Source: Gammaproteobacteria bacterium
GTDB taxonomy: Bacteria; Pseudomonadota; Gammaproteobacteria; Thiohalomonadales; Thiohalomonadaceae
DNA length: 61,698 nt
Reading direction: 5' to 3'
NCBI GenBank assembly: GCA_015231435.1
Contig: JADGBN010000002.1
Location: 1-61,698 of the forward strand
The notes under the pieces were generated by a model that was given only the letters and a program-made list of their open reading frames with translations, made no database searches and was not told the DNA's origin. How positions within the stretch are numbered: the stretch's first letter is position 1; each line of letters begins with the position of its first letter. The position numbers were made by a program, and so were the translations under genes. Of this stretch, positions 1 to 61,698 are shown in pieces.

Positions 1-726
1 AGGGTTATTTTGAATCTCCTCACACCTCCCTTCTGCAAGGTAACTGCCATAGTCGAGCACCAGCAGACGATCTGAAACACTCATTACCAAATTCATATTG
101 TGTTCCACCAGCAGCACCGTAATGCCACGATCACGAATACGCTTAATTAGCGCGATCATCTCTGCCGACTCGGTATCGTTAAGCCCCGCCGCCGGCTCGT
201 CCATCATTAACAGCTGTGGCTCAACGGCCAAAGCCCGGGCAATTTCCAGCCGTTTTAACACCCCATAGGGAAGCGCATCGGCCGGCTCATTGCGATAAGC
301 AGAAAGGCCGCAAAAATCAAGCGCAGCATCCGCCCAGAGGTGAACCAGACGCTCCTCGCGACGCACTCGCGGCAGACGCAACAGCGCCTCAAGCAGACCG
401 CTCGCGGTGCGCAGATGACAACCCACCAACACATTTTCATGCACAGACATATTAAAAAATATCTGCAAATTCTGAAAGGTACGGGAGATCCCAGCAGCGG
501 CAATCAAATTCGGGGGGAGATGGGTGATCGGCTTTTTCTTAAAACGAATCACCCCCTCATCGACTCGGTAGATACCCGAAAGCATATTAAACAGGGTCGT
601 TTTACCGGCACCGTTGGGGCCAATCACCCCATAAACGAGACCCGCATCCACGGCAAAGCTCAGGTTCACAATGGCCGTCACACCGCCAAAGGATTTATAG
701 AGCCCCTCGACCTCCAGCAGCGCCAT
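1..726 (-). CDS. livG: ABC transporter ATP-binding protein, LivG-like (3' end runs off the window)
   Basis: Own translation of the minus strand from ATG at 726: MALLEVEGLYKSFGGVTAIVNLSF...GPNGAGKTTLFN (Walker A)...LLMMDEPAAGL (Walker B). The start lies 1 nt after the livM stop, and there is no stop before position 1. Confidence 0.85.
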   Translation of the reverse strand, partial: MALLEVEGLYKSFGGVTAIVNLSFAVDAGLVYGVIGPNGAGKTTLFNMLSGIYRVDEGVIRFKKKPITHLPPNLIAAAGISRTFQNLQIFFNMSVHENVLVGCHLRTASGLLEALLRLPRVRREERLVHLWADAALDFCGLSAYRNEPADALPYGVLKRLEIARALAVEPQLLMMDEPAAGLNDTESAEMIALIKRIRDRGITVLLVEHNMNLVMSVSDRLLVLDYGSYLAEGRCEEIQNNP

Positions 727-727
727 A

Positions 728-1678
728 CTAGGCGCCCCCCTGCCGCGCTGCCCACCAGCGACCTAGGCGCTGCTCTACCGCGACATAAAAACCCTGCGGC
801 AGGAAGATCATTGTCAGCATTAAAATGGCACCGAAGATCATCACCTCATAATCCTCAAAGACCACCAGCAGCTCCGGTAAAAAAGTGAGGGCAACGGCAC
901 CAAAAATTGCCCCATAGGTGGAGGCGAGTCCGCCAAGAACCACCATGGTGACCAACTCCACCGAAAAGAAGAAGCTAAACGATCCCGGACTAACAAATGC
1001 CTGCTGATGGGCAAAAAGCGAACCTGCGGCAGCCGCAAGCAGCGCTGCGAGAACAAAAATTTTACTTTTCATCACCGTCGTATCAATGCCCATGGTCTGG
1101 GCGGCGAACTCCGAGGTGTGCAGCGCCCGTAACGCCCTGCCACTGCGCGAACTGACGACGCTCAGATTAATCCATAACACCAGCAGCGCCGCCGCACTCA
1201 TCACCCCATACCAGCGCAGATCGCTATCGACCTGCCAACCCAACAGCGACAGCGGTGGAATATTGCTAATACCATCCGGGCCACCCGTAAGCCACCCGGT
1301 CTGTACTAATAATATGTTAATAATAATGCCAAAACCGAGCGTTGCCATCGCCAGATAGTGCCCCTTAAGCCGCAAAATAGGGCGCGAAATCAGGTAGGCA
1401 ACAACCCCGGTAAGCAGCAGACCCGCCACCATTGCCAAGAGCGGCCGCCACTCCCAACGCGTCGTCAGAATGGCTGAACTATAGGCACCCATACCAAAAA
1501 AGGCAGCATGACCTAACGATATCTGCCCCGCATAGCCCATTAACAGATTTAGGCTCATGGCGAGCATGGCATGCACCGCAGCAGTGGTGCCCACCACGGT
1601 GACGTAATAGTTATCCGGAAAGAGAAAAGGTAAAGCAATGGCGACAAGTGTCAGAAGGGAGAAACCGCGAAGTGGCAT
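728..1678 (-). CDS. livM: Branched-chain amino acid-type ABC transporter permease (LivM-like)
   Basis: 316-aa polytopic membrane ORF, tightly packed between the livH-like and livG-like genes. Confidence 0.8.
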   Translation of the reverse strand: MPLRGFSLLTLVAIALPFLFPDNYYVTVVGTTAAVHAMLAMSLNLLMGYAGQISLGHAAFFGMGAYSSAILTTRWEWRPLLAMVAGLLLTGVVAYLISRPILRLKGHYLAMATLGFGIIINILLVQTGWLTGGPDGISNIPPLSLLGWQVDSDLRWYGVMSAAALLVLWINLSVVSSRSGRALRALHTSEFAAQTMGIDTTVMKSKIFVLAALLAAAAGSLFAHQQAFVSPGSFSFFFSVELVTMVVLGGLASTYGAIFGAVALTFLPELLVVFEDYEVMIFGAILMLTMIFLPQGFYVAVEQRLGRWWAARQGGA

Positions 1679-1681
1679 CGG

Positions 1682-2560
1682 CTACACCCGCTCGGCGCTA
1701 GTTTTGCCGAAAATACCGCCGGGGCGGAAGAAGAGAACCAGAAGAAGAATAAGAAAACCGATGGCGTCTTTATAACCTGAAGAGATATATCCCGCCGACA
1801 GCGACTCAATCAACCCCAGCAACACCCCACCAGCAACCGCGCCCATCGGACTCCCCATACCGCCAAGAATCGCCGCTGAGAACCCCTTTAAACCGAGCAT
1901 CACCCCCGCATCGTAGGAGGTATAGGCAATCGGGGCGATAAGAATACCGGCAACGGCTCCCAAAAAAGCTGAAAGCGCATAAGCAATGAGCATCATCATG
2001 CCGACATTTATCCCCATTAACGCCGCCGCCGTGCGATTGTAGGAGCACGCCAGCACCGCTTTACCGCTGCGCGTATGCTGAAAAAAGTAGTGCACCGCCA
2101 ACACCAGCAGCAGCGCGCCAATCATCACCACAAGATTTTGTGGTAACAGCGTCGCACTTCCCAAGACAATGGGAGACTCCGAGAAGAAGTGGGGTAACTG
2201 CTTAATCTCCTTACCCCAGACAACCAACGCCACGCCACGCAAAAAAATCGACGCACCGATGGTGATAATGATCATCGCCACCACCGTCGCACCCCGCGAA
2301 CGCGCAATGGCAAAGCGCTGTAGCGCCATCCCCACTAGGATGGTCAACCCCACCGCAAGAAGCACCGCCAGCGGTAACGGCAAGCCGCTGTTACCACTGA
2401 GAAATACCGTGCTCATCGCGCCGATCATGACAAACTCCCCCTGAGCAAAGTTAACCACATCGGAGGCGTTGTAGATAATCGCAAAACCGAGGGCGACCAG
2501 TGCATAGGTTGCACCGATGGTCACCCCGGTAATCAAAAGTTGTGGTAACTGATCCCACAT
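1682..2560 (-). CDS. livH: Branched-chain amino acid-type ABC transporter permease (LivH-like)
   Basis: 292-aa hydrophobic ORF with a LivH-like N-terminus (LPQLLITGVTIGATYALVALGFAIIYN). Operon position is between the binding protein and livM. Confidence 0.8.
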   Translation of the reverse strand: MWDQLPQLLITGVTIGATYALVALGFAIIYNASDVVNFAQGEFVMIGAMSTVFLSGNSGLPLPLAVLLAVGLTILVGMALQRFAIARSRGATVVAMIIITIGASIFLRGVALVVWGKEIKQLPHFFSESPIVLGSATLLPQNLVVMIGALLLVLAVHYFFQHTRSGKAVLACSYNRTAAALMGINVGMMMLIAYALSAFLGAVAGILIAPIAYTSYDAGVMLGLKGFSAAILGGMGSPMGAVAGGVLLGLIESLSAGYISSGYKDAIGFLILLLVLFFRPGGIFGKTSAERV

Positions 2561-2590
2561 AGCGCTGACACTAACCCTAATGACAAGTGG

Positions 2591-3751
2591 TTAGTTAATA
2601 ATAGACCAGTCGCCACCCTTAATTTCCAACATCTTAAAGGCATCGACTGTCAACCCCATGTGATCTGTGGGGGTCATATTAAAAACGCCAGCAGTTCCCA
2701 TAAAACCTTTGGTCTTCTCTATCTCGTCACGCACTTTAGCCTTATCAGCAGAACCTGCACGCTGCATCGCCGCAACAGCAATCATCAGCGCATCGTAGGC
2801 ATGACCGCCAAAAGTAGAGACCGCACTGCCATACTTATTCTCATACTTGCTGATGTAATCAACCAATACCAGTTTTTGCGGATCTTTATCATCCAGTTTA
2901 TCCGCTACCAGCAGCGCCGCAGCAGGCAGACGCACCCCCTCTGCAGCATCACCAGAGAGTTCGATATAGGTTTTCGAGGCAACCCCGTGTGACTGATAGA
3001 GCGGCAGATCAATGCCCAACTGCCGCACATTCTTGGTGACAATCGCAGGCCCGGTGCCAAAACCAAAGTTTAGAATCGCCTCGGCACTGCTGCCACGAAT
3101 TTTAGAGAGTTGTGCAGTGACATCAGTATCCTTGGCACCGTAACTCTCATCAATGACCACCTCAATGCCATGCTTGGGTGCCAGCAGTAACGACTGCTCA
3201 CGACCTGACTTGCCAAAGCCGCCATCACCACTAATTAGGGCGATCTTGCTAATGCCGCGCTGATTCATATCGGCAAAAATCCGCTCCGCCGCCATGCGAT
3301 CGGTATGGGGCACCTTAAAGACCCAGGGTTTAACCGGTTCAATAATCGAGACCGCACCGGCAAGTGAGATAAAAGGGATCTTCTCCTCTTCAACGGTAGG
3401 GATCACCGCCATCGAAGTGCCGCTAGTACTGCCGCCAATAATGATGTCAACCTCATCTTTTTTAATCAGTCGCTTAACGAAGTTAACCGCTTTTTTAGCA
3501 TCCCCTGCGGTGTCATAGTGAACCAACTCAAGCTGCTTGCCATTGACTCCGCCTGCGGCATTAATCTGCTCAACATAGAGTTGTAATGTTTTTAGCTCCG
3601 GATCACCCAAAAAGGAGGCACCACCGGTCACCGCGAGAAATGATCCAATTTTAATACTATCCTTGGCAAGCAGTGCCTCAACGGGCGCCAGAGTAAGCGC
3701 AAAGCTGGAAAAAACTGCCGCAGCAAGCGCAACGCGATTAGCTATTTTCAT
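2591..3751 (-). CDS. Periplasmic substrate-binding protein of the LivK/LivJ (type I PBP) family
   Basis: 386 aa with a signal peptide (MKIANRVALAAAVFSSFALTLAP). First gene of the liv-type operon. The substrate cannot be determined from the sequence. Confidence 0.75.
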   Translation of the reverse strand: MKIANRVALAAAVFSSFALTLAPVEALLAKDSIKIGSFLAVTGGASFLGDPELKTLQLYVEQINAAGGVNGKQLELVHYDTAGDAKKAVNFVKRLIKKDEVDIIIGGSTSGTSMAVIPTVEEEKIPFISLAGAVSIIEPVKPWVFKVPHTDRMAAERIFADMNQRGISKIALISGDGGFGKSGREQSLLLAPKHGIEVVIDESYGAKDTDVTAQLSKIRGSSAEAILNFGFGTGPAIVTKNVRQLGIDLPLYQSHGVASKTYIELSGDAAEGVRLPAAALLVADKLDDKDPQKLVLVDYISKYENKYGSAVSTFGGHAYDALMIAVAAMQRAGSADKAKVRDEIEKTKGFMGTAGVFNMTPTDHMGLTVDAFKMLEIKGGDWSIIN

Positions 3752-3948
3752 AAAGATTCCCCTAGTAAACAGATTAAAAAAACAGTGCTTAAAATAATCA
3801 TTTGACTATCGCTACCGGTAACAGAAGCGACTTTCATTATACCTGACAGGGCTAAAAAAACACCTCCCCTCTACCGTTCAATCCCCTGCCCACACCCCTG
3901 CAGATAGTGATAGGATAACCTGTACAAGCATATTACAATAGCGGAATA

Positions 3949-6900
3949 ATGCCACAAAAACCCATTACCAAGCGACCGATAAACCTTCGCCATCTGTTAT
4001 TAATCGTAACGGTAACCGTTCTTTTTTCTGTTGCTGCAGCGCTACTTATCATAAAAAAATATGATGACGACATCGCTTTTGTCGCACAGGAGATCACTGC
4101 CCTCGACCAGATAAATAGCCTCTTTATCGACATCCCCCGCATTCAGGACTGCCGCAGCTACCGCCAGCGCCGCCTTGCCGGTCTCGCTGTTCCCACCGGG
4201 TGGTGTACGCAGATGCATCAAACGCTCAGGGGGCGCTTTGGCGACAAAATCAGGGTGCTAACACCTAAGCTTGCCGATCAATTACGCTATGTCCGTGACA
4301 ATCTTGATGCGCTCTTTATCGAAGCGGATGATCTCGACCAGCCGCTACGTCAGTTTGCTGCCTACAACCATCAGATTGAAGTGCTGATAAAACTGATTCG
4401 GGATATTGCTGACCACGGCAATCTGACCTTTGATAGCACCGTTGACAGCCACTATCTGGCAAGAGTGTTGGTACATTCGCTGCCTGATATTTCAGAAAGT
4501 ATCGCTACCCTCAGGGGGCTCTTGACCTACGCATTTACCGGTGCGCCACAAATGGCGCGGGTAGCCCCGCTCATCCGGCAACAGATTGAACGGTTCCATC
4601 TCCATATTATCGATTATGACCGCTCCATTTATGTGCTGAGTCAGCAGGCCGACCCGGTGACGGTTAATATCGTCCGTCAGTTTGATCTCTGGCTGACCCA
4701 TACCAACAGCTATCTTGAACGCGTCACCACAACGCTTGATAACCAAACTATCGACAGTGAAATTGACAATTCGCTGTTTCTTGATGCCACCGCCGTACTG
4801 GATGAGTTTGACAGCAACCGCCAAATCATTAACAGTCGCCTTAACTCACTGTTAGACGAACGCAAAAAAGATCTCCTCCATGATCGCAATTTAGTCATCC
4901 TCCTGACACTCTTTGCGGTGATCTTTCTGCAGGCACTCTTCTACTGGTTCTATCGCCATATCCGACGCATCTTTAACTCACTGGAGAACACCCAGCAACG
5001 CTTGGTGTTAAGCGAATCACGTCACCAATCAACTTTTCATGCGGTTGTTGACGGCATTGTCATTATTAATGAGTACGGCATTATCGTTGATGCCAACCCG
5101 GCGACAAGCAAACTTTTTGGTTTTCCCCTTAAGGAGATAGTCGGGCGTAATGTCTCGATACTGATGCCATCCCCCTACAAGGAGGAGCACGATGGTTATC
5201 TCGCACACTATCGCAACGGCCAGTCGGCACGCATTATCGGTATCGGGCGTGAGGTGACAGGGCAGCGTAAAGATGGCTCTATTTTTCCAATGGTGCTCTC
5301 CGTCAGCGAATTTCACAGTGAGGGGCAGCGTTACTTTACCGGGTTGGTACACGACATCACGGCGCAAAAAGCCGCTGTTGATGAGATCCTCAATGCCCAT
5401 CACCAGCTCGAGACCAGGGTCGAGGAGCGGACAACAGAACTCAGTCAAGCTAACCAAGAGCTGCACGAACTCATTATCGAACGTAACCGCAGTGTCGATC
5501 AACTTCGCCTCTTTGCCAAGGTTTTTGAAAATGCTGGCGAGGCGATCATTATTACTGATGCGAATCAACGTATTCTCAATGCCAATGCCACCTTTAGCAA
5601 AATTACCGGCTACAGCCGCGCCGAGGCATTGGGGCTGCACCCGAAAAACTTCAGTTCAGGACGTCACGATGCACTCTTCTATCAAAAAATGTGGCAGCAG
5701 ATTAATAGCCAGGGCTTCTGGCAGGGCGAGGTTTGGGATAAACGCAAAAATGGTGAAATTTACCCCAAGCGGTTGAGCATTAACGTTGTTAATGACGAGA
5801 AGGGTAAAGTGACCCACTATGTCGGCATCTTTAGCGACATTACCATTCTTAAAAGTACCGAGGAGCAGCTGCAGAACCTTGCCTACTGCGACCCGCTGAC
5901 TGAGCTCAACAACCGCACGATGTTCCACATTTTGCTAAATAACACCTACGAAAGTGCGCGTCGTGAAAAGAGCCGTTTCGCCCTGCTCTTTATCGACCTT
6001 GACCGCTTCAAAATGGTCAACGATACCCTTGGCCACACCATGGGCGACCAGCTGCTAGTTATCATCGCCAAACGGCTGCGGCAGTGTCTGCGTAAAAGTG
6101 ACACCATCTCGCGCATCGGTGGTGATGAGTTTACCGCTATCCTGCCAAACATCCACCGCACCGATCAGGTGGCTGATGTGGCACTCAAAATTATTAACGA
6201 AGTCTCGCAACCCGTACTGCTCAACGATAACGAGGTGAATGTCGGCTCCAGCATCGGCATTAGCATCTTCCCTGATGACGGTGAAGATATCGAAACCCTG
6301 ACCAAACATGCTGATATCGCCATGTATAAGGTAAAAGAGAGCGGCCGCAACAGCTTCCGTTTTTTTGACGCCTCAATGAATGATGAGTCGGTGCAGCGCA
6401 TGCGCATGGAGCGCAAACTCCGATACGCACTTGAAAATAACCAGTTTTCCCTCTTCTATCAGGCCAAGGTTGATGCCAACAGCAACATCATTACCGGTGC
6501 CGAGGCGCTGCTGCGCTGGATTGATGAAGAGGATGGTTTTATTCCTCCCGACCGCTTTATCCCCGTTGCTGAGGATAGCGGCCTGATTCTGCCGCTGGGT
6601 GAGTGGGTTATTCGTGATGCCTGTCGGCAACTGCAACTCTGGAACAACAGCGGGCTGCACACCCCGCCGCTGCAGATAGCCGTCAACCTCTCCCCTTTAC
6701 AGTTCCAGCAACCCTCCCTATGTGAAACCGTGGCTGCAATTATGCAGGAGTACGAGACCGCCAAAGGGACGCTCTGCATTGAGGTCACCGAGAGTATGAT
6801 TCTCTACGACATTAACAAAGTCATCGCGATTCTTAATGACTTCCGTAATATGGGGGTACAGATCTCCCTCGATGACTTTGGCACCGGTTACTCCTCCCTT

Positions 6901-7185
6901 GCTCACCTTAAGCGCCTGCCGCTTGACCATATTAAGATAGACCGCTCCTTCGTTCGCGATATAGAGAGCGATAGTGATGATGCTGCCATTGTCGCGGCGA
7001 TCATCTCGATGAGCCACCGCCTCGGCCTGAAAGTGATTGCCGAAGGGGTAGAGAGTAAAGAGCAGCTTAACTACCTGCGCGAACTTCACTGCGATCAGAT
7101 TCAGGGTTACTACATTAGCCGTCCCCTCCCCGCACACCAGTTTGCAGAGTTCGTCTACAACGCCGAGCACCCGCCCAGCGAGTGA
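3949..7185 (+). CDS. Membrane sensor, diguanylate cyclase/phosphodiesterase (TM - helical sensor domain - TM - PAS - PAS - GGDEF - EAL)
   Basis: 1078-aa ORF with two hydrophobic segments bracketing a ~300-aa helical region. GGDEF is intact (SRIGGDEF) with an RKSD I-site 5 aa upstream. EAL motifs EALLRW and DDFGTGYSSL are present. Confidence 0.85.
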   Translation: MPQKPITKRPINLRHLLLIVTVTVLFSVAAALLIIKKYDDDIAFVAQEITALDQINSLFIDIPRIQDCRSYRQRRLAGLAVPTGWCTQMHQTLRGRFGDKIRVLTPKLADQLRYVRDNLDALFIEADDLDQPLRQFAAYNHQIEVLIKLIRDIADHGNLTFDSTVDSHYLARVLVHSLPDISESIATLRGLLTYAFTGAPQMARVAPLIRQQIERFHLHIIDYDRSIYVLSQQADPVTVNIVRQFDLWLTHTNSYLERVTTTLDNQTIDSEIDNSLFLDATAVLDEFDSNRQIINSRLNSLLDERKKDLLHDRNLVILLTLFAVIFLQALFYWFYRHIRRIFNSLENTQQRLVLSESRHQSTFHAVVDGIVIINEYGIIVDANPATSKLFGFPLKEIVGRNVSILMPSPYKEEHDGYLAHYRNGQSARIIGIGREVTGQRKDGSIFPMVLSVSEFHSEGQRYFTGLVHDITAQKAAVDEILNAHHQLETRVEERTTELSQANQELHELIIERNRSVDQLRLFAKVFENAGEAIIITDANQRILNANATFSKITGYSRAEALGLHPKNFSSGRHDALFYQKMWQQINSQGFWQGEVWDKRKNGEIYPKRLSINVVNDEKGKVTHYVGIFSDITILKSTEEQLQNLAYCDPLTELNNRTMFHILLNNTYESARREKSRFALLFIDLDRFKMVNDTLGHTMGDQLLVIIAKRLRQCLRKSDTISRIGGDEFTAILPNIHRTDQVADVALKIINEVSQPVLLNDNEVNVGSSIGISIFPDDGEDIETLTKHADIAMYKVKESGRNSFRFFDASMNDESVQRMRMERKLRYALENNQFSLFYQAKVDANSNIITGAEALLRWIDEEDGFIPPDRFIPVAEDSGLILPLGEWVIRDACRQLQLWNNSGLHTPPLQIAVNLSPLQFQQPSLCETVAAIMQEYETAKGTLCIEVTESMILYDINKVIAILNDFRNMGVQISLDDFGTGYSSLAHLKRLPLDHIKIDRSFVRDIESDSDDAAIVAAIISMSHRLGLKVIAEGVESKEQLNYLRELHCDQIQGYYISRPLPAHQFAEFVYNAEHPPSE

Positions 7186-7198
7186 GAGAAAAGAGAAT

Positions 7199-8341
7199 AT
7201 GACGACCATTATGATTAGCGCCGGAGAGGCATCCGGTGATCAACATGGCGCCCTGTTAGTGCGTGAGGCGCTAAAACTAAACCCCGAACTCACCTTTTTT
7301 GGTATGGGCGGGGCAGAGATGCGGACGGCTGGGGTTGAGACCCTTGTCGATGCGGCCGATATGGCGGTGGTCGGTTTTGTCGAGGTACTGCTACGCTATC
7401 GCCAACTGGCGGCGGTACTAGAAAAAATGCGGCAACTGTTGCAGCAGCGGCGTCCCGATCTGCTCATTCTTGTTGACTACCCCGATTTCAATCTGCGCCT
7501 CGCGGCAACGGCCAAAGCAGCAGGCATTAAAGTGCTGCACTATATCAGCCCCCAGGTCTGGGCGTGGCGGCGCGGACGGGTCAAAATGATTGGCGATCGC
7601 GTTGACCACATGGCGGTACTCTTCCCCTTTGAGGTACCTATCTACCAAACGGCGGGAATTCCCGTCACCTTTATTGGTCACTCACTGGTTGATGAGGTGG
7701 GCTCCCCCCTTAGCGAAGCGGCGGCAAAAAGCCGCTTTGGGGTTAATGATGCCACCGCAGTGGTTGGACTTTTCCCCGGCAGTCGGCGCAGTGAAATTAA
7801 GGCATTACTCCCCCTGCTGCTGGAGAGTGCGCGACAAATTGCCAAAAGCGCACCCCATACCGCTTTTCTGCTGCCCCTCGCCTCAACCCTCAACGATAGC
7901 GATATCGCCCTAATCAAAGCCTATCCCGATCTGCGTCTTAAGGTGATTCGCGGCGAACTCTACCCCCTCATGCGCGCCTCTGATGTCGTCGTGACCGCCT
8001 CGGGAACCGTCACCCTTGAGCTTGCGCTCATGGAGGTGCCGCTAATAGTTATCTACCGCGTCGCGGCGCTGAGCTATTTTTTCATGTCGCGTCTTATTCA
8101 GGTTGACCATATCGCCCTGTGCAACATTGTCGCCGAGCAGCGTATCGCTCCCGAGCTCATTCAACAGGAGGCGTCGGTCGCCAATATTACCCGCCATCTG
8201 CAACAGCTGTTAAACGATCCGCAGGGACGTCAAACCATGCGTAACGCCCTAAAAACCGTCCGCCAGCGCCTCGGTTCAGGTGGTGCCGCGAAACGCATTG
8301 CCGCCCTCACCGTCGCCATGGCCGACAATCAGCCGCTTTAA
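7199..8341 (+). CDS. lpxB: Lipid-A-disaccharide synthase
   Basis: MTTIMISAGEASGDQHGALL... matches the LpxB N-terminal pattern. 380 aa from ATG 7199. The track ORF start at 7142 overlaps the upstream gene and is not needed. Confidence 0.85.
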   Translation: MTTIMISAGEASGDQHGALLVREALKLNPELTFFGMGGAEMRTAGVETLVDAADMAVVGFVEVLLRYRQLAAVLEKMRQLLQQRRPDLLILVDYPDFNLRLAATAKAAGIKVLHYISPQVWAWRRGRVKMIGDRVDHMAVLFPFEVPIYQTAGIPVTFIGHSLVDEVGSPLSEAAAKSRFGVNDATAVVGLFPGSRRSEIKALLPLLLESARQIAKSAPHTAFLLPLASTLNDSDIALIKAYPDLRLKVIRGELYPLMRASDVVVTASGTVTLELALMEVPLIVIYRVAALSYFFMSRLIQVDHIALCNIVAEQRIAPELIQQEASVANITRHLQQLLNDPQGRQTMRNALKTVRQRLGSGGAAKRIAALTVAMADNQPL

Positions 8342-8444
8342 TCCATCAGATGGCTATCAGCCTGCGTTAGCGCTTTGGGTTACCGCAAACCAGCTGTTTT
8401 AATATAGAATTACTTACTCCCTGACAACCTGATGAAATCTCACT

Positions 8445-10932
<2,488 letters not shown>

Positions 10933-10953
10933 CGCCACCGATTTAACGCCACC

Positions 10954-11520
10954 GTGCTGGCCAATATCCTACTCTTCACGCCGCCCGCTCAGGCTCCCCT
11001 GCCGCCAACAGGGGAGATTATCACCACGTTGCAGGCAATCGACTTTATCGGCGAACCCTATCCCGACAGAATCGGGATCGACTATCAACCCGGTACGGCA
11101 CTGATGCAACACCTCACCTTTCTCGGCTGCTCCCCCGCCCTTGCCCTCGGTGCACCGGGGATTAATGGTGACGCCTACTGCCACATTGAACTGCTTGGCC
11201 CCCTTGCTACGCCACGTTTTATTTTTGGTGAAAACTTGAAACCGATCGCCTGTCCCCACTGCCGTGAACGTCTGAGCGCAACCCTGATTAAAAACAGTGT
11301 CGATAACCTTGCCACCCTCACCTGCCCCCACTGCCAGCAGCGCGCTCCCGCAGCGACGATAAACTGGCGCAAAAGCGCCGGCTGTAGCCGTCTGTTTATT
11401 AAAGTATGGGGGATCTTTGATAGTGAAGCGATTCCCAACGACTCACTGCTAACCCCCCTTGGCCAACTGACCGATAACATCGCTTGGTCCTATTTTTACT
11501 ATCGTGGTCACCCCTTTTAG
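10954..11520 (+). CDS. Hypothetical protein with a Cys4 (CPHC...CPHC) zinc-ribbon-like motif
   Basis: 188-aa ORF with host-like composition. It contains CPHCRERL and CPHCQQRA about 25 aa apart. I recognise no family. Confidence 0.5.
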   Translation: MLANILLFTPPAQAPLPPTGEIITTLQAIDFIGEPYPDRIGIDYQPGTALMQHLTFLGCSPALALGAPGINGDAYCHIELLGPLATPRFIFGENLKPIACPHCRERLSATLIKNSVDNLATLTCPHCQQRAPAATINWRKSAGCSRLFIKVWGIFDSEAIPNDSLLTPLGQLTDNIAWSYFYYRGHPF

Positions 11521-11737
11521 TCCCCCTGTCTCTCCCGTTTATTTTTTTGCGTCACCCACACTCTTCAGGTAAAATCATAGCCTTCCGTATCCCTTAGTGC
11601 CTTGGCCGTTATCAGAAAAACGGCTCGTTTACTCACCCCCTGTTCCTAACCAAGCTGCTCAATAGCTTGCCCGGTGGTGGTGTGCCAACCTAAAGCAGGA
11701 GTCCTTCTCCTGTGTTCGTGAACTTAAGGAGCCATGA

Positions 11738-13459
11738 ATGGAAGTGACCCAACGTGACCTCATCATCCGCGTCGCCGGTGAAGGGGGGGAAGGAATTATC
11801 TCAACCGGTGACTTTATCGCCGCTGCCTGTGCCCGCGCCGGTCTTGAGATCTATACCTTCAAAACCTTTCCCGCCGAAATTAAAGGCGGTTACGCGATGT
11901 ACCAGACCCGCATTAGTGATCAACATATCTACAACCAGGGCGATACCTTTGATGTTTTCTGTGCCTTTAATGGCGAAGCCTATGAACTCAACCGTCATCT
12001 GTTAACCCCAGGGACCGCCTTTGTTTATGACAGCCCCGGTGACTTTGAACCAGATCTGCCTGAGGGGGTCATCGCCTACCCCGTTCCGATGAGCGAAATC
12101 GCCAAAAAACTTGGCGAAAAACGGGCAAAAAATATGGTTGCCCTGGGTGCCCTGTCACAACTGTTCAATATTAATGAGACCACCCTTAAACGTGTGCTCA
12201 GCGATAAATTTGGTCGTAAGGGAGAGGCGCTTCTGGCAAAAAACCTGCAAGCCTTTGATCTCGGTAAAGAGCACGCCACCACACTCGAAAAAAGCGACAG
12301 ATGGCGTGTTGCTGATGCGCGGGAAGCCAAGGATGTGATCATCATCTCCGGCAACGAAGCCGTCGGCCTTGGTGCCATTTTAGGAAAGCTCGACTTCTTC
12401 TCCGCCTATCCCATCACCCCTGCCACTGAAGTCGCCAAATATGTCGCCAAACAGATCCCGAAAATTGGCGGTACGCTAATTCAGGCCGAAGATGAGATCG
12501 CCTCCATTTCACAGGTACTCGGTGCCTCCTATGCGGGTAAGAAGGCAATGACCGCCACCTCCGGTCCGGGACTTGCGCTCATGAGTGAGATGCTCGGTAT
12601 GAGCGCGATGAGCGAAACCCCCGTCCTCGTCGTCGATGTACAGCGCGGCGGCCCGTCAACCGGACTGCCGACCAAACATGAACAGTCCGATCTCTTTCTC
12701 GCCATTCATGGCGGCCACGGTGATGCGCCACGAATTGTCCTAGCAGTCGAGAACGTTAAAGATTGTATTGAGATGACGGTGGAGTCACTTAACCTCGCGG
12801 AGCAGTACCAAACACCGGTAATTCTCCTCTCCGATGGCTCCCTCGCCTTCTCCACCCAGACCGTCCCCGCCCCAAAAGCCGATGAGTTTACCCTTGTCAA
12901 CCGTAAACGCTGGGATGGCAGTGGCGAATATAAGCGTTATGAACTGACGCCTGACCTCATCTCGCCAATGGCCGATCCCGGCACCGAGGGGGCGATGCAT
13001 ATCGCCACCGGCCTTGAGCATGGCGAAACCGGCGCACCACGTTATACCGCAGATAACCATGAGACCATGCACCGTAAGCGCTTTAATAAAATCAAACCCA
13101 TTGTTGATAACTACCGTGTCGCTGAAGTGGATGGCGAAGGTAACGCCGATATTGGCGTGATCGCTTGGGGCAGCACCATCGGTGTGGTACGCGAAGCGCT
13201 GACACGGCTGCGCGCCAAGGGGTTTAAGGTCAAGGGACTCTACCCCAAACTCCTCTGGCCACTACAGGTTGCGCAAATCGAGGCTTTTGCCGCCAGTTGT
13301 CAACGGGTGATTGTTCCTGAGGTGAATTATCAGGGGCAGCTCTCCCACTTTCTGCGCGCTGAAACCAACCTAAAGCCAATTCCTTACACCATTTGTGGCG
13401 GCCTACCCTTCACCCCCGCCATGATCGTTCACAAAATTGAGGAGATGAGCCATGAATGA
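11738..13459 (+). CDS. korA: 2-oxoacid:ferredoxin oxidoreductase alpha subunit (KorA-like; 2-oxoglutarate specificity is likely but unproven)
   Basis: 573 aa. N-terminal gamma-like domain (IRVAGEGGEGIISTGD) fused to an alpha domain (ISGNEAVGLGAI...YPITPATE). Overlaps the beta-subunit gene. Confidence 0.8.
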   Translation: MEVTQRDLIIRVAGEGGEGIISTGDFIAAACARAGLEIYTFKTFPAEIKGGYAMYQTRISDQHIYNQGDTFDVFCAFNGEAYELNRHLLTPGTAFVYDSPGDFEPDLPEGVIAYPVPMSEIAKKLGEKRAKNMVALGALSQLFNINETTLKRVLSDKFGRKGEALLAKNLQAFDLGKEHATTLEKSDRWRVADAREAKDVIIISGNEAVGLGAILGKLDFFSAYPITPATEVAKYVAKQIPKIGGTLIQAEDEIASISQVLGASYAGKKAMTATSGPGLALMSEMLGMSAMSETPVLVVDVQRGGPSTGLPTKHEQSDLFLAIHGGHGDAPRIVLAVENVKDCIEMTVESLNLAEQYQTPVILLSDGSLAFSTQTVPAPKADEFTLVNRKRWDGSGEYKRYELTPDLISPMADPGTEGAMHIATGLEHGETGAPRYTADNHETMHRKRFNKIKPIVDNYRVAEVDGEGNADIGVIAWGSTIGVVREALTRLRAKGFKVKGLYPKLLWPLQVAQIEAFAASCQRVIVPEVNYQGQLSHFLRAETNLKPIPYTICGGLPFTPAMIVHKIEEMSHE

Positions 13460-14339
13460 TGTCTCTGCCCACTTTCATCAAGTCGAGATGAAACCCAAGG
13501 ACTTTCGTTCAGAAATAGATCCCGTCTGGTGCGCCGGCTGTGGCCACTACGGCATTCTCTCCGGCATCTATCGTGCGATGTCCGAACTTGGACTTGATCC
13601 CAACTACACTGTCAATATCTCCGGCATCGGCTGCTCTTCACGCACCCCCTACTTCGTCAAATCCTACCAAATGCACACCCTGCACGGACGAGCAGGCGCA
13701 GTAGCAACCGGAACCCAACTCGCCCGCCCCGATCTGGCGGTAATTGTCACTGGCGGTGATGGTGACGGCTTCTCCATTGGCGGCGGTCACATGCCACATT
13801 TGGCGCGCAAAAACGTCAATATGAGCTATGTGATGATGGATAACCGCATCTACGGTCTCACCAAAGGGCAGGTCTCCCCGACCTCGCGCAAAGAGATGAA
13901 GGCCTACACCACCCCCTATGGCGGTGTTGAGGAGCCCCTCGATCCGGTGCTCTATATGCTGACCTATGGTGCCACCTATGTCGGACAAGCCTTTGCCGGA
14001 AACCCGAAAATGTGTGCGCGGCTGATTAAGGGCGCCCTAGAGCATCGCGGCTTCGCTTTCGTCAATATCTTCTCCCAGTGTCCGACCTTTAACACCATTG
14101 ATACTGCAAACTATTTCAAGGATCTGGTGGTCGATGTCGAAGAGGAGATTGACCTTGGTGACGTGATGAGTGCGATGAATCGCGTGCAACAGATGAACCA
14201 TGAGGGGAAACTTGCGGTTGGCCTACTGCATCAGAGCCATCGCGCAACGCTGGATGAGGAGATGTCACGCCTTATCGCCCAGGTCGGCGGCAATGCCGAT
14301 TATGATCTACAAACCATTATCGATGACTCCCGTCCGTAG
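13452..14339 (+). CDS. korB: 2-oxoacid:ferredoxin oxidoreductase beta (TPP-binding) subunit
   Basis: 295 aa. WCAGCGHYGIL and GGDGDGFSIGGGH TPP-binding motifs. 8-nt overlap with korA. Confidence 0.8.
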   Translation: MNDVSAHFHQVEMKPKDFRSEIDPVWCAGCGHYGILSGIYRAMSELGLDPNYTVNISGIGCSSRTPYFVKSYQMHTLHGRAGAVATGTQLARPDLAVIVTGGDGDGFSIGGGHMPHLARKNVNMSYVMMDNRIYGLTKGQVSPTSRKEMKAYTTPYGGVEEPLDPVLYMLTYGATYVGQAFAGNPKMCARLIKGALEHRGFAFVNIFSQCPTFNTIDTANYFKDLVVDVEEEIDLGDVMSAMNRVQQMNHEGKLAVGLLHQSHRATLDEEMSRLIAQVGGNADYDLQTIIDDSRP

Positions 14340-14350
14340 GTTCGCAGCGC

Positions 14351-14989
14351 ATGGCTGACCTGCGCTATGACAACGCCGCCTCCCTGCTGCAAGCCTGTGG
14401 CAGGGAGGGGTCGCTGGCGGGAAGCGACCTCTCCTACCTTGACCTTCGGGGGATTAACCTAAGCGGTCTGGATCTGAGTAGTGCTACCCTGACCGGTAGC
14501 AATTTAAGTGGTGCAACCCTCAGTCACTGCAACTTAACTGATCTCTTCGTCCAAGATAGCCAGTGGCAAGGGTGCAAACTTAATCACGTTAACCTGAGTA
14601 ACGCCACCCTGCAACGCGTTAACCTAAACCAAAGTGAGTGGCAGCGGTGTCAACTCAGTGGCAGCAGCCTGCTCATTTGCGATCTCGACGCGAGCATCTT
14701 TACCGCCTGCGACCTGGCGGGCTGCCGTCTGCTTGAGTGTAGTTTCGAGAAGAGTCAGTTTAACCACTGCGATCTTAACCACACCCAGTGGCGCAGCAGC
14801 ATTCTCACCGCCAGCCACTTCAACCACTGCAGTTTCAATCAGGCGGACCTGCGCAAAACCAATTTGACAGCGGCTCGCTACACTCAGATTAGCGCCGTTG
14901 AGGCGCTCTACTACGGCAAAGCACCGTGGAATGGTTGCGAAGCCGAAGGCAACTGGCGCGAAATGCTACACACCTTTGATGGTGAGTAA
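14351..14989 (+). CDS. Pentapeptide-repeat protein
   Basis: 212 aa, almost entirely A(D/N)LXX-type pentapeptide repeats (e.g. DLSYLDLRGINLSGLDLSSATLTGSNLSGATLSHCNL). Starts 12 nt after korB. Confidence 0.85.
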   Translation: MADLRYDNAASLLQACGREGSLAGSDLSYLDLRGINLSGLDLSSATLTGSNLSGATLSHCNLTDLFVQDSQWQGCKLNHVNLSNATLQRVNLNQSEWQRCQLSGSSLLICDLDASIFTACDLAGCRLLECSFEKSQFNHCDLNHTQWRSSILTASHFNHCSFNQADLRKTNLTAARYTQISAVEALYYGKAPWNGCEAEGNWREMLHTFDGE

Positions 14990-15072
14990 GCACCCATCAC
15001 ACTCACCCTGAATTCCGCATAAACTCCTAAACTTTCCCGATAACCCCCTGTTGCTACAAAAGCAAAAGCCAA

Positions 15073-15114
15073 TTGATACACGTCAATGAAGCTACAGGGG
15101 TTTTCCCATGTAAT
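15073..15114 (+). promoter_or_regulatory. FNR/DNR/NNR-type box (TTGATACACGTCAA) plus candidate -10 (TGTAAT) upstream of norC
   Basis: TTGAT-N4-GTCAA at 15073-15086 has one mismatch to TTGAT-N4-ATCAA. A TGTAAT hexamer at 15109-15114 places the box centre about 41 nt upstream of a predicted start site, which is class II geometry. Confidence 0.55.
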
Positions 15115-15152
15115 GCGCCTGCCTTTAACAATCCTTGAGGAGGAAATTAAGT

Positions 15153-15599
15153 ATGGCTCAGGCCTTTACGAAAACGATGGCACGGAACATCTTCTACGGT
15201 GGTACTGTGTTTTTCTTTCTTCTCCTGTTAGCACTCACGTTTGACACCATGGGAAGCCTTCCCAGCCGTGACAACCGCCAGGCGCTCGCCGGAGAACTTG
15301 GTCCCCAAATTGCCCGCGGCAAAGAACTTTGGGAAAACAACAACTGCATTGGATGTCATACCCTGTTAGGTGAAGGTGCCTATTTTGCACCTGAGCTTGG
15401 CAATGTCTATGTTCGCTTTGGCAAGAGCAAAGAGGCGATTATGGGCTTCATTAAAGGACGTCCCCCACAAGGGATCCCTGGCCGTCGCAGTATGCCCCAG
15501 TTTAACTTTAGCGATGAAGATCTGGACGCTATTGCGGAGTTTCTGAAGTACGCCTCAGAAATTAATACGGCTAACTGGCCGCCCAACATTCAAGGTTAG
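15153..15599 (+). CDS. norC: Nitric oxide reductase subunit C (cytochrome c)
   Basis: From ATG 15153, preceded by GAGGAGG: MAQAFTKTMARNIFYGG...NNCIGCHTLLGEGAYFAPELG. Single CxxCH, 148 aa, typical NorC. Confidence 0.9.
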   Translation: MAQAFTKTMARNIFYGGTVFFFLLLLALTFDTMGSLPSRDNRQALAGELGPQIARGKELWENNNCIGCHTLLGEGAYFAPELGNVYVRFGKSKEAIMGFIKGRPPQGIPGRRSMPQFNFSDEDLDAIAEFLKYASEINTANWPPNIQG

Positions 15600-15605
15600 G
15601 AGTGA

Positions 15606-17000
<1,395 letters not shown>

Positions 17001-17041
17001 GATTTTTCCTTGGTCCGGTTGTTACAATCGGAATTTTAATG

Positions 17042-17073
17042 GCCGGCACATAATTGTGCCGGCTTTTCTTCTT
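17042..17073 (+). terminator. Intrinsic terminator/attenuator after norB
   Basis: GCCGGCAC-ataatt-GTGCCGGC stem-loop followed by TTTTCTTCTT. Confidence 0.55.
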
Positions 17074-17111
17074 AAGCGAGCATCGTTTTGTCACCTTCTG
17101 ATAGCAGTGCA

Positions 17112-17681
17112 ATGGACGCACACAACCCATATCGCCCCCCCGGTGATTTGGCGATCTGGATATTTATTCTTGCTGAACTCACCGTCTTTGGCGTTTTCTT
17201 CGCCTCCTACGCGATTACCCGCATGAACCATGTTGAACTATTCAACCAGTTTCAGCCCACCCTTGATAGTACCGCCGCCTTTTACAATACCTTGGCGCTA
17301 CTCACCAGCTCATGGTTTGTTGTTCGCGGCGTCACCTCGATTCGTGAAGGGAACAGCCGTGGCTCTGTTCACTGGCTGCTCGGGGCTATCGCCATGGGGG
17401 CACTCTTTGTCATTATTAAACTCGGCGAATATGCCCACCACTTTGCAATGGGGATTAACCTCAGCACCAATACCTTCTATATGTTCTATCTCTCTCTCAC
17501 CTTTTTTCACTTTATGCATGTGATCATGGGAATGGTGATTCTCGCAGCGGTCGCGGTGAAAGCCCATCAGGGCGGCTACAGTGCCAACAACTACACAGGG
17601 GTAGAAACCGGGGCCTCCTACTGGCACATGGTAGATCTTGTCTGGCTTATCCTCTTTCCCCTTGTCTATGTGATGCGATGA
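17112..17681 (+). CDS. norE: Cytochrome c oxidase subunit III-like protein (NorE)
   Basis: About 189-aa polytopic membrane protein from ATG 17112, in the nor cluster. CoxIII-like C-terminus (SYWHMVDLVWLILFPLVY). Confidence 0.7.
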   Translation: MDAHNPYRPPGDLAIWIFILAELTVFGVFFASYAITRMNHVELFNQFQPTLDSTAAFYNTLALLTSSWFVVRGVTSIREGNSRGSVHWLLGAIAMGALFVIIKLGEYAHHFAMGINLSTNTFYMFYLSLTFFHFMHVIMGMVILAAVAVKAHQGGYSANNYTGVETGASYWHMVDLVWLILFPLVYVMR

Positions 17682-17962
17682 ACACCCCCATGAAACCTAA
17701 AAAAAGATTTGCCATACGCCCCTGTACCCGCGTCTATCTGATATTAATGCTGCTAACCAGCGTCACCTATTTTATCGGGCAGGCAAAACTGGAGGGGCTC
17801 GAAATCGCCCTCATCGTACTTCTTCTTGCCCTTGTCAAAGGGCAGTTAATCGGCCACTATTTTATGGGTTTAGGAGCGGTTAAAGGGCTATGGCACTGGC
17901 CTGTCGCCATCTGGCTGCTCATCCCCGGTGGAATTATCTCCCTCACCTTCATCTACGCCTAA
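17678..17962 (+). CDS. Small membrane protein, prokaryotic oxidase subunit IV-like (at the NorF position)
   Basis: 94 aa with about 3 TM segments. ATGA overlap with the norE stop. Confidence 0.45.
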   Translation: MNTPMKPKKRFAIRPCTRVYLILMLLTSVTYFIGQAKLEGLEIALIVLLLALVKGQLIGHYFMGLGAVKGLWHWPVAIWLLIPGGIISLTFIYA

Positions 17963-17974
17963 ACGGGAATCGCC

Positions 17975-18769
17975 ATGTCAAATAGCAATAAGCTCCCCTA
18001 CTACCATCCCCAGGGAAATGAGTGCGAACTCTTTACCCATGCCTACCACGCGCGTTTGCCGCTGTTGGTCAAAGGGCCTACCGGATGCGGCAAGACCCGC
18101 TTTATTAACTACATGGCAGCAAAGCTCGGACGCCCCCTGCACACCGTCTCCTGCCATGATGACCTGACCGCAGCCGATCTCGTCGGACGCCATTTGATTA
18201 ATGACCACGGCACCTTCTGGAGTGACGGCCCTCTCACCCGCGCCGTGCGCGAAGGGGCGATCTGCTACCTTGATGAGGTGGTTGAGGCGCGCAAAGATAC
18301 CACGGTCGTACTGCATCCGCTTACCGATGATCGACGCATTCTCCCCCTTGAGCGAACCGGCGAACTCCTCACCGCACCCCCCGAATTTATGTTGGTGGTC
18401 TCCTATAACCCGGGGTATCAAAATCTCCTTAAAGGGTTAAAACCAAGTACGCGGCAACGCTTTGTCGCCATTCGTTTTAACTTTCCCGCCGCCGCCGTTG
18501 AAATTGAGATCCTTACCAAAGAGACCGGTGTTGAAACCGCTCTGGCACAGCGCCTCGTCAACCTTGCCAACGCACTGCGCTCCCTGAAGGATCACGACCT
18601 CGAAGAGGCCGCCTCAACCCGCCTTCTGGTCTATACCGCCAACCTAATTCTTAGCGGCTACGCCCCCATAGAGGCGTGTCGCGCCGCCATGGTAGAGCCG
18701 CTAACCGATGATCAGGAGACCATTGACGCCCTCATGGAGGTGGTCGATATCACCTTTGGCAAAGGGTAG
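17975..18769 (+). CDS. norQ: MoxR-class AAA+ ATPase of the CbbQ/NirQ/NorQ family
   Basis: 264 aa. YYHPQGNECELF...GPTGCGKTRF (Walker A)...ICYLDEVVEA (Walker B). Located directly after norCBE. Confidence 0.85.
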   Translation: MSNSNKLPYYHPQGNECELFTHAYHARLPLLVKGPTGCGKTRFINYMAAKLGRPLHTVSCHDDLTAADLVGRHLINDHGTFWSDGPLTRAVREGAICYLDEVVEARKDTTVVLHPLTDDRRILPLERTGELLTAPPEFMLVVSYNPGYQNLLKGLKPSTRQRFVAIRFNFPAAAVEIEILTKETGVETALAQRLVNLANALRSLKDHDLEEAASTRLLVYTANLILSGYAPIEACRAAMVEPLTDDQETIDALMEVVDITFGKG

Positions 18770-18914
18770 GTTTAACGTCAACAGGCCGCCTTTAGCAACA
18801 ATGCAGGAAGGCCAAAGAAGTAGATTGATGGTGATAACTAATTTTACTCGTCCCATTTTCACATCTTATCCAATAAATCATCCTCCGAAGGCCGAAAGGC
18901 GACTGAACCATGCC

Positions 18915-18944
18915 TTGACAGACCTCTTGGTCGAAGTGCATAAT
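18915..18944 (+). promoter_or_regulatory. Candidate sigma70 promoter for the islet operon
   Basis: TTGACA (18915-18920), 18-nt spacer, CATAAT (18939-18944), about 110 nt upstream of the 19056 start. Confidence 0.4.
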
Positions 18945-19055
18945 TTGCTGTTGTCAGTTTATTGCCTATCCATAACTAAGTCCTATCGCGCCTAGATTAT
19001 GTCTGGCTTGTAATACGAATTTCTTATCAATCTAAATATAAGGTTTCTTCGCATA

Positions 19056-22040
19056 ATGGCGCGAAACAATGACACGACTGGGCAGGATGTTCCCAGCAAA
19101 AAAACACCTCGCGTACGTAAACCTAAATCAGTTATACGTGACGCTGAACAGTCTGAATTCTTCAAGGGTTACGTTGTTGCGATAGGTGCATCCGCTGGCG
19201 GTTTAGATGCGCTAGAGCGCTTCTTTGACGAACTCGCCATCGACTCTGGCGCGGTCATCGTGGTTGTTCAACATCTTTCTCCCGATCACAAAAGCATGAT
19301 GGACAATCTGCTTTCACGGCATACAACGATGCCCGTGCTGATGGCAGAAAACGGATTGGAGATGCAAGCCAATCATGTTTATCTGATTCCTCCCGGGAAA
19401 AACATGACTGTGGCTGGATCGCAGTTGCGTCTGGCACCCAAGAATCCTCACGGTTTGAGCCTGCCCATCGATCTCTTCTTTACTTCTCTTTCCAAAGAAT
19501 TCGGCAACCGCTGCGTGGGGGTAATCCTATCTGGCACTGGATCTGATGGAACGCGCGGCGCGGTAGCAATCAACGACGCAGGTGGATTTCTACTTGCTCA
19601 AGATCCGGAATCCGCCAAATTTGACGGTATGCCTCGTAGCGTCATCGGCACAGGCTTGGTTGATGAAGTTCTTCCTCCTAAATTGTTAGCGACTCGCATC
19701 GTCAGTCACGTCAAAAACGTGTTGGAAGTTTCAGCGAAGGTCAAAGAGAGTGAACTAACTGATTTGTATGTCAATCCAATGGAGAGCATCTTGCATTTGC
19801 TCTATCAGGTTGGCGGCATTAATTTCAAAGAATACAAACCCGCTACGGTGCAACGCCGCATCGAGCGGCGCATGCAGATTCGACATGTGCGCGATCTCAC
19901 CAATTATTTGCATTTATTAGAAAGTGATCGAGGCGAGATTCTGACATTGAAGCGTGACACACTGATTCCAGTGACCAGTTTCTTCCGTGATGCTGAAACA
20001 TTTGATCTGATGGAAAAGAATGTCATTCCTGCAATTATTTCAGAGCATCAAGAACAACAATCTATTCGCGTCTGGGTGGCAGGCTGTTCGACGGGGGAAG
20101 AGGCTTACACCATTGCAATATTGTTTGCTGAAGCGTTCGATCAACTTAAGCGCTGGCCCCAATTAAAAATTTTTGCGACGGACGTTGAGCAAACACATAT
20201 TGATATCGCCAGCGCGGGTGTGTATTCGGAAGCGATTGCCAATGAATTGTCGCCTGAGCGTTTGGAGCGTTTCTTTAAGCACAGTGGCAATCAATTCATT
20301 GTTAAAAACGAGATACGCCAAAACATCGTTTTTGCGCGCCACAATATTCTTGAAGACCCACCTTTCACGCGCATGAATCTTGTTACATGTCGCAATGTGC
20401 TTATTTATTTTGACGTCAACGCACAAGAGAAAGCACTACTTCGTTTTCAATATGCCTTGGTGCATAACGGCTATATGCTGCTGGGTTCAAGTGAATCATT
20501 GGGCGCGAGACATCGTGATTTCAGTGTTTCTGATAGTAAGAACAAAATCTATCGCGTTTTGCGTCCCGTTTCATTGCCACTTGATTTGAATCGAGGCTCA
20601 CAAGGCCGTGCTGCAACACGCAAAGTTACGATTCCCTCACAACGCGATCGCCATTTAAGCGTTGAAGCATCCGTCATTGAATCGGGCCAAAATATCTTAA
20701 TGAAGAACTATGCGCCCCCCGCACTGCTAGTGAATGAAGAGCGGCAACTGGTTCATGTGTTCGGTGATGCACAACGCTTTATGCAGATGCCTACTGGAAC
20801 GGCCAGTTTAGAGGTATCTAAATTGCTGGTAGGTAAATTATCGCCTGTAGGTATCGCTCTGATTCACAAAGCTGGCAAAGAGAATGTGCAGTTGCGCTCA
20901 GAAGTAATTGTGACTGATCCCGGTAAGGGAATTACAGAGCATGTTCGAATGACGGTACGCCCCGTACCTGTTAAGAGTGGAGGTGGAGAGAGATTCTTCC
21001 TTTTATCGTTTGATACCGAGTTTATGGCCGAGCCAAACCGCACTGGTAGTGAGGTAATAGATGTATCGGAAATTTCTAACGAGCGCATCCAAAACTTGGA
21101 ACGTGAGTTGTCTGCGATGCGAGACAGCTTACAAGCGACTATTGAGGAGTTGGAAACCTCTAATGAAGAACTGCAAGCGACCAATGAAGAATTGATGGCC
21201 TCCAACGAAGAGTTGCAAAGTACCAATGAAGAGTTGCAATCTGTGAATGAGGAGTTGTATACCGTCAATGCTGAGAATCAGGAAAAGATAGAAATACTAA
21301 ATCGACTGAACGCTGATCTCGACAACATGACAAGAGCAGCGTTAATCCCCACCGTTTTTGTCGATGAAAATCTCAAATTGACACGCTTCACTCCTGAGGC
21401 CGCAAATATTTTCCGTTTTCGTGAGGGGGATTTGGGACGTCGTATAGACGACTTTACTAATGTAATGGATTACCCCGAATTCATTTCTGATATTCGCCGT
21501 ACCTTAGGCACTGCCCAGGTGATCGAGCGCGAGGTGAAATCACAAACGGGTGATATTTGGTACTTGGTTCGTATTCTACCTTACATTGATAAACCTAAAA
21601 ATATCAGCGGCGCAGTGATGACATTCTTCGACATCTCTATGTTAAAAGACGTGCAGCGTTTGCAAGGAATCATGGACTCATTACCAGAACATATCGCCGT
21701 GCTAGATGCAGCAGGATATATCACTTTGATCAACAAAGCATGGCGAGACTTTGCAGAAGAAAATGGTGATAAAGGCTTAGTGTTTAGTGGGATTGGGTGC
21801 AACTATCTTGAAGCTATCCTTAAAGAAAAAGAATTGGATCAAATAGCGAATGAGGCGAACGAAGGCATTCGTAAAGTATTGGATAAAACACTTCCTGATT
21901 ATTCGATTAAATATCCGTGTCATTCTAAGGATGAGAATCGTTGGTTCTTGATGCACGTAGCACCTGTGCCGAACGTTGCAGGAGGCGTTGTTGTTAGTCA
22001 TATCAACATCACCCATTGGATCGAGGGTGTTCAGCAATGA
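19056..22040 (+). CDS. CheB-methylesterase/CheR-methyltransferase fusion protein with a NEEL-heptad coiled coil and C-terminal PAS domains (no kinase, no receiver)
   Basis: 994 aa. CheB motifs [31 protein letters not shown]. CheR SAM motif [19 protein letters not shown]. Coiled coil [38 protein letters not shown], followed by two PAS-like regions. Confidence 0.85.
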
Positions 22041-25000
22041 ACGATGAGTCAAAAAAGTCAAAATCCTTTCAGATCGAGGCCGCTGATATTAAAACAGCAG
22101 CATTAAAAGCCCTCCGCAATGGCGATTTCGATTTTGCGTTAAGGGCAGTAGAGCGCGGTGAAGCTAACATTACTGAGATGGTAGAAGACCTGAAAATATA
22201 TCAGGCTGAACTTGAAATGCAGAATGAAGAGCTTAGGCAATCTCAAGTTAGAAGTGAAATTGCTGTTGAAAGGTTTTCAAAGTTATTTTCATTGCTTCCC
22301 ATGCCTGCTTTGGTCATCACTGAAATTGGAGTGATAGTAGAGTGTAACGATTTAGCTGAACAAAGTTTCAAGCTAGATCGCGTCGTTCTTGCTAATCATT
22401 ATTTTCCAAGACTTATTAAGAATCAGGAGCATCATCGGCTACAGCGTGCCATTGCGCAGGCCAAAGATACTGGTACAAGTGCTATTGTCGAAGTAGGAAT
22501 GCAGGCTGCAGACAGCTCTGTTTTTATAGCAAACCTAAATTTCTCCCGTATTCCCAGTCCAGATTCTGACCAGGCACTTTTTACAGTTGTGGTCGTTGAC
22601 TTAACACAAGTACTCGAACAGAAAGCAAAGATCGAGGCAAGTCGTCGACATTTCATGGCTTACTTTGAGTTTTCCCCTGTTGGAATGGCGACAACCAGTT
22701 TGAAAAAAGGCTGGATCGAAGTCAACGATAAGCTGTGCGAAATGCTGTTGTATCGCCGCAAGGAATTGGTGCGCATGACTTGGCTAGAGTTGACCCATCC
22801 TGATGATATCGAAGCTGATTCGCTATTGTATGCCAGGGTATTAGCTAAAGAGATTGATGGCTATGAGGTAGATAAACGTTTTATACGGAAAGATGGTTCT
22901 GTTGTTGAAACGCATGTGGCAACCCAGTGTGTTCGTAACTATGCTGGCGAAGCTGATTATTTTGTAGCAATTATTGAAGAGATTGGAGATCGTAAACAGT
23001 TAGAGCGAGAGCGTGAAAATTCAATAATGAGCAAAGGTGCATTATTAGATCTTAAATTTCATGCAGATGAATTAAACGATGAAGATTTTCTAAGGCACGC
23101 CTTAGATCAATTAGAGTTATTGACCAGCAGCCAAATGGCTTATGCTCACTTTGTAAACGATGATCAAGAAAGCATCACATTAGGTGCATGGTCGAGCCAA
23201 ACACTCAAACACTGCAATGCAACTCACGATAATCATTACCCGATATCTAAGGCTGGCATTTGGGCAGATTGTTTTCGTGAAAAGAAATGGGTTATTCATA
23301 ACAACTACCCATCTGCTCCTCACAAAAAAGGATTGCCTGAAGGTCACGCCCAATTGTTGCGTCACATGAGTTTACCTGTAATGCAGGGCAATAATGTAGT
23401 AATGATCATTGGGGTAGGTAATAAATCCTCAGACTATGATGCCGGTGATCTGGCGCTATTGGAAATGCTGGCGAATAACTGCTGGGCCTTATTGCAGCGA
23501 AATCGAAGCCAGCGTAGGTTGGAGTTGGATGCAGAGGTATTCCGCATCAGTCGCGAAGCGGTCATTATCACCGATAAGAGTGGCAATATTCAGTCTGTGA
23601 ATAAGGCATTCACATTAATTACCGGCTACACTGAGTTGGAATCAATAGGGCAAACTCCTCGCCTACTAAAGTCGGGTAAGCAGTCTGCTGAGTTCTATAG
23701 AAAAATGTGGGCTGAAATCAACTCTTCTGGGCATTGGCAGGGTGAATTATGGAATAAGCGCAAGAATGGCGATCTCTATCCGCAATGGCTTGGAATCACC
23801 GCATCTAAGAGCAGTTCGGGTGAAGTAACAGAATACATCGGCATCTTTATGGACATCAGTGAGCATAAAATTGCACAACAGAAAATTGAAGAACTTGCCT
23901 ATTACGATTCACTGACGGCATTAGCAAATCGGACTTTATTAATCGATCGTGCGCACCGCGCCATCTCCCTAGCATCTCGCGAGAATCAAATGGTCGGCGT
24001 CTTGTATTTGGATTTAGACCGATTTAAAGATATCAATGATAGTCTTGGTCATAAGGTGGGTGATGATTTGCTCATGCAGGTCGCCAAGCGCTTATTGGCA
24101 TGTGTACGTGATACCGACACTGTCAGCCGATTAGGTGGCGATGAATTTGTTGTGCTTTTGAGTCAAGTGAATAGTATTGAAAACGTTTCTGAAGTTTCGC
24201 TAAAAATTCTCAAGACACTATCGGACCCATTCGTAATCAATAACAATTCACTTACTGTCACTTGCAGTATTGGAGCGTGCGTATATCCAAATGACAGTGC
24301 AGACTTCGACATATTGCTACAACGTGCAGATACGGCGATGTATCAGGCAAAAGAGCTCGGGAAGAACAATTGCCAATTTTTTACGGAGGAAATGAACCAT
24401 CGAGTTCAGAAGCGTATTCAACTCCAGCATGATATGAGGTCAGCCCTGCACAAGAAGGAGTTTTACCTAGAGTATCAACCTCAATTTGAATTAGATAATC
24501 ATAAGATTATAGGTGTTGAAGCGCTTGTTCGTTGGAAACATCCAACCCTTGGCATTGTATCCCCTGCCGAATTTATTCCTGTTGCCGAAGAATCGGGATT
24601 TATTATTGAGATTGGCCACTTTGTAATGCAACAAGCCTGCCGCCAAGCAAAATTCTGGCTCGACCAAGGATATGAACTGCAGATAGCTGTCAACGTTTCG
24701 TATGTACAGTTTGTAAGAAATAACTTGGTCCAATTGATTAAAGAGACTTTGCGCGATACTGGATTATCTCACAGGTTTCTAGAATTGGAATTGACTGAAT
24801 CAATACTGGTTTCTGACCCCGATAATGTATTGTCTGTGGTTAACACACTCCGTCAAATGGGGGTATTTCTTTCTATTGATGATTTTGGCACTGGGTATTC
24901 CAGTCTAAGCTATTTGAAACGATTCGACGTACACAAACTTAAGATAGACCAATCTTTTGTACGCGACCTTCTGATTGACCCAGATGATGCCATTATCGTG

Positions 25001-25180
25001 TCCGCCATAATTAATTTAGCAAGAAGCTTGAAAATCGATTGTATTGCTGAGGGGGTTGAAACTGAGGAGCAGGCAATTAAATTGAAAGAGATGGGTTGTA
25101 ATCAAATTCAGGGATACTGGCTAGGTAGACCACTTTCAGTTTCAAAAATGGGTGAGTTGCTCGCTCAGCTTCAGAACTAG
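22037..25180 (+). CDS. PAS-PAS-GAF-PAS-GGDEF-EAL signalling protein
   Basis: ATG at 22037 overlaps the upstream TGA (ATGA). YQAELEMQNEELRQ coiled coil, a GAF-like region, SRLGGDEF with an RDTD I-site, and EALVRW plus DDFGTGYSSL. Confidence 0.85.
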   Translation: MNDESKKSKSFQIEAADIKTAALKALRNGDFDFALRAVERGEANITEMVEDLKIYQAELEMQNEELRQSQVRSEIAVERFSKLFSLLPMPALVITEIGVIVECNDLAEQSFKLDRVVLANHYFPRLIKNQEHHRLQRAIAQAKDTGTSAIVEVGMQAADSSVFIANLNFSRIPSPDSDQALFTVVVVDLTQVLEQKAKIEASRRHFMAYFEFSPVGMATTSLKKGWIEVNDKLCEMLLYRRKELVRMTWLELTHPDDIEADSLLYARVLAKEIDGYEVDKRFIRKDGSVVETHVATQCVRNYAGEADYFVAIIEEIGDRKQLERERENSIMSKGALLDLKFHADELNDEDFLRHALDQLELLTSSQMAYAHFVNDDQESITLGAWSSQTLKHCNATHDNHYPISKAGIWADCFREKKWVIHNNYPSAPHKKGLPEGHAQLLRHMSLPVMQGNNVVMIIGVGNKSSDYDAGDLALLEMLANNCWALLQRNRSQRRLELDAEVFRISREAVIITDKSGNIQSVNKAFTLITGYTELESIGQTPRLLKSGKQSAEFYRKMWAEINSSGHWQGELWNKRKNGDLYPQWLGITASKSSSGEVTEYIGIFMDISEHKIAQQKIEELAYYDSLTALANRTLLIDRAHRAISLASRENQMVGVLYLDLDRFKDINDSLGHKVGDDLLMQVAKRLLACVRDTDTVSRLGGDEFVVLLSQVNSIENVSEVSLKILKTLSDPFVINNNSLTVTCSIGACVYPNDSADFDILLQRADTAMYQAKELGKNNCQFFTEEMNHRVQKRIQLQHDMRSALHKKEFYLEYQPQFELDNHKIIGVEALVRWKHPTLGIVSPAEFIPVAEESGFIIEIGHFVMQQACRQAKFWLDQGYELQIAVNVSYVQFVRNNLVQLIKETLRDTGLSHRFLELELTESILVSDPDNVLSVVNTLRQMGVFLSIDDFGTGYSSLSYLKRFDVHKLKIDQSFVRDLLIDPDDAIIVSAIINLARSLKIDCIAEGVETEEQAIKLKEMGCNQIQGYWLGRPLSVSKMGELLAQLQN

Positions 25181-25227
25181 ATATTGTATTTGATTGGTAT
25201 GTTGGTAATCTAGCCGCGTTAATACGT

Positions 25228-25782
25228 ATGACTATGAATATGGCAGATAGAGTTGAATTCAATCTGAATGAACAAAATATAATCGTTTCTGTGGGGGGCG
25301 AGTGGGATCAGTTCGCATTAGCGAACAACGCCCCCGAACTTGTTGGCGAACAAGTGATTGGTCTTTCCGTACTCGACTTTGTTAGTGGCAATGTGACTCG
25401 TCAGTTTCTTCAATCATTATTGCAATTAGTTCGTTCAGGTAGTAGACCGATTGAACTTGAATACAGATGCGATTCGCCGCTGGAGAAACGCTTTATGAAG
25501 ATGCATGTCTCGTTAACATTATCTGGGCAGGTGCGTTTTATCAATTCAACTCTTCGTATTGAACATCGAGACCAAGCGTGCCACATTTCAAAATCAGTTC
25601 AGCGCGGTAAAAACACAAATATTCGTTGCAGTATTTGCAACTTGATAAAGTCTTCGCATGATTGGCTTGAGCCAGAAAAAATATCAGCATTCAATACACA
25701 GGCCCATACTGGATTGCAAGTGGTATATGGTATTTGCGATTCGTGCGCTCAGCAATTGCAAAAGCAATATTTAACACAATGA
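25228..25782 (+). CDS. Hypothetical protein: PAS-like N-terminal half plus C-terminal Cys4 motif
   Basis: 184 aa. N-terminus resembles a PAS fold (IIVSVGGEWDQFALANNAPELVGEQVIGLSVLDFV). C-terminus has CSIC...CDSC. Same low-G+C composition as the upstream gene. Confidence 0.55.
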   Translation: MTMNMADRVEFNLNEQNIIVSVGGEWDQFALANNAPELVGEQVIGLSVLDFVSGNVTRQFLQSLLQLVRSGSRPIELEYRCDSPLEKRFMKMHVSLTLSGQVRFINSTLRIEHRDQACHISKSVQRGKNTNIRCSICNLIKSSHDWLEPEKISAFNTQAHTGLQVVYGICDSCAQQLQKQYLTQ

Positions 25783-25819
25783 ATACGTAGTTATTGAGTC
25801 CCGTACGTTTATTAAACAT

Positions 25820-25886
25820 AAACCCAGAGCATGGGTTTACGGCGTCCCGGCAAGCGGGTGGTGGGTTCTTAGACTTAACTTAAAGG
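25820..25886. repeat. Half copy (right arm) of the REP-like nested palindrome found at 38008-38139
   Basis: The 34 nt ATGGGTTTACGGCGTCCCGGCAAGCGGGTGGTGG at 25831-25864 are identical to 38082-38115. The flanking AAACCCAGAGC and AACTTAAAGG resemble the AAGCCCCCAGG and AACTTAATGG of the full copy. Confidence 0.8.
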
Positions 25887-25906
25887 TGATCTCACTCGTG
25901 CTGAGG

Positions 25907-26356
25907 CTACTGCGTACGGTAACTACGGTGGCAGGTGATGCAGGTTGCGGTCACGGCCTGCAATGAGGCGAGAGCCTTCGTAGTCTCTCCACTGCTGGCA
26001 ACTTTGGCGAACTCACTGCTTGCAGCGTGCATCATGCGTGCGATAGCGTGCATATCAGTAGGCATGAAGGCGCCGGGACGTGCATTTTGTGGTGCATTGC
26101 GATGGCTCCCCATGGCAGAGATGCCCATCTGCTTTTCGGCGATGTCAGCGGCATTAGTGAATTGTTGTTCAGCCAGCGCCCCGATAATCAAATGCAGCGC
26201 CGTCTGGAAACCGAGCATTTCGGTACGCAGCGCGGCACGCGCTTCAGGAGGCATCTCAACCAACTGACGACTATCGGTATCGGCAGCGCAAACCGGCACC
26301 GACCATATGGCAGTCAGCGCAACAAGAAATATCGGCAGAGCAAGTGGGTTTTTCAT
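25907..26356 (-). CDS. Class II c-type cytochrome (cytochrome c'/c556-like)
   Basis: About 149 aa from ATG 26356, preceded by an AAGG RBS. Has a signal peptide, helical content, and a single C-terminal heme motif (LQAVTATCITCHRSYR), as in cytochrome c'. Confidence 0.6.
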   Translation of the reverse strand: MKNPLALPIFLVALTAIWSVPVCAADTDSRQLVEMPPEARAALRTEMLGFQTALHLIIGALAEQQFTNAADIAEKQMGISAMGSHRNAPQNARPGAFMPTDMHAIARMMHAASSEFAKVASSGETTKALASLQAVTATCITCHRSYRTQ

Positions 26357-26508
26357 GACTGAACCTTTCAATTACTGGGAGGGGGCGACTAAGATCTGCA
26401 TCTGATACGAGACAGCATCATAAGATATCCAACGAAAAAAGTCACCGGCGTTGCGCGGCATTATCGCACAGCATCCGTGTGGACTGTTTGGTTGGGCATC
26501 ATAGCTGG

Positions 26509-26601
26509 GTAACCGTTCACTCCCCTTCCTTAAGTCTCCCTCTCCCAGCGGGAGAGGCTGGGGTGAGGTCTAAAAAGGCAGCAGGAGAGTGAACGGTTAC
26601 G
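26509..26601. repeat. Palindromic intergenic element
   Basis: 14-bp perfect outer arms GTAACCGTTCACTC / GAGTGAACGGTTAC enclose an inner hairpin CTCTCCC-agc-GGGAGAG followed by GCTGGGGTGAGG. Confidence 0.6.
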
Positions 26602-26610
26602 TCAGCAACG

Positions 26611-28671
<2,061 letters not shown>

Positions 28672-28675
28672 CTAC

Positions 28676-29344
28676 CTACAAATCATCGTAAGCGGCTGCC
28701 TGATGGCGCATTCGGTAATATTCAGACTCCGCGAGCGGTTGCTGATGCGCATCACAAAGTCGCCCCTGAAGATTCTCCCCAAGGCGCGTGGCGACATCCA
28801 TTAACTCATCAAAGAGTTCACTTCCCGTCTGACTCACGGCGGGGAGCTGAATAAAGAGCCAGAGTCCGGCGGTACTCATCTGCTCTGGCGGGTCAATCTC
28901 AAAACTGCCTGGCTCATGCAAATTGGCAATGCTAATGAGTGGCCGCCCTTGCAGATCAAGACGATGAAAGATGCCCATTTCGCCATAGTTGAAACCCAGC
29001 TGTAACAACAGGGTGTAGAGCTCATCGCCGGCAAAACGGCTCCCCTCCTGCGCCAGCAGGGCAAGGTAGATCACCGCTGGTTCGGGCTTGGTCGGCATCG
29101 GTTCCATCTCATCGACCTCTACGGCACGCTGTTGCTGCTGACGCGATGCCGCGATGCGCTCATCCTGAGGTTGGGTTCCCAGCAACTCCCCAAGACTCGG
29201 TCCAACTTTGCGCTTTTTCCATGACAGCAGACGTTCGATAATTGAACGATACTGCATTGACCTAGCGCGGTGATGTTCATAGAAGAAGAGACCGGCAATC
29301 AGCAGCAGACCAATCACCCCGATGAGCAATCGTAAAGTATCCAT
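28676..29344 (-). CDS. zipA: Cell division protein ZipA
   Basis: 222 aa. N-terminal TM anchor, charged/Q-rich linker, conserved C-terminal domain. Canonical position between smc and ligA. Confidence 0.8.
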   Translation of the reverse strand: MDTLRLLIGVIGLLLIAGLFFYEHHRARSMQYRSIIERLLSWKKRKVGPSLGELLGTQPQDERIAASRQQQQRAVEVDEMEPMPTKPEPAVIYLALLAQEGSRFAGDELYTLLLQLGFNYGEMGIFHRLDLQGRPLISIANLHEPGSFEIDPPEQMSTAGLWLFIQLPAVSQTGSELFDELMDVATRLGENLQGRLCDAHQQPLAESEYYRMRHQAAAYDDL

Positions 29345-29394
29345 AATTTTTGCAAAACTCCTCTTGCGGTTATGGTTCTATTGTAATCGACCTG

Positions 29395-32300
29395 TCAGCC
29401 AACTGCAGCGAGTTCTATCGCCGCATCGACATCGACCGCAACCATACGCGACACCCCGGGCTCCTGCATCGTCACCCCAATCAGGCTGCTGGCAAGCTCC
29501 ATGGTCGTCTTATTATGGGTGATAAAGATAAACTGCACCTGTGACGCCATCTCGCGAACCAGATTACAAAAGCGCCCGACATTCGCCTCGTCAAGCGGTG
29601 CGTCCACCTCATCAAGCATACAGAAGGGTGATGGATTGAGCTCAAATATTGCAAATACCAGCGCCACGGCGGTTAGCGCCTTCTCACCACCCGAGAGCAG
29701 GTGAATAGTGCTGTTACGCTTGCCCGGGGGTCGCGCCATCACCCCGACGCCGGTATCGAGCAGATCACTACCGGTCAGCTCAAGGTAGGCGTGACCGCCA
29801 CCAAAGAGCAGCGGAAACTTCTCCTGCAAGCCACTGTTAACCTTATCAAAGGTCTCTTTGAAGCGGTTGCGGGTCTCTTTATCAATTTTGGCTATCGCCT
29901 CTTCGAGAGTGGCGAGCGCCTGAACCAAATCCTCATTTTGTGCATCAAGGTAATTTTTTCGCGTCAGCTGCTCCTGATACTCGGCAATCGCCGCAAGATT
30001 AATCGGCCCGAGCCGGGTGATTCGCTGGGTGGTCTGCTCAACCGCTGCCTGCCACGCCTCCAGCGTCGGCGGCGGCTGGCAAGTTGCCAGCGCATCCAGC
30101 AGCTGTTGCAGTTCAAGCCCTGACTCCTGCAACCGCTCTGCTAGGGTCTGACGCCGCACATAAAGTTCCTGATAGTGCATCCGCTGCTGCTCTGACGCCT
30201 GCCGCATCTGCTCAAGCTGTCGCTCCAACTCAAGACGCTCTCCCTCCTGGGCACGAATGGCGTGATCAATATCGCCTAAACCCTGACGTGCGGTCGCCAG
30301 ACGCCCCTCCACCTCAAGCCGTTGTGCGAGCGTCGCCTGCAACTGCTGTTGCTGTTCGGCAAGCGGCGCATCGGCCTGACTAATCGCCTGTTGCAGCGCC
30401 TCGCGGCGCTGCTGCAACGCTTCCAGCTGCGCCAGGCTGCGCGCCTCTGCCTGCACCAGAGAGTCACGTTCGGTGGTTAACGTTTGCAGCCGTAGCTGCA
30501 GATTATGCGCCTGCTGCTGCGCCTCACGCGCCGCCTGACGGCTCTGCTGCTGACGATTTTGCAGGGCTTGGCGCTCATCCTGAAGCTGCTCCTTCTGCAG
30601 GGTAAACGCCTCGACCTTGGCAAGTGCCGCATGCAGCGTGCTGCGTGCGCTCTCCATCTGCACTGCTCCCTGTTGCCGCTCGCGCAGCAGCTCCTGCTCA
30701 TCGTGTTGCAGCCGCTCCTGCCGCTGCTGAATCTGTTCACGGCGCATCTCTTTGCCCTGCAGTTGACTTTTTAGTTGGTTCAACTCGGCATTCAGTTGAT
30801 TCAGATGACGGTTAACCACTCCCGCCTGCTCCTCCGCCTCCTGCAGCGCCTGCTGCTGCTCCTGCTGTGCCGCCTCCGCCAGTGCTAGGGTCTGCTGCAG
30901 GCTCTCCTGTTCGGCAAGCAGATTTTTTAGCTCCTGCTCACGCTGTAACACCCCCGCCTGACGCGCATCGCCCCGCTGCAACCGCAGCCAGTTACGCCCG
31001 ACCATAATCCCCTCGCGGGTGATAAAGGATTGTTGCGGGGTCAGGCTTTGATGCTGCTGCAACGCCTGCGTCAAGGAGTCTGCAAGCAACACACCGCTTA
31101 ACAGCGGCGCTAAATCCACCGTACTAGTCACCTTTGCCAACAGCGTATCAGCTGCCGCCGCCGCTGGCTCTCCTGCTGCAATGAGGGTTAACTGCCCCTC
31201 ACTCAGGGCTGCCAGCGTTATCGCATTAAGTTCAAGCTGCTGCATAACCACCGCCTGAAGTCGGTCACCGAGCAGCGTCTCCACCGCCAGCTCCCAGCCA
31301 TCACTTACCTGCAACTGCTGTCCAAGTCGCGGCGCGCTGGTTAACCCCTGCTGTTGCAGCCAGTCACTCACCGAGCCACTACGACCTTTTTGCGCAGCTT
31401 TGCCCTGCCCCAGTGCCGCCTGCTGGAGCACCTCCAGCGAGGCGTAACGCCCACGCAGCTGCTGCATTCGACCCGTATCACGATTAACCAGCGTCGCACT
31501 CTGCTGAATTTGGGCGCGTAGCTCCCCTATCGCTGCCCGCGAATGCGACAGTTGATCCTCCTGCAGTTGACGCGCTTCATCGACCCTTTCTAAGGCGATG
31601 GCAAGCGCTGCTATCTCCTCCTCAAGGCGGGCGGTCTCAAGGCTTGCCATCTCCTGCTGCAGCCGCTCCAGACGCCGCTGCTGTTGCTGATCCGTCTGCT
31701 CCAGCTGCTGCATACGAGCGCGCTCGATCTGTGCCTGTTGCGAGGGGATTGCCGCCTGTTGTGAAAACTCATCCCAACGCTGCTGCATCTGATCTACCGC
31801 CTCTTCAACCGCCGCCAGCAGTTCGCCACTCTCCTCTGCGCGTTCATTAGCCAGCTGATATTCAGGAACGAGATCGCTCAGAGTGGCGATAATTTGCGTG
31901 CGACGCTGACTGTCGTGACGCCGATGTTGATCGGCAGCGCTAACGCTGCTGTCGATCTGCGCCAGCTCGCGCTGCTGTGCCTGCAACCGCTCTCGGGCGT
32001 GATGAATCGCCTGTTGCAGTCGCGAGATCTCCGCACCAACACTATAAAAATCTGTCTGAATGGTATTAAAGTGCTCCGTCGCCTCACCCTGCTGCAGACG
32101 TAACTGCTCCAGCAAACTCTCCCCATGACGCTGCTGCGCGGTGGTCGCCTCAATTGCCAACTCACTTGCATTCAGCTGTTGCTGCTGCCCACTCGCCTCG
32201 TTATCCAGCTGTTGCCAGCGCAACGCCTGTAACTCACCCTGCTGCTGGCGCTCTTCACGCTTTAATTCACTATAGCGCTCGGCACTTTTTGCCTGACGTT

Positions 32301-32925
32301 GCAAATGCGTCAGCTGCTTCTCCAGTTCGCCACGCAGATCGCTTAAACGATCCAGATTGTCGCGGGTGCTGCGAATACGGTTCGCCGTCTCGCGCCGCCG
32401 CTCTTTGTAGCGGGAGATCCCCGCTGCCTCCTCAAGAAAGACCCGCAACTCGTCGGGCTTCGCCTCGATGAGCCGCGAGATGGTTCCCTGCTCGATAATC
32501 GCATAACTGCGAGGCCCAAGTCCGGTGCCTAAAAAGATGTCGGTAATATCACGCCGCCGGCAACGGCTGTTATTCAAAAAGTATTGTGACTGACCATCAC
32601 GGCTCACCTGCCGCTTAATCGAAATTTCAGCAAAGTTGGCGTACTGTCCGCCGTAGCTGCCATCGCTGTTATCAAAGGTCAGCTCAATATTTGCCACCCC
32701 CACCGGTTTACGCGAGGTGGAGCCGTTAAAAATGACATCGGCCATCGAATCGCCGCGCAGATTTTTTGCCGAGCTCTCCCCCATCACCCAACGCACAGCG
32801 TCGATAATATTCGATTTACCACAACCATTAGGGCCAACAACACCGGTCAGGTTACTGGGAAAAGGGACGGTCGTTGGATCAACAAAGGATTTGAAACCAG
32901 CGAGTTTTATCTTGCTCAAACGCAT
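29395..32925 (-). CDS. smc: Chromosome segregation protein SMC
   Basis: 1176 aa. MRLSKIKLAGFKSF...GPNGCGKSN Walker A, long Q/E/A-rich coiled coils with a central hinge, and C-terminal LSGGEKALTAVAL plus FCMLDEVDAPLD. Confidence 0.95.
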   Translation of the reverse strand: MRLSKIKLAGFKSFVDPTTVPFPSNLTGVVGPNGCGKSNIIDAVRWVMGESSAKNLRGDSMADVIFNGSTSRKPVGVANIELTFDNSDGSYGGQYANFAEISIKRQVSRDGQSQYFLNNSRCRRRDITDIFLGTGLGPRSYAIIEQGTISRLIEAKPDELRVFLEEAAGISRYKERRRETANRIRSTRDNLDRLSDLRGELEKQLTHLQRQAKSAERYSELKREERQQQGELQALRWQQLDNEASGQQQQLNASELAIEATTAQQRHGESLLEQLRLQQGEATEHFNTIQTDFYSVGAEISRLQQAIHHARERLQAQQRELAQIDSSVSAADQHRRHDSQRRTQIIATLSDLVPEYQLANERAEESGELLAAVEEAVDQMQQRWDEFSQQAAIPSQQAQIERARMQQLEQTDQQQQRRLERLQQEMASLETARLEEEIAALAIALERVDEARQLQEDQLSHSRAAIGELRAQIQQSATLVNRDTGRMQQLRGRYASLEVLQQAALGQGKAAQKGRSGSVSDWLQQQGLTSAPRLGQQLQVSDGWELAVETLLGDRLQAVVMQQLELNAITLAALSEGQLTLIAAGEPAAAAADTLLAKVTSTVDLAPLLSGVLLADSLTQALQQHQSLTPQQSFITREGIMVGRNWLRLQRGDARQAGVLQREQELKNLLAEQESLQQTLALAEAAQQEQQQALQEAEEQAGVVNRHLNQLNAELNQLKSQLQGKEMRREQIQQRQERLQHDEQELLRERQQGAVQMESARSTLHAALAKVEAFTLQKEQLQDERQALQNRQQQSRQAAREAQQQAHNLQLRLQTLTTERDSLVQAEARSLAQLEALQQRREALQQAISQADAPLAEQQQQLQATLAQRLEVEGRLATARQGLGDIDHAIRAQEGERLELERQLEQMRQASEQQRMHYQELYVRRQTLAERLQESGLELQQLLDALATCQPPPTLEAWQAAVEQTTQRITRLGPINLAAIAEYQEQLTRKNYLDAQNEDLVQALATLEEAIAKIDKETRNRFKETFDKVNSGLQEKFPLLFGGGHAYLELTGSDLLDTGVGVMARPPGKRNSTIHLLSGGEKALTAVALVFAIFELNPSPFCMLDEVDAPLDEANVGRFCNLVREMASQVQFIFITHNKTTMELASSLIGVTMQEPGVSRMVAVDVDAAIELAAVG

Positions 32926-33048
32926 CTTAAAGGCTATTTTTTCTTAAAAAACGGGCGCCACAGAAAAGGCAGCGACAAAAACAGGGGGAATTTTCCCCGC
33001 TGAACAGGGTACAATCAGAGTTTGCTAAACTACCACGAAAGGTGATCC

Positions 33049-33438
33049 ATGCCTAGCCAGCCCAGTCGTAATCTTGAGGTTTTTGCCAATCCCGCTACCG
33101 CGAGCGACTATACCATTCATATTGAAATCCCCGAGTTCAGCTGCCTCTGCCCGAAAACCGGCCAACCTGACTTTGCGACGATTCTCATCGATTATGTGCC
33201 CGAACAACACTGTATTGAGCTAAAGTCCCTTAAGCTCTACATCTGGTCTTTTCGCAATGAGGGCGCTTTTCATGAAGCCGTCACGAACCAGATGTTGCAT
33301 GATTTTGTTGCCGCTTGCACCCCCCGCTTTATGCGCGTCACCGGTCGTTTTAATGTGCGCGGCGGTATCTATACCACGGTGGTGGTGGAACATCGCGCCC
33401 CAGGTTGGCAGCCACTCGCCGCTGTCACTCTGCCCTAA
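33049..33438 (+). CDS. queF: NADPH-dependent 7-cyano-7-deazaguanine (preQ0) reductase, unimodular type
   Basis: 129 aa. [15 protein letters not shown] catalytic-Cys motif and [14 protein letters not shown] (QueF motif). Confidence 0.85.
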
Positions 33439-33442
33439 GCCG

Positions 33443-34210
33443 ATGATCACCCCTCTATTTCGCGGTGCCGGCTATTTTGCCCAGGGTGTCGGGCTGCTGC
33501 GACAGCCTAAACTGCGCAACTATCTGATCATGCCGCTAATCATTAATGTGCTGCTCTTTGTCGTTGCCAGCTGGCTGCTCATTGAGCAGTCAGAGCCACT
33601 GCTGCGCTGGTTGCAGGATCTGCTGCCCACATGGCTGGAGTGGCTCGGTTCACTCATCTCCTTTATCCTAATGGCGCTGCTGACCCTTCTGGCGCTGCTA
33701 CTGGTGTCACTGCTGGCGGGGCTGGTTGCTGCCCCCTTTAACGCCCTGCTCGCTGAAGCGGTTGAGCGCTACTGTGATGGCGATGCCTATCAAAGTAGCG
33801 AAATGAGTCTGACGCAAATTTTAAAATCAACACCACACCTTCTGACCGAAGAGTTACGCAAATTACGTTATGCCCTCTTCTGGGCAATTCCGCTCTTTAT
33901 TATCTCGTGGATTCCACTGCTTAATTTAGCCGCACCGTTTCTCTGGTTTCTCTACGGGGCGTGGATGCTGGCGCGCAGTTACCTTGCCTATGCACTCGAT
34001 AACCACAACATCCCCTTTAACGAACAGCACCGCAGTTTTGCCTCTCGGCGGCCGCTGCTGCTCGGCTTTGGCAGTTTAACGCTGCTGATGACTATGGTGC
34101 CGCTGCTTAATTTTGTCGTCATTCCGGCAGCAGTGGCTGGGGCAACCACACTCTGGGTGAAAGAGCTGCGCCAAGTGCTTAACGCCAACCCTACAGATGT
34201 TTCAAGCTAA
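33443..34210 (+). CDS. cysZ: Sulfate transporter CysZ
   Basis: From ATG 33443: MITPLFRGAGYFAQGVGLLRQPKLRNYLIMPLIINVLLF. 255 aa, polytopic. The track start at 33257 overlaps queF. Confidence 0.8.
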   Translation: MITPLFRGAGYFAQGVGLLRQPKLRNYLIMPLIINVLLFVVASWLLIEQSEPLLRWLQDLLPTWLEWLGSLISFILMALLTLLALLLVSLLAGLVAAPFNALLAEAVERYCDGDAYQSSEMSLTQILKSTPHLLTEELRKLRYALFWAIPLFIISWIPLLNLAAPFLWFLYGAWMLARSYLAYALDNHNIPFNEQHRSFASRRPLLLGFGSLTLLMTMVPLLNFVVIPAAVAGATTLWVKELRQVLNANPTDVSS

Positions 34211-35618
34211 CCTTAGCGACCACCTAACAGCCTATCTACGCTGTCAACGCGACTGGTATCAGATCGCCATCAGTTCGCTGCGTATATTTATCGCCGTGCT
34301 GCGCAGCAGCCAGCTTAACCTCTACGCCAGCAGTCTTGTCTACGCAACCCTCATGGCACTGGTGCCGCTTATTGCGGTCAGCTTTTCGACCCTAAAAGGA
34401 CTCGGGGCACACCACCATCTTGAGCCGATACTGCTGGCAGTTCTTGAACCCCTAGGCCCCGCCTCTGCGGAGCTTGTCAAATATCTGCTCTCCTTCGTCA
34501 ATAATATGCAACTGAAGGTGCTCGGCTCAGTCGGCCTCGCGGTACTGATCTACACCATTATCACCCTCACCATGAAGGTCGAGGCGGCGTTTAACTATAT
34601 CTGGCAAGTCAGTACCCCGCGCACTCTGGCACGGCGTTTTAGCGACTATCTGAGCGTTATTCTGATAGGGCCGGTACTGATTATCAGCGCCCTTGGCATT
34701 ACTGCTTCGATCTCTCGCGAGAGTGTAGTGCAGCTGCTGTTAAATATCGAACCGATGGGGTCGCTGCTGCTGTTACTTGGCAAACTGCTGCCGTTTCTTC
34801 TGGTCATTAGCGTCTTCACCTTTATTAACAGCTTCGTCCCCAACACTCCGGTTAACTTTCGGGCGGCGCTGGTCGGTGGTGTTGTCGCCGGCACCATCTG
34901 GCAGAGCTTTGGTCTGTTATTCACCCACTTTATTGTCGGCGCCAATACCCAGACAGCCATCTACTCAAGTTTTGCGATTCTCTTTTTCTTTATGATTTGG
35001 CTCCACCTCGGCTGGTTGACGCTGCTCTTTAGCGCCCAGGTGAGTTTTTACGCGCAAAACCCCCATCATCTACTCCCCGAGGAGAGGGGGATGATTCTCA
35101 GCCACCAGCAGCGCAGTGAGCTAAGCATCACCCTGCTGTTAATTATTCTTGACCACTACTACCTCAACAACCGCCCCCTAAGCCGCAATGAACTGAATGC
35201 CTACAGTCAACTACCGGCAAAAATTGAGGAGGAGATTTTAACCAGTCTGGAGAGAATGGGCTTTCTTACCTGCACCCAGGAGAGTGAACTACTCATTCCC
35301 GCCAGTGATCCACAACAGCTAACGCTCAATACCATTACTCGGCGACTTAACGAATTTGTCCCGCACCCACCCGGTGAGGTTCAAGGGAGCGCATCGCAGA
35401 GCAACCTGCGCCCCACCGATAAATACCAGATGGCGGCGCTGCAACTTTTTGACCGCCAACAGTACGCCAGCGAACGCGAATTGGGCGAAGAGAGTATTTA
35501 TGATCTCATACAGAACCAGCTACAACAGGATTTTGCCCTAAATCACGACACCCTAAAGGCAACGCCCGCAACTACCCTGGTTGTCAGTTCAGGCAATACC
35601 GCGACGACGACAGATTAA
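34197..35618 (+). CDS. yihY: YihY/BrkB-family inner membrane protein with a ~170-aa C-terminal cytoplasmic extension
   Basis: 473 aa. N-terminal YASSLVYATLMALVPLIAV-type YihY core with about 6 TM segments, then a soluble tail. Confidence 0.7.
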   Translation: MFQANLSDHLTAYLRCQRDWYQIAISSLRIFIAVLRSSQLNLYASSLVYATLMALVPLIAVSFSTLKGLGAHHHLEPILLAVLEPLGPASAELVKYLLSFVNNMQLKVLGSVGLAVLIYTIITLTMKVEAAFNYIWQVSTPRTLARRFSDYLSVILIGPVLIISALGITASISRESVVQLLLNIEPMGSLLLLLGKLLPFLLVISVFTFINSFVPNTPVNFRAALVGGVVAGTIWQSFGLLFTHFIVGANTQTAIYSSFAILFFFMIWLHLGWLTLLFSAQVSFYAQNPHHLLPEERGMILSHQQRSELSITLLLIILDHYYLNNRPLSRNELNAYSQLPAKIEEEILTSLERMGFLTCTQESELLIPASDPQQLTLNTITRRLNEFVPHPPGEVQGSASQSNLRPTDKYQMAALQLFDRQQYASERELGEESIYDLIQNQLQQDFALNHDTLKATPATTLVVSSGNTATTTD

Positions 35619-36385
35619 CGAATAATCCCGCGTGTCGTCTGTTCCAGTGCTGCATAAAAGAGCGCGACTTCCGGTGAGTCCGCCGCCGCCGCCTTTATCT
35701 GCTCCTTCGCTTCACTAAAAGAGAGCCCAGCACGATAGAGCAGCCGGTAAGCAGCGAGGATCTGCTGCATCGTCGCGGCAGAGAAGCCGCGCCGTTTTAG
35801 CCCTTCACGGTTAATCCCGTGGGGTGCGGCGGGACTTCCTGAAACCATTAAGTAGGGGGGAACATCTTTGCTTATCGCGCTTCCCATACCGGCAAAGGCG
35901 TGATCGCCAATCGAACAGAACTGATGTACCAGGGTAAAACCACTTAATATCACCTGACTCCCGACGCGAACATGGCCAGCAAGCGAGGCGTTATTGGAAA
36001 AAATCGTGCGATCCGCGATATGGCAATCGTGAGCGACATGCACATAGGCCATGAGCAGATTATCGTTGCCAATAGTGGTCACACCACCACCACCGACGGT
36101 ACCGCGACTGAGCGTCACCCCTTCGCGAATCGTGTTGCGATCGCCAATCTCCAGACGTGTCGGCTCGCCATGATATTTAAGATCCTGCGGACGTTCACCC
36201 ACCGAGGCAAACTGAAAAATTCGGTTCTCTTTGCCAATGCGGGTCGGGCCGTTAATCACCACATGCGGGCCAATAACGCTCCCTTCACCAATCTCGACAT
36301 CGGCACCGATAACGGTATAGGGGCCAACCTCTACCCCTGCGGCAATTTTTGCTGAGCTGTCAATAATCGCAGTGGCATGAATCAT
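35615..36385 (-). CDS. lpxA: Acyl-ACP:UDP-N-acetylglucosamine O-acyltransferase
   Basis: From ATG 36385: [27 protein letters not shown], hexapeptide repeats, and a C-terminus ...TRGIIR like E. coli LpxA. The start shares one nt with the upstream TGA. Confidence 0.9.
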   Translation of the reverse strand: MIHATAIIDSSAKIAAGVEVGPYTVIGADVEIGEGSVIGPHVVINGPTRIGKENRIFQFASVGERPQDLKYHGEPTRLEIGDRNTIREGVTLSRGTVGGGGVTTIGNDNLLMAYVHVAHDCHIADRTIFSNNASLAGHVRVGSQVILSGFTLVHQFCSIGDHAFAGMGSAISKDVPPYLMVSGSPAAPHGINREGLKRRGFSAATMQQILAAYRLLYRAGLSFSEAKEQIKAAAADSPEVALFYAALEQTTRGIIR

Positions 36386-36888
36386 CACTGCACCCGTTGC
36401 TCGGCGCACATCAGATCGGCACTGGCGACCACTTTACCCGCCACTGAGGCAACGCCGGTAAATTTCCAAATACCGCGCTTCTCTTTCACCACGGCGACCT
36501 CCAATAACAGCTGATCGCCGGGAATTACCGGCTGCTTAAAACGGCAGTTATCAATACCGGCAAAAAAATAGAGCTTGTCATGCGCCGGGCGCGCTCCACT
36601 GCTTTTAAAGGCAAGAATGCCGGTTGCCTGCGCCAATGCCTCCATAATCAGTACCCCGGGGAAGATCGGGCGACCGGGGAAGTGACCGGGGAAAAAGGGC
36701 TCATTGACCGTGATGTTTTTAAGCGCGGTCAGTTTCACCCCAGGTTCACAGGAGAGCACCCGATCAACCAACAAAAATGGGAAGCGGTGTGGCAGGTAGT
36801 TGAGGATCTCCTGAATATCCATACTGTGATTAATGGGGCTGGGAATTGCGGTTGTCTGGCTGCTGGCAGGTTCACTCTCTTCGCTCAC
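36385..36888 (-). CDS. fabZ: FabZ module; independent initiation is possible at GTG 36888 (RBS AGGAGA 8 nt upstream) or ATG 36822
   Basis: The minus strand reads AGGAGAGGCGACCCGTG inside the linker, in frame with FabZ. ATG 36822 gives a canonical 145-aa FabZ. Confidence 0.55.
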
Positions 36889-37974
36889 GGGTCGCCTCTC
36901 CTGATGGTTGACTGAATGGTTGTTCGATGAAGGGGATGGGGATAAAGGGGCTGGGGATTGCAGCGTGCGTTCAAGCGCGCTTAAACGCCGCGCCATCGCG
37001 TCAAGCTGGGTGTAGCGAACCGCGTTGCGCTGGGCACTGCGTTTGCTCTCCAGCGGCAGCGCTGTGCTATAGATCCCGGGTTGTTCAATCGATTGCGTCA
37101 CCAGTGACATCGCCGTCACCGTCACGCCGTCAGCTATCGTCAGATGCCCCAAAATGCCCGCACCACCACCAATAGCGCAGTGAGCGCCGATTTTCGCGCT
37201 ACCGGCAATACCGACACAACCGGCGATAGCCGTATGGTCACCAATTTTCACGTTATGGGCGACCTGAATCTGGTTATCGAGCTTCACCCCGTGACCAATC
37301 AGAGTGTTCTCCATCGCGCCACGGTCAATGGTGGTATTGGCGCCAATTTCGACATCATCACCAATCACTACCCCACCAAGCTGATGAATTTTCACCCAGC
37401 GACCCGCGTCATTGGCAAAACCAAAACCATCGGCACCCAGCACCGCGCCAGAGTGAATAATGGCCCGTTCCCCAATAGTGACATCATCATAAAGGGTTAC
37501 CCGCGCATAGAGGTGACTACCGCTACCAATGCGACAGTGCGCCCCAATCACGCAGTAATCCTCAATGACCACCCCCGCCCCGATGACCGTATCGGCCGCA
37601 ATCACTGCGGTTAACGCAATCACCGCATCAGAGGCGATTTGCGCAGAGCAGTCAATCATCTCGCTGCTAACCACCTGTCGCACCGCTGGCGCAAAGAGGC
37701 TGCTAACCTGCGCATAGGCAAGATAGGGGTGCAACACAACAATGGTAGCAACCGTGTCAGGAACAAAGGGGAGATCATCCTTACCAATAATGACCGCCGT
37801 CGCGCGGGTGGTGGTTAACTGCGGGCGTAATCGGGGGTGACTTAAAAAACTTAATTTGCCCGCGACGCCCGGCTGTAGTGGTGCCACCCCGGCAATCGCC
37901 AAATCACCCTCGCCACGCAGGGTACCGCCTAGATAGTCGGCAATCTGTTGCAGGGTGACGGGTGCGTTCACCAA
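36385..37974 (-). CDS. lpxD: Single reading frame encoding LpxD (UDP-3-O-acylglucosamine N-acyltransferase) fused through a Pro/Ser-rich linker to FabZ (3-hydroxyacyl-ACP dehydratase)
   Basis: 529-aa uninterrupted ORF. An LpxD-like ~340 aa runs to ...[13 protein letters not shown]. The linker is [45 protein letters not shown]. FabZ follows: [22 protein letters not shown]...[15 protein letters not shown]. Confidence 0.8.
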
Positions 37975-38007
37975 GCGCTCCCTTGAGTGGCCATTGTCAT
38001 CCCAATA

Positions 38008-38139
38008 CCATTAAGTTAAGGGTGTCCACTGCCCGCTTGCTGGGTGTCGGCGGCAGGGACGCCGCCGTCAAGCCCCCAGGGATGGGTTTACGGCGTCCCG
38101 GCAAGCGGGTGGTGGACAGACTCAGGCCGAACTTAATGG
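38008..38139. repeat. REP-like 132-bp nested imperfect palindrome in the lpxD-skp spacer
   Basis: There are three arm pairs. CCATTAAGTT (38008-17) pairs with AACTTAATGG (38130-39). GTCCACTGCCCGCTTGC (38024-40) pairs with GCAAGCGGGTGGTGGAC (38101-17). GGGACGCCG (38056-64) pairs with CGGCGTCCC (38091-99). Confidence 0.8.
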
Positions 38140-38172
38140 CATTGATTGTTATCCGAGACATCACGTTGAAAG

Positions 38173-38712
38173 CTACTTTTTTGTCCGTTGCTTAAGTGCG
38201 GTGATCACGGCATCGGTAATGTTAACGCGATCACTGGCATAAACCACACCGGACTCCAGAACAATATCAAATCCCTGCTTTTGTGCCACTTCAACAACCA
38301 CCTGTGCCATTTCAAACTGAATTTTCTTCAGCTCTTCATTTTGACGCAGGGTGAGATCTTCACTAAACTCATCGCGCAGACGCTTAAAGTTACGCTGCTC
38401 CTGCAACAGATCACGTTCCAGTTCGCGCTGCTCATCTTTGCTCATAATCGAGCCGTCACGGGCGATGCGCTCCTCCATCCCTTTAATCTTCTGCTGCATC
38501 TTAACCAGCTCGCCGTCACGTCCAGCAAACTCTTCCTGAAGTTTAGTACGCAATTTTTCCGCATGGGGAGAGCGCTCAAGCAGTTCTGCAGTATTGACAA
38601 AGGCAACCTTCACCGCCGCATCGGCCGCCTCCGCTACGCCTACCACTCCGATAAAACTGCTTAACAGTAACAGTAGTTGCCAGGGGGGGAACTTCACACT
38701 ATATCGACTCAT
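38173..38712 (-). CDS. skp: Periplasmic chaperone Skp (OmpH)
   Basis: 179 aa with a signal peptide and a charged coiled-coil body. Canonical bamA-skp-lpxD position. Confidence 0.85.
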   Translation of the reverse strand: MSRYSVKFPPWQLLLLLSSFIGVVGVAEAADAAVKVAFVNTAELLERSPHAEKLRTKLQEEFAGRDGELVKMQQKIKGMEERIARDGSIMSKDEQRELERDLLQEQRNFKRLRDEFSEDLTLRQNEELKKIQFEMAQVVVEVAQKQGFDIVLESGVVYASDRVNITDAVITALKQRTKK

Positions 38713-38744
38713 TATTGCTCCAAATTATCTATAAAATAGCCGTA

Positions 38745-41054
38745 TTACGGCTGACCAATGGTAAACTGAAAACTCTCAACTTCATCATCATCCTTTCTGT
38801 TCAGGGGTTGGCCGTAACTGAACTTTAACGGACCAATCGGGGTGATCCACGCCAATGAGACCCCTGCCGAGTAGCGTAAATCAGCGACATCAACGCCGTA
38901 ATCACGATTGAAGGTGTTGCCACCATCAACAAAAAGCCCAAAACGCATCGACCCCTCATTATCCTCAAAAGGCGGCGGAAAGAGAAACTCGCTACGCAAC
39001 AGAAGCCGGGTATTACCACCAAGCGCCTCTCCGGCTTCATCAAAGGTTCCCTCTGAACCGACGGTGCGACTACGAAAACCGCGAATGGAGTTTATTCCAC
39101 CGGCATAGTAGCGCTCAAAGGGGGCAAGAACATGACTGTTGCCATAAACATCGGCATAGGCCATCTCGCCAAACAGGGAGAGTACGTTATCCGCCAATAC
39201 TGGAAAATAGTGCTGATGTGACAGACTTACTTTATAAAAATTGAGTGCGGCATCCGTAAAGGGCAGCGCGACGATGGAGTTCAAATTTAACTTGCCACCG
39301 GCATTGGGAAATATAGCGCGGTTACGGGTATCGTGAATCCAGCCATTGGTGACATTAAAGACGTCAAACTGACAGTCGTTACGACTCACCTGATCATCAC
39401 AGAAATCAATAATATGCTGACTTGTGTTGGCATCGGTATTGAGTGTGGTTAAATCATAATTAAACCCGTAGCGATAGGTATCGTATTCACCAATCGGCAT
39501 CCCATAAATGAGGCCGAGGGTGTAGGTATCGGTGGTGTACTCAACGACATCAATGGCACCGGTATCGCTTTCGCTGTAGGAGAAGTTAAGCGTGCGGCTG
39601 GTACCATCCAGATCGGCATAGGGCTCGGTAAAGCTGAAACTGTAAACCGTATTCAGTTCACTATTGTTAGCACTAATACTAAAACGCTGTCCTGTTCCAA
39701 AAAAGTTCTCTTCCGTAACACTGGCATTTACCAGCATACCATCGGCACTACTGTAGCCAATACCGGCGCTGAGATTACCAAAGGCGTTACGCTCAACCAC
39801 ATCAAAGGCGAGATCGACCTGATCCGCACTGCCCGGTACCGGTGGCATTTTGACATCGACACTATCAAAAAAACCCAGACGATCAAGACGGGTTCGCGAA
39901 CGTTTTACGCGGCTGGTCGAAACCCAACCCGACTCCATCTGCCGCAGTTCGCGCCGCAGAACCTCATCACGGGTGCGATCATGGCCACTAAGTTCAATTC
40001 GGTTAATATAGGTGCGCCGCCCCGGTTCGACCTGAAAATCGAGGGAGACTTCACGCCGCGCCTCATCAATTTCGGGGATCGGGTTAATGTTGGCAAAGGC
40101 ATAACCGACATCACCCAATAGCTCGGCAATCGCCTCATTACTGCTGGCGACCTCTTTACGAGAGAAGGTCTCCCCTGCTTTAAGCGTAATCAATGCCTCG
40201 ATATCCGCCACCGGCAGCACCGTATCACCGCTCACCCTAACTTGGGAAACACGATACTGCTCACCCTCACTAAGATTTACCGTCACATAAATTGACTCTT
40301 TGTCAGGCGTGATCGAGACCTGGGTGGAGGAGATGTCAAAGCGGATATAACCGCGATCCATGTACCACGAACGCAGTTTTTCCAAATCACCGGTCAGCTT
40401 CTGTTTGGCGTAGTCATCACGGTCACTAAACAGACCAAAGAGCGCCTGCTCTCCCGACTCCAGACGTGCCAGCAACTCGGCGTCGCTATAGGCATGATTG
40501 CCGACCAGATTAAGATGACGGATCTTTGCCACCTCCCCCTCATCGATCTTAATAGTAATGGCGACACGATTACGCTCCAGCGCCTTCACCTCACTCGTTA
40601 TCCCGACACCATATTTGCCCATGCTGAGATACTGTAACTTCAACTCCTGAGAGACCCTGTCGAGCAGCGAACGGTTAAAAATACGCCCCTCGCTCAAACC
40701 GATCCCCTTAAGGCTATTGGTCAGATCTTCACTGGGAAAGGCGTCATTACCCTCGAAGGTAATGCTCTCAATTGCCGGCCGCTCGGTGACAAAAATAAGC
40801 AGATTATTGCCATCACGCTCTAACGCCACGTCATTAAAAAAACCGGTTTTATAGAGGGCATGCAGCGCCTCATTGGCGAGGGCGGCATCAAGCCTGTCAC
40901 CCTGTTGCAACGGCAGATAGTTATAGATCGTGCCAAGGGTAATGCGCTGTAGACCTTCGACCTCAATCTTGTTGACCACAAAAGGGGTCATCGCCAGCAG
41001 CCGTTGCGACAGCGGTAGCAGTAACAGCAACAGCAGAAGAGAACGCCACACCAT
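38745..41054 (-). CDS. bamA: Outer membrane protein assembly factor BamA
   Basis: 769 aa. POTRA repeats then a beta-barrel ending ...FQFTIGQP. Confidence 0.95.
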   Translation of the reverse strand: MVWRSLLLLLLLLPLSQRLLAMTPFVVNKIEVEGLQRITLGTIYNYLPLQQGDRLDAALANEALHALYKTGFFNDVALERDGNNLLIFVTERPAIESITFEGNDAFPSEDLTNSLKGIGLSEGRIFNRSLLDRVSQELKLQYLSMGKYGVGITSEVKALERNRVAITIKIDEGEVAKIRHLNLVGNHAYSDAELLARLESGEQALFGLFSDRDDYAKQKLTGDLEKLRSWYMDRGYIRFDISSTQVSITPDKESIYVTVNLSEGEQYRVSQVRVSGDTVLPVADIEALITLKAGETFSRKEVASSNEAIAELLGDVGYAFANINPIPEIDEARREVSLDFQVEPGRRTYINRIELSGHDRTRDEVLRRELRQMESGWVSTSRVKRSRTRLDRLGFFDSVDVKMPPVPGSADQVDLAFDVVERNAFGNLSAGIGYSSADGMLVNASVTEENFFGTGQRFSISANNSELNTVYSFSFTEPYADLDGTSRTLNFSYSESDTGAIDVVEYTTDTYTLGLIYGMPIGEYDTYRYGFNYDLTTLNTDANTSQHIIDFCDDQVSRNDCQFDVFNVTNGWIHDTRNRAIFPNAGGKLNLNSIVALPFTDAALNFYKVSLSHQHYFPVLADNVLSLFGEMAYADVYGNSHVLAPFERYYAGGINSIRGFRSRTVGSEGTFDEAGEALGGNTRLLLRSEFLFPPPFEDNEGSMRFGLFVDGGNTFNRDYGVDVADLRYSAGVSLAWITPIGPLKFSYGQPLNRKDDDEVESFQFTIGQP

Positions 41055-42413
41055 TTAACCCACCAGCCGTAGTAAATCGTTATAGAGCGCCAAACTCATT
41101 AACATTAGCAGCAGCACCATGCCCACCCGTTGTCCAAGTGCCTCCACCGCTTCAGGTAGCGGCGATCCCTTCACCGCCTCAATTAGATAGAAGAGCAGAT
41201 GTCCGCCATCAAGAATCGGGATCGGCAGCAGATTGAGCACCCCCAAGCTGATGCTGACAATTGCGATAAAACCCAGCAGTTGACTTAACCCTGCCACCGC
41301 AGAACTTTTGGCGTAAACGGCAATCGTAACTGGGCCGCTCAGGTTATCGACCGACGCACGCCCCAGCAACATTTCACCAATTAATTTCAGGGTCAGGCGC
41401 GCCATCTCCCCGCTTTTCGCCAAGGCGGCACCCATCGCATCCACCGGGCCAAAACGCCACTCACTGCGATATTTGGCAAGCTCGGCCTCATCAAGCTGCA
41501 CCCCCACACCAATCTTCCCCACCGCTTTGCCCTCGGCATCACGTTCGGCCAAAGGACGAACTTCCAGCGTCAGCAGCTGCTCGCCACGCTGAAGGGTAAA
41601 TAGCAAAGGGTGTCCGGGGTTCTCCTGGACAATGGCGACCAGATCTTGCCACTCTTCTATCGGCTCATCTGCCACCGCTACCACCCGATCACCTTGACGG
41701 ATGCCCGCCACTGCCGCAGGTGATCCTTCACCTATCGTGCCAATAATCGCCGGAATGGCTAACGCAAAAGGGCGCAGCCCCACCCTGTCAACCACCTCTT
41801 CAGGTTTTGTCTGTGCGGTAAAGTCACCCTGCAGACGGATATCCAGTAACAGACCGTCACGCTGAAGCTGCAGATCAACCGGTTCATTCAGCATCATCAT
41901 CGGATAGACCGCTTCAACGACTGCCTGCCACGTCGGGGTTTTGCGCCCCGCCACCGCAATAATCTCATCCCCCTGCAACACCCCAGCCTCGGCGGCAAGT
42001 GTCTCTGGAGCTACCTCGCCAACTAGGGGAAGCGTACCGGGCACACCATGCATAAACATTAGCCAATAGAGCAAAATTGCAAAAAGAATATTAAATAGCG
42101 GGCCGGCAAAGACAATGGCAAAACGTTTTGCCAGCGACTGACGGTTAAAGGCACGCGGCAGATCAGCTTCGCTCACCTCCTCCTCGCGCTCATCAACCAT
42201 TTTTACATACCCCCCTAACGGGATAGCGGCAACAACATACTCGGTTTCACCTGCAGCAGGTCGGTAGCGCCACAACGGCTGCCCAAAGCCAATGGAGAAG
42301 CGCAGCACCTTTACCCCGCAACGCCGCGCCACCCAAAAGTGGCCAAACTCATGCACCGCCACCAGGAGTGAGAGCACCAGAATAAAGAGAAGAATTGTCG
42401 TAATTGTGCTCAT
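41055..42413 (-). CDS. rseP: Site-2 zinc metalloprotease RseP
   Basis: 452 aa. [10 protein letters not shown] (HExxH) in TM1, PDZ region, and a C-terminal [10 protein letters not shown] motif. Confidence 0.9.
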
Positions 42414-43615
42414 GCAGGCTTACTCGCCAGTAAGCTGGTGGTCAGATGGCGTGCCTCGCCATCTACCGCCAGCAGTTGTTCAAGGGACTCTACCGCGACA
42501 CCACTCATGCGCTGCAGGGTGGCATCAATCATCGCGCTAATTGTGGTAAAGGAGATCTGCCGCTGGAGAAATGCCGCCACCGCAATCTCATTAGCGGCAT
42601 TAAGAATTGTCGGTGTTGTCCCCCCCTGTCGCATGGCATTGCAACAGAGTGACAACGCCGGAAAACGTTGATAATCGGGTCGGCTAAAGTGTAACGCCGC
42701 CACCTCAAAAAGATTGAGCGATTTGACACCGGAGAGCATCCGCGACGGCCATGCCAGCGCATGGGCAATCGGGGTACGCATATCGGGGTTACCCAACTGC
42801 GCCAGTACCGAACCATCAATATACTGCACCAACGAGTGAATAACACTCTCGGGATGAATCACCACCTCAATCTGTTCTGGCGTCGCATTAAAGAGCCAGC
42901 ACGCTTCGATTAGCTCCAGCCCCTTATTCATCATCGTCGCCGAGTCAACGGAAATTTTCCGCCCCATGCTCCAGTTAGGGTGAGCAACCGCCTGTTCAAC
43001 CGTGACTGTCGCCAACTCCGCCAGCGGCGTATTGCGAAACGGACCACCCGATGCAGTCAGCAAAATAGTACTCACGCCAACGGCATCAAGCCCCGTCGCA
43101 AAGTTGCTCGGCATGGACTGAAAAATCGCGTTATGCTCGCTATCAATCGGCAGCAGTGTCGCGCCATGCCGACGCACCGCCTGCATTAACAGATCCCCCG
43201 CCACCACCAGCGCCTCTTTATTGGCCAGCAGTATCCGCTTGCCGCAGGTTGCCGCAGCAAAGACCGGCGGCAGTCCCGCAGCACCGACAATCGCCGCCAT
43301 CACCGTATCAACAGCGCTATCGGCAGCAACCTCCACCAGCGCAGCTGCCCCTGAAAGTACCTCAATATCAGCCAGCCCTGCCGCTGCCAGTCGTTGCCGT
43401 AAATCGGCGGCGGCCTGCGTCTCCACCATCACCAGATAACGCGGATGAAACTGAATCGCCTGAGCCAAAAGTCGCTCCACCTGACGCTGCGCCGTCAGGG
43501 CAAAAACCCTGAAGCGGTCAGGGTGACGCGCTATCACATCGAGGGTACTCACGCCAATCGAGCCGGTAGAGCCGAGCACCGTGATCTGCTGTGGCGTGAT
43601 CGTTGAGTGACTCAT
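42410..43615 (-). CDS. dxr: 1-deoxy-D-xylulose 5-phosphate reductoisomerase
   Basis: 401 aa. [22 protein letters not shown]-binding N-terminus, [15 protein letters not shown]. Confidence 0.95.
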
Positions 43616-44466
43616 CCTAGGGTGACCAATAGTGCTAGGGTAAAGAGCGGTGCGGCTGCCGTAAAGCTGTCTATCCGATCCAGCACACCACCATGACCAG
43701 GAAGAATATGACCACTATCTTTTACCCCAACGATACGTTTGTACATACTCTCAAACAGATCGCCAACTATCGAGACGGGAATGATCACCGCGACAATAAG
43801 CAGCAAGCTGAAGAGCGGTGGCATTGAGATGGGCTGCTGCGCCACCATCCAACTGGCAAAAAGAGCCGCGACCAGCATTGCCAACAGCCAGCCCCCGACG
43901 GCTCCTTCAATACTTTTTCCCGGTGAGACTGCGCTCGCCAGCTTATGCCGTCCCCAACGTCTGCCAGCAAAGTAGGCGCCAATATCGGCACCCCAAATAA
44001 TTAACAAGAGAAGAAGAAGATAATAGGAACCCAACAGCGGATGACGCAGCAGCACCAGCACCCCCGCCCAGGCAGGTAACAGCACGAGAAGTCCGGTAAC
44101 AAAACGCCCGTAACGGCTACTTTGCAGCAGTGACAAACGGGTGGGGTAACTGAGTAAGCGTTTAAAGGCGACGCCCCAAAAGAGCAGCGCTAACCACAGC
44201 AGCCACTCTAACTGCGCCAGTGGCAAAAAATAGATGGCCAGCAGCAGCAGGGTTCCCAGCGCAAAAAAGGGGAGACGCAGCGATTGGGATGGTGATGTCG
44301 AGGGGGATGGCTTATCGCCGATAAAACTCCCCCACTCCCACAATGCCGGCAGCAGAACCAAACCCAGCACTATTGCCAGTAGCGTCGGCTGCAACCAGAG
44401 CAGACCAGCCACCACCAGTGGGGCCAGCAGCAGCGCAGTTAAAATCCGCTGCATCAGCGCGCTCAA
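43612..44466 (-). CDS. cdsA: Phosphatidate cytidylyltransferase
   Basis: 284-aa polytopic ORF. C-terminal signature [28 protein letters not shown]. Confidence 0.9.
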
Positions 44467-45203
44467 CCCGCCGCTTCCTCGACCTGTTCACTGGTTCGCC
44501 CAAAACGGCGCTGCCGCTGACTGTATGACGCCACTGCCCGCTGCAACGATTCGCCATTAAACTCCGGCCAGAGCTCTTTGGTAAAGTAGAGTTCGGTATA
44601 GGCCAGTTGCCAAAGAAGAAAGTTGCTAATCCGCTCTTCACCGCCGGTGCGAATAAAGAGATCAGGTTCTGGCAGATCCGCAAGGGAGAGCGCCGCCGCC
44701 AGCAGATCGCTGTTAATCTCCTCCACCTGCAGACTCCCCAACTTAACCCGCAGCGCCAGCTGTTGACACGCCTGGACAATATCCCAGCGCCCGCCATAGT
44801 TGGCGGCAATATTTAAGGCGAGGCGTTCGTTATCTCTGGTGAGCGCCTCGGCGTTCACAATACGCTGCTGCAACTCCTCGGGAAAAGCGGCAAGATCACC
44901 AACCACCCGCAGACGCACCCCATTTTTATGGAGTTTTTTCACTTCGCGATCCAGCGCGGTCATAAAGAGCTTCATTAACAGCCCGACCTCTTCCGCAGGA
45001 CGGCGCCAATTTTCGCTGCTAAAGGCAAAGAGCGTCAGTGCCTCAATACCATCTTCAATACATTTTTTAACTACCTGACGCACCGACTCCATACCGCTCT
45101 GATGTCCGGCAAAGCGGGGCAACAGCCGCTGCCGCGCCCAGCGACCATTACCATCCATAATAATCGCAATATGACGGGGCAACTTGTCAGCATGGCTGCT
45201 CAC
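44463..45203 (-). CDS. uppS: Ditrans,polycis-undecaprenyl-diphosphate synthase
   Basis: 246 aa. [13 protein letters not shown], and FSSENWRRP. Confidence 0.9.
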
Positions 45204-45316
45204 AGCAGTTTAGCCATAGCAGCAACGACCCGCACCCGAAACGCTGGCGCACTTAACAGAGTTAAACAGGGCAATGGCCGCAAATAGTTCATGAAGCGTA
45301 TGAAGTAGTCTGACGA

Positions 45317-45874
45317 CTAAATCTCCATTAACTCCTTCTCTTTGATGGCCACCATACTGTCGATGGTAGCGATATGCGCATCGGTCAGTTTCTGCACCCG
45401 ATCCTCGGCACCATGGGCCTCATCTTCACTCACAGATTTCTCTTTTAACAGCGACTTAATGTCGGCATTGGCGTCACGGCGAATATTGCGCACCGCAACC
45501 TTGGCACCCTCCCCCTCATTTTTAACCACCCGAATCAGGTCACGACGACGCTCTTCGGTTAACGCGGGCATGGGGATACGCAGCACCGAACCCGACACCG
45601 CAGGGTTAAGCCCTAAATCAGAGGTGATAATCGCCTTCTCTACCACCTTCACCATACTCTTCTCCCACGGCGTGACCGACAGGGTGCGTGAATCCTCAAC
45701 ATTAATATTCGCAACCTGACTAATCGGCAGGTTAGACCCGTAATAATCAACATGAATATGATCAAGAATTGAGGGGTGAGCACGTCCAGTACGAATTTTT
45801 GCCAACTCATGCTTTAACGTCTCTTCACTCTTCACCATGCGCTGCTGCGCATCTTTTTCAATTTCTTTAAGCAT
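45317..45874 (-). CDS. frr: Ribosome recycling factor
   Basis: 185 aa from ATG 45874 ([13 protein letters not shown]...), colinear with E. coli Frr. The track start at 45892 is an upstream extension. Confidence 0.9.
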
Positions 45875-46607
45875 TACTCTCTCCACAATCAATCAAAGTA
45901 CCTTCCTGCTCACCGGTGATCACTCGCATCAGTGCCCCCGCTTTATTCATATTATAGACCCGCATCGGCAGACGGTTATCACGACACAACACAATTGCGG
46001 TTAAATCCATCACCCCTAAACGCCTGTCCAACACCTCGTCATAGGTCAGATGCGAGTAGAGCGTCGCATTTTTATCTTTTTTTGGGTCAGCGGAGTAGAC
46101 GCCATCCACCAGCGTTGCCTTAAGCACCAGATCAACCCGCGTCTCAATACCCCGCAGCGCCGCTGCCGAGTCTGTAGTGAAAAAGGGGTTACCGGTACCT
46201 GCCGCAAATATGACCACCCGCCCCTTTTCAAGATGGCGCAACGCACGACGGCGGATGTAATCCTCACACATTTGATGAATCGGCAGCGCCGACATCACTC
46301 TAACGGTCAGTCCCTGTCGCTCCAGACCATCCTGTAACGACAGAGCATTTATCACCGTAGCCAACATACCGATATGGTCAGCATTGGCGCGCTCCATTCC
46401 CGAGGAGGAGAGGCTGACGCCACGAAATATATTACCACCCCCGACAACAAGCCCCACTTCGACACCAGCTGCAGCTATCGCCGCTATTTCACTGGCAATG
46501 CGGGTGATCACCCCGGTATCAATACCGAATGCCTTATCACCCATTAATGCTTCGCCGCTCAATTTCAGCAGCACCCGTCGATATTTGTACTGTGTCGGGG
46601 TGGTCAT
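45867..46607 (-). CDS. pyrH: UMP kinase
   Basis: 246 aa. [13 protein letters not shown], and [10 protein letters not shown]. Confidence 0.95.
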
Positions 46608-46612
46608 CTTAT

Positions 46613-47485
46613 TTACCCTTTAATCTGAGCCATGACCTCGTCAGCAAAGTTTTCCTGCTTCTTCTCGATCCCTTCGCCAACTTCAAAACGCTCGAAGGCA
46701 ACGACCTCTGCCTTGGCTGCCTTTAACAGATCTTCAACAGTTTGATCAGGATCTTTAACAAAAGGCTGGCCGACTAAGGTCACCTCTTTGAGGAACTTTG
46801 CTACCCGACCCTCTACCATCTTCTCGATAATATTGGCGGGCTTACCACTCTCTGCCGCTTGCGCCATAAAGATCTCTTTCTCTTTAGCGATAAGCTCAGG
46901 GGAGACTTCCGCTGCCGAAATTGCCGTCGGACGACTCGCAGCCACATGCATAGCGATATCTTTGGCCAGTGTCTCATTGCCACCCTTGAGCACCACAACC
47001 ACGCCAATACGGCTACCGTGCATATAGGTGCCGATCACCTCGCCATCGAGAATACGAAAACGACGCGCACTCATATTTTCGCCAATTTTAGCAATGAGAT
47101 TTTTTGTGGTGTTTTCCAAGGTCTCGCCACCCGCCATCGGGGCGGCCAAAAGCGCACTCATATCGGCTGGTTTCTGAGTCAGAACCTGGTTTGCGATATC
47201 ATTAACAAAGTTAATAAAATCATCGCCTTTAGTGACAAAGTCAGTTTCGCAATTAACCTCAACTATCGCTGCGGTACGACCACTCTCACTCACCTTAATG
47301 CTCACCAAACCCTCGGCAGCGATACGACCGGCCTTTTTATCAGCCTTAGCCATGCCACTTTTACGCATCGCCTCAATAGCCGCTTCAATATCACCGTCAC
47401 ACTCAACTAACGCCCGCTTACACTCCATCATGCCGGCGCCAGTGCGCTCACGCAGGTCTTTTACCTGGGCAGCTGTTATTGCCAT
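46613..47485 (-). CDS. tsf: Translation elongation factor Ts
   Basis: 290 aa. [26 protein letters not shown]. Confidence 0.95.
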
Positions 47486-47525
47486 TGCTCTTTTTCCTTT
47501 AAATCATTATAAAATCAGACAACAA

Positions 47526-47552
47526 CCCGCACGCCAAACGTGGCAGTGCGGG
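47526..47552 (-). terminator. Stem-loop in the rpsB-tsf spacer (possible attenuator)
   Basis: CCCGCAC...GTGCGGG 7-bp stem followed on the minus strand by a partly T-rich run. Confidence 0.3.
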
Positions 47553-47568
47553 TTATCTATTTCGCTAG

Positions 47569-48327
47569 TTAAGCGGCAGGTGCCTGCGCAGCCACTTCAG
47601 TCACCTCAACAAAATCATCAGCACGACTGCTGTTGATCTGATTGGCAACGGTACGCCCTTCGGTGACTGCATCTGCAAAACCACGGGCAAAGAGAGTAAT
47701 CGAACGAATCGAGTCGTCATTGCCGGGAATAATATAGTCAACACCATCAGGGGAGTTATTGGTATCCACCACCGCCACCACGGGAATACCCAGCTTGTTG
47801 GCTTCGCTAATGGCAATCTTCTCATGCCCGACATCCATGACAAAAATCGCATCCGGCAGACCATGCATATCTTTAATACCACCAAGGCTACGCTGCAGCT
47901 TCTCAAGCTCACGCTTCTGCATCAGCCCCTCTTTTTTGGAGAAGCGGCTCAATGAACCCTCCTGCTCCATCTGCTCCAGCTCTTTAAGGCGGGCAATGGA
48001 CTGTTTGACAGTTTTAAAGTTGGTCAACATACCGCCCAGCCAGCGATGGTTAACAAAAGGCATTCCACAACGGGCAGCCTCTTCACTAATCACCTCCCGC
48101 GCCTGACGCTTGGTACCGACAAAAAGAACGGTGCCACGCTTGGCAGCCACTTTAGAGATAAAGTTAACCGCATCCTGATAGAGTGGCAGGCTCTTTTCGA
48201 GGTTAACAATATGAATTTTATTACGAGCACCAAAAATATAGGGCCCCATTTTGGGGTTCCAGTAGCGGGCCTGGTGACCGAAATGAACACCCGCTTCAAG
48301 CATATCGCGCATAGAGACATTAGCCAT
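47569..48327 (-). CDS. rpsB: 30S ribosomal protein S2
   Basis: 252 aa. [27 protein letters not shown]. Confidence 0.95.
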
Positions 48328-48460
48328 TAAGAATGGACTCCTGATTTAGTTGGGTTTAACCGCCAGACATCCCATCATCCAACCACGCAATAAAGGTGGC
48401 ACCCGGGTGATGTGTCGATACCTGTGTGAGTTTATCCCGCAGCAGCGCCACGGGGCGTGC

Positions 48461-48471
48461 TTTATACCACA
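48461..48471 (-). promoter_or_regulatory. Extended -10 promoter element TGTGGTATAAA for rpsB-tsf
   Basis: The minus strand reads TGTGGTATAAA about 135 nt upstream of the rpsB ATG. As I recall, this extended -10 is conserved in gammaproteobacterial rpsB promoters, followed by a long structured leader. Confidence 0.5.
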
Positions 48472-48643
48472 AAACCCGCTTTTTACCTAGCAGCAATCGC
48501 GGCGACATGCCCCCCCGCAAGAGAAAACAACCGAGTGAAGCGCAGGTGCAGACAAGGATCTCTTTTCTTTTGCGTTTTTTATTATCTTCATGGTTAAAAT
48601 AGCCCTCACCTAGCCCATTTCGCCTCACCGCAGAGAGAACATC

Positions 48644-48860
48644 ATGCCCCATAGCCACTACATTAATCTCTTTACCGATTTTGGCTTTAAGAAGATTTTC
48701 GGTGAGGAGCAGAGTAAGCCCAATCTCATTAGCTTTCTCAATACCCTGCTGCCGCCTAAGCACCATATTGCTGAACTGACTTTTAACAAAAGCGAGCAGT
48801 TAGGGGCATCTGTACTTGACCGTAAGGCGATTTTTGACCTTAACTGCATTAGCGATAGCG
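48644..48860 (+). pseudogene. 5' stub of an Rpn/PD-(D/E)XK 'putative transposase' family gene
   Basis: MPHSHYINLFTDFGFKKIFGEEQSKPNLISFLNTLLP...DRKAIFDLNC matches the conserved N-terminus of this ~290-aa family. Similarity stops after about 72 aa. Confidence 0.6.
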
Positions 48861-48962
48861 CCTGCTTTTCTTCTGATTATGCGGTCTATAGACGCGACAA
48901 TTACCCCGCTGAGTGACATGGTGAGGGTAACCGGGGATGACGATACGAGGTAAACGCGGCAT
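48849..48962 (-). pseudogene. 5' stub of a REP-associated tyrosine transposase (RAYT/IS200-like, COG1943) gene
   Basis: Own translation: MPRLPRIVIPGYPHHVTQRGNCRVYRPHNQKKSRRYR*. The first 21 aa match the LPRxxxPGxPHHVTQRGN N-terminus of this family; the remainder is unrelated. Too short to appear in the ORF track. Confidence 0.55.
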
Positions 48963-49022
48963 GCATGATCAATTAGCGATCAACTGTATTTAGTAAACTG
49001 TCACCATAATTGAGTTTTACGC

Positions 49023-49054
49023 AAAAAAAACCCCGGCGCACCGGGGTTTTTGTT
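49023..49054. terminator. Bidirectional intrinsic terminator downstream of fba
   Basis: AAAAAAAA-CCCCGG-cgca-CCGGGG-TTTTTGTTTTT, 20 nt from the fba stop. Confidence 0.8.
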
Positions 49055-49073
49055 TTTAAGGTTTTACCGTTGC

Positions 49074-50138
49074 CTAGTTGATCTTTGGCGCGAGTTTACC
49101 TGCCTCATACTGGCTAAACATAATTTCCAGTGAGATTGGCTTTATTTTTGACGCCATTCCCGCTGAGCCAAACGCTTCGTAGCGTGCTTTGCAGATGCCG
49201 CTCATCGCTTTGGTCGCCTCTTTAAGGAACTTGCGTGGATCAAAGTTGCTCGGTGAATCGTGCAGGTGCTTGCGAATTGAGCCGGTTGAGGCCATCCGCA
49301 GATCGGTGTCGATGTTGACTTTACGCACGCCGGACTTAATCCCTTCGACAATCTCTTCAACAGGTACGCCATAGGTCTGCCCCATGTCGCCGCCATAGTT
49401 ATTGATAATCGCCAGCCAGTCCTGAGGTACGGATGAAGAGCCATGCATGACCAGATGGGTATTGGGAATGCGGGCGTTGATCTCTTTAATACGGTCAATA
49501 CGGAGAATTTCACCGGTTGGCTTTTTGGTGAACTTATAGGCACCGTGCGAGGTTCCGATGGCAATCGCCAGCGCATCGACCTTGGTCTGCTTGACAAAAT
49601 CAGCTGCCTGCTCGGGATCTGTCAGCAGCATATCTAGGTCGAGCTTACCTTCCGCACCATGGCCATCCTCTTCACCCATCTCACCGGTCTCCAGCGAACC
49701 GAGGCAGCCCAGCTCACCCTCAACGGAGACACCGCAAGAGTGTGCCATATCCACAACGCGACGGGTGACGTCAATATTGTACTCATAGCTGGAGGGGGTT
49801 TTACCGTCACTCATTAGCGAGCCGTCCATCATCACCGAGCTAAAGCCCGATTGAATGGAACGTGCACAAACTGCAGGCGATGCGCCGTGATCCTGATGCA
49901 TGACGACCGGAATATGGGGGTACTGCTCAATTGCCGCGATAATCAGATGGCGCAGAAAGGGTTCACCTGCATAGTTACGCGCACCCGCTGAGCCCTGCAG
50001 AATGACCGGACTATCGACCGCATCAGCAGCCATCATGATCGCCTGTACCTGCTCCATGTTATTAACGTTAAAAGCAGGCAGACCATAACCGTGCTCTGCT
50101 GCGTGATCCAACAGTTGACGCATTGATACCAAAGCCAT
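49074..50138 (-). CDS. fba: Class II fructose-1,6-bisphosphate aldolase (CbbA-type length)
   Basis: 354 aa. [40 protein letters not shown]. Confidence 0.9.
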
Positions 50139-50194
50139 CTTGTACTCCTTAAATTAGATAAAAAAAGAAAAGTTGCTAAAAATTTGAGCGGTTA

Positions 50195-51634
50195 TTACAC
50201 CAGCTCGCCAACCCGAACGATTTTCATGGCGTTGGTTCCACCATGGACCCCCATCAGATCACCTTTGGTAATAATTACCAAATCACCATCCCGTACCGCC
50301 CCTCGCCGACGCAGTTCATCAATCGCCTCGCGATTCATGAGCGCATGGTCGGTAGTCAGGGTAGAGTCGAAACTCACCGGATAGACGCCACGATAAAGGG
50401 TCACCTTGCGCCGTGTCTCAACATGACGAGTCATCGCGTAAATCGGAATTAACGAGCTGATGCGCGACATCCACAACGTCGTTGATCCCGACTCGGTTAA
50501 CGCTGCAATCGCACGAACATTGAGGTGGTTGGCAATATACATGGAGGCCATGGCTATCGCCTCGTCGGTAAAATGAAACTCGGTGTGAATTCGGTGATCT
50601 GAAACCCTGGCGACACTCTGCTTCTCGGCCTCAAGACAGACGCGGTGCATCGCGGCGATCGCCTTGTCAGGATAACGCCCGGTAGCGGTCTCCGCCGAGA
50701 GCATCACCGCATCGGTACCATCAAGTACCGAGTTGGCAACATCAAAGACCTCCGCCCGCGTCGGGATCTGATTTTCGATCATCGACTCCATCATCTGAGT
50801 CGCGGTCATCACCACCCTGTTTTTGCAACGAGCGCGATGAATAATATCTTTTTGCACCGGCGGCAGCGCCGCATCACCGATTTCGACACCAAGATCACCA
50901 CGGGCAATCATCACTGCATCGGAGGCATCGATAATTTCATCGATCACCAGCAGCGCTTCAGCACGCTCTATTTTGGCAATAATACCGCCCTTGCCACCTG
51001 CCTCCTGCAACAATTGCCGTGCCAGATGAATATCCGCCGCTGATCGCGGAAAGGAGACAGCAACGTAGTCCGCCTCCATCGCCGCAGCGGTACGAATATC
51101 GGCGCGATCCTTGTCGGTTAGCGCAGCGGCTGAGAGGCCGCCACCCTGGAGGTTAATCCCCTTACGGTTAGAGAGTCTTCCCCCGACCACGACACGACAG
51201 TGCACCGCACTCCCTTCGACATGATCAACCCAAAGTACCAGACGACCATCATCAAGCAGGAGATTATCACCACGCTTCACATCATGAGGCAGATCGGCAT
51301 AGGAGACGGCAACACCCCGCTCATCACCATTATTGACATCAAACTGCGTATCGAGAAAGAAGGTGTCTCCCTCTTTGAGTTCAACTTTGCCTTCGCGAAA
51401 CTTCTCAATACGAATTTTCGGCCCCTGCAGATCACAGAGTACGCCGATCTGCCGTCCGTGTGCCGATGCGCGATCGCGCACCCGTTCGGCTCGCGCAATA
51501 TGTTCGGCATCGGTACCGTGGGAGAAGTTAATCCGCACCACATCGACGCCCGCCTCAATGATCTTGTCCAGCACCCCCGGATCATCTGTCGCAGGGCCGA
51601 GGGTGGCCACTATCTTGGTACGCCGTTGGTTCAC
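50195..51634 (-). CDS. pyk: Pyruvate kinase
   Basis: 479 aa. RRTKIVATLGPAT, MIARGDLGVEI. Confidence 0.9.
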   Translation of the reverse strand: MNQRRTKIVATLGPATDDPGVLDKIIEAGVDVVRINFSHGTDAEHIARAERVRDRASAHGRQIGVLCDLQGPKIRIEKFREGKVELKEGDTFFLDTQFDVNNGDERGVAVSYADLPHDVKRGDNLLLDDGRLVLWVDHVEGSAVHCRVVVGGRLSNRKGINLQGGGLSAAALTDKDRADIRTAAAMEADYVAVSFPRSAADIHLARQLLQEAGGKGGIIAKIERAEALLVIDEIIDASDAVMIARGDLGVEIGDAALPPVQKDIIHRARCKNRVVMTATQMMESMIENQIPTRAEVFDVANSVLDGTDAVMLSAETATGRYPDKAIAAMHRVCLEAEKQSVARVSDHRIHTEFHFTDEAIAMASMYIANHLNVRAIAALTESGSTTLWMSRISSLIPIYAMTRHVETRRKVTLYRGVYPVSFDSTLTTDHALMNREAIDELRRRGAVRDGDLVIITKGDLMGVHGGTNAMKIVRVGELV

Positions 51635-51674
51635 AGACGCACTCCAGCGACGTTAGCGGTGATCAGCAGCACAA

Positions 51675-52856
51675 TTAGCGCTTCGCACACGCCTCAAGCA
51701 TCGCCACTGCCGGCAAGGTTTTACCCTCTAAGTATTCGAGGAAAGCACCGCCTGCGGTAGAGATGTAACTTATTTTGTCATAAATGTCATACTTCTGAAT
51801 CGCGGCAATGGTGTCACCGCCACCCGCCAGAGAGAAACCTTTGGCATTGGCTATCGCCATCGCAACGGTTTTTGTCCCTTCACCAAACTGGTCAAACTCA
51901 AACACACCGACGGGTCCGTTCCAGACGATGGTTCCAGCATTGGCGATAATCTCAGCAAGTTCTGCCGCAGATTTTGGGCCAATATCAAAAATCAGGTCGT
52001 CATCCTCAACATCTGCGGCATTTTTCAGAGTCGCTGCGGCACTTTCACTAAACTCTTTGCCACAGACAACGTCAACCGCAATCGGGATATTGGCACCACG
52101 CGCCTTCATCTTCTCAATCAGTGCTTTGGCGGTATCCACCAAGTCATCCTCGCAAAGTGATTTTCCAACATTGTGGCCCATCGCTTTAAGGAAAGTGTTG
52201 GCAATGCCACCGCCGACGACCATCTGATCAACCTTCTCTGCCAACGCCTCAAGCACGGTGAGTTTGGTAGAGACTTTAGAACCGCCAACAATTGCCACCA
52301 TCGGACGCGCCGGATTGGCTAACGCCTTACCCAGTGCATCAAGCTCCTCGGCGAGCAGCAGGCCGGCGCAAGCGGTGGGGGCAAACTTGCCAGCACCGTG
52401 GGTGGAGGCCTGGGCCCGGTGTGCCGTACCAAAAGCATCCATGACAAAAACATCACACAGGGCTGCATAACGTTTGGCTAGCGCTTCGTTATCTTTCTTT
52501 TCACCCGCATTAAAACGGACGTTTTCAAACAGGACAACTTCACCTTCAGCAACACTAAAGTCGCCATCAAGATAATCCTTAATTAGACGAACCTCTTTTC
52601 CGAGCTTGCGGCTCATATCTGCAGCGATCGGGGCCATTGAGTTCTCGTCATCCACCTTACCCTCTTCAGGGCGGCCACGATGCGACATGACCTGCACCTT
52701 GGCACCGGCTTTCATACAATATTCTATGGTAGGCATCGAGGCGGTGATCCGCGCATCAGAGGTTACCTGGCCATTTTTTACCGGCACGTTAAGATCAGCA
52801 CGAATCAGAACCCGTTTACCGGCAAGGTCAAGATCGGTCAACTTGATGAAAGACAT
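51675..52856 (-). CDS. pgk: Phosphoglycerate kinase
   Basis: 393 aa. [12 protein letters not shown], and [19 protein letters not shown]. Confidence 0.95.
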
Positions 52857-52895
52857 GAATAAAACTCCTCAGAACAGATATTGAAGGGAAAAACG

Positions 52896-52936
52896 GTCTG
52901 CCAAACCTGACAACACTCCGCTGCGACTTGGCAGAC
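52896..52936 (-). terminator. Stem-loop in the gap-pgk spacer (possible attenuator)
   Basis: GTCTGCCAA / TTGGCAGAC 9-bp stem with a 23-nt loop. On the minus strand it is followed by CGTTTTTCC. Confidence 0.25.
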
Positions 52937-52998
52937 AGCTCTTGTGATGGTTAGAGACTGCCCCCTACACAAGGAGGCAGCCCCTACCAGTTTAGCTT

Positions 52999-54006
<1,008 letters not shown>

Positions 54007-54057
54007 ACTTTTCTCCTGTCTATTGAATAATAAATTGCTAACTTCAGTATTCTACGC

Positions 54058-56043
54058 CTAGAGCGACTCAACCGTCTTGACAACATTCTCAACGGTGAAA
54101 CCAAACTCTTTAAAGAGCAGACCAGCAGGTGCCGACTCACCGAAGCGATCAAGTCCAATCACCGCCCCATCAAGACCGACATATTTGTACCAGCCATCGG
54201 TTACGCCTGCCTCAATGGCAACACGCTTGCAACCTGCGGGCAGGACGCTCTGACGGTAAGCCGCATCCTGGGCATCGAAAACGTTGGTACTGGGCATCGA
54301 GACCACACGCACCGCCTTCCCCTTCTCCTGAAGTGCTGTCTGAGCTTTTAGCGCCAGCTCAACTTCTGAACCGGTGGCAATAAGAGTCACCTCGGGTGCC
54401 CCGGTACAATCGGAAATCACGTAACCGCCACGGCTGATATCGGCCACTTGTGCAGCAGTGCGGGCAACAAAGGGGAGGTTCTGCCGCGAAAGAATCAAGC
54501 AGCTTGGACCACTGCTCTTCTCTACAGAGCGCGCCCACGCCACCAGTGTCTCGGTGGTGTCACAGGGACGCCAAACCGTCATATTGGGGATCATCCGCAG
54601 GGTTGCTGTCTGCTCTACCGGTTGATGCGTCGGGCCATCCTCACCAAGACCGATAGAGTCGTGGGTAAAGACATAGACCACACGCTGCTTCATTAACGCC
54701 GACATCCGCAGGGCGTTACGCGCGTACTCGGAGAACATCAGGAAGGTGGAGCCATAGGGGAAGATGCCGCCATGCAGTGCCATACCATTCATAATGTGTG
54801 ACATGCCGAACTCACGCACCCCGTAGGAGATATGATTCCCCCACGCCTTGCGTCCCAGCGACACACACCCTTTCCAGTTGGTGAGGTTGGAACCGGTCAG
54901 ATCTGCTGAACCACCGACGCGCTCCGGCAGCGTTGAAACCAGACGCTCAATTGCCAGTTGTGACGCTTTACGGGTGGCGACTGTCTCGGCGCCATCAAGG
55001 GTGATTTTCATCGCAGCATCAACACGCGCTGACCAGTCATCCGGCAGTCTGCCCGCCATACGCCGCTCAAACTCTGCAGCGAGTTCAGGATAAGCTGCCT
55101 TATAGGCGGCAAACTTGCTGTTCCAGGCAGTCTCAGCAGCCGATCCCTTAGCCTTACCGTCCCATCCGGCATAGACCTCTGCAGGAATTTCAAAGGGGGG
55201 ATAGTTCCAGCCAAGTTGGGCGCGGGTAGCGGCAATTTCGGCATCACCCAACGGTGCGCCGTGGCAGTCATGGCCACCCTGTTTGTTCGGGGAACCGAAG
55301 CCGATAATCGTTTTACAGCAGATAAGTGACGGTTTATCAGTCACTTTTTGCGCCTCGAGGATGGCAGCATCAATTGCAGCGGCATCGTGTCCATCAACAT
55401 CGCGCACCACATGCCAGCCATAGGCTTCAAAACGCGCGGGGGTGTCATCGGTAAACCAATCTTCAACATGGCCGTCGATCGAGATGCCATTGTCATCCCA
55501 GAAGGCGGTGAGTTTACCAAGATTCCAGGTACCTGCGAGCGAACACGCTTCGTGGGAGATACCCTCCATCATGCAACCGTCACCAAGGAACGCATAGGTG
55601 TTGTGGTTAACAACATCATGGCCTTCACGGTTGAACTCGGCACTTAACAGTTTTTCGGCCAGCGCCATACCAACGGCATTGGTGATCCCCTGACCGAGCG
55701 GGCCGGTGGTGGTCTCGATGCCAGGCGCATAGCCATACTCGGGGTGACCCGGGGTACGCGAGTGCAACTGACGGAAATTCTTAATATCTTCCATGCCCAG
55801 GTCATAGCCGGTGAGATGCAACAGAGAGTAGATAAGCATCGATCCGTGACCATTGGAGAGCACAAAGCGGTCACGATCAGCCCACTTCGGGTTGCCGGGA
55901 TTGTGTTTCAAGTGACCATTCCACAGCACCTCGGCGATATCCGCCATTCCCATCGGCGCACCCGGGTGGCCCGAATTGGCCTTCTGAACAGCGTCCATAC
56001 TCAGGGCACGAATCGCGTTGGCTAAATCTCTACGGCTTGGCAT
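54058..56043 (-). CDS. tkt: Transketolase
   Basis: 661 aa. [35 protein letters not shown]. Confidence 0.95.
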
Positions 56044-56310
56044 TCACATCTCCTCAACTATCTGATAACAAAAATAAAAACCTTATTGTGTCCCTGTCTT
56101 GAGGCGCGGTTACCGTACCCTCTACAAAATGATTGCAAACCATTTTTAGATCATCATCCGAGTAACCCACCCGATAAAACATGAGAGGGTGCCTATTAAG
56201 ACATCCGCAATTCTCCACCATACGACGCCTTCGATCAATTAATATTATGTGACACCCCCATTAAACTACCTTGTGCAACTTAAAACTCTTTACTCCTCGG
56301 GAGACCCGCC

Positions 56311-56637
56311 ATGAACAGTCAAGACCGTCTTGAACAGCTACGCCTCGACCTCGCCGCCTTTGCCGCCGCACGCAACTGGGAACATTTTCACACCCCGAAA
56401 AATCTTTCGATGGCGCTCATTGTCGAAGCCGCTGAACTCGTTGAGCACTTTCAATGGGCGACCCCAGAGGAGAGCCAACACCCCGACAGCGATAAACTCG
56501 AGGAGATCCGTATGGAACTGGCGGATATTTTTATCTACCTCATTCGCATTGCCGATATGCTGAAGTTGGATCTGTTGCAGGCTGCCACAGAGAAGATGGC
56601 AATTAACCAGCAGCGCTTTCCGCCAACTGCTTCATAA
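56311..56637 (+). CDS. MazG-like nucleotide pyrophosphohydrolase (small, single-domain)
   Basis: 108 aa. FAAARNWEHFHTPKNLSMALIVEAAELVEHFQW...ELADIFIYLIRIAD, typical of the EExxE/ExxD helical bundle. Confidence 0.7.
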   Translation: MNSQDRLEQLRLDLAAFAAARNWEHFHTPKNLSMALIVEAAELVEHFQWATPEESQHPDSDKLEEIRMELADIFIYLIRIADMLKLDLLQAATEKMAINQQRFPPTAS

Positions 56638-56652
56638 GACAAGATGTTCGGC

Positions 56653-57576
56653 TTAACCTTGGTCGCTAAAAAACTGCGGATCCATCATCTCGATAAAACG
56701 GCGTGCGGTGGGCGTTAAAAACTTTCCCTTGCGCACGACAATGCCATAACTGCGCTTAGGAAAGTAGTTCCCCAAAGGGATACGCGCCACCGGATCATCG
56801 GCGGTGAGGCAGACATCGGTGACAATGGAGATCCCCAACCCCAGCGCCACATACTTTTTGACAATCTCCCACCCCCCGGCCTCCAGCGCCACCTGATAGC
56901 TGGCGTTATGCTGGGTAAAGACAAGATCAACAAGACGCCAGGTACTCAGGTGGCGCGGCGGCAGAATCAACCCGTAGGGGCTGATTTCATCAAGACGCAA
57001 CGACGTTTTACCCGCCAGCGGATGATCCAGCGGGGTAATCAGATAGGGGGCAAAGCTCAAGCTTGGCCGATAATCAATATCCTCCGGCACCTCAAGCATC
57101 GATCCGACCGCAAAATCGGCCTCATCGGCACGCAGCATCGCCATGCCATCGCGTCCGGTGACGTTATGCAGTTTCAGTTTGATACCCGGGTAGCTTTTGG
57201 CAAAGCGGGTAATCGCATCAGGAAGAATGTAGAGAATCGTCGATTCACCGGCGGCAATATTAATCTGGCCGCTCTCTAGCGAACCGTACTCGGCGGCAAA
57301 ACTCTCCGGCAGACGATCAATGCCATCGACCAGTGGACTCGCCAGGCGATAGAAGAGATCCCCCTCCGGGGTGAGATGAATACTTGGACCACGGCGCTCA
57401 AAAAGCGTGAGTTTCAGATCGCGCTCCAGCGCCTGAATCTGCAGGGTCACCGAAGGCTGGCTAAGACAGAGCAGATCCGCTGCTCGGGAGATGTTACCAA
57501 GACGCACCACATGGCAAAAAGCCCGCAATTTTTTCAGGCTATCCTGCTTGTAATAGAGGGTGTTCTGCGCAGCCAC
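56653..57576 (-). CDS. LysR-family transcriptional regulator
   Basis: 307 aa. N-terminal wHTH (LRAFCHVVRLGNISRAADLLCLSQPSVTLQIQALERDL). Divergent from the rnfB-like/PFOR pair. Confidence 0.85.
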   Translation of the reverse strand: MAAQNTLYYKQDSLKKLRAFCHVVRLGNISRAADLLCLSQPSVTLQIQALERDLKLTLFERRGPSIHLTPEGDLFYRLASPLVDGIDRLPESFAAEYGSLESGQINIAAGESTILYILPDAITRFAKSYPGIKLKLHNVTGRDGMAMLRADEADFAVGSMLEVPEDIDYRPSLSFAPYLITPLDHPLAGKTSLRLDEISPYGLILPPRHLSTWRLVDLVFTQHNASYQVALEAGGWEIVKKYVALGLGISIVTDVCLTADDPVARIPLGNYFPKRSYGIVVRKGKFLTPTARRFIEMMDPQFFSDQG

Positions 57577-57891
57577 TATGTCACTCGCAGAGGGGGGCTA
57601 TCACTCACACGCAGCGCTGTTTTTGACGACATAAGATTAAACCCCTCTATAGTCAGAATAGGTGCGCTGAATAGTAATGGTCTCTATTAAAAAAAACAAT
57701 TATACAACGCAAAACTATTACATTAGCCTTCACCACAGCTTTGAATTATCGCTATTTTTAACCTAATAAAGTGGCGATAACGGAGGAGACTGCCTTCAGG
57801 CAGCTGCTTTACGCCCTCACGACAACGCTATTAACTTATTAATTTAATACATATTTTCCACTCAAGCAGACCAACTGATTAAGGAGGCCTG

Positions 57892-58764
57892 ATGCTATCC
57901 ACACAACTATTGATTGCGACTGCCTTTATGGGTGGCTTGGGGCTCCTGCTGGCGCTGCTGCTCGCCTTTGCCAACCGCCGCCTCTTCGTCTATGAAGATC
58001 CCCGCATTGACGCAGTGGAAGAGATGCTGCCACACAGCAACTGCGGCGCCTGCGGCACCCCCGGTTGCCGATCCTTTGCGGAAAAGTTAATCAGCCACGA
58101 ACTCGCACCAGGAAAATGCACCGTCAACAGTGCCGCCATGAGTAGTGCCATTGCCGACTATCTTGGTGTTGAGGTGGGGAACGAAGAGAAGCGAATCGCC
58201 CGTCTTGCCTGTGCCGGCGGCTCGCATGTCGCCTATACCCGGGCCCGCTATGACGGCCTTAAAACCTGTCGCGCTGCGGCGCTGGTCTCCGGTGGCGGCA
58301 AAGGGTGTAGCTGGGCCTGTATTGGCCTTGGCGACTGCGAAACCGTCTGCGACTTTGATGCCATCACCCTTGATCGCTATGGCCTGCCGCAGGTCAATGC
58401 CGATCTCTGTACCGCTTGTGGCGACTGTGTTGAGGTCTGTCCCAAGGATCTCTTCTCGCTGCAACCGGTCAGCCACCACCTTTGGGTTAACTGTAAAAGT
58501 CTGGATAACGCCGATACCGCAGAGGCGGACTGCGAAGTGACCTGCAACGCCTGTGGTCGCTGTGCCGCAGACGCCCCTGAAGGGCTAATTACCATTCGCC
58601 ACAACCTCGCCACCATTGACTACAGCAAAAATGATCTCGCTTCACGCCTCGCTATTGAGCGCTGCCCAACCGGCGCTATCGTTTGGCTCGACGATCAACA
58701 GGGCATGATTAAGGGTAGTGGTGCCAAAAAGGTCATTCGCCGCGAACCTTTACCCCGCGGTTAA
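57892..58764 (+). CDS. RnfB-family iron-sulfur protein (membrane anchor, Fe-S domain, ferredoxin-type clusters)
   Basis: 290 aa. N-terminal TM, then LPHSNCGACGTPGC...GKC as in RnfB, followed by CxxCxxCxxxCP motifs (CTACGDCVEVCP). No other rnf genes are nearby. Confidence 0.7.
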   Translation: MLSTQLLIATAFMGGLGLLLALLLAFANRRLFVYEDPRIDAVEEMLPHSNCGACGTPGCRSFAEKLISHELAPGKCTVNSAAMSSAIADYLGVEVGNEEKRIARLACAGGSHVAYTRARYDGLKTCRAAALVSGGGKGCSWACIGLGDCETVCDFDAITLDRYGLPQVNADLCTACGDCVEVCPKDLFSLQPVSHHLWVNCKSLDNADTAEADCEVTCNACGRCAADAPEGLITIRHNLATIDYSKNDLASRLAIERCPTGAIVWLDDQQGMIKGSGAKKVIRREPLPRG

Positions 58765-58815
58765 ACCGCAGCAAACCAAAACAACATAACTAGCCAATTT
58801 GAGGAGAAAAACAGG

Positions 58816-61698
58816 GTGATAAATAAAAAGGCAGCATTTAAGTATCCGGGAAAGCGCATGGCCGTTGACGGCAACACGGCAGTGATTCTCTGTGAACGCG
58901 AATCCACCGACGCAGCGGGAGCCTACCCGATCACGCCCTCGACCCAAATGGGGGAGTACTGGGCCGAATTTGCCGCCAATGGCTATGTCAATAACGCCGG
59001 GCAACCCCTAATATTTATTGAGCCGGAGTCGGAGCATGCGGCGGCGGCGGTCACCGCTGGTTTGGCGATGACTGGTTTGCGCGCCACCAACTTCTCCTCG
59101 GCACAGGGCGTTGCCTTTATGCACGAGTCACTCTATACCGCCGTTGGCAAACACCTTCCCTACGTGCTTAATATCGGCTGCCGCGCCATCACCAAGGCGA
59201 GCCTTAACGTCCACTGCGCCCACGATGACTACCACGCGGTTGACGATACCGGCTTTTTTCAGTTAATGGCCAATAGCGCCCAAGCCGCTGCCGATCTGAA
59301 TATCATTAGCCATAAACTTGCCGAACTGGCGCTCATTCCCGGTATCATCGCCCAAGATGGCTTTCTCACCACCCACCTAATTGAGTCCATTCAACAACCT
59401 GAGCGCGAACTCATTAAAGCCTTTCTCGGCAATGCCAGCGATATAATTGACACCCCGACACCGGCACAGCGCATTCTCTACGGCGAGCGGCGGCGGCGTA
59501 TTCCAGCCATTTGGGATGTCGATAACCCAATGACTTCAGGAAGCGTTCAGAATCAGGATGCCTATATGCAGGCGGTGGCGGCGCAACGCCCCTACTTCTT
59601 CGACCACATTCCCGAACTTACCGACAGCGTGATGGAGGAGTTCTATCAACTCACCGGTCGCCGCTACGGACGGATTGGCTGCTACCGCTGTAACGATGCC
59701 GATTATCTTGTTGTCGGGCAGGGGAGTATGCTGATTACCGCACAGGCGGTTGCCGACTATCTGCGTGACAGCCGCAACATTAAGGTCGGGGTTCTTGATA
59801 TCACCATGTTCCGCCCCTTCCCCGGCGCCCTTATCGCTGCGGCGATTCAGCACAAAAAAGGGGTGGTTGTCCTTGAACGAACCGACCAGCCCCTCGCTGA
59901 AGATCTGCCCCTGGCACGCGAACTGCGCGCCGCCATGAGCAAGGCGATTGAGAATGGCATGGGCGATGCTAACCATCTTATTCACCCCAACTACCCGCGC
60001 TATCGCCGTCTTGAGGACACGCCGCGCATCTTCAGCGCCGCCTATGGTCTGGGGAGTCGCGATCTGCAACCGGAGGGGATTATCGGCGCGATTGAAAATA
60101 TGCTCCCCGGTGCGCCACAGCACAATTTCTTCTACCTTTCGGTCGATTTTATTCGTGACCAAGCCTCCAGCCCGAAACAGGAGATCTACCAGCAGGAGAT
60201 CCTTGCGGCCTACCCAAAGATTGCCGATCTCGCCGTCCACGGCAGCGAAAACCCCAATCTGATGCCCAAAGATGCGATCACCGTGCGGATGCACTCCGTC
60301 GGCGGCTGGGGGGCGATCACCACCGGAAAGAACCTCGCCATGACCCTCTTTGAGCTCTTGGACTTTGATATTAAGGCCAATCCCAAATATGGCTCGGAAA
60401 AAAAGGGGCAACCGACCACCTACTACCTTTCGGCAGCACCAGAGCCGATCCGCATTAATGCGGAGTACCACTTTGTTGATGTCGTGCTCTCCCCTGATCC
60501 CAACGTCTTTGAACACTCCGACCCGGTGAGTGGCCTAAAAAAGGGCGGTGTACTGGTGATTCAGAGCAGCCTTGGAAGCCCTGGGGCGGTCTGGGGAAGC
60601 TTCCCGGTTCGCTCGCAACGTTTTATTGCACAAAACCAGATCCGTGTTTTCTATATTGATGCTTTCAAAATTGCACGGGAGGAGGCCTCCGATGCGGAGC
60701 TGCAGTTTCGGATGCAGGGGATCGCCTTTCAGGGTGCCTTCTTTGCCGCCTCGCCGATCATGCAGGTGGCTGGATTTAATGAAAAAACCCTCTTTCGTGC
60801 CATTGAAGATCAGCTCCAGGCGAAATTTGGCAGCAAAGGGAAGCGTGTCGTCGAAGATAACTTGCGCGTTGTCCGCCGTGGTTATGAGGAGCTGACCGAG
60901 ATCACCGATATGACGATTATCGATATGGCGCAGCAGATCCTTCGCAAAGAGTCACATCTGCCGATCATGCTCAAAAGGGTGCCGGAGTCGCAAAGCCGTA
61001 TTGCCGATATTCACCGCTTCTGGGAGCAGACCGGTAATTTCTACATAAGCGGTCGGGGGAGCGACAACCTCGTCGATCCCTTTATCGGTCTAAGTCTGAT
61101 TCCCGCCTCCACCGGCATCTTCCGTGACATGACGCAAATCCGCTTTGACTACCCGCAGTGGATAGCCGAAAACTGCACCGCCTGCGGTAACTGCTACACC
61201 CTCTGCCCCGACAGTGCAATTCCGGGTCTGGTGAGCTCGATTGGCGATATTTTTGAAACCACTGTTAGCCGCATTGAGCGCCAGGGGCAGCCAACCCGCC
61301 ATCTGCGCCGTGCAGTGCGCACGCTTGAGAAGAAACTGCGCAGCGCGATTGGCGATGCAGGAGACGGCGCGTTGATTCGTCACCTGCTGCCCACCGCTAT
61401 CAATCAGGTGATCACCGAGTCGGAACTCAGTGGCGACGAGAAAAATCAGCTCGCCTCGGAGTTCAGCCTCTTTGATGAGGCGATGGTCGGTTTTGACTTT
61501 GCCGCCACCAAACCCTTCTTCTTTAATCCCGAGAAGAAGCAGAAGGGGAGTGGCGGACTCTTTTCGATTACGGTTAACCCCTACACCTGTAAAGGGTGTA
61601 TGGAGTGCGTCGATGTTTGCGAGGATGACGCCCTGCGTCCCGAACCGCAAACCGCCGACAAGGTAGCCAAACTGCGCAGCCATTGGGGTTACTGGCTC
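58816..61698 (+). CDS. Large single-chain 2-oxoacid (pyruvate):ferredoxin/flavodoxin oxidoreductase-like protein, 3' end off the window
   Basis: Absent from the ORF track because no stop occurs. Own translation from GTG 58816 (GAGGAG 9 nt upstream; ATG 58858 is an alternative start): ...MAVDGNTAVILCERESTDAAGAYPITPSTQMGEYW...SEHAAAAV..., later ENCTACGNCYTLCPD and YTCKGCMECVDVCED ferredoxin motifs. 961 open codons to the window end. Confidence 0.8.
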   Translation, partial: MINKKAAFKYPGKRMAVDGNTAVILCERESTDAAGAYPITPSTQMGEYWAEFAANGYVNNAGQPLIFIEPESEHAAAAVTAGLAMTGLRATNFSSAQGVAFMHESLYTAVGKHLPYVLNIGCRAITKASLNVHCAHDDYHAVDDTGFFQLMANSAQAAADLNIISHKLAELALIPGIIAQDGFLTTHLIESIQQPERELIKAFLGNASDIIDTPTPAQRILYGERRRRIPAIWDVDNPMTSGSVQNQDAYMQAVAAQRPYFFDHIPELTDSVMEEFYQLTGRRYGRIGCYRCNDADYLVVGQGSMLITAQAVADYLRDSRNIKVGVLDITMFRPFPGALIAAAIQHKKGVVVLERTDQPLAEDLPLARELRAAMSKAIENGMGDANHLIHPNYPRYRRLEDTPRIFSAAYGLGSRDLQPEGIIGAIENMLPGAPQHNFFYLSVDFIRDQASSPKQEIYQQEILAAYPKIADLAVHGSENPNLMPKDAITVRMHSVGGWGAITTGKNLAMTLFELLDFDIKANPKYGSEKKGQPTTYYLSAAPEPIRINAEYHFVDVVLSPDPNVFEHSDPVSGLKKGGVLVIQSSLGSPGAVWGSFPVRSQRFIAQNQIRVFYIDAFKIAREEASDAELQFRMQGIAFQGAFFAASPIMQVAGFNEKTLFRAIEDQLQAKFGSKGKRVVEDNLRVVRRGYEELTEITDMTIIDMAQQILRKESHLPIMLKRVPESQSRIADIHRFWEQTGNFYISGRGSDNLVDPFIGLSLIPASTGIFRDMTQIRFDYPQWIAENCTACGNCYTLCPDSAIPGLVSSIGDIFETTVSRIERQGQPTRHLRRAVRTLEKKLRSAIGDAGDGALIRHLLPTAINQVITESELSGDEKNQLASEFSLFDEAMVGFDFAATKPFFFNPEKKQKGSGGLFSITVNPYTCKGCMECVDVCEDDALRPEPQTADKVAKLRSHWGYWL

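Follow-up and report, generated by a model that had tools for sequence, protein, structure and literature searches.

At the locus studied here, three genes of low G+C, called gene 1, gene 2 and ORF3 and together forming an islet, lie between norQ and a convergent cytochrome c' gene. The window, that is, the whole stretch of DNA that was analysed, is a contig of 61.7 kb. The features of the islet and its flanks are the following.

17975..18769, plus strand: norQ, which closes the native norCBEFQ set and borders the islet on its left (AAA_5 and CbbQ_C domains)
18770..18996, plus strand: AT-rich spacer, G+C 0.436, not common to other copies of the cassette
18997..19055, plus strand: conserved 5' leader of the cassette, from the alignment of copies
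19056..22040, plus strand: gene 1, 994 aa (Pfam CheB_methylest, CheR_N, CheR, PAS_10 and PAS_4)
21132..21257, plus strand: series of 21-nt repeats, each encoding 7 aa, within gene 1 (direct-repeat family D1 and its translation)
22037..25180, plus strand: gene 2, 1047 aa, PAS-PAS-GAF-PAS-GGDEF-EAL (Pfam PAS three times, GAF_2, PAS, GGDEF and EAL)
25240..25782, plus strand: ORF3, 180 aa, divergent PAS fold with a C-terminal CxxC...CxxC arrangement; the reading frame opens at 25228
25783..25906, no strand: right junction spacer between the convergent ORF3 and cytochrome c' gene, G+C 0.476
25907..26371, minus strand: native gene of the cytochrome c' family, forming the right flank in convergent orientation to the cassette (Pfam Cytochrom_C_2)

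Composition and boundaries of the islet

A sharp drop in G+C over 18770-25830 had been noted in a preliminary description of this DNA, and both the G+C profile of the contig and the third codon positions confirm it, the islet having a G+C of 0.435 versus 0.536 in the rest of the contig (43.5% versus 53.6%). GC3 is 0.649 in norQ and 0.581 in the cytochrome c' gene, and amounts to 0.451, 0.400 and 0.378 in gene 1, gene 2 and ORF3, which lie at z = -3.4, -4.7 and -5.2, respectively, relative to the 43 other ORFs of the contig (0.588 +/- 0.040, minimum 0.506). The tetranucleotide usage of the islet correlates with that of the rest of the contig at r = 0.224, versus 0.876 +/- 0.051 (minimum 0.748) for 82 other segments of 7 kb. 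In these analyses of composition and codon usage, which were computed on the contig, GC3 and tetranucleotides are thus outliers, whereas the G+C-normalised dinucleotide signature lies within range (delta* 57.5 versus 38.6 +/- 21.2, maximum 95.8), and the foreignness of the islet is therefore mainly one of base composition and third codon positions.

On the left side, the near-consensus sigma70-type site TTGACA-N18-CATAAT described earlier was recovered by the promoter scan at 18915-18944 with 11 of 12 matches, and no plus-strand terminator-like site was present in the scan between norQ and gene 1. Nucleotide homology with the other copies of the cassette starts only at 18997-19040, in a leader whose motif AAGGTTTCTTCGCAT(A/C)ATGGCGCGA is invariant in six copies; the 37-nt core of this leader is 94.6% identical even with the copy L097, the coding DNA of which is only about 72% identical. 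On the right side, homology with the other copies stops at 25782, and a hairpin, AAACCCAgagcaTGGGTTT, can be read from the sequence at about 25822-25840 in the junction spacer. Searches of the window for tRNAs, homologues and repeats agree with the earlier statement that the islet lacks an integrase, a tRNA and direct repeats, since no tRNA and no integrase homologue were found there, and the repeats flanking the islet comprise only 12-nt pairs at chance level.

Neutral insertion between two convergent gene ends, as had been proposed, does not fit the comparison of nor loci. In 56 of 66 comparable loci the place of the islet is occupied by norD, sometimes after a Fer4_5 gene, and neither of these genes occurs anywhere on the 61.7-kb contig. 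As the islet sits at the usual place of norD, a replacement or a rearrangement junction is more probable than a clean insertion. The window being a single metagenomic contig, a low-G+C fragment of another organism might also have been spliced into it during assembly; such a chimera, however, requires two precise intergenic junctions with complete genes on each side, and a similar low-G+C island stands inside higher-G+C DNA in an independent assembly (L081), so that this artefact is scarcely to be credited.

Copies of the cassette in other genomes and its origin

The CheB-CheR, GGDEF-EAL and ORF3 genes do travel together, as a search for synteny in other genomes had been expected to reveal or refute: they are found side by side in at least five other contexts, at unrelated sites. 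In 9/9 sampled contexts, down to 57% identity, the gene right after gene 1 encodes a GGDEF-EAL protein, and this adjacency spans Gamma- and Betaproteobacteria; most of the pairs overlap by 4 nt, as do those of L094, L096, L097, L099 and L106. The ORF3 homologue is linked with cheBR in seven contexts, downstream in the clade of the window, and upstream in Methylotuvimicrobium buryatense and Methylotenera, and thus the linkage is independent of gene order. All three ORFs of the islet have the same length as their orthologues. In Thiocapsa and Pseudohaliea, the cheBR and GGDEF-EAL pair occurs without a phytochrome or ORF3.

The relatives of gene 1 are much closer than those of the host's own genes. 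They reach 91%, 90% and 88% identity, the named ones belonging to Methylococcales (81%), Methylomonas and Methylotuvimicrobium (68-71%) and Methylotenera (70%), as compared with a best match of 65% for the LigA of the host among 5.8e9 proteins, 82% for NorQ (Sedimenticola being its best genome relative) and 69% for the cytochrome c', none of these with shared synteny or, for the cytochrome c', shared neighbours; the databases thus contain no close relative of the host. In L081, the three genes lie in an island of 0.43-0.48 G+C together with ArdA and a tyrosine integrase, and this island terminates at tRNA-Ser(GGA), the adjoining host DNA having 0.53-0.60 G+C, while in L085 the ORF3 homologue borders on an integrase arm-binding fragment. 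In L097, a Methylococcales MAG, the cassette (0.44-0.46 G+C) matches its flanks (0.41-0.44). The GC3 of the window copy is the lowest among all copies, which speaks against amelioration, and the nearest copies are only 77-78% identical to it in DNA, which implies that the donor is not among the sampled genomes.

Composition and the high-identity relatives of gene 1 together support the earlier view of a compositionally foreign segment, and the islet very probably arrived by horizontal transfer as one copy of a conserved signalling cassette of three genes. By composition, the home of this cassette would be methylotrophs with low G+C of the kind found in Methylococcales and Methylotenera; it would be carried elsewhere on integrase-bearing islands, and would have come to rest here directly downstream of norQ with only three cargo genes. 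Vertical inheritance of native genes, with a composition unusual for functional reasons and without any transfer, would agree with the dinucleotide signature, with the lack of mobility genes and att sites in the window, and with a PAS-GGDEF-EAL gene of native composition (3949-7185), which indicates that the host does use such proteins. Against it stand the GC3 values 3.4-5.2 SD low, the different locus of the cassette in every genome sampled, and a gene 1 identity of up to 91% versus the LigA ceiling of 65%, and we consider it extremely improbable.

The islet had further been suspected of being a mosaic, in which gene 1 on the one hand and genes 2 and 3 on the other would have been acquired separately, on account of its internal G+C step (0.458 in gene 1 versus 0.423 in gene 2 and 0.413 in ORF3). 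Gene 1 is, however, always the higher in the other copies (0.466/0.454, 0.480/0.441, 0.482/0.453 and 0.456/0.440 for genes 1 and 2), DNA homology to L094 and L096 is unbroken from about 19000 to about 25760, and an ATGA overlap joins genes 1 and 2. Identity to the window is about 81-90%, 70-80% and 57-69% for genes 1, 2 and 3, in the same order in every copy. As both the step and the order of identities recur in every copy, they are properties of the cassette, whose genes travel together, and a mosaic origin is very unlikely.

The location of the islet had also suggested an NO- or redox-sensing module integrated with the nor locus, the PAS and GAF domains of which would adjust c-di-GMP during denitrification. 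The cassette is co-directional with norCBEFQ, PAS and GAF domains are able to bind haem, and an FNR/Dnr-type box, TTGATacacGTCAA, lies about 60 nt upstream of norC, so that, with no terminator-like site between norQ and gene 1, read-through could put the cassette under NO or anoxia control at this site. Nevertheless, of the ten further contexts sampled for the cassette or for parts of it, none has nor or cytochrome c' genes, and the neighbours there are nifHDK, pilT-like, STAS, SulP, HDOD, CHASE kinase, mrp, mutS and phytochrome genes; no haem-binding signature was identified, and the number of FNR boxes in the window is not above chance (4 versus 2.1 expected). A functional tie to NO is thus quite unlikely, and, since the cassette occurs in unrelated bacteria at unrelated sites, its position beside NO genes looks incidental.

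Protein architecture and possible coupling

Gene 1 had correctly been called a CheB-CheR-PAS fusion, the Pfam matches being CheB (PF01339, E 2e-57), CheR_N (PF03705, 2e-14), CheR (PF01739, 1e-56) and PAS_10 (PF13596, 3e-25, residues 755-860), the last of which follows a heptad coiled coil at residues 675-760. Its CheB domain has no receiver domain. The catalytic triad of CheB is intact, S46 and the histidine and aspartate within the motifs VVVQH and GTGSDG corresponding in the alignment to S164, H190 and D286 of 1A2O; the CheR part matches the structures 5FTW and 1AF7 (E 1e-28 to 1e-35) and contains an intact SAM motif. The protein terminates in a PAS domain, and no HisKA, HWE_HK or HATPase_c was found in it by Pfam. 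The heptads encoded by the repeat run match EExxA(S/T), the consensus for glutamate methylation of methyl-accepting chemotaxis proteins (MCPs). EELQAT begins at residue 704, EELMAS at 711 and EELQST at 718; strict EExx[AS][ST] heptads number 3 in gene 1 versus 0.10 +/- 0.32 in shuffled sequences, and two to three in-register heptads of this kind are present in all 120 homologues of gene 1. The likeness of the coiled coil to MCPs is at the level of this motif only, as the MCP signalling domain PF00015 gave no Pfam match in gene 1.

The domain calls of gene 2 as a PAS-GAF-PAS-GGDEF-EAL protein likewise hold. Its start is taken as ATG 22037, which overlaps the TGA of gene 1 as ATGA (22037-22040), and for which TTG 22016 was rejected. 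The GGDEF domain (PF00990, E 8e-51) carries an RxxD I-site (RDTD-5 aa-GGDEF; RDTDTVSRLGGDEF), and the EAL domain (PF00563, E 7e-69) has intact GVEALVRW, DDFGTGYSS, KIDQSF and EGVET motifs; judged by these motifs, both domains are apparently competent. At the N-terminus, VEDLKIYQAELExQNEEL is kept in all seven orthologues examined. Gene 2 is not the only gene of its kind on the contig, a second PAS-GGDEF-EAL gene with native composition lying at 3949-7185.

ORF3 most likely starts at 25240, which gives 180 aa as in its homologues. It had been described as a PAS-like/Cys4 orphan, and the first part of this description stands: the AlphaFold2 model (pLDDT 86.5) has a PAS fold, a sheet of five strands flanked by helices, its best Foldseek PDB matches all being PAS domains (NPAS1/ARNT, PYP and DOS; E 2.5e-4 to 1e-3, TM 0.5-0.7 on the target), and the alignment reveals five invariant cysteines, Cys77, Cys130, Cys133, Cys166 and Cys169. 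Two CxxC pairs, C130-x2-C133 and C166-x2-C169, are invariant in nine sequences of the family and resemble a zinc ribbon by motif, a part of the protein for which no significant PDB sequence match was found. It is not an orphan, but belongs to a large unannotated family with at least 2,318 cluster representatives at E<=1e-10; no Pfam or NCBIfam model matched ORF3, and family members match PAS_4 and PAS_9 only below threshold (E 0.01-0.2).

The three genes likely act as one functional unit on c-di-GMP. A CheB without its REC domain is more active, and the CheB of gene 1, having no receiver, is therefore likely unrestrained; it is joined in one protein with a CheR methyltransferase, PAS sensors and MCP-like heptads. 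Gene 2 would be translationally coupled with gene 1 via the ATGA overlap, and its N-terminal helix has the QNEEL motif in common with gene 1. Signals sensed by the PAS domains would shift the balance of methylation and demethylation on the coiled coil of gene 1, on the helix of gene 2, or on both, and so determine how far synthase or phosphodiesterase activity prevails in gene 2, and with it the level of c-di-GMP. The device would be a soluble adaptation unit with no need of MCP, CheA or CheW, in which ORF3 may serve as an accessory sensor or adaptor for the gene 1/gene 2 pair. That glutamate methylation of the NEEL helices provides the coupling is a tentative proposal drawn from motifs; helices of the NEEL type are common before PAS domains and possibly are mere dimerisation helices. 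The more specific picture, in which a receptor- and kinase-free CheB-CheR protein writes and erases glutamate methyl esters on its own helices and those of gene 2, and in which the ORF3 family supplies adaptors that in some genomes link an output-less bacteriophytochrome, is speculative and rather doubtful. The explanation as a whole, namely the origin of the cassette, its landing at the place of norD and a methylation-tuned c-di-GMP device, is the one we lean towards, with slightly better than even confidence. Under the more specific picture, if true, c-di-GMP signalling would gain a methylation memory like that of chemoreceptors, and ORF3 would be the founding member of a large family of adaptors, as yet unannotated, with PAS and zinc-ribbon parts.

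The neighbours of ORF3 in other genomes bring in another possibility, that the three genes serve as effector arm in a pathway for red/far-red light, together with an adjacent output-less bacteriophytochrome and haem oxygenase, ORF3 being the phytochrome partner and the window copy a truncated remnant without photoreceptor. In three independent contexts (L081, L094 and L104), the gene immediately after the ORF3 homologue encodes a PAS_2-GAF-PHY protein of about 490 aa without output domain. The L081 and L094 phytochromes share 82% identity, and a haem oxygenase gene comes next in L081 and L104. No phytochrome was found in the window, however, nor does one follow the three genes in L097/L098, L099 and L105, and the pair in Thiocapsa and Pseudohaliea lacks both phytochrome and ORF3; such a role is, in our estimate, unlikely.

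Comparison with known systems

Like tRNA-linked integrative islands, the islet has an atypical composition and accessory signalling cargo, and the L081 copy lies in an island with integrase and ArdA that terminates at tRNA-Ser(GGA); unlike such islands, the window copy carries three cargo genes only, without integrase, tRNA or direct repeats. With regard to its individual proteins, gene 1 shares the order CheB_methylest, CheR_N, CheR, coiled coil and PAS_10 with the CheB/CheR fusion family K13924 of KEGG, a label that JGI gives to many of its homologues. Members of K13924 often include a histidine kinase and are assigned to 'two-component system', whereas the clade of gene 1 is kinase-free, ends in PAS and is followed by a GGDEF-EAL gene in all nine contexts. 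Although this family has an annotation, the literature searched yielded no experimental study of it or of the CheB-CheR-PAS type of protein. The C-terminal PAS-GGDEF-EAL part of gene 2, with catalytic motifs intact, resembles DibA, the PdeR(YciR)-like PRK10060 and DosP, reaching 664 bits with the NCBIfam model of DibA (equivalog cut-off 980) and 442 bits with PRK10060 (cut-off 782), in both cases short of the cut-off; it differs from all of these in its QNEEL helix, its extra PAS and GAF domains and its obligate cheBR partner.

A bacteriophytochrome is tied to c-di-GMP turnover in phytochrome-GGDEF-EAL photoreceptors of the BphG1 type (Rhodobacter sphaeroides; cited in PMC8846402), and the three cassette contexts with a phytochrome near ORF3, of which L081 and L104 also have the haem oxygenase, are similar in this respect. 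In contrast to BphG1, the phytochrome of the cassette contexts is a separate protein without output domain, and is missing from the window.

The cassette also resembles the Wsp system of Pseudomonas, in which CheR-type and CheB-type enzymes are genetically linked with an enzyme making c-di-GMP. Wsp consists of the MCP WspA, the CheR-like WspC, the CheB-like WspF, the CheA-like WspE and the GGDEF response regulator WspR, and its methylation state is thought to set the c-di-GMP output. Unlike Wsp, neither the window nor the other cassette contexts encode an MCP, CheA, CheW or a receiver domain: the scanned ORFs of the window contain none of the domains MCPsignal, CheW and CheA, and there is no MCP, CheA or CheW in the gene tables of L081, L093-L100, L105 and L106. 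In the cassette, moreover, a single soluble protein with PAS domains contains both CheB and CheR, and the output, a dual GGDEF-EAL protein, is linked to it through gene overlap rather than phosphotransfer.

Composition and extent of the islet

The preliminary description took the stretch between norQ and the cytochrome c' gene for a compositionally foreign islet, and the G+C, GC3 and tetranucleotide values confirm that it is one. The features concerned are the following.

17975-18769, + strand, norQ
18770-25830, low-G+C islet
18915-18944, sigma70-like site, TTGACA-N18-CATAAT
19056-22040, + strand, gene 1 (cheBR), CheB-CheR-PAS fusion, 994 aa
22037-25180, + strand, gene 2, PAS/GAF-GGDEF-EAL protein, 1047 aa
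25240-25782, + strand, ORF3, PAS-like protein with CxxC...CxxC, 180 aa
25907-26371, - strand, cytochrome c' gene

The G+C trough is real and has sharp edges, with a G+C, measured per 1 kb, of 0.54 at 18-19 kb, of 0.41-0.46 at 19.5-25.5 kb and again of 0.50-0.58 by 26-27 kb. In statistics that cover this one contig, which is the entire window and not the whole replicon, the islet has a G+C of 0.435 against 0.536 in the remainder, its tetranucleotide correlation with the remainder is r = 0.224 against 0.876 +/- 0.051 for other 7-kb windows, and the GC3 of gene 1, gene 2 and ORF3 is 0.451, 0.400 and 0.378, as compared with a mean of 0.588 +/- 0.040 (minimum 0.506) for the 43 other ORFs. The G+C-normalised dinucleotide signature of the islet is no outlier (delta* 57.5 versus 38.6 +/- 21.2), and it was dropped as a proof of foreignness because the value lies within the normal spread.

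The domain calls made for the three genes were correct and the sigma70-like site is present. Gene 2 starts at ATG 22037, overlapping the TGA of gene 1 as ATGA, and ORF3 most likely starts at 25240. When copies of the three-gene cassette on other contigs (L081 and L093-L098) are aligned with the window, the shared DNA is unbroken at 77-78% identity, starting at about 18997-19040 and ending at about 25765-25782. The imported unit thus comprises the three genes with a leader of about 60 nt, and the promoter-like site falls in a spacer that is not common to the other copies. Where the leader meets gene 1, at 19033-19069, the gene-1 ribosome-binding region and first codons read AAGGTTTCTTCGCAT(A/C)ATGGCGCGA(A/G)ACAA, an element near-invariant between copies (L096 508-539 and 1525-1600, L097 7597-7633) even though identity across their coding DNA is no more than about 72%; L096 has a second copy of it upstream of an HDOD gene. 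The element may serve in translation or regulation.

As had been reported, the islet lacks mobility signatures: a search of the window found no tRNA, integrase homologue or meaningful flanking repeats belonging to it, the flanking repeats amounting to 12-nt pairs at chance level. Neither the integrase nor the ArdA protein of L081 has a homologue in the window, an Rfam scan detected no riboswitch or other RNA family inside the islet, and a search of 72,556 plasmids returned no ORF3 homologue, the other matches being domain-level and covering at most 3% of the query. The sole Rfam match in the window is a t44 RNA (48354-48446, - strand, 56.5 bits) upstream of rpsB. Between the cytochrome c' gene and ligA, at 26509-26600, there is an 18-nt inverted repeat (GTAACCGTTCACTCCCCT ... 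AGGAGAGTGAACGGTTAC; 94% complementary, 56-nt spacer), which resembles a REP or MITE element.

Horizontal origin and copies in other genomes

The window itself is chromosomal core DNA, carrying rpsB-tsf-pyrH-frr-uppS-cdsA-dxr-rseP-bamA-skp-lpxD/fabZ-lpxA, smc-zipA-ligA, lpxB, purB, a 2-oxoacid:ferredoxin oxidoreductase and norCBEFQ. By sequence comparison its host lineage is poorly sampled: NorQ has a best match of 82% (Sedimenticola or Thiodiazotropha) and cytochrome c' one of 69% identity. A NorQ scan of 185,579 species genomes gave 80 loci, in none of which cytochrome c' or ligA follows downstream, and cytochrome c' as a query against metagenomes matched five loci with no neighbours in common.

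Horizontal acquisition of the islet is well supported by four agreeing lines of evidence, namely its composition, an incongruence of identities, its methylotroph relatives and the island in L081. The signalling gene 1 has relatives at 91% identity, whereas housekeeping LigA tops out at 65% among 5.8 billion proteins. Gene 1 has its closest named relatives in low-G+C methylotrophs (Methylococcales, 81%; Methylomonas, Methylotuvimicrobium and Methyloprofundus, 68-71%; Methylotenera, 70%), beyond which Chromatiaceae follow at 55-58%, and in L097 cassette and flanks have the same G+C. L081 carries the cassette as cargo on an island of 0.43-0.48 G+C with ArdA and a tyrosine integrase, which stops exactly at a tRNA-Ser(GGA), past which G+C is 0.53-0.60; in L085, another of the compared loci, an integrase arm-binding fragment adjoins the ORF3 homologue beside lepA. 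The GC3 of the window copy is the lowest among all copies compared, so that it shows no sign of amelioration.

ORF3 has just eight close homologues, and the genomic contexts of these make clear that the three genes move as a set. The flanks of the cassette differ in each copy, as listed below.

Copies of the cassette with three genes in the same order: protein identity to the window (gene 1, gene 2, ORF3) and flanking genes
L081 (158-kb contig): 87.5%, 80%, 67%; integrase and ArdA
L093/L094/L095: 90%, 80%, 69%; STAS, SpoIIE and SulP genes (L093)
L096: 90.5%, 80%, 69%; HDOD gene
L097/L098 (Methylococcales MAG contigs): 81%, 70%, 57%; pilT-like ATPases on one side, nifHDK on the other (L097)

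Gene 1 is followed by a GGDEF-EAL gene in all nine sampled contexts, mostly with a 4-nt overlap by which the two are translationally coupled, and the pairing extends to 57% identity (Thiocapsa) and also occurs in Pseudohaliea and Methylotenera. Gene order is different in Methylotuvimicrobium buryatense and Methylotenera, where the ORF3 homologue sits upstream of cheBR instead of downstream of the GGDEF-EAL gene; the linkage therefore outlives such a change. M. buryatense, which is genetically tractable, carries all three genes. In its locus (L099 918-7334) a 1584-aa CHASE-PAS hybrid histidine kinase and an HD-domain response regulator are followed by the ORF3-like gene and, right after it, by the pair of cheBR and GGDEF-EAL genes, the whole forming a larger signalling cluster.

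The internal G+C step had suggested that the islet is a mosaic, a view that the other copies do not bear out. Gene 1 exceeds gene 2 in G+C in all of them, and identity is highest for gene 1, lower for gene 2 and lowest for ORF3 in all comparisons, so that both are traits of the cassette and do not mark separate acquisitions. As a horizontal acquisition the islet is ordinary and small, though clean, and with the cassette it brought in a mobile signalling unit, conserved and so far uncharacterised.

The norD position and nitric oxide

Neutral insertion between two convergent gene ends had been proposed for the arrival of the islet, and it finds no support, because the islet fills the position of norD. 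The nor clusters closest to this one (Sedimenticola, Thiodiazotropha and Sulfuricella) encode a Fer4_5 membrane protein and then NorD after norQ. Of 66 loci with enough downstream sequence, 56 have norD on the strand of norQ and no more than 4 kb downstream of it; these loci were compared with 17975-26371 of the window, as were L001, L002, L006 and L009. Neither norD nor the Fer4_5 gene left a trace across the 61.7-kb contig (best tblastn E-value 0.2). Occupation of this position argues for a replacement, or for a junction left by rearrangement, and against a clean insertion. NorD is required together with NorQ for the maturation of NO reductase. The genome may thus hold an NO reductase without its maturation partner, or norD may be located elsewhere in it, and acquisition of the cassette may have led to the loss or relocation of a denitrification function.

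The region around the islet bears further marks of rearrangement, in that its lpx genes are split. The cluster lpxD/fabZ/lpxA/lpxB is contiguous in most Gammaproteobacteria; here lpxB (7142-8341, + strand) and lpxD/fabZ/lpxA (35615-37974, - strand) are about 27 kb apart in opposite orientation, with the nor genes, the islet, cytochrome c' and ligA-zipA-smc between them, which suggests an inversion or rearrangement. At 36385-37974 (- strand) a single 529-aa ORF joins the LpxD N-terminal and hexapeptide domains to a FabA/FabZ dehydratase domain, and is either an lpxD-fabZ gene fusion or the result of a lost stop codon or of an error in sequencing.

The proposed link to NO sensing gains no support from comparison, as nor and cytochrome c' genes accompany the cassette in none of the ten other contexts sampled. 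In this host, read-through from nor could nonetheless make the cassette subject to control by anoxia or NO, as we infer from its being co-directional with nor, from a norQ-cassette gap with no terminator-like site on the + strand, and from an FNR/Dnr/NnrR-type box (TTGATacacGTCAA, 15073-15086) about 60 nt upstream of norC; the number of such boxes across the window is, however, not above chance.

ORF3 and the CheB-CheR/GGDEF-EAL pair

ORF3 had been regarded as an orphan, yet a profile search places it in a large family, with 3,333 cluster representatives found under a cut-off of E<=1e-3 and 2,318 under one of E<=1e-10. The family has at least 2,300 representatives after clustering at 50%, and its members are all about 170-210 aa long (P0250-P0398 among them). 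Its predicted structure is a PAS fold with a CxxC...CxxC module (pLDDT 86.5), and Pfam, NCBIfam and the PDB give no relative by sequence. ORF3 thus defines a widespread family for which there is no Pfam or NCBIfam model. Three independent contexts (L081 10581-12714, L094 7424-8896 and L104 2832-4893) have an output-less bacteriophytochrome (PAS_2-GAF-PHY, about 490 aa) immediately after the ORF3 homologue, and in two of them a haem oxygenase comes next; this arrangement hints that ORF3 could be a signalling partner of the phytochrome. Distant family members (e.g., P0009) stand alone in unrelated contexts. The cysteine of the conserved ORF3 'YRCDSP' motif was considered as a PYP-like chromophore site and rejected, as it sits on the G-beta/H-beta hairpin, off PYP Cys69, in a by-eye alignment with the PYP sequence.

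Gene 1 encodes a CheB catalytic domain with an intact Ser-His-Asp triad and no receiver domain, a complete CheR, a coiled coil of 7-residue repeats and two terminal PAS domains, and contains no kinase. Chemoreceptors are methylated at the motif Glu-Glu-x-x-Ala-Ser/Thr. The gene-1 heptads contain three strict matches to it against 0.10 expected from shuffles, and two to three occur in register in 120 of 120 homologues. In gene 2 the GGDEF motif with its RxxD I-site and the EAL motifs are intact, and the N-terminal helix VEDLKIYQAELExQNEEL is kept in all seven orthologues examined. A second PAS-PAS-GGDEF-EAL gene (3949-7185, + strand, 1078 aa) has a native composition (GC3 0.598), and hence the host already owns c-di-GMP enzymes of such architecture.

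Gene linkage, the ATGA overlap, intact catalytic motifs and conserved heptads are what is observed; from these we infer a mechanism, and with it the substrate, the signals and the direction in which control runs. Signals sensed by the PAS domains of gene 1 would lead the soluble CheB-CheR-PAS protein to adjust glutamate methylation on NEEL-type helices, which may be its own, those of its gene-2 partner, or both, and the methylation state would in turn set the balance between synthesis and degradation in the coupled GGDEF-EAL enzyme, with ORF3 as a putative accessory sensor or adaptor. CheB-CheR-PAS fusions are annotated in thousands of genomes and, to our knowledge, no substrate is known for them; the GGDEF-EAL pairing and the chemoreceptor-like heptads give a concrete, testable substrate hypothesis for these fusions. 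A literature search on CheB-CheR fusions, the KEGG entry K13924 and PAS_10 found no functional study, and a 2022 census of c-di-GMP sensory inputs mentions CheR and CheB only as parts of complete chemosensory systems (PMC8846402). The closest known system is Wsp, from which the cassette differs in that MCP, CheA, CheW and a receiver domain are all missing.
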